Shown here piece after piece: positions 1 to 64,000 of a stretch of 64,000 nt of DNA. The number at the start of each line of letters is the position of its first letter. Position 1 is the stretch's first letter. This stretch comes from Gnetum montanum (Eukaryota; Plantae; Gnetophyta), in contig MNCI01000721.1 in assembly GCA_015680685.1 (NCBI GenBank), forward strand, positions 186,001 through 250,000, in the 5' to 3' direction. Both the position numbers and the translations under genes were made by a program. The notes beneath the pieces are model-generated. The model was not told the DNA's origin and ran no database searches. It saw only the letters and a program-made list of their open reading frames with translations.

Positions 1-307
1 AGGTGATAGAAAATATAATATTGTGAAAAACAAACCATACACTTTCCCTAATCTCTCAAAGATTAGGAAACACTTACACAAGTGATACAAGCTGCTAATC
101 CTTCCCATGCCATATGCATTTGTTGCTGTGTCACTTTATAACATTCATAGCCTAATAGCCTAGTTTACACTTATTAGTATCATTTCATTTCTCTTGGGTT
201 TAAATTTAAATTTGCTAGTAGGATAGAATTTATTTTGTTTGACATCCTTTTACTTTTTAAAACATTTTTGCATTTTCTTAATAAAAAATTTTTACTTTTA
301 CATTCTT

Positions 308-440
308 TATGGTCCACTAAGACCTTAAATTAGCATTGTGGCCTACCATGGCCTTAAACTAGAAAATACCACACAACCTGCTATGGTGTTAAACTAGAAA
401 ATACCACATGGCCTGCCATGGCCTAAAATTGGCAAAAAAC
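308..440 (+). repeat. Tandem array (~4 units) of ~30-33 bp TGGCCTGCCATGGCCTWAAAYTRG repeat
   Basis: Units such as gtggcctaccatggccttaaactagaaaa and atggcctgccatggcctaaaattggcaaaa. The same unit occurs at 54679-54800, 56924-56985, 57281-57341 and ~57995-58045. Confidence 0.85.
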
Positions 441-739
441 CATTATAACTTATTTTTTTTTATTCCTACAACTTTATTTCTTAGCCATTTCAACTTTTTA
501 TCGCATTTAGCAAACGTAGCCTTAGAACATAGATCATAAAGTAGCATCACAACATAAAGAAAATTGTAACTCTAGAACGTTATAGTTAGAATTTAATTTT
601 AGACTTAAAAATCAAAAATAAAAATGTCCATAACAACATAACCACGGCCACATAATGTGGCAAAGATATCCAAACAACAAAATGTTAAATAATAAACTAT
701 TTTGGCTAACACTAGCCATACATCAATAATGTTAAAAAA

Positions 740-3700
740 TCACATCAACTAAAATGGGCATAGAAGAAGCAACTGATGGAACTACAAAGCATTTGGTAAA
801 AGAGGTGGATCATCATCTCTATCCCCACTGCTAGGAATTCCTATGTCTCTTGGTGCCTATAACATGATAAAACCAAAACTAAATAACAACCAATAAACAT
901 CAAAATGAAAATTAATGAAATTAAAATTAAACAAGTTAACCTGAGATGGATTTGGAGCCATATGTTCTATGGGGAAAGTTAGAAGATCAACCTATAGATG
1001 GTGAAGGAGTTCATCTTCAAACATATTGGTCCAATCAACATCCCTAAGATCAAGACTTGTAAGAATGTTAATCTTGTCAATGTTGGTCCATGTAGGGGGC
1101 TCATGCAAGAAATTGCTTGAGGTTGCCTCTCCTAAGGAAATAGTAGTTTGATGAGTAGGAGAAGTAGCTACTATCACATTATTTGTAAATATATTATAGA
1201 TATCCTTTACATTAATTCCCATCATAAATAGCTCTAGCTTCCTCCACTCGATAGGCTCCTCCTGTAACCACTTAAGGTAAGCATCATGCTTAACCTTATA
1301 GACCCTCTTATGATCTTTTTGTTTATGATACCACTTAAGGATCCAAACATAGTAGTCCTTCCACTTACCAATCTTGTGGTTGATGAGATCGATATAAAGC
1401 TTCTATTATATGATTTATCTAGCAAGGGGGACATTACATTAAACTACATTCCAATAGCAAGAGAGTATCTCCTTAGTGTGTAAATATTCTTTGTTGCTTA
1501 CCTAAGCCTCTATGAAGTTTTTTCCATCCTTAAGATCTATTACCTCTTCTTTCAATTTCTTTTTCTTCTTCCTTAGTTCTATGACTTGTTTTTATAGGAA
1601 CTCATTAGAATGTCTATGTTCCCATAAAGACTTAGCACATGAGAGTGCACATCTAGTGGCACCATCATATAGTTTACATGGGACATTGTCCATATTGGAA
1701 GGTAAGAAAGAAAACATGTTGACCTTTACTAGCTTGTTAGGATCCCATCTTAGGTTAGGCACTATAACTAACAAAATGAAACTAATTAACAATGAAAACT
1801 TGATCATCAAGAAAACCAAGTAATAGATCAAAAACATAAAACATAAAATAAGTTAAAATTTTTATTGATCTTTGGTGTTATTGGTTATAACCAACTGATC
1901 ATATCTTTAGCTGCACCCTTCATAAATTCTAGTTTATTGGGGATTTTCACCCATGATTGCATGTAGAAGGTAGAAGTGGATGCTTCTACTTATGGTTCGT
2001 GAGCTACAACAAGTGCAGTAAACAATCAAATGATCATGACCATTACTAAACAAAAATCAATGAAACATGACATGTACAACACTTGGAATAGAAAATTACA
2101 AGTACCTAAAAATTCCTCTAATGTTGAAATAGGAGGTTTACTCATTTTTGGATCCTCTAGCATGGCATCAAAGTGGTCCATAGGGAAAAAAGGAGGAAAG
2201 GCCTTCTTATTTAATGCATCATCCTCATAATGCTTTAATATCTCTTACTCTTGATGCCTTATCTCCTCCTCCACTTGATGCCTTCACTTCTCTTTAGCAA
2301 CAGTTGCTATTGCTATAGCCTCCAACTCCTATTGCTTATCTACAAGAGGCATCAACTATAAAACATAGAGTAGCTTAGCACATCATATGAAACCACAAAT
2401 CAACCATAGCATTGAGAAAAGTAACAATAAAGAAATAAATCAACAAAATACATACCTCTTATTTCAGTTTGCATCCCTTTAAGCTTGACAATCATCTTTT
2501 TCTTGGGAGGTTCCCCAACTATTGGCATTACCTGCTCTACCAAATACCTCTTAAGTTTCTCCATGGATGTACCCTCAACCTCTGCATGCAAGCTTCAAAC
2601 CTTTTTAACATTAGCTAGTATGGTGAAGGCTCAGCCCCAATGCTATCAGGAGATCTACAATGTTTTCCATCACAATTCTTAATGGTGAGAGATACGGATT
2701 CATCTACAACTTTTGATGGACCTTGGGCCCTAGTGGTCATAGCAAGAAGCTTTACCTAGGGCTTGTCAAATTAGGATGAATCCTAGACAATCCATTGTCC
2801 ATCCTTTCTTACCATCGAAAACTCTACAAACCTCCACAAGTAAGTTGAAAAAAGTGCAAAATGCACATGACACTTTGTAGTGAGATTCTCATGAATTTTT
2901 TGAACCTCCAACAAAAGCCCAGAATCCAAGTGTGTGGCCTAGTTGAATAAGGTACACTCGATGAGTACTTACTTCATGGTCCAAGCTTGTTCCACATCCA
3001 GTATATTTCTCTATGATTATAACTTAGGATATGCTCAAGATTGGAAAAAAAAGATACATATCCCTAATTAATGACAATTTGATGTCTCTTAGAAGGTATC
3101 CCTTGCTACTATGATGAGTGTCAAACCATTCTTCTACTTCTTCCTGATGATCCACCTTGTACCCTGCTTTGGAAATAACTGACATGTCATCATTTAAGAC
3201 ACTGAAGAGATCATTAAATGTGGATGCATTAATGTCCAAAACAATAATCACACTATGAACATAGGTAATTAACCTTTGAACTCCTTGGTTAAAGGAGTTA
3301 AAAATGTTCAACATTTTTGCAATTGGGATGATCGGGCTAGGGGCAATGAAGAGGTCAAACAAGCCTGCATGGATGACCCTCACACGTATAGCATTGGGTG
3401 CTTGATCTGATAACTAGTCTTGTGAGGATTCCACCTCATTGAACTTAAGGATCATAATCTCCTCTATATATCTTGAAGTGATAACTGTAACTTTAGTAGA
3501 TGGAGTGACCACTGAAAAATAGAAAAAAGGTAACTCTTTAGCCTTTGCATAGGTGCAATAAATTATAATAGATAATTACATAAACAAAAAAAATAGCCTA
3601 ATAACCATATAAATAGAGAAATATTAGCATAAAATAAATAAATTAATAACACTTACTTTGCCTATATGACTTAGGCATTGTAGGAGCTGTAGATTGTGGG

Positions 3701-4560
3701 TCTAAGTCCAAATCATCAAGAGATGGGCTGGCCCACTAGCTATCTATCATCTTGTTTTGTAGTTATCTCTTATAGGACTTAGGATGATGCCCAATGCCAC
3801 TCTCAAGGTCCCCATGCAATTTATTCAACACTACAAGCCTCATGTTTGGGCTCTTAGTAATACCTCTAAAGCTATGTGAGCTAGGAGCAAAAGTGAAGTC
3901 AGCCTTGATTTGACCTTGATCATCCATCCTAAATATGCAAGCAAGTAAAATAATAGACCATACATAGTTATAATCTGAAATGCACAACAAAAAAGAAACA
4001 ACCAAGATAACAACATTGCTTATCCTTCTATGCGATAGATAGTGCTAGGAGGGTTTTGAACCATGTATGGGATCGATGAACAACAATCAAGGTATTGTTC
4101 AAGTTATATTGGCCAAATTCTGGTATCTCCCAAATTTGAGATAGTTTTTGAGCATCCATGGTAGTCATGTCATCATGATTCTCTCCTCCTTCATGAGCAT
4201 TAGGTTTATCAATAATAAACTTTACAATTAAATCAGAGGATTTGAGTAGGATGGTCTCCACGATCATTGCTACCACCTCCAACTTCAAGTGTGATCAAAC
4301 CATCATACTATAGCTTTGAAGTAGGTAGGCTAGGAAGTATAATTTCCCCTTCCTAAACCATATCCCAAATTGATCCCACTCCATGTTGGGGCTTGGGGAT
4401 TTAGGTGTTGGCATGTCAATGCAACACAATAGCCCCACCATCTCTATCACCACCAGAATAGACTTCAGGATGGCCTTGAGATGTTCAACCACAAAAATTA
4501 CAACCATACAAACTTTAAACCAAAACCTTATAACATATAACATACAGAATAACACTTAGT
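740..4560 (-). pseudogene. Degenerate spliced ORF of unknown function (coiled-coil C-terminal half), antisense to element D0
   Basis: Chain of minus-strand ORF fragments (4295-4555, 4028-4288, 3763-4005, 3024-3383, 2400-2591, 1592-1837, 992-1225). They are separated by T-rich GT..AG intron-like segments at 857-940, 2004-2105, 2356-2455 and 3512-3656. Many premature stops. Confidence 0.6.
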
Positions 4561-5509
4561 AAAAGAAAAAATCCAAAGTCTACAACCAACATTCCATCAA
4601 ATTTTACACTTAGCACCAAAAATAGCCATTGGAAAACATAGAGTAAAAAATATAAAATTTTTTTACTTTGATTTGAAAAAATTCTAGCCCCATTCTAACA
4701 TCTCAAAGTATCTCCAAGACCATGGGACATTGATAGAAAAAACTTTTCAAAACCTCAACGTTTCCCATCTTCAAAGAGGTAAATGCATCATAGCCTTATA
4801 ACCATGATTTTACATAACCAACTGGAAACAATGATAACTAATCAACTACTTAACAAAATTGGAAAATTACATAGCTATTGGAATCTTAAGACAAGGAACT
4901 ACAACCCCATAAAAGGAAATCATTAGAATTAATAACCAATTTTTCATAAAAATTTACCAAAATAACTTGACTGTAGTTGTCAACATGAACCCCCTTTCAC
5001 ATAGGGTTGGGAAACTATTTCCCAAAAATTTGTTTGAGCTTCAAGTGGAGTGATTTCACCACCATATGAAATATTAAATTGAACCATATGTGCCCATTAC
5101 CATAGAAAATTCAAAAATCTTATCATCTGTTCAGAAAAAATTCATGAACTTCCATGAAATCTGGAAAACGGTAAAGAACCCTACATACACAACCCAACTC
5201 ATACGGTCATAACTTCATCATTATAACTCCAAATCAAATGGGACCATAGCCATTAGGAAGATAAAGCATAATATTATGAACTCATAACAATAGATTTTGA
5301 AAATACGCATCTGTGTCCTTGGTAACAGATACACAAATTTGCTTTCTTTTTCATGCAAAAATCATAAAACTTGTAAAAGTTGACTTCATCTAGCCATGAA
5401 ACATAGCCAAAATGGCCAAACAAACTTCAATCCATTTAAAAAAACATCAAAATTAGGGGGTCATATTTTATTAAAATTTAATTTTGAGAATTCCTTCATC
5501 CTANCACCA

Positions 5510-6890
5510 ATGGATGGACTACATTGATAGTCATCTACTAATGAATGTCACTATAGTAGAAATAGTTATTATGAAATGGAAATGCTGCCACAAACTCACC
5601 AATAGCTAGAATACATTGAAAATAATCTAAGAAACAATCACTACTACACTAGTAGTGGTCAATAGTTAATGGCCAAGGTTGGTAGTAGATCATCAATAGC
5701 TAGACTACATTGGTAGTAGTCCACAGATGGTTGTTACTACACTAAATTTGAGCAAGAGTTAGTAGCAATGGAGGTAGAGCTCTTCACCAAGGCATATAAG
5801 TAAGGAAGTATAAAGAAAATACAATTTGTGAAAAGTTTCTACAAGTGTTACTAATTAAACCTAGGCATCCAATCCAAAACCTTGGTTTCCTTTTTGGAAC
5901 TCCACTTAACTTGGCCTCAAGATATGGAAACTAGGACTATGTCAGGGTTGTATAAACATTTTTTAAAAATTTCTATTTTTGAGTGGATCCCACACTAGGT
6001 GCTCAAAAAATAATGAAAAAGGCCATGACTACACTAAGCGTAGTTAGTCTTCCAACCAAACTACGTTAAGAGTAGTCAACCTAAGACCATAGAAAAATTA
6101 CAACATCTACCTACCTCTTCTAAACCATAACTTAGGCACCTTGTAACCCAAAAACATGGTTAGGTATGGTAGTTCTTGGGCATGAAACCAAGACTACACT
6201 GAAGGAAGATAAGGACTACATTGGGCCACTATAGTCCAAACCACTACCAGCATAGTCCATGATGGGATGAACTCCCAAAATCCTGTACAACCTCTAGAAG
6301 CCTCCAAACTAACTATCTAGCCTTTCCAAAACATGGCCAAAACACCCAATAGCACCAAAACTTGGTCACAAGCAGTCCAAATGTAACAAAAATCAAACCT
6401 CCTCATCAACTACACTCAAAAACGAGAGGGACTATGCTAGGCTAGCATAGTCCAACATCATATCTTATCTTCTTACAATCCCAAGCAACCCATCAAGTTC
6501 ATTCAACTCTCATTTGACTCCATATTAACACATTGTTTTCCCAAACCCTATTTTGAGCCTTTAGCAAGCCCAAAGCATGGTCAATTGTAGTAAATGGTGT
6601 CACTTTTTCCTTTTCCCTTGTGACTACACTAGGGAAATCAAGGACTACATTAGGCCAATTTAGTCCTAGCCTAGGACTAGCATAGCCCCCTTTAAAATTA
6701 TTACAAAAAATCTCAAAAACCATGAAACTTGACTCTTGCAAGCTCTAATATCCTACTTTGGACCTATATGGCCATGAAATCTACTTTTTTTTTTAACACT
6801 TTGATACTTCTCACCATGACTATGCTGGAAGAAGAGGAGGACTACATTGGGCTAGCATAGTCCCTACCTGAGCCCAACATAGTCCTCATA
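5510..6890. repeat. Dispersed array of GGACTA..TAGTCC palindromes and half-sites
   Basis: Perfect 25-bp palindrome ggactatgctag-g-ctagcatagtcc at 6429-6453. Three ~66-bp modules at ~6192-6258, ~6622-6687 and ~6818-6885. Further gactacattg/gactacact half-sites between 5516 and 6080. Confidence 0.8.
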
Positions 6891-9152
6891 GAATTAACAA
6901 GGTGACCAAGAACTATGCAAAGAAATAGTTGAAAAATCCAAAAACTCCATCCAAGGTTGCTTGACCACTAGTTTGTGGATTTTTGAACTTAGAAGGAGGG
7001 GATAAATAAGTTTTCCAAATTAAAACTTAAAGATACAAATCACACACCATAAACTTAATGTGGTTTTCAAACTTTGGTAGTCTACACTTGAAGGGTAGAT
7101 CACAAGCACATGTACAAACTTTGTTGCTCTCAAAATGTGATTGAAGGGTCCACATCCTATACTATTTTCAAGCCTTGCTCAAGAGTGCTATACCACAACA
7201 CCAATCACTCAATCCTACAAGGCCCCATTAGGCTTGGAAATGTGGTTTCAAGGCTTCCAAAACATTTCAATCTTGAACATCACACTAGAGTATTGTACCA
7301 TAGCATCAACAACTCAATCCCACAGGTTCTTGACAAGCTCAAGCACAGCAACCCTATAGGGAGAGAAGAATAAGAATTACAAGAGATAATTACAACTCAG
7401 CTTGTTGATCCTTGTATAGTTTTCTGACCTTTCGCAAGCTAGAAGGCACCATGCCCCCATGACTCAAGGCCATCACAATAATCATGACTCAATTCATTAC
7501 AAATATGAGAATAAATATCATTAGAGGTTTTGGTTTTGAGCTTTCCTTGCTCATGGAGGCTTGTCCTCATGCCCCATCATGCTTCCATCATCTGATCATC
7601 TTGTTGAAATGCTTCCCTTGCATCCCCATGATGAAAAATACCTACAATAAATAAAGAATAAGAAAAATAAAATGGATTATGATTTCTTAATCCAACTTTC
7701 TTTCTTTCTTCTTTTTCCTCTTCTTCACCTTCTCCTTCTTGGTGTTTGGAATATTACCACTTACCTTACTTTCATCATCTATCATGTAGATTACCTTTAT
7801 GTTGTACTTCCATTTTACAGCCAATACAATCAAATCCATCATTGCACTACACAAATTTATCATTGCTATAGTTAATAGTAAGCATCTCCAAATTTTGGAA
7901 AATCATATCATTATCAATGTCTTCACTCATATCAATAATGACCTTCTCACAATGACTATTCTAATAGCTATCATCATCAAACAATTTATTATTATTAGTA
8001 TTCCTCTTACTAACAATGGCATCAAAAGTCACAACATGACTCTCAATCCCATTACAATCATCACAATGATCATGATTCTCATCATTACCATTGAACAAAC
8101 CACTACCAAGTTGAAGTGAAAAACTAGCATCTATCACACTAGCTTCAACATGAGAGACATTAGTATCATCAACAAGGTCACTATTACTTACCTTTTCATG
8201 GCTTCTCCCATCCATAGTTTGTTCAAATTGATCTTCAATATGTGTTTGCCCAATTTCATCAAAGCTTGAAGATTCAAGATTCCATATAGGTTCCTAATTC
8301 CAATGGCTTCTCCTCTATAAAGGAATCAGCAACAAGCTCTTCATCCCACTTTGGAGGTACCAACTCAAAAGGAAAACTCTCCTTCATAGTTTTAACATCA
8401 ATTTTATCAAAAACATTGTTAAAGCAATTATTCTTCCACATACCTTTGCTAGAAGAATCACCTATCTCCAATGAGATAGTCTCAACTTGACTTAAAATCT
8501 CCTTTCCCTTGCCACAAGGTATAGAAAAATTGCAAAAAAAAATGATAATAATACCTTCTAGTTCTACCATTTATCCTCCTTGAAGAAGTCCCTTAATCTT
8601 TGCAACTCTCTTGGCTTTGATCCTTTACCTCCCATGACTCACAAGGTAGGAACTCTCCTTGATTAGTAGCATAAACCATCTTGGACTTTGAAGATCTCTT
8701 GGTCCCTATTATGAATCTCTTGGTTCCCTCCCTTGAAACCCTTGAGTATTGAGCACTCCTTTGCTCAATAAGAGATACTTGAGAACTCAATTCTCATTAA
8801 TCTCTACTTCATTAGATACTTCATCTTCCTTTCCTTCTTGATGGCTAGAATATATTCATTCAATTCTTTTCAAAATATTTCCCATGTTAGTCTTGAATTA
8901 CTCCATATCCCTTTGTGAAGTTTCTACAAAATCTTGGTGCTTGTGGACCTATACTTTGGGAATAAATTCTTGCATTTTAATCACAAAAGCTTTAAAGGAG
9001 TTCTTAAACTGTTGAAGCTCCTTTCTAAGATCTTGATATGTCTTCATATTTGGAGTCATATCTAAAGCAACAAGAATGGTATCCAAAAGAAAATACAAAA
9101 ACATCCACAATAATGTTTCTTTCATTCAAAGAAAACATCAAGCTTCAACATA

Positions 9153-9265
9153 NNNNNNNNNNNNNNNNNNNNNNNNNNNNNNNNNNNNNNNNNNNNNNNN
9201 NNNNNNNNNNNNNNNNNNNNNNNNNNNNNNNNNNNNNNNNNNNNNNNNNNNNNNNNNNNNNNNNN
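9153..9265. other. Assembly gap (113 N)
   Basis: Run of N. Single N joins also occur at 5504, 9760, 27666 and 33635. Confidence 0.98.
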
Positions 9266-9930
9266 GTCTTTCCAAAGACATCTTTCCTAAAGTGAAGATG
9301 TCTCTAGTCCATATAGGACATCTTCCAAAAATAGTATATGTCTCTCCTAAAAGTAGGTATTTCATAGTAAACATTCTAGCAAAGCTAGAGATGACCCAGA
9401 TGCATGAGAAAACTTCCAAAAACACCATTCCAATCCAAGAAATAGCCAAAGCAAGATGAAAATAGCCAAGGAGAAGGTGAGAAGACTTGGGAAACAACTA
9501 GAGAACCTCTAGTTGAGTTGAGGAAAGGTTTCTAGGGCTTTTACCTTTTGGTTGCTTATAAATATTGATGTCTTTCATCATTGTTAGTGTTACAATGCCA
9601 AGTGCCAAAGTTCCAAGTGTTGAAGTGCCAAGAGTCAAAGTCCAAACACTAAAGGAAAAACATCCCAACAAAGGAAAAAAGAGAGAGCTCTTAAGGGAGG
9701 AGAGCTTGTGGAGGAAGAGAGCTTATGTAATGAAGTTGAGTGAAAGGCAAGGGAGAACANGATTGGAATGGTGTTTTTGGAAGTTTTCTCATGCATCTGG
9801 GTCATCTCTAGCTTTGCTAGAATGTTTACTATGAAATACCTACTTTTAGGAGAGACATATACTATTTTTGGAAGATGTCCTATATGGACTAGAGACATCT
9901 TCACTTTAGGAAAGATGTCTTTGGAAAGAC
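9266..9930. repeat. Perfect 170-bp inverted repeat (9266-9435 / 9761-9930), probably a mis-oriented contig
   Basis: The arms are exact reverse complements (the ORF track gives identical peptides on opposite strands). Each arm starts immediately after an N. Confidence 0.9.
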
Positions 9931-10180
9931 ATCTTTTTTTTTTTTTTTTTTTGCAAAGACATCTATCTTGAAGGTTCCGAAAACAAAAATGCTTGTTTTG
10001 ATGCCAAGATCCTCTCGATGCCTTCCAACAAGTCCCCACAGATCTTGGAACCTCCTAAACTCATCAAAATAAGCCAAAAATATCCTAAAACATGCCAAAA
10101 CACTCAATAATAATCCTCAATAAAATCATTATAAAAAGACATAGTATGTAGGGTAGAGTAAGTGAATAGGAAGAGCTATC

Positions 10181-13100
10181 CCTGTACCAATTGCTAAAAT
10201 GGTTTGTCCACAATCACCAATTTTAAGGAAGCTCTAGCTCTTTTGATCTTTGGTCTATGAATTTGACATTTGTAACATCTTTTAATTTTCAAATTAATAT
10301 CTTGGTACATAGTAGGCCAATAAAAACCACAATGAAGTATCTATTACATAGTGAACTTAAGAGATTCTTAAAATAAATTAGAATGATCATGAAATTGTTC
10401 TAAGACAAGACCAATTTGATCATTGTGAATACATTCCAACAAAAATCCTCTAAAATCCTTTCTATATAAGATTCCATTTTTAATCATAAATTTATTTATC
10501 TTTTTAAAGAAAGCTATCTTTTCACTAGGAGTTAGGTTATTTGGAACCTTTTGCATATCAAGAAATTCTAGAATCTCATCATACCAATTTCCCTCATGAA
10601 TCTTTATCACACATACTTCATATTCCTTAGCCATTAACTTGGCTAATCCCATTCCTTTAATAGTTTTTCATATTTCCAATGAAAATCTAAAGCTTTGAAG
10701 CTTTATGAGCCACTTTCCTCTCTTCAATCCAATTTCATTTTGGGATAAGAATTGTTTGACTATAGGCTCTATTAGCATAATATGAACTAATGGATTTTCT
10801 AAATAATATTTTAAATGTTGAAGTGCCTTAATAACTATGAATGCTTGTTTCTCTAAGTCTAAATACTTTAGAATAGAACCTTTCAATTGATATCCAAAAA
10901 ATCCAATCAATTCATCCAAATCCTTATTTCTTTGAGTTAGAATGGCAGAAATTGAATCATTTGAAGTGAAAGCATATAATCAAAAGTCTTCTTTTAATGT
11001 TGGCTTTACCAAGTATGGAGCTTCTTGAATGACTTTATTAATTTCTGCAAAGGCTTTCTTTGATTCTGGCATTTTCTCTACTAGAACATCTTTCTTTAGC
11101 ATATGCATCAAAGGTTTAGTAATTTCAATGAATCTAGGATAAATTTATTAACAAAATTTATCTTTTCAAAAAAATATCTAAAAAACATTTTACTTGTGGG
11201 ATGCTTGATATTTTGTGTTGCTCAAATTTGAGAATTATCTATAACAATTTCTCCTTGACAAATTACATGGCCTAGTAAACATTAGATTTAACCCCAAATA
11301 TACATTTCTTAGGATTTAATGAAATATCATACTAGGGGTATTTGTCAAAAACTTGTTGAAGATGATCAATATAGTCTTCCTTCCTTTTTAAAAAGATGGT
11401 AATATCATCCAAATAATCCTTGAAAGGTTAAGTCCATTATTCTTTGAAAAGTAGCTCTAGTGTTTGACAATCCAAATGACATTGTTTGGTAAGTAAAAGT
11501 TCCCCATTTGGTAATAAATGTTGTTTTATATCTATCATCCTTATCTACCATGATTTGATTATAGCCTAAAAGACCATCTAAGAAAGAATATATCTGATAA
11601 CCTGATGCTTTAATCAACATCTCATTAATTCTAGGAAGTGGATATTTATCTTTTTCAAGGCTTCATTCAAATTTTTGAAATCCACACAAAGTCTAATATC
11701 ACCATTCTTCTTTCTTACTGGTACAAAGTTAGCAAGCCATGTCGAATATTAAATCAGATATATGATTTGAGCTTACAATAACTTTTTGATCTTAGCTTCC
11801 ATAGTTGTTCAAATGATGGATTAAATTTCCTTTATTTTTGCTTAACTATCTTATAACCATCTATTAAAGGTATTTTATGTGTCATCACCTCTAGTTGAAA
11901 AGCTTTAATATCATCATAAGACCAAGAAAAATTTTCTAAATTATTTTTTCAAAAGTAATAATAAATTTTTATTGAAAATTGAATCCTTTTCCTTTGTAAT
12001 ATTCAACATCTTTGGCATCTTAGTAATCCAAAATTCACTATCTCATAATCTTGGTGATCTAGATTCTATATATTCTTTTTGGTAAGTTGATTTTTACTAA
12101 ATTCATGTTCATGATCAATCACCCTTTTGGGAATTAAATTTATCTAAAACCTTGATGTTGTTTCAGGTATGATTTGACCTTAAAATTCTTGTTTATTCTT
12201 TAAGAATCTAAGCAATTGATCATCATCTTCAAATACTTGTAAATGCATTATGTTATTTGATATTGATGGTTGCTATTCATTCTTGATTATTATACCCTCA
12301 TAACCTTCTATCTTTTTCACATCTAATGTTCAAGTTGCTTTTGCTAAGTCATTTGCTATATAATTATCCTTCCTACATATATGTTCTATTTGATAATGAT
12401 GAAATTGATCCAACATTTTATAAATGAGTTATTTATAGGGTAGAAAGAATGAGCTTTTTACCACACAATCACCTTCAATCTATTTACAAACTAATCTTGA
12501 GTCTTCTTTTATGCTGATTTCCTTGATTCCTTTTTCCAATATTGTCTTAATTCCAGTGCATAAAGCTTCATATTTAGCTTTGTTATTCGTACAAGTGAAA
12601 GATATATGCCTTGAATATTTTTGGAAAATCATCTTTTACTAATACTATTCCAACTCTTGCACCTTTGGCATTACAAGAATCATCAAGGTATAGTTCCCAT
12701 TTGCTCCCATCTTGGAATTCCTCTTTTTCCAACTTAGAAACTTCTTGAAGTATGCAAAATCTAGTTTCAAAAGATTTTGTTTCAACAACTTTATTCTTTC
12801 CATTTGAAGTAATGTTTTCACTCATCAAAGGCTTAATATATATGTATATTTGATTTCTTTTCCCTTTCCAAGGTAGCCACATCTAGGAATAATTTATTTA
12901 AATGTAACTTGAGAAATTCTTACTCCAACTTCTACCTAGCAAAAGACTATGTGAATCTTGTATGTCTACCACTTGAATTGTTACTCTACTTTTGATACGA
13001 GGTTTAGAAGTGATTTTAATAGAACATTACTAACCCACAATCTTCACTTGAATAATCTTTTTATTTGATTTTTTAGGAATCAAATTGAGTTTTTTGCATA

Positions 13101-14830
13101 TAGATAATGACATAATAGTAGAGGTAGCTCCAAAATCAACTAAACAATTGTGAAGGTATTTATCTTTTAACTTCATTATCAAAAGAAAAGGAGGAGCTTC
13201 CTTGTCAGGAGTACAATCATAACTAGCTTTTATTTCCATGTCATTGTTGGACACATAGCTTAACTCTGACTCTCCAACTCTCTCTTTACCTTTAATAAAC
13301 TCTAAAACCTTTCTTTAATGATCACATATTTATAGTAACTGATATATGTTGATATTAGCCCTGACATGTTTAAGATCTTCAATCAAATCATATTCTCCAT
13401 CTCCACAAAAGATTTATTTCTTTATCCATTTATTAAAAGTCTAGTTTTAAGTACTTTGCTTCACTTAATCTTCTTTAATTTTATTTTTCTCTCTTTTACT
13501 TGGTTCTAAAATATTTCTCTTAGTAGATGGATAAGAAATAATGTTTGAAGGCATAGAAGTAGTTAATCTTTATTTTGATCAAAGATTATATCCATTTTCT
13601 TCATTGTTATTACACTCTTCATCTGATGATATATCTTCTTTGAAACTTGATAGCAAAGAAGTATCATTGGATCCATTAGAAGATTTGCTTACATAATGAA
13701 CACTAGATAGCTCATTATCTAATCCAATATCAAGGAATTTGGACATAACAACATCACTTTCATCCTCATCTTCTACTAACTTAGTATCTTGATGCTTATA
13801 TTTTCTATTTTTCTTTTCTTAATCTTAACTTTTTCCAAAGATTTCTATAGTTTCACCACTTTGTTGATTAAGTCCCTCATTAATTTTCTTTTTTTATATT
13901 CTTTGCTTTCTAACTTTTGTTCTATCTTAATATAAGATGGTCCTAGTAATGCTTTAAGTTGAGCAAAATCTTGCATAAGAATCATCATTTTCTCTTCTAT
14001 TTTTTGAGTTATGATAATCTCTTCATTGTTCAAATTTAGTTATTTTTCTACTTTTATAACTTCACTAAAGTAGTCATTCAATGTTATCAAGTTTGACATT
14101 CTTCTCAACTAGATTGAAATATTGGGATTCATAGCCTTAATATAAGTATCTCTAAGAACTTCATTTGATGGTCTATATTGTCTTTGAAAGAGTCCACAAA
14201 TTCATTGAAACTTAATATTGAAATCTCTAATTAACTCTTTAACTTCTTACTTACCTTGTACTAACCCATAGTATAGTTGTTGTTGATCTAATTGATTGCC
14301 AAATTGGGTCAAGAAAAGATTTTTCATATCATTCCAACTTGTGATACTATTGATTGGCAAGTTTGAATACAAAATTCAAGCAATCTTCTTTAAGTTTGCT
14401 ACAAACAACTTACAAGCTTGATTTAGATGTTGAACATTTGCATGAGCTAAAGCTAACTCAAATAGATGAATGTATTCTTCAGCTAGGTAAGCTTTTTTGG
14501 AAATAAAAGGTTTAGGAAAATATTTATAAACTACCTTAGGAATATCATTGTAGTTTTGAAATCCTAATAGTGTAACTCTTTGCCAAGGATTTTCCATCCT
14601 ATTATAAATCCTTTTGATTGTTGAACTCTTATACTTCTTTGATCATCTCTTATAGACTAATAAACCAGATAGAAGGGGTGATTTTCTTATCTTTTTAATT
14701 TTTACTCCACCTCTTGTTTGAAACTCAAAAACCTTTTTATGTTCTCCTTCTAATGAATAAGCAGTCTTATAATCAAGAATTTCTTTAGAATCATTAAAAT
14801 ATTCCAAACTATGAGTTTGTTTGGTCATGA
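10181..14830 (-). pseudogene. gag-pol: gag-pol polyprotein of element A (gag-PR-aRH-RT-RH-INT N-term)
   Basis: gag 14376-14597 (EEYIHLFELAL..ACKLFVANL); protease 13030-13254 (NCLVDFGATSTIMS); additional RNase H 12583-12720 (WELYLDDSCNAKGARVGIVLV); RT 11405-11620 (FLDGLLGYNQI..KTTFITKWGTF..FGLSN); RH 10668-10919 (LEKQAFIVIKAL..GKWLIKLQ); INT 10250-10652 (LEQFHD..GFYWPTMY..CYKC). Confidence 0.9.
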
Positions 14831-14933
14831 ACTCAACATAATATCTAGTTTCTTAAGCTCTCCTAGCAACAAAAAAAAAACTATTGGTGTGTTAGGACTA
14901 TCAGTCTTATGAACTTAGAGGAAAAAAATTCTA

Positions 14934-14950
14934 CCCTCCTTCTAGTGCCA
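14934..14950 (-). promoter_or_regulatory. Primer-binding site of element A (TGGCACTAGAAGGAGGG)
   Basis: TGG-initiated motif 7 nt inside the LTR end. The cognate tRNA was not identified. Confidence 0.6.
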
Positions 14951-17899
14951 AAAGAATTGTTGGAGATCATTTGGGACCAAACTACCAACAAGCTTCTTTG
15001 AATAGTGTTTAGGTATTTGCTGGTCTCTAGCAACACCAAGGCCTAGATACCTTCAGATAAATTTAGTAGTTATTAAATGAACTATTTTTGAGTATGTGTT
15101 TGTTGTTGTGAATGTTAAAATGGCTTGGTTGTGTATAAAACTATAATCAAAATTCATAAAAGAGATAAAGCTAACTTTGTCAAATACTGTGAGTTATTGA
15201 AGGTTCTAATTTTATCCAATCACTTAGTCTATATAGTCCTTATAATACCTACTTGTAAAAAATAAAATTTCAGAAAAACATTTGAGCACAATTCTTCCAA
15301 TCTACTCCTAATTTCCCCTAGATAAAGTTTCACAAGAAAATTAGAAATAGAGCAAGATTCAATGGACTTAGAAAGAGAGAAAATAAAATAGAATTGCATG
15401 AAATCTCAAATATTTAAGCAAATAAATTGACATGAGAAAAGAATTTTGTAATAAAGCTATTTCCAATTCAATGACTAAAAATTGTTCAAAACTTTCTGAG
15501 CTTAATAAACAATTTCATAAAGACAATCTTATTATACTACCAAGAATCGTTGCATAAATGAAAAAGTATGAGTCTATATTTTGGCTAGTTAATAGATGTC
15601 AAAGATTTCATTCAATAGAGGTTTAAAAAAAAGAGTTGACAATTTCTTGATTGAAATATCAAGGTAATACACTTTAAAAATAAGGAAGCTATGTTAGTCC
15701 CATCAAAATACCAAAAATTTTCCTAGATTCTCTATGCTCAAAACAAGTAATTTCATTAAGACATCACTATTAAATTGCTCTTGAGGCTTTCAACAACTTG
15801 AGCTCTTCTATGGAAAATCTTAATAGGAGTTTAATATTACACAAAACCATAGCTCTAAAGCAACCTAGGACAAATCTAAAAATTAAATGTTAAGCATGAT
15901 ACTATCTAAACCATTAGCTAAGAAACTAAAAACAATGGGAAGAAAAGAACTCACAAGATTAAAAAAAATTAGCCAAATTGATGTCTTTCATAAGCCATCT
16001 TACAAAAAATCTGCAATTATCTTTTTTAAAATCTTCTTCCTTCCCCTCCCTCCACCTCCCAAAAAAAATCTTTTTCTAAATCTTCTCTAAATCTTCTCTA
16101 AATCTTCCCCTAAAATCTAGCTTTGAAGGTCCTTTTATAGTGACCTTAAGGTAGTTACAATAAACATGAAAAGTTATGGGTCTTACAAATATCTTAGGCA
16201 TATAAATTTATAACCACCTTAGGAGTTATAGCTTTCATGGGGGATTATGAGAAATTTGAACTATGGTTGCTAACTATTTCCTTGGTAACAAATATCATAA
16301 AAGTTATCATAGGAAGCTACAAAAATTGAAAAAATACATGGTACAATTGGCAAGTATTATTCAAATACAAATATTTAGTTTGGGATTTATACAACTTAAT
16401 CATGTAAACATTTACTTTAAACAAGTAAAGTTCTAAAGATCCACTTGTTTAAATCACAACTTTGATAGTTGTGTGTGTATTACTTTTCCAAACTCATGCC
16501 ACCACTTATAGCCACCATAGTATACATAATGTTTTTATTAATACTTCACCATAGCCTTGAGCTTCAAATAGGAATCATGGTTTTTTGGATGTAGTTTAGG
16601 TGCAAGGGTTTGCTACTACTATATTGCCACTGTGTTCCCATTCTTGCATTGCCATCACCACCATGTTGCTCATTGCCTTGCTGTTATGTTTCCCATTAAC
16701 AAGAGTGTTGTCATTATGATGGGCAAACACATGTTGGATTTTTGGCTTCATCCAACATCCCTAACATGTTTTTGTGTGTTTTGGTGATTGTAGATTTGTT
16801 TGAGAATGTTCAAAATTCCACTTGTTGGCTCGTTGCTATCCTAGAAATTTCTACACTTCTAGCTCAATTTCTATTGGTGGAAACTGCATTTCCTACCATT
16901 ATGGTTCTTGCATTGGCACCACGTCCATCATTTCCATTGGCATCAAATTTTGAACCATCCATTTTACTTATTTTGGTTATTTCTTTAAGGGTTTATAATT
17001 GGCCCTCTTTTGCCAAACTGAATCACTATTGAATGTTTAATCACCTTTCTATGTTTTTTGGTTTACCTTGGCCATAATTATAATGCTACCATGCATCAAA
17101 GTTATCTCTTTTTTTCTTGAAAATTGTAGTTGTCATCATTAAGTTTTTGCATGTAGGTACATGCAAACTTTGTTGGTTTTGATGATTGTGTAGGAAAATG
17201 AAATCATGATGTAGTGTTACTAGTAAAAGTCCATTGTTGTTTTTCTTCTTGGATTAATGTAATTTCTTAGACAAAAAAAATCCTCTTAATAATACAATGT
17301 TTAAGATGATGAGCTACATCAATTATTTTTGTCCTTGTTGGAGCAAGGATTTTGATTAATAACATTAACTCCTACTTTATTGATGTTCTAGTAACTTTGG
17401 ATATTATTTCATAACTCACTTACAGATATTAACTATTCTCCTCCCTGATTTCAACTATTTCTTTTATTTTCTAGAGCATCTAGCATTTAGTCACAGAGAA
17501 TTTTCCTTGATAAAGTTGCAAGTGCTTTCTCAATTGCAAACTTGTCAAATTTTTGTTAACTTAGCCATGTGTTTTTGTCAAATTGCTTATTTTAGGCTAA
17601 TTTTCTCTACCAAAATATTTAAATGTAAGGACTTGTAATAGGCTTATGCTAAATTTAACTTTAAGTAAAAGAAATTTTGATTGCTTATATATCAACCTTA
17701 AACTCTAAAATCTAGAGACACTAAGGACTGAGAAATAATTTATCTCCTACTACCAGTTACACTCCATATGAGTATAATAACCAAAAGAGTAGTACTAAAT
17801 AGATCATTTTCCCAAAACTTAGATAGGCAATGTTACTTATGGTCTTCAAATACATCTCTTTTTATTTTTATATATCATTTTGCCATATTTATTGATTCC

Positions 17900-18588
17900 A
17901 TATTCCTACTCCATAAAATGGATGAAATGTGCTAATGACTTCCTAAGACATTTCTCCTAAATTTTCTGATATGTTAATCTTATTTAGTTTAGCTTCATTA
18001 GCTTCCACTACTACTCCATCAAATGTTCTAATGTGACAATAATATCCTTGTGCAGGGTTCGATAATAATAATCAATCCTAGTAATTCTTCTAGTTGTGCT
18101 TTTTAGTGATGCATAATACTCACAATGATGATCATGAAATGTGCTACAACCTCTTCTATGGTAGCATTTGGAATATGCCTAAGATAAATTCCTTTAAAAT
18201 GTTTTCTAACCAAAGTTCTCTTAAAGAAGAAAAAACTTATCATTTTCTTTTTAAACGCTCTATTCTGATTGTCTCATAGATTGTGAGATACCAACCTAGT
18301 TTGTAGATCCTACACTATATCATCAAATCACTTTCTACTCTTAGCAAGGAATGTCTGCATAAGATTTCCATTTTTAACTTGAGAATCTTTTTCCACATTA
18401 GAAAAGAGACTAGCCAAATCAACACCCTTTATTATTTTGCAAGGTCTAAACTCAATATCAAAATGCTGGAGCTTAGCAATTCAACTACCTCACTTGGATG
18501 AAAATTCATTATGATACAAGATCTCTTTCACTACTAGTTCATGCAACAAAACCACTACACATGTTTTTCCAAAATAATACTTAAAATA
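17900..18588 (-). pseudogene. pol: Element E part 3: RH C-terminus and integrase zinc-finger remnant
   Basis: Minus-strand translation YFKYYFGK..IAKLQHFDIEFRPCKIIKG and ..TRIDYYYRTLHKD. It joins in frame with 26803+ when element B and one TSD copy are removed. Confidence 0.75.
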
Positions 18589-19475
18589 TTATGAGTGGTG
18601 AGGTACCCCTATGGCCACCCATATGAATCACAAGCATTTACACATGATCCAATCAAATTTTGTAGACCTTAAGTTCCTAAGTACATAGGTTCCAAAATGT
18701 GAAATCTAATCGTAACAATTGTTGCCTTCTCAACTACACTTGTAGAGCTTAATTGTATGGTTAAGTGTAATTGATGTACATGATTTTTATTATTCTATAT
18801 CTTATTCATCTATGATTAATAACAAGTTGAAAATTAATTGATTAACCAATTTGACTAATCTAATTCCTAATTAATAACTAACTATCCTAACATAAGTATT
18901 TGGTTCCACTTTCCATGCACATCTTGAACACATATAATGCTACTCTGTTACCAAATGTTAAGCATTACTAGGATTACCAAGTATCATACGCATGCTCAAA
19001 GTAGTTGTACTTATGTGCTTAATTAACTAGTATTTAATCTAGCTAGCTTAATTTAGCTTACTTACTTGGTAGTATTAAATGAAATTACACAAAACATTAA
19101 ATGCATGAATAGAATATTTAAGCTAGCCAAGGTGCTGCAAGCTTTGATCAAAAAGCTTGTCTTTATTTCCACACACACTACTATGTTTAGGTACAACAAT
19201 GCTCAAATAAAGATTTGTACACTCAATGACTCCTACTACAAGCACTTTGGAAAATATTCTAACTCTAGAGAAAAGAAACTACAAGAGCTATGCTATGCTA
19301 TGCCAAAAAAAACTATACACAAATCACTTTTCCAAGTGCTACATTTATAGGTCAACACACATCCTACAATATCAGATATTTGACATCACTTCTTAAGACT
19401 CGATATCGTGCACCTGATATCAAGGCTCCAATATTTGGTATTTCATATCGAAGCTAGGAAAAATACAATTTATCA
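18589..19475 (-). repeat. 3' LTR of element B
   Basis: Aligns by eye along its length with 25997-26797. It has extra gatatc palindromic units at ~19370-19450, and a PPT-like catttagtcatggggcta is adjacent (19476-19493). Confidence 0.9.
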
Positions 19476-19779
19476 TAGCCCCATGACTAAATGAAAACTC
19501 AACCTTGAGTGAACAAGAGGAGGAATAACTTCCTTATAAAATATTGGAAAGGTATGGGATTATTGATTGACATCCAAACTAACTCATACAGAATAGATAA
19601 AATCTAAGTGTTTAAGTGTATAGATTTACAATCTTTTACAAAATTGGATGTTCATGATAATAGAATTGAATAGATTAGATAAAGCTAACATTCAAATTCA
19701 TTGGTAGCTAAAGAGCAAGGAAGAAGATCCAACGATCATGAATGGTCCTCATTGCATGTGCTACTACATCTTCCTTGGT

Positions 19780-22700
19780 GAAGACAACTCATAGGAAGAA
19801 TAGCATATAGGAAGTTTCCATGTTGAGCAATAGGGCCAAAGGACATCATTGAGTTTCGTGCTTTAGTCTTTTCTATATTTGCTGATAGTTCTCATTAAGA
19901 TCTTTGTGATTTGCCTATTTGTAACCTTAGCTTAACCATTGGCTTGGGGGTGGTAGGGTATTCTTAGTTTATGTTCAACTTCCAAGCATTGCATAAGCTT
20001 CCAAAAGGTAGTGCCTATAAAGTGGGTCCCATTGTCAAAAATTAATGCATGTGGCACACCAAAACTATTTACAACATTCCATTATACAAACTAAGCAGTA
20101 GTGGAAGATGTATAATTAGTGATGACTACTACTTCTACCTATTTTGTAAAATAGTCAACAGTGACTATGATGTACGCCTTTCCATTTGACATGGGCATGA
20201 TGCGACCCATGAAATCAACACCCTAGATGTCAAAGGGTTTTATTAGTTGGATTCACTATTAAGGTTTCTCCATTCAAATAGACATTCAACCATCTTGTTG
20301 GAAATGTTCACAAGAATGGACAAATTGGTGAGAATGCTTGAAAATTGTTTTCCAAGAGTACCTTTCCATCAGGATTTTAATGGTCATGCATCTCCTAGCA
20401 TAGTGGCCCTCACAAGGACCATCATGAGCATCCTGGAAAACATGTAGTTGATCAAAATTAAGGTCACAACAACATATGAGGCCATTGGCACACACCTTGT
20501 AGAGATGTTTGTTGATTTGAATGAAGCATTTTACATGGTGAAGTAACTATTGTTTCTTTCAGTGATCTAATCCTTGTGGCATCTCTTGAGTGATAAGATA
20601 GGTGAGAATGATATCATCCCATTTAGACTCAGTGGAAAATTATTTAGTTATAGCCCTCGAAAAAAGGAATTCATTAGGAAATATATTAGATAGTGGGCTT
20701 TCCTCCTCTCTTTTTTTCCATTGTAACCAAGACAAGTGATCAGTGATCACATTCTCTATTCCCTTTCAATCTACCATCGTAAAATCAAATTCCTATAACC
20801 TCACTAGCCATTGCATGACACGAGGGCTTACCATTGGCTTATTCATTAGGAAGTGAATTCCACTATGGTCAATGTGCACAAATATGTTATACCTAAGCAC
20901 ATGGTGTTTGAACTTCTTTGAAGAAAATACCGCTGCCATTAATTATTTTCCTATGGTGGTGTAATTTAGTTGTACACCCACAATGCTTAAACTTGTGTAG
21001 TGGATGTAATATGGACATTTCTTATCATCCAACTGTATAATCATAGCTTCCAAGGCATAATGTGATGTGTTGTTCATAACATGAAATGGTCTAGACTAGT
21101 CAGGTGCCTATAGAATTCGAGTTTCTACAATTTTATTCTTTAGTTATTGGAATGTTTTTTCACATTCCTTCATCTACAAAAATGGAGCATCTTTCTTTGT
21201 TAGCTCAACCAATGGTTTCAAGATCTTAGAGAAATTTTCTATGAATCATCAGTAGTGGCTAGTGTGTCCAAGGAATGATTATACATCTTTTACCATTTCT
21301 AGTTAGAGGGTAATTCCTTGGATGATCCTTATTTCTTTTAGGGTTAAACTCAATTCCTTCTTATGAGATTTGATGCCCTAATACAATGCCTTCTTAGACC
21401 ATGAGATGGATCTTTTGTCAATTGGGCCATGGGTTTATTTCCATAAATCTTTCTAGTACTTACTCAAGGTGGTCCAAGGCTTACTTGAATGTCACTATTG
21501 GCACATTTAGCCATTTCATGGAATAGTTGGACTATCATATTCAAAATTGGAATAACGAATTTTTGAGAATTTAAAAGTAAACATATAGTTTAAAAGTTAT
21601 GGAATGATGGGATGATGAGTATGTTAGTATAACCTCATTATAGTTGGTGGAGATTCCATATTTCTATAACAAAGAGAATATGTATGTTCTAGATTACCCA
21701 AAAAAGAAATTTTCATGTTGCACAGCAGAGGGCATGTTTTCTTGGCTATGGATTCAAGTAAGTAGGGAAGAGCATCATAGTTAAAAAAAAATATTTTTTT
21801 TTGATTAGATCAAAAGGATACGTGGTGAAGTAACTCACAGTACTTGGCAAAGTTGGCTGAATCTCTTTAAGATAAGTCATTTGTAGTTTACACACAACAC
21901 AATCATTTCATTTTTTACAACTACACACCGCAATAGCACACACACATACTCACATTAACTACTGAGTCTATTTGGAGGTATCTGAGCCTTGGTGTTGCCA
22001 GAGACCAGCAAGCACCTAAATCTTGTTCGAGGACACTCATTGGCGGTCGAGTTCCAAACGGTCACCAATAGTAGCATCATAAGTGGAAAATTCATTCATA
22101 AAGACATCCAATTTTCTACCAATTTTCTGTTAAAAATGCTTAAGACTAGATGTTGGAATGTAGCAGGAGCATTGCATAGGCCAAAAAGATATTTTGTGAT
22201 ATGTAAAGGTCCCCTAGGGACTCATGAATGTTGTTTTAGCTTGGTCCTCTAGTGGGATTTGGATTTATTTATAGCCACTATAACCATATAAAAAACTATA
22301 ATAGGAATGCTTAGATATGGTGTTTAACACCTGATCAATGAATGAAAATGAAAAATGATCCTTAAATGTTGCCATATTTAATAGCCAGAAATTGATGCAG
22401 ACCCACCACTTGCCACCTTTCTTTTGTATAATCATGAGTGGACTAACCCACTCACTATATACAATGGGATAGATAAATCCCTCCTTGAGGAGTTGTTTAC
22501 CTCTATGGCTTCATGGCTAGATTAGTGTAGATATGATGTTGGTATATCCTAGGATCAATCCCTATGAATTCAAGATATGAATAAGCAAAGGCTATTAACC
22601 ATTTTTCAACCACATTTAACAACATCTAGTTTTATTCTAGAGCAAGATTTGCATTTATTATTACCAACTTTCCATTTTTAAGGAATGCATATTCCATGTC

Positions 22701-25340
22701 AGTAGATAGAGGTTTTAACTTAAGGGGCTCTTGCTTAAAATTTTTAGAAATTTCCAACTCTCTTGAATAGGTATCATCATTTGCATTATCAAAGCGTTGA
22801 TGATGAACTTTCTCTAGTTCATCCATGCCTATGACATAAGTGCATGTCAAGCTCTCAGTAGGTTCCATGCACATTATGCTACTTTCAAGATCAATGGTTA
22901 GCCATTGGGTATCCTTTTGTTTTGTGGCTACTATGTATAGGAAAATTTGAATATATACTTCAAGTGCACACTACCTAAATGAGGAAATGATGCTTATTTA
23001 ATGACCTAGAGTTTTTGCATGCAATTGCACCCTATATCACTATTCGCAATGCATGAAACTCACTTTTTTTAGATCTTTCCAAATGCATTTTCCTTAGATA
23101 TTTCCAAGGAAAGATCTCTAATGTCCATTCTTCCATTAACAATGCTTAGCCATGCCCTTCCTATGATTCTTAGGAAGTCCCCTTTATAGTTCTCAACCTT
23201 GATTACTAGGAAATTAGTAGGATAAGACCACCCATAGATAGTGGTCACAATGTCTTCTACTAGTTCCAATGGAACAATAATGGACTGGTCTACCAATTTC
23301 AATTGAATATTACTCTTCTTGAGGGATGGTAGGTTCTAGGAAGTATTTGGTCTAAAAAGGACACAAAGGAATTAAATAAAGAGAGAGATGGAGCAAGGTT
23401 GCTAGTTGCATGTGTATGTGAGGGCTTAGGTGGACTGTTGTGTTGGAAAAAAGGTATTTTCCATAATCTAGTATCCAAACCACTCATTTGATGAACTAGT
23501 TATAGATTGATGGCCCTGGTAACATTGCATTGCTATAGTTGGGCTGAAAGTTCACCTTGCATAGTTGGAGCAGGTGGTAGCTATGTTGAGGATGGAGAAA
23601 TAGGTGCAAGAACATGAGGAGGATAAGGATAGAAAGTGGTATCCTTTCTTGAATGTGGAGAATGAGTAAAATAATTTTCAAAAGGGTAGTAGTGATGTTG
23701 AAAAGTAGAAACATGATTGGAAGAGTCTCATGGAGATAGAGGTTGTTGAACATAATACCCATATGGATCAGGTTGTATGTAAGGTTATTGTTGCCTTGGC
23801 AGTGATAACACCCATGATTGTGGTTGCTACCACTATTGAAACTACTCATATGGTTCTAGTGGAATTCCACTTGGATAATACTATTGTTGCTAGTAGAACT
23901 ACCTAGGATTTCCTTGAGGATAAGGCAATCTTTTGGGTGTTTTCCTTTTTGCTAGTCGTGGATTCAGAGCATACACCCCAGACTGCTATAACTATGACAC
24001 AATGAGGAAACATCCCTTAGGATATATATATATTGGCACAGGTCATACCCATCATCATCATTTGATTTAGTTCCTGCAACTTCCTCTACTATAGCAATCT
24101 TGTCCTTGCCCCTTTTATTAACACGTTCATCTTCTTTTTACCTTCTATGATCACGATCACTACCCTATTCTTTGGACTCTTTAGAAATTTTTAGGAAAAC
24201 TTTAAATTTGCTATCCATAGAGTCCCATAACTAAGCTACCTTAGTTGAAATTTTAAAAGTAAAATTTTAAATTAGCAAGGTTTTCTAGTTCACTAACTCA
24301 TAAAGTGATGATTCCTTCTCATTGTCACAAAATCGAACCTCCCTCTTATGAATGGAAGGATAGTAGTTGTATTCTTCTACACTTTTGCATTTTCTCAACT
24401 CTCCTTCTTCTTTTGCTATTTGCTTAATCAACTATTGAACCTGATGGACTCTTAATTATGAAAATTGCCCTTGGACATAAATGCTAAGAGTTCTCCTCAT
24501 TTCTAATCGAAGCCCATCTATGATATGGCTAAGTTGCTCCTATTGAGAATAATCATGGCTAAGAAATTTATGCAATAGAGAATAGTATTGGTCCATGGTA
24601 GCATCCAAGCATTCACGTGTTACTTGTTTCCATCCTTGGATATGCTTCCTCAATTTGGACACTCGGGAATACGTGTGATATTTTTCGTTGAATTGTTTGA
24701 GCAATGTAATCCACCATTTGATGGATTATAATTCTAAGTACCAATACTAACTTTTTACTTCTTTAATGAGTATCTTAAGAAATAACTTAAGCTTTTGCTA
24801 GTTATTTCCTATATTTTGCAAGGCATAGGAATTGTGGAAAGCTTGAAGATGATTTTGTGGATCTAAGTTATATCTTCCTTCGAACTTAGGGATATTATTC
24901 ATGTCTAGCCTCTTGATCCAACTATCTTTAATGTGCCGTGTAGGAATTCTCACTACCTCTACAATGTTTAGCATGCTTTAGATAGTGATAAAAGGCTCAT
25001 TGAGACCATGATTTTGGTGCCTATGATACCCTCTATTACCTAGAAATGGGCCTCTGTTGAATGCCTGCACCCTTGACCTTGACTTGCCTAATGGACCCTA
25101 TGATCATTTTGGTCTTGTCAGTCACCTCCATCATGATTGCACTCCCTGTAGTTGTGTTCAGAGATAGAAGAGAAGGATGATAATCAAGGTGAAGAGGAAG
25201 AAGGACTAGCATCATCATAGTGCCTACCACCCCATATTTAGTGATCATATTCATGATCATAATCAAATTTCTTGTTTGCATCCCTACCATAACTCTCCTT
25301 CTTGGATTCCCCTTTGTCATTAGATTTGTTCTTGCCAAAA
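19780..25340 (-). pseudogene. gag-pol: gag-pol of element B (fragmented)
   Basis: Protease region 23069-23302 (PLELVEDIVTTIYGWSYPTNFLVI..GRAWL); RT ~21300-22500; RH ~20700-21150; INT zinc finger 20286-20495 (QDAHDGPCEGHYA..HSCEHFQ); INT core ~19800-20250. Confidence 0.85.
21496..22070 (+). mobile_element. Solo LTR related to element A's LTR, inserted in B's RT
   Basis: The reverse complement of 21930-22070 matches 14958-15140 (tttaggt.tttgctggtctct.gcaacaccaagg..agatacct). Termini TATTGG..CCAATA, degenerate TSD gtcac/gtagc. The host RT is contiguous once it is removed. Confidence 0.75.
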
Positions 25341-25977
25341 CCTAGATTATGGATTGTGGACTACAAGTTTTGGTTTTAACCTCCTTCACTGAAGTCAAAT
25401 AGGGAATTTTCACTAAATGGAAAACCCACAAAGAGTTCTCCACCATCTTGTTAGTATGTCAAGCATGGGAAATCATTGAACCACTTTCCCTTTGCAAATT
25501 TGTAGCAATGCTGTAGTTGTTGATCCCTTAGACATTGTGCATTTGTGAAATGATAATCCCTAGCATCACTATCTTGCACAACATACTCAACATGAAGTCC
25601 TTGGAGACCTTATTGAAAAAGAGTTTGTTGGAGCATCGCAAGAATTGATTGATTGGGTGGTAACACAATGTTGTCATCCATGTTGCACTACCATAGTAGT
25701 TCATTTTGGTGTAACAAAAAGGTGAAGCTGCGTACAAACTCATTAGGATAAGAATATATCACTTTGTATTGTTGGGCACTTGCTGATTCACTCCTGTTAG
25801 ACTTGGGCAGAGAATCACTCCTATAAGAAGAAGACATGTTGTATTAGAAGATAAGAACTGTTGTGTGCTTTTTAAAATAGTTTTAGTATTTTAATGTATA
25901 ATATGACTTTAAGGTTCATTCCAACAATCTTTAATAATTTTCACTAAGTCTTAGATAGTGCACATAACAATTAAAGG

Positions 25978-25995
25978 TCCTCAGCAACGGTGCCA
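25978..25995 (-). promoter_or_regulatory. PBS of element B (TGGCACCGTTGCTGAGGA), tRNA-Asp type
   Basis: Matches the Athila-type PBS TGGCGCCGTTGCCGGGGA with three transitions; 1 nt from the LTR end. Confidence 0.8.
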
Positions 25996-25996
25996 A

Positions 25997-26797
25997 TGAT
26001 GAGCAGTGAGGTAGCCCTACATCCAACCATACAAATCACAAGTGTTCATGCACAATCTGGTCAAATTATGTGGACCTTAAGTTCCTAAGTAGATAGGTTC
26101 TAGAATGTGAAATCTAATAATGATAATCGTTGTCTTGTCAACTACACTTATGGAGCTTAATTGTACGGTTAAGTGTAATTGAGGCACATGATTTTTATTA
26201 TTCTATATTTTATTCATCTATGATTAAGAAGAAGTTAAAACTTAATTTATGAACCAATTTAACTAATCTAATTACTTATTAATAACTCACTATTCTAACA
26301 TAAGTATCCTATCTAACTTTTCGTGCATATCTTGAACACATATAATGCTGTGTTATTGGGATTACCAAGCATCATACACATGCTTGAAGCATTCATATTT
26401 ATGTGCTTAATTAACTGATATTTAATCTAGCTAGATCACTTTAGCTTAATTACTTGGTAGTATTAAATGAAATTGCATAAAACATTAAATTCATGAATAA
26501 AATATTTAAGCTATCTAAGGTGCTATAAGGTTTGATCAAAAAGCTCATCTTTATTACTACACACACTACCATGCTCAAGTATAATAGTGCTTGAATAAAG
26601 ATTCATACACTCAATGACACCTGCTATGAGCACTTTGGAAAATATTCTAACTCTAGAAAAAATAAATTGTAGGAGATTTACTATGCTATGACAAAAAGAA
26701 AAAGAAAAAACTATGCCCAACCCATGTGCCCAAGCACTATATTTATAGGTTGGCACACATCCTGTGATATCAAAGCTAAGAAAAATATGATTTATCA
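25997..26797 (-). repeat. 5' LTR of element B
   Basis: TGATGA...TTATCA termini (plus-strand reading); homologous to 18589-19475. Confidence 0.9.
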
Positions 26798-26802
26798 AAA
26801 TA

Positions 26803-28515
26803 TTATATTGCTTTAACAACTACATATGCTTGTTTTTCTAGGAGTGGATATTCAAGCTTTAAACCTTTTAATTAATGACTATAAAACCTTATGAAAAGAT
26901 CATCAATACCTTCATTTTGCATAATGACCACTACCAATGTATTTTAGAAGAAAATGCATATAAATAAAAATATTTTTGAAAATTAGTACTTACTAGGATT
27001 GGTCATTGTGTAATATCTACTTTAACTTATTTAAAAGAACTCTCATGTTCAGTAGTTTTCTTAACTTCTTAATCCTTTTTTAACATCAATTGTAAGGATC
27101 TACATACTTCTGTAAAATCTAGAATGAATTTCTTGATAAAACCGATCTTACCAAAGTAAGATCTTAATACTTTCTTACTAGTTGGAAACATGAGATCCTT
27201 GATATTTTGGATCTTTAATTGATCTACTATAATAATTGCATGAAAAATTTTATGTCAAAGAATAATACCTTTTTCCATAGCAAAAATGCTCTCTTTAGGA
27301 TTCAATGAGATTACATACATGAGAGAATAGCAAAAAATATCCTACATATGTTTAAAATGCTCTTTCATAATCTTGGAATATATTATGAGATCACCTTGAT
27401 AAATAGTTATGAATTTTCTCATTAAACATTAAAAAACTCTATTCATGGCATGCTGAAAAGTTTCATCCACATTGGACAAACCAAAGGAGATTCTCTTCTA
27501 CATGTAGGTTTCTACTTGGTAGTAAATGCAATCTTATACTAATTAGTAGAATCTACTAAAATCTAGTTGGAACCTAAAAAACCATATAAGAACAAATAAA
27601 GTGTAGAACTTGCCACCCTTCATAACATTTCATTAATCCGTAGAAGTTGAAGGAATTTTAGATAGNAATAAGTGTATGATGAGAGATAAATAATCTAATC
27701 ATTAACCATCATTCATTCTAGTAATAATTCAAGATTCAAAAAATCTTCCAAATTCTAGAGCTAATTTCTCCCAAACAACAATATCTATTGAACTAAAATT
27801 TTAGTTGCACGTACCCACCTTTCTAGCTTTCTAATAAATATAGAATCTTTAACAAATGTTTTGAAATTACTTAGATATGATAAAATAGTGAATGTCCCCG
27901 ATTCTAACTATTTAACTTCCAAGATTAAGTAACTAATGATGAATGATGTTGATGAATTTTTGAATTGATGAAAAATTGAAGAATTTATGATGAAATAGTA
28001 AAATTATTGGTGAAATTATATGGATGATTTTGTTATACAAATTTTCAAGAGATGCCCTAACTATATATGTGTGACAAGTGGGGGAAAAGTTTCTAAAAAT
28101 ATTACAATATAGGTTCAATGAAAAAAATTAAAAATTTATATATATATATGGATTGGGGTCAAAATAATATTACAAATACCCACTAATTGAAAATTTTCTA
28201 ATATTTTATTAAAATAAATTTCTATTATATAATAAGAATAAAAAATTATTGTCTTCTACTCTAAAAATTAGACAAAAGTATCTATCCTTCTTTGAAGTAA
28301 TATTCAAATTCTTGAAATCCATACACAAATGAATATTGCCATTTTTTATTCTTATTGGAACTAATCTTCAATCCATAATGAATACCAAATAGGATAAATA
28401 CTCTTTTTTGAAGGCGTTTCTTTAATTCTACCTCCATAGTTATTTTAAACTATGGATTAAATTTTTGATGGACCACATTACAAGTAGGTAGTAAAGGAAT
28501 CTTATGCATGATAAC
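26803..28515 (-). pseudogene. pol: Element E part 2: RT and RH N-terminus
   Basis: MHKIPLLP (28490-28510), LVPIRIKNGNIHLCMDFKNLN..KKDRY (28280-28365), FLYGFLGSN*ILVD..YKIAFTTK (27520-27600), LEKQAYVVVKAI (26810-26845). Confidence 0.8.
27648..28274. mobile_element. Solo LTR of an unidentified family inserted in E's RT
   Basis: 627-bp AT-rich insertion with TG..CA termini and near-TSD gaagt/aaagt, interrupting the RT between KDRY and RINEM. Contains one N. Confidence 0.6.
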
Positions 28516-29417
28516 TAATGAATCATGGATTAGCTATATCAACTAGGCCCCATTAACTAGGCATCATTGACTAGGCATTGTTGACTAGGTCTCATCAATG
28601 AATGCTTTGATGCATTGATGTGCCATCATTGACATAGTGTTTATTTTTTCCTATAAACACATACTCACCAACTATGTTTATATCATATATTATCATAGTT
28701 GTAGTAGGGCTCTTGTGGTTTTGTCATTTGGAATTTAGAATATTTTTCTAAGTGCCTACATTAGAAGTCAAGAGTGTATGGATCTTTAGTCAAGCATTGT
28801 TGTACCTAAGCATAGCAGTGTGTGCGACAATAAAAATAAGCTTTTTGATCAACCTTGCAACACTTGGAAATAGATTAATTATTTATTTATGCATTTAATG
28901 TTTTATGTGATTTTTTAATGCTTTAAGTAATTAAATAATTAATTAGGCTAAACTAAGCTAGATTAAGTAGTGATTAATTAACTACATAAGTAAGACCACT
29001 TTGAGCATACGCTTGATACTTGGTAATCCTATTAATGCTTAATGTTTGGCAACCTAATAGCACTAAACGTGTTTAGGATGTGTATGAAAACTAGGAACAG
29101 ATGCTTATGTTAGTGTTAGTTAGGTGTAGTTAGTTAGATTAAATGAGCAATTAAATTACTTCATTCCTTTCATCCTTTATTTTAAGCATCCAAAATATAA
29201 ACCATAAAAATAATAAAAAATATACACCTCAATTACACTTAATCGTACCTTTTCATATCACAAGTATAATTGGGAAGACAACAAATAACTATTAGGACAA
29301 GTTCACTTCCTAGAGGCTAGTGTACTAGAAGACATAGAGTTCATGAAATTCAATTAGATCATGTGTGAATGCTTAGTGATTCATATGGTTGAGCATAGGG
29401 GTACTCACCACTCATCA
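28516..29417 (+). repeat. 5' LTR of element C
   Basis: TAATGAATCA...CACTCATCA; TATA-like cctataaaa at ~28650; gactagg repeats at 28540-28590. Confidence 0.85.
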
Positions 29418-29418
29418 T

Positions 29419-29436
29419 TGGTACCATTGTTGGGAA
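29419..29436 (+). promoter_or_regulatory. PBS of element C (TGGTACCATTGTTGGGAA), decayed tRNA-Asp type
   Basis: Directly after the LTR; differs from TGGCGCCGTTGCCGGGGA only by transitions. Confidence 0.7.
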
Positions 29437-29569
29437 CTCTTTTAGCTTGAAATATGTGCTATCTAGGCATAGTAAAAATAATTAACATCATTGGATGAGA
29501 CCTAAGCTCAAAATCATTCTAAAAATAAATATAATAATTTAAGCACACTAATATTTTACTGTAATTGCA

Positions 29570-32500
29570 AAATGTCTTCTTATCATAAGCATGATGATAC
29601 TAAATTGCTAGTGCCTCAAGAATGCGAGGTAGTATATACTCATTTAGATGAGTGTGTGATTGATTTTACCTTCATCCTTCATTGGAATGAACAACTACAA
29701 TGGTGAGATATGGAAGAAAATATTGTAATTCCTTCCAATCGATCTATGCCTAGGATGCTACTCCAAACTCTTAGAAGGTTAGGCATCAAAGATCTCCAAG
29801 AAGAGTATGTTATGCATGACTATGACTACTGGGACTACCATGCCACTAAAACACAACACAGGAGAGATCAACACTAGAAGAAGTACCATTAGGCTATGAA
29901 GGGAAAATGGTTCACCAATCCCTTATTCCTACTCAACCAAAATGACAATGAGGCTCCTTTCTCTAGGGGTTCTCAACATGAATATTCTCCACTTCTTAAT
30001 ATTGGTAATGAGGACTTGAACCTAAAGCTGCAGTCCACTATCAAAAATTCGAGTTCAAGTGAAAGTGGGAGTTAAATTAGGGGCTTAGGCAAGCAACAAG
30101 ATGACAAGAAAGTTAATGAACATGACTATGACAAGCATAGCGAAGGTGATAGACACCATGGTGGTGGCAATCCTCCTCCCTTTTCATCCTCTTCATCTAC
30201 ATCTTCTTCTTCCTTTTCTGGTTCTGATAGATGTCACAGAAAGGACAACCATGATGAAGGTGAACAATGGGATAATAATGATAATCTTAAAGACCACCAT
30301 GAACAAAGGGGTAGTAGAGGACATCATCGAAATCATTGAAACAATGATGATGATGAGCCTTTTTAGGCAACTTAAAGCATGCTAAAAATTATAGAGGTAG
30401 TAAAAATTCCAACCAAGCAAGTGAAAGATAGTTGGAACAACTGACTTGACATGAATAATATCCCTAAATTTGAAGGGGATATAACTCTAATCCACAAACA
30501 CATCTTCAAGTCTTTCACAATGCCTATGTGATACAAAATATTGAAAATGATTGGTAGAAATTAAGGCTATTTCCAAGGACACTCATAAAGGAAGCTGAAA
30601 GCTTGTATCAGTCCTTAGAGTCGGAATCCATTTGTAGGTGGAGTATAATGCTAGAGCTATTTAATGATAAATACCATATGTACTTTCAAGTGTCTAATCT
30701 GTGAAGGAAAATCTAAGAATGAAAGTAAGGAACACATGAACCCTTGGATGCCACCATGGATAGATACTATTCTCTCATACACTGATGACCTAGCCATTGT
30801 TATTCTCAATGGGCACAACCTCACCACATCATAGATGGACTCATATTATAAATGAGAAGAACTCTTGAGATCTATTCCCAAGGGAGATTATCAAAACTTA
30901 GAGCCCTTCAAATCCTAAGGCTGATAAAGCATGTGGAAAATGAAGAAGGAGAGATGAGAAAATAGGAAAATACTAAGAAATATAGCATGGATCCTTTCAT
31001 TAGAAAAAGAAAGGTCTGATTTTATGACAATGAAGAGGAGTCACCACTTGATGAGGTGGTGAACAAAAAGATATTGCCAATCCAAAAATCTATGACTAAA
31101 ATTTTGGATAAGGTAGATAAAATGTGGGATTTGTTAGATGAAAAATTTCAAACTACTCTAAAGATCACAAAAGAATCAAGAAAGTAGAGTAGTGATTGTA
31201 ATTGTAGGAGGTAGAAAGAAGCTGAACATGCCTACCAAAGGGGTAAGGACATAGCTACTATAGTACAAGAAGTTGTGGAGATAGAATCAAATGATGATGC
31301 TAGATGTGACATCTACCAATACAAACATCCTAAGGGATGTTCCCCTATCATGTCACACTTGTAGAAGTTTGGGATGTACATGCTAAATCCTAGACTGGCA
31401 AGAAGGAAAACACCAAGAAGATTGCCTTATCCTCAAGATAATCCAAGGAAATTTCATCAACAACAATAAGCTTATTATCCAAGTGGAACTCCACCACAAG
31501 AAGATGAGTAGTACCAACAATGGCAAAACCCACACTCATGGGAGATTACACCACCAAGGTAGCAGTACCCTTATAGGTAGCAAGATCCATATGGGTATTA
31601 TGTTCAATAACCAATGTCTTCACGTGACTCTTCTAGTTATGTTTCTTTTCAACATCACTACTACCCTCCATAGTATCAAAAAACTTATTCACCATCTACT
31701 ATAAAGAAATCCCCACATCCCTATCATCTTTTTCATCCTTTAGCACATGTTCCTTCACACTCACCCCAATTACCTTCTGCTCCATCTACATAGGGTGAAA
31801 TTCCACCATATCCACAACAATGTAACACTACTAGGGCTATCAACTTATGACCAACTTTCAAAATGAATAGTTTGAAACCTAGATCTCAAAAATGACCATT
31901 CTTCTGATCCAATAGTTCTCCAAATTCCTCATAGACTAATGTGGTTGGCTGACCTATCTCTCCATCATCTTCTACAACAAATATTTTCGAGAGCCCTTCA
32001 AACCAAACGCCTCCTAAGATCTACACTATCATGTTAACTCATGCTATATTTGATTAGATCAAGGTTGGAAACCTTTCCAAAAAAAACTTTGATGCTAGAA
32101 GTCCTCTCATCTACTTGCAAATGACTAGACATGAGCCATGTAAGGCTCTTCTTGATTCAAATTTCACTATCAATCTAATTTCCCATGACATGTAGAAATC
32201 ATAGAACCTTCCACCTCTTAAGAAGAGTAATATCCTTCTAGAATTGGCAAACCAGTCAATCACTATTCCTTTGAGACTTGTGAAGGACATTATAACCACT
32301 ATTTGTGGGTGGTCTTATCTTGTTGATTTTTTGGTGATCAAGGTTGATAACTACAAGGGAGACTTTCCAATTATTATGGAAAGGGCATGGTTGAGTACTA
32401 TTGATGCATGAATGAGCGTCAAAGATCTCTTTCCGAAACTTTTCAAGGAGAATGAATTTGAAAAGATCAAGAAGAAGAAAATTCCATGCATCATGTACAG

Positions 32501-35250
32501 TGATACTAGATGCAACTGTGGTTTGCTAAGAGCACATCCATCAAAGTATGTAGACATTATGTACATAAATCTAAAATCCAAAGGTGCTTGTACACAGCAA
32601 CCACAAAACATTAGAGTACTAGTGGTTGATAGATGATCTTGGAAGTAGCACACTTTGCATGGAACCTACTAAGAGTCTGACATGTGCCTACATTGAAAGC
32701 ATTGATAAACTAGAACAAGCTCATCACAAACTCTCTGATGATGCAAATGATGATACCAATTGGGAAGAGTTGGAAAAATTTTAAACAAAATTCCTTAGAG
32801 TTGAAAACTCTACCTAGTGGCATGGAGCATGCATTTTTGACAAATGAAAAACTAGTAATAATCACTGTCAATCTTGCTCCTAAACTAAAATAGATGCTAT
32901 TGAAGGTGGTCAACAAATGGCTAATAGCTTTTTCTTGGTCATATCCAAAACTCACAAGGATTGATCCTAGGATGTGCAAGCATTTTATTTACACTAATTC
33001 GACTATGAAGCTAAAGAGGTTGCCACAATGGTGATTGAATTCCAAATTAAAGTAAATCATCAAGGTGTGGTTTATCTATTCCATTGTGGATAGTGAGTGG
33101 GTTAGTCCACTCATGATTATGCTAAAGAAAGGTGATGAGTGGTGAGCCTGCATCGACTTCTAACTACTAAATATGGCAATGTTTAAAAATCACTTTTCAT
33201 TGCCATTTTTGGATCAAGTGTTAGGTACTATATCTAGGCATTGCTATTATAGTTTTCTAGATGGTTATAGCGGCTATAACCAAATCCAAATTGCATTAGA
33301 GGATCAGGCCAAAACAACATTCACAAGTCCCTAGGGGACTTCTGCATATTAAAAAATGTCTTTTGGTCTATGTAATGCTCCTTCAACATTCAAATGCTTG
33401 ATCTTAATCATTTTTTAGTAACAAATTGGTTATAGGATGAAAGTCTTCATGGATGACTTCTCCACCTATGGCGCTACATTTGAGCAAGCTTTGGACCACC
33501 TTGAGGAAGTGCTTAAAAGATATGTGGAGACAAATATTTGGCTCAATTAACAAAAGAGCCATTTGATGGTCCAGTAGGGCATTGTATTGGGGCATAGAAT
33601 TTCTTAGGTAGGGATTTATGTGGACCCTAAAAAGNATCAAAGCATTTTGGATGCATAGTTGAATTACACCATAATGGAGAAGGAATTAATGATAAAGTTG
33701 TATGCTTTAGAGACGTTCAGGCACTATGTGCTTGGTTATAAAGTATTTGTGTACACTGATCATAATGCAATTCACTTTCTCATGAATAAATCAACAGTGA
33801 ACCTCTATATTATATGATGGTTAGGGATCTTGCAAGAATTTGATCTTACAATGGTAGATAAAAAAGGGATTGAGAATGTGATCACTAATCACTTATCTTG
33901 GTTATGATGGGATAACCAAGAGGAGGAGAGTCTACTCTTTGACCAATTTCCTAATGAACTCCTCTTTATGAGTGCAATAAATAAACAAGTGCCCATAGAA
34001 CCAAAATGGTATGATGACATCTTTTCACTAAGGAAATGCCACAAGATCTAGACTACAAAATGAAACAATAGTTTCTTCATTAGGTCAAGCACTTCATGGA
34101 AATCAATGGACACTTTTACAACATATGTATTGATGGCTTAGTTCATGGGTGTGTCCCTAATGTAGATCAATTGTGCATTCTCTAGGATGCTCACAAAGGC
34201 CCTTGTAGAGGCCACTATGCAAGTAGACACATGGCCATAAAAATCTTGATGGAAAGATACTATTGGCCCACAATATTTAGGGATGCCCACCAATTTCTTT
34301 GATCCTATGAATGTTGTCAGTGTGATGATGGGATGACCACACAAGTGTGGAACCTCAATAGTGGATCTAACCACTAGAATCATTAGACTTATGGGGCATT
34401 GACTGCATGGGTTCCATCACATCCATGTCAAATGCAAAGGCATACATAATCATCGCCATTAATTACTACACAAAATGAGTAGAAGTAGTAGCTGTTATCA
34501 ATTGTACATCATCCACTACTGTGTGGTTTGTATAATAAAATGTTGTGAATAGGTTTGGGATGCCACGTGTACTAATTTTTGACAATAGAACCCATTTTAC
34601 GGGAGATACTTTTCACAAGCTCATGCAACGATTGGAGGTTAAACATAAATTAACAACATCCTATCACCTACAAGCCAACATTTAAGTAGAAGTTACTAAT
34701 AGAGAGATCACCAAGATTTTAAGGTGAATAGTTAGCAAATATAAGAGAGACTATTGCACAAAACTCAACAATGTCCTCTAGGACTACCACTCAACATGAA
34801 AACTCTCTATAGGCTACTCTCCCTCTGAGCTAGTGTACAGAAAATTACTAATTCTACCTATCTAATTCAAGCTTCGTATAATTTCAATAGTTTGCGACTT
34901 GGATCTTGACATGAGCTTATCATAAAAAAAGAGATTGATTAACCTGAATGTACTAGATGAAAATTGATTAGTAGCCCTATCTTGGAATGAAGTGCATAAG
35001 GCATTCAACAAAAAGTACCATGACCTTAGAATACAAAAAGTAAAATTTCAACTTGAAGACAAGGTCCTCTACTAGAACCTCATACACATACCTCAACAAA
35101 CTAAGTTTTAGACATTGTGGGAAGGGCCGTACACCATTTATGAAACCTTTTCTTCTAGGGCCATGTTAATGTACAAACCTGAGAGCCTAAACAAAAAATA
35201 GCTAGTCAACACGTAACAAGTCAAACCTTTCAATGAACCCATGCAATTTA
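29570..35250 (+). pseudogene. gag-pol: gag-pol of element C (fragmented)
   Basis: Protease ~32140-32410 (ALLDSNFTINLI..DFLVIKV..RAWL); RT ~32900-33630 (FLDGYSGYNQIQIALEDQAKTTF; KVFMDDFS); RH 33660-33900; INT 34000-35230. Part of RT-RH is lost at the N at 33635. Confidence 0.88.
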
Positions 35251-37339
35251 GTAAAAGAAACACCTCAATTAATGGAAAACCACACTCAATTTTTCGGAAC
35301 TCCTCCTTACAATTTAGTCATGGGGGAGATGGTTATCCATGCTAATTGTTATAGTGGCTCCTTAATTTTTCATCTTTTTGATTTTCACATTTTTTATTTT
35401 ACACACTGTTATTTTTCCAAATTTTTGTTTTATTAAATTGTTAGTGCATTTTATCTTTCTTTAATATTTTACAAGTTCTTTTATATTTTTATTTATTTTG
35501 GTGTAAATTTTTTCTCATCTTCTTATAAAAAGTGCTTTATTGCCAATAGGACATAGTGGTGCTATTGCTGTTTGCTAATAGTGGTTTGTACTTAATATTT
35601 TTAATTACTAGTGTTGAGTTTTTATTTTTGAATTTTGATGATTGATAACTACGATTTATTTCTATTTTCATGACATAGGTAGTGAGTCCATGTCATCACC
35701 CATCCACAAACTCTATGGTTTTCCTTGTTTTGAGAATATGAGGTTTCTTTTTCATTAATAAAACTTTAAGGAACTTGTAACCTTGGTAGTTTTCAAGCTT
35801 GAAAAAGACAAAGTTTTGAAAAGGGTGTGACTTACAAGAAATTTAATATTCTTTGTACCTTTCTACTTGCTTGGGTGCAAGTGTGTTTTTGTGGATTTCT
35901 TACCACTCCATGTCGACCAATAACAGGAAGTTGAATAAGTCTTTGCATGGTGTGGTTTCCATCTAAGAAAAAAATAAAAAACAAAAAATAAAATAATAAT
36001 TAAGAAAAATAAAAAATGATGGGAATTCATAGCACACCCCTTAGACAAAATCAATGGGCTAAAAGCATTAGTTATGGGACTAGAAAGACATGTTACCCAT
36101 GCCTAAAGGTCCCCTTTAACTAAGGTCCTTTGTCACTTAAAGCTTCTCCTTTCTTCTCAAATAAACAATGGTGGTTGTCCATGGGAGCATTCTTGTGTCT
36201 CAAGGAAGTAGACTATTCCTAAAGTGATGATGCAAAGACATTGAAGGTGGTTGGTTTTGTTCTAGAACAAGGTTGGACTTCATCAGGTCATTTAACTATG
36301 ACTTTCACATGGAACTTCATGTGACCATCATTGGGACATCCATTCCATCCTCTTTCTCATCCATTCATGTTCTCCATAACTCACCTCACTACTGATTTTT
36401 ATGTTTTTGTTTCATGTCTTAGTTTGATGTGTTGAAATTCTTAGGTAGATTCTCCAAGTTGGTCCTTAACTTTTCATAGTCATTAATCAACTATGGGGCC
36501 CATAGACTCCTTAGTTGAGGTTACGCAAGGTCAAAAAGGGCATCTGCCACTATGGGGAGGACCCACTTTCATATCTCATGGTTTAGTTAGTTAAGTTTCT
36601 TATCCTTAGACATGGCTACTACCAAAATCCTTTGTGCACCCCATTGTGCATTCAACTGTGTGCTCCTTAAGGCATTCTTCTTCATCAAATCTCATTCTCT
36701 ACTCATTCCTCAGTTTTCTAAATGTTTAAGCCCTCTTCTAATATTTTCATTATGTTCTTAGCTTTTCAAGCTTCCATTTGATCCAAATCTTACTCAAAAA
36801 CTCTTTTTTTTTCATTACTTTTGACAAATTCAATGGTGGTCAATAACCATGTTGACTAGGCCTTGTCGACACAGCCCAAAAATTCTATAAATAATGCCCA
36901 ACACCTTGAAATTTTTTGTTATTTGCTTCAAATTAAGAGGGGAGTTTTTACAATTTTTAGAGGCCAAAACCTTCCATAGCCCATAACATTCACACTATTT
37001 GTCCAAATAACTCTGTTCTTTGATCCTATAGCTACTAGAGGTAAGCTCTTAGTCATGGGGGCCACAAATGTTAAGGTTTCTAACAAACATTTTTCAAAAT
37101 TTTTCTACCCCAAAAGGGTTAATGAATAAATATTAAACCATCAATTTTTGAATTTAGCCCTTCCAAAAAAACTCTAATAAACCTAAAATTATTTATTAGT
37201 ATTAAAATAATCAACTAGGTCATGATAACAACTTAGCCAAGTGTAACTACCCCAAGAGATAAGGTATTCCAAATGTTTTAAAGTTACATAGTAAGTGCTA
37301 ATTCTTGGTCATGTTGTGATTACAAATGGAACCTATGCC

Positions 37340-40180
37340 AAAATGTCCATAGGAAGGAGGATCATCACAACCAAAGGACAAACAACCTAGAACTAGAAGG
37401 GGCCAAGAAGAACAAGCTCAAGAGTAAGTAGTAGAAACTCATGCAATGGGACCTCTTTGGGAGCAGCCTAAAGTGGAATCTACTCAATAGATTCCCAAGG
37501 AAGAGGCTGAAACTGAACAATCCCAAAGAGGAGAGGCACTAGGTCCCATACCAAGACTTGAGGTCAGATTAACATAAGCCTACCTAGACACAATCAAGCC
37601 TCATGATGTCCAACACTCAGTTCTCCAAGAATTGAACTTTGTATCATTCTTGGAACATGCTCCACTAGAAGTTAAGATGAAATTGTATAGCTCTCCCTTG
37701 TGGCCATTCATCACTACTAGTAAGGATTGGTACATGGAAGAGACATATCTCTTCTAAAATAGCAAAAAGGTAGGATCCATGGTAAGAATCAAGGATATTC
37801 AAGCATCTTACTCAGCAGAAGCAATTGCATAAGCTCTTAGTTTGCTTGATTCTAGCACCCATCTAGAAAAAATATCAACACAAGAAAATCCTAAGGCAAA
37901 AAGAAAGTGTACCCATCAATGTTATGGGGTTGAATGTAAGGAGTTTGGCATGCTCACACTAATAGTGAAAATATACTTTAACATAGCAGCCGATCACCTC
38001 AATCCAACAATGAGGTCCAACAAGGTGATAGCCTTCTCTACCTATGCATGTGCCACTCTAAGAAAAAAATTCCTAATTAACCTTCCATAGCTAATATATC
38101 TATAGATAGAGAAGGGTTTCAAGGAGAGTTAACATAGAAGAAAAACCCTACCATTTCCATGCCTTGTCAAAAAACTTTGCAAAAGGGTAGGAATAGTCCA
38201 CCACATCAATGACATGATCTAGCATACTCTCATCACCTCTTGGTCTAAAATGATGAATGATAAGACCCTTGCCATATTAAAATAAGAGAAGAAAAAACCA
38301 CCACCTTCATCACCCATGTAAGAAATAATGCTAAATGCCCATGCAACCATTGAATACTTGCATGAAATCTGAGAGGAGCTCTTGCATGAGCAAGAGTTGC
38401 AAGTAGGAACAAGTGGTGATGATCCATCTATATATCATCCTACAATGAGTCACCTCAATGAAGTGGCTCAAAAAATAAGTTATATGGAGAGAGGTGGGCC
38501 AATATTCTCTACCCAAAGAATGCAACTAACTACAAGATTAACTCCAAGTACTAGAGAGGTGACAATGTCTCTCTCAGAATAATACTAATGTCCAAAAATC
38601 TCTAAGAATGCTACTACCTTCTCAGTATGCTTGGAGAAGGTCAAAGGGGAAATTTTATTGATGATATAGCACCAAGGGTAGGATAAAATAGTATAAGTGA
38701 GTTCTAATAGATTTGCTAAAGTTATAAACTCATCTATAGTGCCTATACTAGATGTTTCTACACTCAGAGATGTACAGACATTTGTAGGAACTCTTAGCAA
38801 AAGACTAAGTATAGCCTAGCATGAAGAGCTGGATCAAATAGTGGGAAGTGGGCAATTGATTCTGGATATCTTTGATTTTCTAGAAAATATCACCACAACC
38901 CAATCAAATCTTTTAGAAGCACAAGGAAAGTGCATCATTTTAGAAGGGCAACTTAAAATGACTCAAGTATAAAACCAATGCTTGATCATGAAGATTTTTG
39001 AATTAAGAACCCATCTTGCTAATCTCGCATTCCTCAGCCCTATACTAATAAGAGACGAAGATTTTCAATAGCTTCAAGATAGACTCAATCAGGTTGAGGC
39101 AAGGATGGTAATAATAATCTTTGACCACTCTATGGTTGAGACCAAAACATATTCATTTCAGAAGGACTTGGTCTAGACATGCCAAGAGAATGAGATGCTG
39201 ACCACAAAAAATCATCACCTACAAAATGTTGATGTGCAAAAATAACAAATAAAAGAATTCATCCATCAAAAATAAGAGAAGCAAGCTAGGATGAATGCTA
39301 AGCTTAGGAGATTGGTAGCAAAGAATAGAAATCTCTTTACAGAGGAAGTATGTGCCTTATGCCAAAAATCTGTGATCAAGGTTTCCACTTGGAAAAATGA
39401 GGCTCTCAAATTTGAGAGAGTCAAAGATCACTATAGAGATCAGGTTCGCCTATAGAAAGAAGTAAATGAAAAATACATCTAGATGGCTAAGGAAAAAGTT
39501 AATGAGGCCCTCCATCAATTCCAACAAAGAAGAAAGATGTGGAAACCTATCATTGATGGAATAGATGCCTACAACAAAGTAGAGATCTACATGAAGGAGT
39601 TGCAAATAGAAGAGATGACTAAATACATTTCACCAATCTCAGCTATGCAAACTTGGCAATGCTAACTACCAAATGGCTATGGTTAGAGTTAGAAAAGAAG
39701 GTGGCTAGCTCATACTTGTTGTATGATGTAGATTTCAAGCATCACAAGGAGACCAAGAAAAAGCTTGAGACTACGAACATAGAACTCAAAGTTCTTAGGG
39801 AAAGATTCACCAATCAAAGATCAACCACTAAGAACCTAGCCAAAAGAATGAATGATAGCTAGGAGCTACAAAATCCAATCAGGGTATTTAACATCAAATG
39901 CAAATAATTTACTACCTAGTTCATTAATGTTAAGGAGCTATTCCCAACAATGCCATATCCTTGGAATGTGCCCATTTCAGCCCACATTGGCAAAGCTATG
40001 TGGACCATGCATGATCCTAAGAGTAAGGAGGAGAAGATGAAAGCATTGTTGAATGATTTCTATCTTCCACCAAAAGTTACAGTAATATTAGGATAGTCAC
40101 AATAGCCTCAACCACCACATGCATCTAAAGTAAAAGAAGGTTCCTCAGAACCTCAGGAACCTCCACCACCTGGGACTATT
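37340..40180 (+). pseudogene. Extra 3' ORF of element C: Athila env-like / putative plant transposon protein followed by long coiled coil
   Basis: Motifs MVRIKDIQASYSAEAIA*ALSL (~37780) and KTLPFPCLVKKLCKRVGI (~38145) recall the VRGxxVxFSxxxIN and LPFPxLITxLCxxAGV motifs of Athila extra ORFs. E/K/Q-rich heptad fragments at 38900-39860. Confidence 0.65.
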
Positions 40181-40309
40181 TAATCTTCTCCATCTTCTTC
40201 ACCGCATCAAAGGAGAATGTGTTTGTAATATTTTATCTTGGTGTTCAATTTTGTAGTCCTAAACACCAAAAATTTTTGTAATGATTGTATGTACGTACAC
40301 TCAAGAACT

Positions 40310-41510
40310 CATTCTTTTCTATTCTTATCATTTTGGGTTTTTCTTTCATTTAAAAATTTAGCAATTCTTCCTCACTATTGAGTTTATCAATTTGTGACTT
40401 CCTTATGTTCATATTGAATTGTTATTCTAACTCAATAATGTTCTTGAAAATAAAATTAGTATGATTCCAAAGTTCTTAAATCTCACATCCATCATCCCTT
40501 ATTTGATCCCTAAATTCTTCCCTATTCTATAAAAATGATTGAATGTATTCATCATTATGAAACACTTGAAAGTGGGTGATGTTGTCTAGATCCTCTAGTT
40601 GTAGCATTAATTTAATAAATACCTTTTTGAGTACTATGGAATAATTTCATTAACTTAGAAGTAATTATTGCTATCTCATTAGCTTTTGTATTCATTTTCC
40701 TTGGCACTTAACAAATATTATATGCAACAAATTGATTAAAATGGGATTTAGCTTTAGGAACATACCTTTTAAGAGAGTGACTTTAAATAGCAGTACTTTC
40801 TTTTAAATGATCATAAATCAATAGGAAATTATCATTTATCATAATTGCTTCCACTATTTTCTCCAAAGCATAGGATAAACCTTTACAAAGAGATTTGTAC
40901 TTTACTAAATTATTTAGACATAAAAATAATAGATCATAAGCTTTATAAAATTTCTTACCCATGGGAGAGATGAGAATGATCCTAGATCTATTTCCATTTT
41001 GATTAACTACCCCATTGGAATACAAATTCCATGGAATATTATTACTCTATCTCCTGTTATCATAGGTACAACATCATGGACATCCAACATATGCATTCCA
41101 TGAGAGTCCTTAGCTTCCACTAGTTGGTTATGTTCATCATGTGTAAGACTCTTTAGCATAAGAGCCTCATTGTGTATAAGAATTTTATTAGGATGACCCT
41201 ACCAAGGAAACCACATGTGAGAATAATCAGTAGAAATGTATCCACAAAACTAACTAGACCAACTTCTACTATAAATCAATTTATAAGATGTTGGTATGTT
41301 TATCACTTGAATAGTAATATAATTAAATATCCTTGGATCTTGAGCAATTCAAAGCTAAACACTTGTAATTCCCCCATTAGACTTATCTACTTGACTTATC
41401 ATATTTTTTAATAAGGCTTTCATCCTAGTTGTTTACAAATCTCCAAAAGAATCATAAAAAGGATTATTATGAGAAATAGACACCACAATGAATCAGAATA
41501 AGGTTCAAAT
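40310..41510 (-). pseudogene. pol: Element E part 1: protease and additional RNase H
   Basis: HMWFPW*GHPNKILI (~41180-41220) parallels element A's MWLPWKGKRNQIYI. aRH at 40783-41030 (WNLYSNGVVNQNGNRSRIILISP..NNLVKYKSLCKGL). Confidence 0.75.
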
Positions 41511-42699
41511 ATTTTCTAATATCTCATGCATAAAAGTAAATCTTAGAAAAATGCTACAACTTAGAAAATTTGCATGAAATAATTAGATCTAAGAAACAAA
41601 CATTACATCAATCAGTTACTAAACAAATTGATATTGACTAAAACATATGCACATAAAACAAAAATTATTAAAACCCATAATTACAAGCAATTCCTAAATT
41701 ACCATACTTGAAATTGATAGCACTATAGATAGAATTTTTGTGTGTCTTTGATTTCCCAAGCTCAAAATTCTAGGCAAGATCATAGGTTAGGAATAGGATC
41801 TAAGAAAGATCTAAAATGAGATCTAGAAATATGGCTTACTGCACATCTTGGTTGATAGTGCAAATCTAGTTAACCATAGATATAGATCTAGCTCCTCAAT
41901 AATTTGTTAGAGTATCTGTCTCTTGCTTTATCTCCCATATGTCAAAAAAGTAAGATAAAAAAATGATCTCTCATGGGATAGTTGCCAGGCTTATATTCCT
42001 GCAATAGTTTAGCAACTTTGGAGAAATGGAAACTCTTATGGGGCAAAAAATAAATTAAAAATAATTTTTAATTCTAAAAATATTTTTAAATGTTTTTTCT
42101 CATGTGGGCTATTTCTTAGTGCTAACCTAATGGGCATCTCCTATGAGAAAGTTAATAGCTATGTCTAAGCCCAAACTAATAACAAGGTCTAAGGTCAAAA
42201 GTATAACTAATATAAATGCTAACATGAGATCCTTTAAAACATAGATTTAAAATAAATTTAAAATTTAAAATAAAACTATAATTCAAACAAAAATATAAAT
42301 TATCCAAACAAAGAATATCATACCAAAGTAGTATTCCAAATGCCAATAACTCATCAAATGCTTGATAACTACAAACTCAAAACTCCAACAAAAGGGTTAG
42401 TATGCATATGCTAAATTAAAAGGAAAACCAAAAAATTCTAAAAATAAAAAATTATTAAAAAATACTAAAAATGTAAAAAATATTAAATTAAAATAAAGTT
42501 AAAAGTAAAAACAAAAAGGGAAATAAAACCTTAGAATATATATAAAAGTTAAAAGGTCGGGGGTGTCGTACCCCAAAAAATAAATTTAATTAATAGAGAA
42601 AAAAGAAAATAGTACAAAGGGGATAAAAGAGAGGGTCAAAAAAGATGAAGAGGTCTCAAAGAAGGAGACACTAATAGCCAAAGGGAAAAAGCTCACCTC

Positions 42700-45600
42700 A
42701 AAAGAGGAGAAACTACAAGAAATTAGGGAAAATGGGAGAGAAAAAGTTCAAGAGCTCAACTGCAGCATTAGCTGTTGAACAATGTCTCCTTGAATAGACA
42801 AGGAGAGAATATTAGTAGGAGAATCACGTTGAAAAACCACATTACAATGAAATTTCCAGATAGCATGGAGAATAATAGGACGAAGGTGACACCAGATATA
42901 AATTAAAGAGCCTTGAAGATGCAGAGTGTCATAAAAAAGAACCTCATCCAAGCTTGGTCAAAAACCCTGTAAAAACCTGCCACACCAAATCCAAGAGCTA
43001 TGAGCAAGGGGACAAGAAAAAAACAGTGAGTAAATGCATCTTCCTTGTGACAAATAGGAAATCACAGGTCAGGAACTCCCAGATGAGAGCGTTGAACACC
43101 CACTGGAAGACCTTGGTGAATTAGATACCACAGAAAATGTTGAATCTTTGAAGAAGTAGGAGTAGTTCAAATAGTCTGAATACGTTGCTTCCAAACCTGC
43201 ACATTAAGATTAACTTGCCAAAGATGGTTGAATCTAGGCCAAATATTAGTAGTGGAATTAATAAGAGAGTAAACAAGCTTAGAATGATAGGGAAAAACTT
43301 GATGACTAGAAATCCAAGAAAGATCTAAAAAACCACCAAGGGAGTCTTGAATAACAACACTTTTGTTCAAGCTATCCAAAATCGTACAAAAGGTAGACTT
43401 TTGAGCAGCATTAATACCGTAAATAAGGTGACATTCAATCCAAGTAATCCAACAATTATGAATGCGAAGAGAGGAGAGGGAGGAGATGCCAAGCTTATCC
43501 CAAGTGCTACATAGATGAGGACGCCTAATGGCCCAAGGTTCATTGTGAATGGGAATCCACCAAGGAGAAAGCTTATCAAGTGTAGAGGAAGAAATAGTGA
43601 TAGTGTTAAAGTTCCAAAACTGACTGATATAACACCATGCCTTCCAAATGTGTTTGATGACAACAGAACCAGAAATGGTAATACTAGTGGGAAAAAGAAT
43701 CCAGTTAAGGAAAGGAGTATTATTCCAATAATTACTACCTTTGGGCTTCCCAAGTTGTATGCGTTTAAGGAAAAGAAGCTTCCAAGCTTCAGAGCCAGAT
43801 AAGCATTTGGCCATCCATTTGGCACATAACATAATGCCCTGTTTGTAGCAATTAATGAGGCCCAAACCGCTGTCTTCTTTATGAGAAGTACAGGCATTCC
43901 AAGCAACCCGACAAAATCCTTTCCTAGTATGGCTGTTGTTCCAAAGAAAGTGTTTGACTAGTTGATCAATGCGATGATAAGCAGAGATGCTAGGAGTCCA
44001 ACAAGAAGAGTAATACACATGGGTAGCTTGAAGAATATGCTTGCAGACAATAAATTTACCAGCCATAGATAGCTTCTTTTCCTTCCACTTAATAAGCTTT
44101 TGTTCAAGTTTCTTCACAGTGACGTCCCATAATGTTTTGGATGATCCGCCAAAAGAAAAGGGAATGCCAAGAAGCTTAAAAACTTGATCCTTTCCTAAAA
44201 ATTTCCAAGGCTTAGACAATGCCCAGGCTTGAACCTCTTTGTTGCAAAAGATAGAAGATTTGAACCAATTAATCTGAGAGCCAGAGAGTCTACAATATTG
44301 ATCAATGCGATAAAAAAAAATGATCAGCAATAAGAGCATCATTTTTTATCATAAAGAATGAGTCATCAGAAAAATGCATATTCAATAAGGAAGGAACATT
44401 ATGATCAATGAAAATACCTTGAAGCAAATTTTTTTCCTTATCCTTATGAATAGCATGACACAAAAATTCCGCAGCAAGAATGAAGAGGTAAGGAGCAAGA
44501 GGACAACCTTGCCTAACAGAGCGCTCAAGCTTGAAGCAATTAGTTAAGCCAGCGTTAGTACCCATAAGGGCATTGGCATCAGTAAACAGAGTCTCCACCA
44601 TTTTAATAAAATTAATGTGAAAACCATATTTATGAAGGCAAGAAATAACAAATTTCCACTTTATTTTGTCATACTCTTTAGCATAATCAAGCTTAAGAAA
44701 AGCAATGTTTTGATTGGAGTCCTTGGCCCATTGCATACCTTCCCAAGCCACAACAACATTATCAAGAATATACCTACCCTTAACAAAGCCTATTTGCATT
44801 GGGGTAATGATCTAAGGGATAATTAGCTTCAGTCTATTAGCAAGACATTTAGCCAAAATCTTGTAAATAGAGTTAAGGAGAGTGATAGGACGCCAGTTAC
44901 CAATCAATGAAGGATCACCTGTTTTAGGAATAAGATGAATGACACCTCTATTTAACTCAGGACCGAGAGACTGTTGAATTATGGCTTCTGCAAAAACATA
45001 AGAGAGGTCTGAACCCACAATATCGCAATGATTCTTAAAAAACTCAATGGGGATGCCATCAAAACCAGGGGCTTTATCATTGGCTAGGCTAAACATAGCA
45101 ACCTTGGTTTCAGAAAGAGAGATATCTTGAGCGAGAAGATGATTGTGACTGCTATGGACAATACTAGGTAGGTGATCTGAGTTAGTAGCAAACTCATCCT
45201 GATCAAACACATTGGAGACAAAGAGGCATTGAAAATGTTGTTCAAGAAAACCATTTATAACATGAGAATCATAGGTAAGTTGGCCATTCACTTCCAAATG
45301 TTCTATAGTAGGGAAAGTACCTCTACCCTTTAAAAATTTGAAGAACTCTTTATAGGGTTCTCCCTCAATTTTTAACCAGTTGAGACGACTCTTGATGAGA
45401 GCACTTCTAGCAGAGTACATATCTCATTTTTGTTTAACTGAGCAAACATAAGTTAGTCGTTGTTGAAGAGCAACATTAAAAGGGTCATGTTGAAGTGCAG
45501 AGTTAAGTTGCTACAATTCAGAACTAACATTTGCCTCAATAGACCTACATTTCTTAGCATATTGCTTGTCCAACCAGCGAGCAAAGTTGCGAATACGAGA

Positions 45601-46479
45601 AGTGGCACGCAACCACCAGTCAATCCAACCTAAATTGCTTGATGGCCTTCTCTCTGCATTCCAAAGAGATGTCAAAAGACCTTTACCAGAAAGAGTAAGA
45701 AATAAAGAGGCATTCATGCAAAAAATTTGGCGATGTTGAGCTAAAGATTTAGAACCAAATGTCAAAGTGAGAGAAATTGGAAAGTGGTCTGAGAGGGTAG
45801 CATCAAGGTGGACCTTAACATGACCATCACAAAACCATGAGGAATAACTAGAGAAATAAAATCGATCAAGTCGCTCACAAATGCGATCAGCACCAATCCT
45901 AAGGTTGGACCAAGTAAACCAACCTTCACGATTCACGTTAGAGCTGGCAGCATCAGAGAGACAAAAGTGCTCCTTAACATCACTCCAACTAGAAAGCTCG
46001 AGGCTGGTAAGTTGAGAAGAGGCTCCACCAACTTTATCATAAGGATGTTCGATCATATTAAAATCACCTCCAAAGAGCCAAGGAATGTTAGGCAGACTGT
46101 GAAGGAGAGACTGCCAAACACTGGCCCTAGTGGTAGGAGTAGTGGGAGCATAAATATTACAAATGCCGAAAGGACCAGAAGCGCCTTGAAGAGTAGCCCA
46201 AACAAAAGAGGTGTGACTACCATGAGAGAGAATTTTGTTAGACCAGGATTTATTGATAATAAGGGCTGCACCACCTTGACCAGTAATATGATTTGTGGAA
46301 AAGACAATAGAGTCAGGTAGGATGCTATTGCCTGCAATAATTGCATCCAGAGTAGAAATTTTAACCTCTTGCAGGAGAAGGAAGTCAGGAAGCAAAGGTC
46401 GAGAGTGAATAAAAGCACCGACCACCCGTGTTCGGAGGTGATTGGAGAGCCCCCGAACATTCCAAGAATAGACTAACAT
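42700..46479 (-). pseudogene. LINE ORF2: AP endonuclease, reverse transcriptase, zf-RVT (few stops/frameshifts)
   Basis: SWNVRGL, LLQEVK, GGDFN, RLDRFY and SDHFPI (45511-46479); KAPGFDG and NWRPITLLN (44812-45420); VRQGCPLAPYLF and HFSDD (44302-44799); post-RT domain 43167-44342. Confidence 0.95.
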
Positions 46480-47575
46480 CCAGAGAAGGGGGAGGAGGCC
46501 CCCGCCCTAGTTGCAGAGTTAACAATGTCTAAAGAAATCATTTCCTGGTTGTGATCAGTGGAAGTAAAGGGATTGTGGGTGAGTAAGAGAGTTTGAGTGG
46601 ATTGATTGGACTGAAGTGTAACATCGTTGGTAAAAGGCATACCCCAACGCTTCCTACTGAGGGGAACTATTTGAAATCCTTCATCATCAATAGGAGGGTT
46701 ATTAGAAGCCGTAAAAACGTATGGGTGTTTTCCCTTAGCTAATGAAGAAGCATGAGGAGGTGGCTTTTTGGTAACCTTACTTTGAGACCTAGGTGTGGGA
46801 GGAGCCTTGTTGCTAATAGAGGAAACCTTAGGATTAGTAGGGGAGTATTGTTGTGATCATGCTTGCGCTACCTTCTTTTGTAACATAAAGGAGCATGAGA
46901 CAAACATATGACCCTCTTGGTGGCAGTAGTGACAAGAGTTGGGAAGGTTGTAATATACCACCTTTTGCATATAGTTAATACCACCTGCATGCAAAATAAG
47001 TTCTCGTTTAAGAGAGTCTAAGTCCACTTCAATCATATATCGAGTCCTACAAAGGCCACTAGGTGTACCTAAGGATTTATTGTATTTGATTGATCCAAAG
47101 CAAGACACAATATCCCTTTCAACTCTTTTGAAAATCAAGGGGAGATTCGGTAACTCTACAAAACAAGGGACTTTCCGAAATATAGGAGAAGTTGGGTTGA
47201 GAGAAGGAGTCCACTTGCGAATAATCAATAAAGCATGACAATGGTGAAAGACACTAATGCTAAGAGCTTTAGAGACCATCTCTAAGTTAATAAACTCAAC
47301 AAGTAGAAAAGAATTAGATAAATATCAAACATGTGAAGCTATCAAACCACGATCTTTCCAAACAAAGTTGACATGATGCAAAAAGCTAGAAAACCGGGTT
47401 AGGTAGCCTAAAATTTGCACAAAGACATACCTGCTAGAAATGTCAAGGGTGATAGATTCAAACAAATCATCAGGAAGCTCGTAGAATGGCTCAGAAGAAG
47501 TGGAGCCACCATCTAGCAACATGGCAACCGAAGGAGCTGATCTAAAACAGGTTAGAGAGCCTTCTCTTCCATGAT
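46470..47575 (-). pseudogene. LINE ORF1 (DUF4283-like + CX2CX4HX4C zinc knuckle)
   Basis: LIIRKWTP..VPCFVELPNLP..YYNLPNSCHYCHQEGHMFVSC (46857-47279); upstream fragment 47325-47597; the C-terminal part abuts the ORF2 start. Confidence 0.85.
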
Positions 47576-48729
47576 AACAAAATAGAACAGGTAGCAAGAT
47601 CTACCTAAGATTTGCAAAGGTGCCTTGATCTGATCCGATCTCATAGGCAGCGAGATCTGCCTGAGATCTGCTAGGGCACCCTGATCTGATCCGATCCAAT
47701 CTTCATTCCTCGCTCTGCCAGTCAAATAGTAAAAAAGAAAAGAAAAGTAAAAGGTCATTAAAAAGGACCTAGCTAGATACATTGCTCAAAGTACAAAAGC
47801 ATTTTCAACATAAGAAAAGAGGTTAATAAGCATAGACATAGGTTATCAAATAAGACATTAAAGGTTCATACCACAAACATACCAAGCGTAAGGGATATTT
47901 AGAGTAGGGTGTTATACATACCAATTATTAGGACTACCAAGCTATTACAAGGGTGGAGGTGTTAACCCTTAAACAAAAACGAATACTAATATTAAGAAAA
48001 TTCAGAGTACATCAAATTATTGAAGAGAGATTCTTACAATTTTTCCTTACACTTTACAAGAAAACTTTCTGTAAAGACAAAAGAACATATTGATTAGAAA
48101 TAATGAACAAATAGCAACCAAAGTTTAAAGTTTTCCATCCGTGAGCCTGTAAAACAAAAAGAAATTAATACTGTAGAAAATAAATTAATTATTCATCTTT
48201 CATTAGAAACTTTTTTACTTGAAGCTATAACTAAAAGAAACATCTTTGAGAATATGATATTTAACTACTGAAAAGAGGTCATAGTTATGCTCTTGCTACT
48301 AGAAAAAAAATTTGCATAGAAGCTTCCAAATAGAGTAGAAAATAAAAGATTGAAGATATTTCTAAATGCAAAGAAAGGAAGTAGAGAAAGCAAACTAATC
48401 ACCAAGAATGCTTTCATTGATGCTTGGTTCAAAATTGTTATAAATTCTGGGTGTCCATTTCCAAACATGCTAAACAATGGGACACTCAAGAAAAACATGA
48501 GAAAGTAAGTTTTTACTTCGACAAAGATGAAATTAAGGAGAAACAATTTTCATATGTTTAAGATGAGTGTCAGTAGGAACTATCAAGATATTACACTACT
48601 TCATATATTAAGTATCTAGATGTTGGGATTACTAAGTTAATACAAGTTTAATGCTTAATATTTTATCATGCTCATTATGCCTTGATTATTGTGCATAAAA
48701 TGTAAATACTATGCTATGAAATTAGGAAT

Positions 48730-50184
48730 TGAAACACCACTAAATTTTCATGTTGCAACCTTTGTAACATCATGCCATGAAGCCCAAGGCAAAACTTCAT
48801 TGTAAATGTGATGATTATAACCCATGAGGTGCAATCTCACATACTTTACACTTTTTGGGGCTGAAAAATGCCTCATAAGTGGTCAAAGCCTTATCCCCCA
48901 AGGGAAAAAATCCATGTTATATCTATATTTGGGCTTGGGTGGGTTAAAAGGCCTTTTGGGATGCCAAAATTGGCATTTTGATAGATTTTATGGGGTGTAT
49001 AGCATTGCCTACATTAAAGACACCTACCGTCAACTAGGATGCATGGGGGGAAAGCTCACTTACCCCCAGCTTGGATGCATGGTGAGAAAGCTCACCTACC
49101 CCCAACTAGGATGCATGGGGGAAAGCTCACCTACCTCCAACTTGGATGCATGGGGGGAAAGCTTACCTACCTCCAACTTCGATGCATGGGAGGAAAAATT
49201 CCCTTCCTCCCTCTCCTCCCGCGCCACACCCAAACCAACCCCCAACCAACTCCCAAACATGGAAGCTTGCCTCCCGTAATGTGGAAACTACATGCCCCTA
49301 ATGTGGAAGCGACAAAAACTAGATTTCAATACTCCATGCACTCCAACATTGATCCAACATGCTAGTGGAGAAGGTCGAAGGCATAGAGAAGATCTATCTC
49401 TAGTGTAGATGTCATTCCCCTATTACTATTTATAGTAAATGGAATGGCCATGGGGGTTTGGCACTTACTATATATGGTAACCCCCAACAGTTTGGCACCT
49501 ACCCCACCTAAAGTGTAGCCAAAATTTGCAGCCAAACCATAGCCAATTTGCAGAAAAATTAAGGCCAAAACCTATAAAACCTCAATACTATTTCAAGGTT
49601 CTACATTTTGGCAATTCCACCCCCTTTGCACTAACATACTTTGGCATTTTTGGCAAGCATTTTTGCATTCAAGAGCTTTGAACACACACAAAGCCTCTTG
49701 AATCCCCAATGTGGAACCCTCTTTTTTGGGCAACTACTCCCCTCCATAGCCGTTGTTACATCCCCCTATAACACCCAGTGTTGTAGATCTAGTGCAAGGA
49801 GTAGCAAAGGTTTGAAAGCATTGGGATTTGTGGATCATCTGAATCATGGAGCAATGGATTCCAAGCCCCACTGAAGTGAACCCCCTACCCCTAGGCACAT
49901 TTTTGTACACATTTCTCAAATTCATTCTTTATTCCTTTTTAAATAAAGTTTAAGGTTTCTAGTTTTGTGTGCAATCTGCATTTACTTTTAGTTTCCTGGA
50001 TCTGTAATCTTTTTGAATTTTTATTTTTACAATCTTGTTTATCATCATCTAAGTCCCTAGGTGACCTACTAGACTATCTAGGGCACCCTAAATCCCATTT
50101 TTTGGAGGCCCTCAGGATTCAAGGTTAAAGTTATTGTGCTGAGATTTTTGGTTTTCTAGCGATTGAATTTTTTTAGTCACTATA
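48730..50184 (+). repeat. 5' LTR of element D
   Basis: Begins TGAAACACCACTAAATTTTC, ends TTTTAGTCACTATA; collinear with 59797-61221. Confidence 0.93.
49020..49195 (+). repeat. ~33-bp tandem repeat (x5) within D 5' LTR
   Basis: Unit cttggatgcatgggggaaagctcacctacccccaa; mirrored at ~60088-60300. Confidence 0.92.
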
Positions 50185-50999
50185 GTTCTATGATGGTAGA
50201 ATGAGGTCATCTACCCAAGTTCTTCATGTAAATTAATCTTTCATTTTTCTAATCTTTATTCTATTGCCAAGTTCTTAGTGTGGGTGTTTGGGTTCTCGCA
50301 AAATTTCATAGTAGTTGCTAGAAAGTTTTAAAGCTAGCTAGGAAGGGTGGTTCATCTATGGCCCCCCCTTCCCCCTCACTAGAGCTAGGAAGGGTGTTAC
50401 CCTCTTGGAAAACCCAAACCCCTTGCTATGAATTTTTTTCCAACAAGGTTAACATTGCCAATCTCTTAAAAACATAATTTTGGAAAAATCAAAGTTTTCA
50501 CTTTGGTTTCCACTTTGATTTACTTTCCAAAAAGTAAAACCCTTCTCCTCTAATGTTGGAAAAGTATGATATCCCCCCATCTCACCTTGTTCTTTCCTCC
50601 ATACCATACCCAATGTTTAGGCAGCTAGGAAGCTAGCATAGAAGTAGGGGATAAGCTAGCATAGAGGTTTTCACTTTTCCATTTTTGGAAAAAGGGTATA
50701 ATCCCCCTTAACCAACCCCCCCTCCCCCCTCCACCCCACTTACCATTTATAGTAACTTATTTTAGCCATTTTATCATTTTTCTACAGTTAGGGAACTAGG
50801 AGTGGCTGGAGTGTGATACCCCCCTCTTTCCATTTTTAGTAAGAGGGTATACCCCCTTTAGCAGCCACTTGCTATTTATAGTAAGTAACCTGTTTTCAGC
50901 CATTTATGCTTCTTTCAAATATTTGTTTAAAATTCCACTTGCTAGAATTTGCACTCTTTCCACATTTTGTAACCTTTTCAAGCCATTTTCAACATTGTA

Positions 51000-53900
51000 A
51001 ACATGTCTTTTAGTTGATCAACCATGCTACCTCTTAACCTCACAAACATGGTATCTAACCAAGATGCAATTCGTATCTATGATCCAAAAGACCCTACAAT
51101 CATAGAATGGAGGAAATTGCTTAGGCAAAGAGGCAAGAATCCAAATTTCATGGTAATAAATGAGGAATCCTACAACTTCCTCTATGCTAGAATACAAGCT
51201 AGTCTCTTGATATCATGCTTAGAATCTAATGCTAAGTGTCAATTTGAAATCATAAGCTAGGATGGAAAAGAATACATTGCATCCTCCTATGACCAAGTCC
51301 CCCTCAAAAAATTTTATGTGTAAATTCTCATACAACTCATAGAGGCTAATGAGTTTAGTGATGAAACTAGCTTAGAGGATCAACCAGGAATGGAAGATGA
51401 GTTTGAGGCTACACAAGAGTTGGACACCTTCATTGGAAGTTATTTCCAAAATTTGGCTCCCCAAGCAACCATGTCCAAATCCACATTTCTTACCTCATCA
51501 ATGGAACAAGTCCTTAGACCCAACTCTCCTCCTATTCATGCTACCATGTTTGGATCCACACCCATTATTGCAACACAATAGACACAACCCATGTCCCAAT
51601 CCACATCCTTATTCTCATCGATACCCTTTGCCACACAACCTAACTTCGTTCACCCAGCCATGATGATGTTTACATCATTATCTCTCTTTTCCATGCTAAT
51701 GGGACTCTTGTTGGGACCCCAAGTAGCACAAGCATCTCATACCCCATTTGTCCCCTTCATGCCTGTGGATCTAGCACAAACATCCTTTTCCTTGTTTGTC
51801 CCACCTATGACCACCATAATCCAACTACTCCCTTCAATACCACAACCTATCATGAGGCTACAAGCCTATCAACTACAAATCTTACAAATTTTTTCTCGAT
51901 TGTCAACATAAGCACCGTAGCCTATGGGGATGCCCGAAGGCTTGGATCAAGCTTTTCAAATGATCCAAGACCTTAATGAAGAGCTGTAAAAACTTAAAGC
52001 CAATGTAACTCAAATGGTCAAGGTTCTAAATTTATACCAAAATGATCCTATAAACCGTATGATACCTTAAATAACCTTTCCCGTAGGCTTGACTATTTTA
52101 AACTTCACCAAATACAATGATGAAGGGGATCCTAATGCACATCTAGTAACCTTCCAATCTAAGTGCCTATTCTTACAAGATTGTCCTCATGCGGTATTGA
52201 GGATCTTCTGCATGTCCCTCAAGGGTAAGGCTGTAGATTGGTATCAAACCTTGTCTAAATGTTTCATCTCTTCCCTTAAGGACTTGATTAGCTAATTTGT
52301 CAACCACTTCAACTACAACTTGAAGTTGGATGCCACATTGGATCAACTAATGTAGATGAGGTAGGTGCCACTTAAATTAGTCAAAAGGTTCATTCACCAG
52401 TGGAACTCAACACTCAATAAGATCCTAGAGCCTATCATTGAAACCCACCTTTTGGCCATCTAGAAGGAAGCAGTAAATGACTTTATGAAGTTAAATTTGT
52501 ACTACCTAGAGCCCTAGTCCCTAAGCCAAGCCTTCTCACAAACCAAGAACATTGAGGAGGCAACTAAGGCAAGCAACGACCTAACCTATGTGGCCTACAA
52601 AAAATAACATGCAAGAAGGGATAGAAATAGGGCTAAACAAGAACATACAACTATGGTCATAGTAGCAAAAGAGCCAAAATAGGTAGAGAGAAGAGGATCA
52701 CCACCATGTAACACATCCCCTGACTCATTGCAACCATCCACTTCCTATGCCCCAAATCAACCAAGACCAAAATTTGGATGTAAGGATAGGTCTTAGTATA
52801 ATAGGTTGCCTATGAAGCCCTCTAAATTCTTAGAACACTTACTTAGAGACAACCATGTACAACATAAGAAACTTTCTGAAGAGGCTTGTAAGAGGTACGA
52901 TCATCTTTGTGACATAGCTAGAGATCCAACAATAGCTACCAAAGATGATCATAAGCTACAAAAGTACTTTAGGATTGATAGGTACTACCATTATGATCAA
53001 ATGTCTGGTCATAACACCAATTATTACCTAGCATTAAAGGATGACCTCTAAAAGATGATAAACCATGGAGAGATGGTAATGAATGAGCCCAACTCTCCAA
53101 TATTTGGTGATAACTCCTATATTGTGGCCTCATTCATGGAAACCAAATGGTCTAATCCCCCTAGGAAATCATTTGTCATCAAAGTGCCACCACAATCCCA
53201 AAGCACAAAGCCTAGAGAGCCCTTCATTATACAAGTACCACCTCCTTTGACCCCTAATGAACCTTTCATCATACATGCTCCCCCTTCAATGACTTCAACA
53301 TCACAACATAATCAACAAGTTGTCAATCCTCAAAAGCCTAAGGAACCCTTTGTTATCAAAGTTACTCCACCTTCAACAAGTAAGGACACAATGACACATG
53401 ATCAAAGCCCACATATAGTGGCTCACAACTCAGAGGTTAGCAAGAAACCATCATCACAATGGTAGCGAAAGCAACCTATCGCCAAACCAACATAAGCCCA
53501 TTGAAGGTAATCAACCAAGACCTACACCAAGACCAACTATATCCATGGACAAGCTACCCAAAGCACATACATTGCAACCCAAGTCACAAACCCAAGGGAG
53601 AATGGAGAAGGTTAGAACTACTAAGGCTAAAACATCACAAGCAAAGGCAAAAAATTTTCTTATAACCATGGACCAAGCCAAATGATCCCTTAATAAAAAG
53701 AACACATCCACAAACTTGTATGGCCTAATCATAACCTCTCCCATACATAGGGATGAACTAGCTCAAGTGTTAACCTCTATCCCTGTGAGCAGAGACATGC
53801 CCACCAATAGAGAGTCAATTCCACTCTATCATTAAGAAATCTTCACTTAGGGAAAAAAGCATTAACCCATGCTTAAATTCTATGATAGCAACGTGAAGAT

Positions 53901-54390
53901 TGACACTAGAAATGGGGAAGTGCTACCTACTCCTCTCCTCATCACTATATGTGTTGGCAAATACATAGTTCACTATGTTTATGTGGATGATGAGGTAGCC
54001 ACAAATGTGATACCATACTCCATCGTTGATAAGTTGGAACTAACTAAGAACATCCAAGCAACCACCACCTCTACACTTAAGTCATTTAATGGCTTACAAG
54101 TAGTAGTGCAAGGTTCCATCACTTTGGATTTCATAGTTGGTAAATAGTTTCCCACATCCACCAACTTCTTAGTAGTTGAAGAGACACCTAGCTTCAACTT
54201 GATCCTAGAGAAACCATGGTTGGTGAAGCTTTGGGTGGTTTCATCTCCTATACATCAGGAGATTCACTTGCCATATGCAAGTGAGGAGATTGTGATCCTT
54301 GGGGACAATGTGTCACTACCCTCAATTAACTATGTCAACATTAATAGAGTTTCTAAGGTAGAGTTTCAAGAGGAAACTCCTAACACTTAG
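51000..54390 (+). pseudogene. gag: gag-protease of element D
   Basis: KYNDEGDPNAHL..RIFCMSLKGKAVDWY (52089-52295); decayed knuckle YYHYDQMSGHNTNYYLALKDDL (52980-53050); protease YVDDEVATNVIP..FNLILEKPWL..SSPIHQ (53869-54300). Confidence 0.85.
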
Positions 54391-54678
54391 ACTGGGGCCA
54401 ACAACAATGTGAGTAATGCCAACTCTGTGACACATGAAAACCAACAAAAATGCCTACAACTCGACATACTAAATAAGAGAAACGATGACCATAAGATTAT
54501 GCCAAAAAGATTTCTTGATATCTCAAAGATCAAGCAAAACATTTATGGTAAACATCTTATCCTTTCCTTCACTAATAGTTTATTTACCTTTACAACATTA
54601 TATCATGTTTCAATGTTGCTTCTAGCCTTATGTGCTCTTTTGAGGACGTTTCATTCTTGCTAGGCAAGTATAAACCTT

Positions 54679-54800
54679 ATGGGTAGCTAAGGCCTAAAAC
54701 TAGAATTACGGTCCACTATGGCCTTAAACTAGCAATGTTATGGCCTGCCAGGGCCTAAAATTGGTGAAGCCATGACCTGTGAGGGCCTAAAATTAGTAAG
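54679..54800 (+). repeat. ~31-bp repeat array left of the cargo in D
   Basis: Four units of (a)tggcctgccagggcctaaaattgg-like sequence; same family as 308-440. Confidence 0.85.
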
Positions 54801-55633
54801 CATAATGACCTTTCAGCCAATCTACCAAATAGCATTATACGCAAGTTTACTTATATGTGTTTATTGTGGTTTAAAATTATCACTATGTCACATTTTATCT
54901 ATTGGCTTTATCTTATGACCTTGTTACATTTACTACTTATGTTTATATGAAATGTATAAAACATAAGAATTTAAAACTAAGGTGTAGTTGAAATCACACC
55001 ATGCGATGAGACAACCATATACCTACATAAATGTCCAAAGTCATGTCTGCATTATGTAACATTCAACAACAAAGACAATGTGAGGTGTTTGTGACTAATA
55101 TAACCAAATGAAAATAGATGCGACAATGATCAAAGAACTAGACATAGCTAGTGACTAAGCCATAAGTGGAGAGAGGGAGATCAATGCCATTGACATTATT
55201 GTCACCATTACTACCAACTTCATTACTATTAACACTCTCTAGACAAACAAATACTAATGCAAACTAAAAAAGGTAGGAGCATGGAATTCATCCAAAGAAA
55301 AATGATTCCTTATATGGAAATCACCTTCCAAACGAAAAAGCACTAATACTATACGGGGAAGGTAAAATTAGCAAAAGGGTCCACATACTATACCATTGCA
55401 CCACATTAGACCAAAACCATTAAGCCACTTTATTCTACACTGAGAGCTATGGTTATAAAATATACTATTGTCGTAATGTTTGAAAGTATGACCAGTGAAT
55501 AGCCATAAAAATAAAATGACAAATTTCTAACCCCAGCCACAAATGCTCCTAAAACAATCAAACCGACACTACTAAATTTCATATTCAAAATGTGTAGAAG
55601 GGAATTACTCTACTCTAGTGTCGTGTTTATTCA

Positions 55634-56030
55634 GTGACCAGGCAGTATGACTTAAGCTGGGAGAGTTCAGTTTTTGTTATTTCCATTTTGGTTATTGCCG
55701 CACTTTCTTTGATATTTGGGGTTGCGGCGGAGAACAAGAAGCTAGCTGCTAGAACACCCATCATAGGCAAAAGCATCACTATTTGCAAATACCCTTTTGA
55801 TCCTTCCATTGCCTTAGGCAGTATTGCAGTTGTATCGTTGTTGTTATATACACTTCTTGGCATTGCTTCTGTGTTTCATCTCTACGATGGACAATTTGTT
55901 CCTGCTCATGATTTGCAGAAGACCACAACCCTAGTGCTCTCATTTATTATTGCATTTGTTGTTTTTGTGTTTGCTGAGGCCCTTTACTTATGGGTGTTAA
56001 TCACTGAAGGTTTCCACCAAAATAATAATA
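55634..56030 (+). pseudogene. Captured DUF1218 membrane-protein gene fragment (AENKKPAS-type subfamily), C-terminally truncated
   Basis: LSLIFGVAAENKKLAARTPIIGKSITICKYPFDPSIALG..LYLWVLITEGFHQNNN matches, from memory, the plant DUF1218 subfamily motif LSFxxGVxAENKKPASGTPIxGKxVxICKYPSDPTVALG..LWPTITEQLH. The C-terminal CPTAKTGL segment is absent and there is no in-frame ATG. Confidence 0.85.
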
Positions 56031-56923
56031 GCCTGCAGTGGGCTATGCTGCCACTACAGAAACCCTATGGTCGCGCTAGCTGCCGCCTTTTGCTGCTTAA
56101 TCCCTCACTCGATCATCGTCTCTGCAATCAGCCTCTCTGTGCCGTGCCATGAAAAATCCTCCACTACTGACTTGCCACAGTCCTCCAACCATGCCTGCTT
56201 TGTGCCGTCCCACCACTATAACCCTCATGTGTGTTGTCCCTGCCCTACGCCTGCAACCGCCATGCCGCTCAGCCTACGGTCGCACTACCACGCAACCCTG
56301 CGACAGCCCTGGCTGTGGCCCGCCCACCCAGAATGCCACCATCACCAATCACGGCAGCTTTGATCTGTTATTTTATTGTTACCATATAAAAAACTTTGAT
56401 GTATTGCCACGCCGTCCATTCTTTGACGTTCTAAATTAAATTAAATGAAACTTAGATGAATTACTTTCATACTTGTATTACATACCTATAATCCCACTAT
56501 TGATTCCACTGTTTTATGCCTAACACCTTTAATTATCATTATTTTATAACCTTAATTTATACTACTATTATCCACTCTTCTTCATCATACTCTACATTTT
56601 GCTACTACACATCTTTCATTCTCATCTTACACATTATCAACTATCTATATTTGCCACCTTTATCAACTTATGCTATACTACTTTTTTATAAAAAATAGAA
56701 ATAAAAATAATTAATTAATTAATTAAAAATTTGTTGTTGTTAACAATGTTATATTAAATTTAATGCCTAGTCCACCATGTTTTATTTTGTTTTTGCTCAA
56801 TTTTATCTTACCTTTTATTTCTATCCTATTTCTTACCATGGTATAACTTCATTTTACATTATCTCACCAAGCTCTACCTAACTTCTACCTCATGATAACC
56901 TCGCCAATGAAAATGCCAACACC

Positions 56924-58045
56924 ATGGCCTGCCAAGGCCTTGAATTGGCAATCTTATGCCCCGCCAAAGGTCTAAAACTGACACTATGCAAACTCATTTT
57001 ACCACTCTTTTTCATCATTTGGCATCATTTGGACCTTGATTCACTTAATTTGACATTATTTGAATCAACAAGGCCTTATTTGACCCTTATTTCACACCAT
57101 GCTACATGGTTTTAACCATGATTTGACCTTTATTTAATCTCATTATGCATAATTTGACATTTGTCTTACCATATTCACCTTATTCTCTTCCTTTTGACCT
57201 TTATTGATCACATTTAGCCTTTGTTTAGCCTTTAATTGGTGTTAGGTAATGGGTTTGATCACTTCTAACCATTATTTAACCATGGCTTGCCAAGGCCTAA
57301 AATTGGCAATATGGCTTGCTAAGGCCTAAAACTGGCAAAACTATAATCATAGTTGACCATGTTTGACCTTATATTACCCTTATAACCTTTATTAGCCACA
57401 TTTAAGCCTTGTCTGGCCTTTACTATAATGTTTTGACTTATTTAAGCATTATTATTAATGTGTTTTTACATTATCTTCACATTATTTAATCATTTTATTA
57501 CACAGGTGCAGCTTGATGTGCTTATGTTGTCATATAGATTGAGTTAGGAGGATAAGGAAGCAAACACGACTAGCCTTAAAGCATAAGTAAATCCCTCTTG
57601 TGATGTTGTTAGGCCAAGTTGACCTTAAAGCCATTTTACTCTACATCCATTGGACCTTGAAGCAACCTGATGATCATTAACCTTGAAGCCAAAAACATCA
57701 TGGAGGGTCCCTTAGTCGAAATTCCCACCTCAGACCACAATGCTGAGGAGAAAATACATGAAACCAAGTTCCTCATGAAAACTTAAGCCTACCCAAGACC
57801 ACATCAAGCCTATGTTATGCAGCATTAAAGCCATCATATAGCCTCAATTATGCCTAACACTCACATGTTTGTTTGTAGTGTTGTTTATCATTGTTGATAG
57901 GTTGTAACAAATGATTGACACTAACAACTTTGATTATCTACAATGAGTGAGCCTACATGGCATCTTTGCATAATAGAGGAAAATCTTTGTACAATCTGCC
58001 GAGGTCTTAAACTAGTACCATGATCCACCATGGCCTTAACCTAGT
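56924..58045 (+). repeat. Further copies of the ~30-bp repeat right of the cargo, plus tttgaccttt-type degenerate repeats
   Basis: atggcctgccaaggccttgaattggcaat (56924), catggcttgccaaggcctaaaattggcaatatggcttgctaaggcctaaaactggcaaaa (57281-57340), and ~57995-58045. Confidence 0.8.
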
Positions 58046-58339
58046 AACATTGGTGACCTAGGTGGCTTGGTTATATCATTTCATGTGGCTTGCATGCATT
58101 GTAACATTATAACATGTTCTTCTTGCTTGGTTTTCATGTCCTCTTGGAGTTGTGTTTGTAGGATGAAGCTTGCAACCATTACAAGGGTGGCACTCATTAC
58201 AGCAACCAGTCAAAACATGGCTTTAATGTGCAAAATTCAGTGAGTCTATTCTGCTTTGTCAAGAGTGCTTGTACCATTGCCCTCTATCTAGCACCATTCC
58301 TTGAGCCCAACCTCATAGCCTAAATATAACCTTCCTTAC

Positions 58340-59181
58340 TAATGAGGGGCGAGGTACCCCTACACTCAACCATACGAATACGAGCGTTACACGAGCGATC
58401 TGGTCAAACTCTACAGACGGACTAGTTGTGGCATCTAAATAGTTAGCCTTAGGTCGCAGTTCGCTATTTTCCCACCTAGAATAGTATTATCTTTGTCACG
58501 TATGGTTTAGTCCAGAGTGAGGTGTGTGATGGGTTTCTAATCTAATGCTACTCATGGAGGCAATGGAAAGTAATATTAACTAAGCTAGGAGAGAAGGGTG
58601 AGAGAATCTAAACTAGCCTAAGTGCTATGAGCATCCGTTCCTTGATTATCCGTACACATCTTGGACTTCCTGCACAACTACCACTGGGATAACCAAGTGT
58701 AGATCCTAGGTATGCTACTGGGTTACCAAGTAGTCACACTTAAATGCTTGTAATCAAGTCGTACTCATTCCACATTTAACATGAGTTTAAGGGTGAGAGA
58801 GATTAACTAGGAAAGAAATAAATAACAATACCAATTAAATAATTAATTAATTAAACTAAGTGAATGCTGCAATGATGAAGTAATCTCGATCTTTATTTCC
58901 GGTCATGTGCATGTCCAAGTACGTCACACTCAAATAAGGATGTCGTACAATTACAATCACCACACTATAGGCATACACGGAGAAGAAAAGGGGTGAGAGA
59001 AGAAAATAAAAACACTAAAAACTAACTAACTCTAAAATTGACAAAAAAGCTCACTATCGGATCTGTCTACCTCTTATTTATAAATGAGGAGACAGGCCAT
59101 GATATCGCGTATGTGATATCGTGGGTTGGGCTACGATATCGCGTACGTGATATCGTTGTCGCCCCAAATGACGACTCATCA
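58340..59181 (-). mobile_element. Solo LTR of the B/C family nested in D
   Basis: Start taatgaggggcgaggtacccctacactcaaccatacgaat matches the B LTR start; ends ctcatca; exact TSD CTTAC (58335-58339 / 59182-59186). Confidence 0.88.
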
Positions 59182-59796
59182 CTTACCTTAAGCAGCAATG
59201 TTAACCAATGTTTAACTTTCATGCATTATAGCCATGTGACATCTCCTTCTTCATGTTCCACCATCAAGACCGTTCAATGCAACACATCTCATTCAACAAG
59301 GAAACCAAATAGAATCGACCTTTGCAAAGAAACCCAATGAAGGTTTCGCCCCACAAAAAAATTGAGAAGAAAATGGCCAAGAAGCTGGAATGACCTATGA
59401 AGATTAAAAAAACAAACTAACAACTCCAGATGCACAAAAAGGAGGATCCTAGAGGACAAGGAAACTTTGGAGCAAGATGTTGGATCCTCAAACACATTCA
59501 TCAAGTGACCAACATCTCAAAACATGAAGCTTCAAAACCTATTGATGGACCAACATGGAAGTGCCATAGCCATGATGTTAACACTTGGAACAAATTTTTC
59601 ACCCTTATAACCCCATTACCATTACCATTCCCTCATCATAGCCTTATCCCATCATCACAAGCACTCTTTGGCATTGTTCGACATGACTGAATCAAGCATA
59701 GAAAGGGAATGTTTGTGGTGGACCTGTAGTGGTGTTTTGTATTCTTTGTTGGTGCCTTTTGAGTCAATCCTCTAAACTCCAACAAAGATGAGCCAT

Positions 59797-61221
59797 TGAA
59801 ACACCACTAAATTTTCATGTTCTAACCTTTGTAACCCCATCCCATGAAACCCAAGGTAAAACTTCATTGTAAATGTGAGGATTGTAACCCATGAGGTGCA
59901 ATCTCACATACTTTACACTTTTGGGGCTAAAAAATGCCTCATTAGTGGTCAAAGCCTCATTCTGCAAGTGACAAAAGTCATGTTATATCTATATTTGAGA
60001 TTGGATAATTAAAAATTCCTTTTGGGATGCTAAAATTGGCATTTTTGATGGGTTTTATGGGAGTTATAGCATTTTATACACTGAAGACACCTACCCCTAA
60101 GTAGGATGCATGGGGGGAAAGCTCACCTACCCCCAACTTGGATGCATGGGGGGAAAGCTCACCTACCCCAAACTTGGATGCATGGGGAAAAAGTTCACTT
60201 ACCTCTAGCTTGGATGCATGGGGGGAAAGCTCACCTACCTCGAACTTGGATGCATGGAAAAAAATCTTACCTACCTTCACCTTGGATGTATAGGGGGAAA
60301 CCTCTTCCCCATCCAAAACCCCCCTCCCAAACATGGAAACTATATGCCCCTAGTGTGGAAGCCACAAAGACTAGATCTCAACACCCCATGCACTCTAGTG
60401 TTGATCCAACATGCCAACATAGAAGGTTGAAGGCCCAACATAGAAGATCTATCTCTAGTGTGGATGCCATTCCCCCATTACTATTTGTAATAAATGAAAT
60501 GGCCATGAAGGTTTGGAACTTACTATATATGGTAACCCCCTACATTTTGGCACCTACCCCGCCTAAAGTGTAGCCAAAATTTGCAACCAATTTGCAGCAA
60601 AAATTAAGGCCAAAAACCTATAAAATATAAACCCCAATACCATTTCAAGGTCTCACATTTTGGTAGTTCCACCTCCTTTCTACTCACATACTTTGGCATT
60701 TTTGGCAAGCATTTTTGCATTCAAGAGCTTTGAACACACATAAAGTCTCTTGAATCCCCAACATGGGATTCCCTTTTTTTGAGAAATTACTCCCCACCTC
60801 CACATGTAACACCCAACGTTGTAGATTTTCTGCAAGGAGTAGCAAAGGTTTAAAAGCATTGGGAGTTGTGGATCATCTAAATTATGGAGCAACAGATTCC
60901 AAGCTCCACTAAAGTAAACCCCCTACTCCTAGGCACATTTTTGTACACATTCCTTAAACTCATTCTTTATTCTTTTTTTAATAAAGTTTAGGGTTTCTAG
61001 TTTTGTGTGCAATTTGCATTTACTTTTAGCTTTCTAGATCTGCAATCATGTTGCATTTTTATTTTTACAATCTTGTTTACCCTCCTCTAAGTCCTTAGGT
61101 GATCTTTTGGACCATTCAAGGCACCCTGAATCCCATTTTTTGGAGGCCTTGGGGATTTAGGGTTAAATTTGTTGCATTGTGATTTTTGGTTTTCTAGTAA
61201 TTGAATTTTTTAGTTGCTATA
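59797..61221 (+). repeat. 3' LTR of element D
   Basis: Collinear direct repeat of 48730-50184, including the 33-bp tandem array (one additional unit). Confidence 0.93.
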
Positions 61222-62089
61222 GGAATAAAATGCAAGGAAATAACTATTGAAATGTAAATATATGCTAAGTTAAAACGATGTAATGTGTAGAAATCAATCT
61301 TAATCTTTATTACCATTCATGAGTTCATTCATGCATAGCCACTCAAATAAAGAATTTAGACAACTAATGTAAACACATGCTATATTCACTTGTTAACTAA
61401 GTAAGAATTACATAAATAAATTATAAGAGTTCGAATACTATTGACTAAAACTATGCTCTTTTTTTTTCATACCAACACGTGTATTTATAATGATGATAAG
61501 ACTATGAGACATCACATTTACGATGTTTCTTCACAACATGGAAACCTACAATATTTATTATTCATTAATTCTAAGGTAAGGGCTATGCTAGCATTCCCTA
61601 GAGAAAAATTGTCTTAGCCTTGAGTTTTAACATAGAATATTTAACATTTCATCATCAACATTAATGAAAAATTCTTTCTTATATCAGAAATTTTGACAAT
61701 TACCACTTAAACAAACTAGACAAACTTCTCATAAGAATAAAAAATTTTATGGGAAATATAAATGGCTATCCATATATACCTATATGTAGTTGCTTCGATC
61801 ATAAACTTTCATTAAATATAAATGTGAATATTATCGTGGATATGTTTGTGTAAGTATATCCAAATTTTTGGATAGCAATGTATGTGGCACTGAATAATGT
61901 AGGCATGTGGAATGTGAGAAGTGAAAAAGAAAAAAACATTTGGATGGTAGAGAGGTGTTAAATCCCAAAAGTAGTATTAATAATAAGAAAAAAAAATTTG
62001 AGTACATCATATCAACATTGAAATCCTAAAATAATTGAAATATAGTTACATCTAAAAATATATAGTCCAATTAGAACATTATAACTTAG

Positions 62090-62160
62090 CATTATCCTAC
62101 ATGATCAAACCCATGACTTGGATCTTTCAAATCAAAAGTCTTACCACTAGGCTAACACCT
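62090..62160 (-). other. tRNA-derived SINE head or tRNA pseudogene
   Basis: Minus strand reads ggtgtTAGCCTAGTGGtaagacttttgatttgaaagatccaagtcatgGGTTTGATCatg: Pol III A box and decayed B box at tRNA-like spacing. No convincing acceptor stem. Confidence 0.55.
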
Positions 62161-63538
62161 CATCTAAAGGACATCATACGTTTAACACTAAGTAGAAAAT
62201 AGGAAAACAACATGGAAAGTAATAAAACATTCTAATTTTAGAAATGTCTACTTAAGTGTACAAAATTAGAATTGAAATAATTATTTTAAAAATCAAGAAA
62301 TGAAAATTAATTGTTAGTAGGGATAATCATCCTAACCCTAGTAACATTTTCATGACTTTCAACATCCATGCTTGAACTTAAAATAGCAAAAAAATTCAAG
62401 TTAGTAATAGAAATCTTTAACAAAATACTAACTTTTGTAGAAGAGAAAGATCTAATAGAAAATGACAACATTGATGCTAGAAATTTTTCATTACAATTGA
62501 CTTTACATCGAGATTTTTTACCATTAGAGTTATAAGGTTTAATCTTTGAGTAAATAATACTCTTGTCAAATGAGGAAAAATTTCCCTTATGGGTTGTCTA
62601 TTTAGACTCATCAACACATTAGAAAAATATTCATAGAAGATTTCATCTGTTCTAGTTTCTTCATTATTGTCATTTGATCATTCTTATCATTGATAGTAAC
62701 TTGATTTTTTGTATCTTCAACTTCATATTTTTTTTTCTTTTTTCTTACTATTCTCAACTTCAACATGTATTTTCTTTTGCTTAGCATCTTTTTTCTTGAG
62801 TAGAAAAGTAAAATATTCAATTTTATTGGTCAAATATTAGAAGTAGCAAGCATGATGAAATGGAATATCTATATGCAACAACTTTAATATCCATGAGAGT
62901 ACATATTAACAAAGTAAGAATGAGACCATACCATCTTCGAGTTAAAGCAAAGTGAAATAGTTAGAAGCACACAGATAAAATATCTTGACTATGTTTATTG
63001 CAAGTGGTAGAATGTGAGCATCATGTATTATGAGAATGTTGTACAAAAAATTTCTTGAGAAGAAAATGACAAGTCTTAAATTGGTCTTTTTATGAGCTAT
63101 TTAAGCTAATAGTGTTAGTTCTAGGAAATTATATATAAGACATGTTCAAGTTGCATGAATATTAGATACATCTATTATACTTAATATTTATTTTTACTAA
63201 TGTATTTTGAACAAGTTGATTTGTCTGATATACCCTTTGAGTCTATATAGATGTAATAACATATTAGCATAAATATCAGTAAATGTCCTTCATGATGATA
63301 CGTGATAAAAATTAGGAAGATCGTAATATGTGATTAGCTAAATATAGATCTTCTTGCTTACTTATAATACCAATTTCTTCTTATAGTTAAGAAGAGTGAT
63401 TTCAATAGAAAAAAATTATCTACTATGACATCTCATTCCTAGATGTTATTGCAAATGTCAAATATATGTTATATGAGACATATGCATAAGAAGAAAATAT
63501 ACCAAACATAAAATATATGTAACATTCGACATTATGTG

Positions 63539-64000
63539 TGATGAATCACCATTGTTGTCTACTGGGACATCACGTACGCAACGTTGGGGCTGCAACATCG
63601 TGTAGGTGATGTTAGGGCCTAGCTCCAACGATGAGTGTCTGACATCGAGGAATCTATCCTAGCTTATAAATATAGCACTTAGGTTCTATTTTTTGGCATA
63701 ATTTACTTTTCAGTTTTTAAGCAAGGTAGTGAAGTTCTTACCATTTCTTTTCCTCAAAGTTAGAATATTTTCTAGGTGCCCATAGAAGGAGTCTAAAGTG
63801 TGTATGGTTCTTTGTTTGAGCATTGATGTACTTGAGCATAGTAGTGTGATAGGAATAAAATGAAATTTTTTAACAATCCTTGTAGCACTAAGAATAAATT
63901 AATATTTTCTTTAATGCATTTTACTTTCTTGCTTTTTACTTTAATGCATTTGAATTAAGAGATTTATTTCTAGTTGTTAATGAACATGGGCACGACCACT
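63539..64000 (+). mobile_element. Start of another B/C-family LTR running off the window
   Basis: Begins TGATGAATCA like the C LTR; TATA cttataaata at ~63663; 63795-63925 aligns with 28770-28900. Confidence 0.8.

What the first reader, a model, noticed from the sequence alone, without database searches (positions are those of the whole stretch)
1..6970. Variable cargo slot: two copies of one non-autonomous LTR family carry different genes after the same repeat array
Seen: the window start resembles D just downstream of its protease, followed by the same ~30-bp GGCC-rich array. After the array, D0 holds a ~4-kb spliced antisense ORF plus palindromes, whereas D holds a host DUF1218 fragment closed by more copies of the repeat. 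Inference: this gag-PR-only family has a repeat-bounded position where cargo is exchanged (template switching or repeat-mediated recombination), acting as a gene-shuttling vehicle. I know of no description of this specific arrangement, but cannot confirm novelty.
Basis: partly seen in the sequence, partly recalled or inferred. Interest (0 to 1): 0.8.

Follow-up and report, generated by a model that had tools for sequence, protein, structure and literature searches.

The report
Plant retrotransposon relatives with different tails
Two old, broken plant jumping genes share only a short repeat stretch; one carries scraps of two host genes behind it and the other a multi-copy, likely spliced backward gene with no known relative, which probably reflects the known variable tail of such elements rather than a dedicated gene-swapping slot.

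Summary
The parts are real; the "one family, one exchange slot" reading is overstated. D (48730-61221) is a complete, old LTR element (5-bp TSD, LTRs about 83% alike) with decayed gag and protease and no pol. D0 (1-6970) shares with it only about 430 bp: a weak pre-array match and the same ~30-bp repeat (66% alike). No D LTR, leader or later repeat copy occurs in D0, so D0 is a distant relative and is not repeat-bounded. D0's antisense gene has six T-rich intron-like segments, is decayed, has no database hit and is multi-copy along its whole length in two species labels: a standing feature of its own family, not host cargo. Array plus antisense ORF, gag-protease-only elements and multi-gene capture by LTR elements are all published. 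The six-intron orphan gene is the one fresh item.

The parts
1..306 (+). D0: end of an ORF (stop at 83-85) and pre-array stretch, distantly homologous to D 54473-54676
   Evidence: summed contig depth about 3800-5000
307..435 (+). D0: four units of the ~30-bp GGCC repeat
760..4306 (-). D0: decayed antisense gene, predicted 7 exons (about 4306-4026, 3929-3657, 3512-2456, 2359-2106, 2003-1895, 1768-941, 857-760; edges +/-2, start and end uncertain), stops and frameshifts, no homologue found
   Evidence: blank searches; multi-copy
5517..6870 (.). D0: dispersed palindromic repeats (GACTAC...TAGTC type), upstream of the antisense gene
6970..7300 (.). Start of an unrelated very high-copy repeat that cuts D0 off; no D0 3' LTR seen in the window
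   Evidence: depth rises from about 400 to 22000; copia-like by eye only, no Pfam hit
48730..50184 (+). D 5' LTR (TSD GGAAT at 48725-48729)
51024..53051 (+). D gag, one frame, 15 internal stops
   Evidence: Retrotrans_gag E 0.021, below cut-off
53866..54390 (+). D protease-like stretch, catalytic motif degenerate
   Evidence: 28% over 99 aa, E 0.046, to the protease of another element in the window; no Pfam hit
54677..54806 (+). D: four units of the ~30-bp repeat
55377..55570 (-). D cargo 1: antisense piece of a nucleotide-sugar transporter gene (PF03151), residues 162-226 of the best hit, one frameshift
   Evidence: E 9e-11, 78%; tblastn; host RNA reads
55643..56029 (+). D cargo 2: sense piece of a DUF1218 gene, cut at 56029 where host transcripts run on
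   Evidence: Pfam E 8e-6; RNA depth and loose ends
56030..56350 (.). D cargo 3: GC- and CpG-rich stretch of unknown origin
   Evidence: GC 0.57, 10 CpG in 56100-56299; no Pfam hit
56921..57498 (+). D: further repeat units inside an old tandem duplication (56921-57175 ~ 57279-57496)
   Evidence: 64% by blastn; 0 of 200 shuffles
58340..59181 (-). Nested solo LTR of a very abundant family, TSD CTTAC
   Evidence: (joints skipping 847 nt, depth 1.4-2.9 million)
59797..61221 (+). D 3' LTR (TSD GGAAT at 61222-61226)

Best explanation
D is an old pol-less LTR element carrying a decayed patchwork of host-gene pieces behind a short tandem array, and D0 is a distant relative sharing only that array region, whose likely spliced backward gene is a multi-copy standing feature; together they likely show the known hypervariable 3' region of Tat/Athila-type gypsy elements, not a dedicated exchange slot. 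Steps: (shown) a common ancestor had the ORF tail plus array; (inferred) the lineages diverged long before D inserted, since they are less alike (60-66%) than D's two LTRs (83%); (inferred) the D0 lineage kept or gained an antisense accessory gene that would be transcribed from the palindrome-rich side and spliced, and spread with it to tens or more copies; (shown) D holds pieces of at least two host genes in opposite orientations; (inferred, about 0.5) these were patched in at the DNA level, as the antisense piece starts at an acceptor-like site, versus about 0.35 for RNA template switching; (inferred, about 0.5) the patchwork then rode along as D's subfamily was copied by an autonomous partner; (shown) all ORFs are now broken and the RNA reads over the cargo come from other loci.
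For: D structure. No pol in D or D0 while the same pol query hits other elements of the window. Limited D0-D homology. D0 gene region multi-copy throughout (28 bins to 6832 all covered; 489-6832 summed depth 122-2657 against 5-14 for near-identical single contigs) in two species labels, and a 341-nt contig bridges array and downstream region (294-642). Cargo composite; 7 of 24 listed contig pieces bridge the two gene pieces at 84-92% identity. At cargo sites such as 55700 all RNA reads (118 of 118, 152 of 152) differ from the window. Literature: Retand elements have arrays next to pol plus antisense ORFs, family-specific (PMC11963269); extra ORFs of non-chromoviruses are highly heterogeneous (PMC6317226); multi-gene capture by LTR elements incl. 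Bs1 (PMC5131818); GAG+AP-only elements are TR-GAG (PMC6022998).
Against: D0's LTRs, gag and protease lie outside the window, so it is not shown to be an LTR element; its lineage label rests on layout and recalled motifs. Depth is no copy number, and D's own leader is also shallow (251-376; single sites 32-427 against 29-296 in the cargo), so how common the cargo is in D's subfamily is open. 3 of the 7 bridging contigs run on for 251-837 letters unlike D, which fits an independently mobile patch. The acceptor reading at 55570 is inferred; the parent gene's intron positions were not seen.
Confidence: 0.62

Rival explanations
1. One reading: one gag-protease-only family with a repeat-bounded slot at which cargo is repeatedly exchanged by template switching or repeat-mediated recombination.
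For: Both variable regions begin right behind homologous arrays; repeat units flank D's cargo on both sides; contigs mix units of D's first and second arrays (table 5c); array deeper than either tail; module exchange among non-autonomous families is reported (PMC13570524, passages).
Against: D0 and D share only about 430 bp at 60-66%; no D LTR or leader match near D0; no repeat unit behind the D0 gene; only two tails known; the antisense gene has no host homologue.
Confidence: 0.12
2. D's cargo is a separate DNA-level mobile patch (Helitron- or Pack-type) that inserted behind the array and has copies elsewhere in non-D flanks.
For: Pieces of different genes in opposite orientations, GC-rich piece, acceptor-like edge; 3 of 7 bridging contigs continue unlike D; such capture is common (PMC13317346, passages).
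Against: No inverted termini above chance (196 of 500 shuffles) and 4 nine-mer direct repeats against 4.3 expected; cargo depth near that of D's leader.
Confidence: 0.3
3. D0's antisense gene and palindromes come from a DNA transposon (multi-exon accessory gene with subterminal repeats, as recalled for CACTA or MULE elements) that inserted behind the array of a D-like element and was then amplified with it, or on its own.
For: Seven predicted exons and dispersed palindromes; no LTR seen for D0; nested-TE origin is named as a possible source of such ORFs (PMC7264820).
Against: No transposase-type Pfam hit; no terminal repeat at either edge; array-to-downstream link in another copy; the same review finds no support for that origin in known cases.
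Confidence: 0.15
4. D0 is the 3' half of an autonomous element: its first 80 bases are the end of integrase, and D arose by deletion of pol, joining protease to that end.
For: Position just before array and antisense ORF is where pol ends in Retand elements (PMC11963269); faint likeness to integrase ends (recalled).
Against: No Pfam hit for either tail; upstream DNA not available.
Confidence: 0.25

Closest known systems
Retand and other Tat-clade gypsy elements with long pol-3'LTR regions (Vicient 2025, PMC11963269: parts 1-2 of 5, passages and end of section 11 read; Vicient and Casacuberta 2020, PMC7264820: parts 1-2 of 3 read)
   Same: Short tandem array next to the coding region, then a 3-6 kb stretch with an antisense ORF kept across the family; some clusters lack domains.
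   Different: No TRP28/Transposase_28 or PMD hit; six predicted introns ('intron' occurs 0 times in the Retand paper); no RT to place it; LTRs of D0 unseen.
TR-GAG non-autonomous elements (definition seen in PMC6022998, passages; original paper not read)
   Same: D has LTRs, TSD, gag and a protease-like stretch, no RT/RH/INT.
   Different: 12.5 kb with a long 3' region, arrays and captured host pieces; gag and protease hits are below Pfam cut-offs.
LTR-mediated multi-gene capture, maize Bs1 and animal pseudo-LTR elements (Tan et al. 2016, PMC5131818, passages; Jiang and Ramachandran 2013, PMC3726574, abstract)
   Same: Partial pieces of two or more host genes inside a non-autonomous LTR element, further copied.
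   Different: One piece is antisense and starts at an acceptor-like site; intron loss and junction microsimilarity could not be tested.
Pack-type DNA transposons and Helitrons (review PMC13317346, passages)
   Same: Patchwork of gene fragments in mixed orientation.
   Different: No TIR or TSD found; Helitron ends not established.

Membership tests
LTR retrotransposon (D) | Two direct LTRs and a target-site duplication | tested here: met
   LTRs 48730-50184 and 59797-61221, 82-83% alike, GGAAT on both sides
LTR retrotransposon (D) | PBS and PPT | tested here: inconclusive
   No clear PBS or purine tract by eye; no tRNA library test run
TR-GAG (D) | GAG or GAG+AP present | tested here: inconclusive
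   Retrotrans_gag E 0.021, 15.5 bits under cut-off 24.1; protease only by weak pairwise match
TR-GAG (D) | No RT, RH, INT | tested here: met
   pol query 10277-14400 hits other elements but not D
Same family as D (D0) | 80% identity over most of the internal region or LTR (80-80-80 rule, recalled) | tested here: not met
   60-66% over about 430 bp only
LTR retrotransposon (D0) | LTRs, TSD, gag | not testable with these tools
   5' part outside the window, no genome held; 3' part cut at about 6970
Retand (D0) | RT clusters with Retand; aRH between RH and INT | not testable with these tools
   No pol in 1-6975
Retand (D0) | Antisense ORF and tandem array in the 3' internal region | tested here: met
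Retand (D0) | TRP28 domain in the antisense ORF (97% of clusters) | tested here: not met
   No such Pfam hit in the exon translations scanned; decay may hide it
Pack-MULE / Pack-CACTA (D cargo) | Terminal inverted repeats and TSD | tested here: not met
   age could erase a TSD
Helitron (D cargo) | 5' TC, 3' CTRR with hairpin, A/T target (recalled) | tested here: inconclusive
   Candidate ends by eye at 54820 and 56771; no control run
LTR-mediated retrocopy (D cargo) | Loss of parent introns, microsimilarity at junctions | not testable with these tools
   Parent genes' genomic sequence not available; RNA is colinear over the pieces

The most novel reading that the evidence does not exclude
A superfamily of pol-less Tat-like elements uses the 30-bp array as a fixed junction for swapping whole 3' modules, and one module is a new class of retrotransposon accessory gene: antisense, six introns, its own palindrome-rich promoter, no homologue among 1.84 billion proteins.
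Probability: 0.15. Interest if true: 0.62.

Novelty: new variant of a known kind. Interest (0 to 1): 0.32.

Why it matters
As it stands it adds one more example of host-gene scraps carried by a non-autonomous LTR element, and a candidate multi-intron antisense accessory gene. The origin and function of antisense ORFs in plant LTR elements are open, and a review asks for spliced antisense transcripts to be looked for (PMC7264820); a six-intron family would give intron positions as markers of where such genes come from. A proven exchange junction would show targeted rather than random capture, but the evidence here does not reach that.

Tried and rejected
No genome held, so no leftward extension or copy catalogue. 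Antisense protein searches were blank: P0001 'longer' proteins, 1.84 billion representatives, PDB for P0002, Pfam (only a weak RhopH3_C hit under cut-off, rejected). The DUF1218 ORF also gave no hit in the search for homologous proteins despite its Pfam match, so blanks are weak; the transporter piece did hit plant proteins. Single-sequence fold of P0002 had pLDDT 33, not searched. The protein atlas gave no result. No RNA holder listed. RNA laid on D0: 48 and 124 reads, 48 and 123 only partly laid, no joints, from 26% and 2% of two runs: no verdict on expression or splicing. A 62-nt inverted match around the cargo fell to chance. A weak match 54810-55290 to the 3' backbone (1 of 200) vanished with local-composition shuffles (179 of 500). 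A 16-nt inverted repeat at the junction of the two gene pieces is at chance level for the region. Literature searches for a spliced antisense ORF in plant LTR elements and for multi-gene capture in Tat subfamilies found no description of this arrangement; the library lacks most subscription papers (the Bs1 paper was not held; Steinbauerova 2011 and Macas 2009 were not read) and no supplements were read, where Retand or REXdb element lists could hold such a case.
Full report
Setting. The window is plant-like, repeat-rich DNA; no genome is held. Evidence from outside came from public runs of the same and related species labels, protein searches and papers.

Element D. Self-comparison shows a direct repeat pair of about 1.45 kb, 82% alike; exact ends 48730-50184 and 59797-61221 are flanked by GGAAT on both sides; identity 83%, K2P about 0.19 on an alignment that includes some flank. 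Inside lie a one-frame gag with 15 internal stops (Pfam E 0.021, under cut-off) and a protease-like stretch (28% over 99 aa to another element's protease, E 0.046). A pol query from the window hits several other elements but neither D nor D0. D is thus a complete, old, pol-less element. It also holds a nested solo LTR at 58340-59181 with its own TSD, skipped by joints in other copies.

Relation of D0 to D. The array 307-435 matches 54677-54799 at 66% (0 of 300 shuffles), and units are as alike between elements (0.72, 32 pairs) as within D (0.71, 28 pairs). The 306 bases before it match too (0 of 500, controls at chance). Nothing else does: 441-900 27 of 300, 4500-6970 8 of 60, no translated hit, no hit of D's LTRs, leader or last backbone piece in 1-18500 and one marginal hit (E 0.019) of the other backbone piece. 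The repeat profile finds no unit after 435 in D0. At about 6970 an unrelated repeat begins (depth about 400 to 22000). So D0 is a distant relative, less like D than D's LTRs are like each other, and its LTR nature is untested.

The antisense gene of D0. Six minus-strand segments of 83-144 nt are T-rich (49-60% against 24-31%), all end in AG, four start with a clean GT and two have degenerate donors; 4 of 5 low-GC troughs coincide with them; the 828-nt exon keeps one frame with 7 stops (1 of 2000 shuffles). It is broken by stops and frameshifts. No homologue was found. Contigs of two species labels cover all of 489-6832 at summed depth 122-2657, mostly under 95% alike, against 5-14 for near-identical single contigs, and one contig bridges the array and the following 200 bases. 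It is therefore a standing feature of a multi-copy family. RNA gave no verdict.

The cargo of D. Besides DUF1218, 55570-55377 on the minus strand is a nucleotide-sugar transporter piece (E 9e-11, 78%; residues 162-226). Host RNA covers both pieces, differs from the window at the listed sites in nearly all reads, and runs on beyond 55570 and 56029 where the window does not; the loose end at 55570 reads as the preceding transporter residues, while the window there shows an acceptor-like edge (inference). A GC-rich piece follows. Seven of 24 listed contig pieces bridge the two genes at 84-92% identity, three of them continuing for 251-837 letters unlike D. Cargo bins have depth 30-237 against 2700-25000 for gag, protease and array bins, but D's leader has only 251-376, so the patch is rare in the wider superfamily yet may be common in D's close subfamily. 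No TIR or TSD stands above chance. The downstream repeat units sit in an old tandem duplication of the backbone.

Mechanism. Most likely both elements descend from a Tat/Athila-type ancestor whose region behind the array evolves freely (label from layout and recalled motifs). One lineage carries an antisense accessory gene; D's lineage lacks it and gained a patchwork of host pieces, more likely at the DNA level (about 0.5) than by template switching (about 0.35), then spread modestly. A dedicated, repeat-bounded exchange slot is not excluded but rests on two tails in two distant lineages (0.12).

Known work. Arrays next to pol plus antisense ORFs are typical of Retand elements (PMC11963269); extra ORFs fall into 314 unrelated groups in gypsy elements (PMC6317226, passages and section 13); family-wide ORFs differ from rare transduced genes (PMC7264820); GAG+AP-only elements are TR-GAG (PMC6022998); multi-gene capture by LTR elements is described (PMC5131818; PMC3726574 abstract; PMC13317346); module exchange among non-autonomous families too (PMC13570524). 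Searches found no account of a multi-intron antisense gene in such an element or of this arrangement, within a library that lacks most subscription papers. Earlier scan notes: none on this genome or sequence; three on other genomes touch antisense cargo or antisense introns, one gave the lead to PMC5131818.

Verdict. Observation partly confirmed, interpretation partly supported, new variant of a known kind, interest 0.32; the orphan six-intron gene is what deserves follow-up.

Noticed in passing
window 11300-13150, minus strand: Gypsy element with domain order protease, RNase-H-like domain (RVT_3, E 7e-11), then RT; PMC6317226 gives this order for the TatI/TatII clades of club-mosses and gymnosperms.
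   Followed up: partly
window 58340-59181; related LTR pairs at 18588-19374 and 25996-26772: Solo LTR of an extremely abundant family nested in D, with TSD; reads of other copies run on into a PBS-like motif.
   Followed up: partly
window 9266-9435 and 9761-9930: 170-nt perfect inverted repeat next to a 113-N gap; likely an assembly artefact.
   Followed up: no
window 49021-49196 and 60088-60304: 36-bp tandem array inside both LTRs of D, with 4.9 and 6.0 copies.
   Followed up: no
window 43167-47324, minus strand: Fairly well preserved LINE: DUF4283, endonuclease and RT domains.
   Followed up: no
window 57480-58170: Several sense acceptor-like sites after T-rich stretches in D's 3' backbone, by eye; may mark spliced transcripts of the D family.
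   Followed up: no
window 19788-25000 and 30353-34829: Two related elements in opposite orientation, 66-71% alike over kilobases.
   Followed up: no
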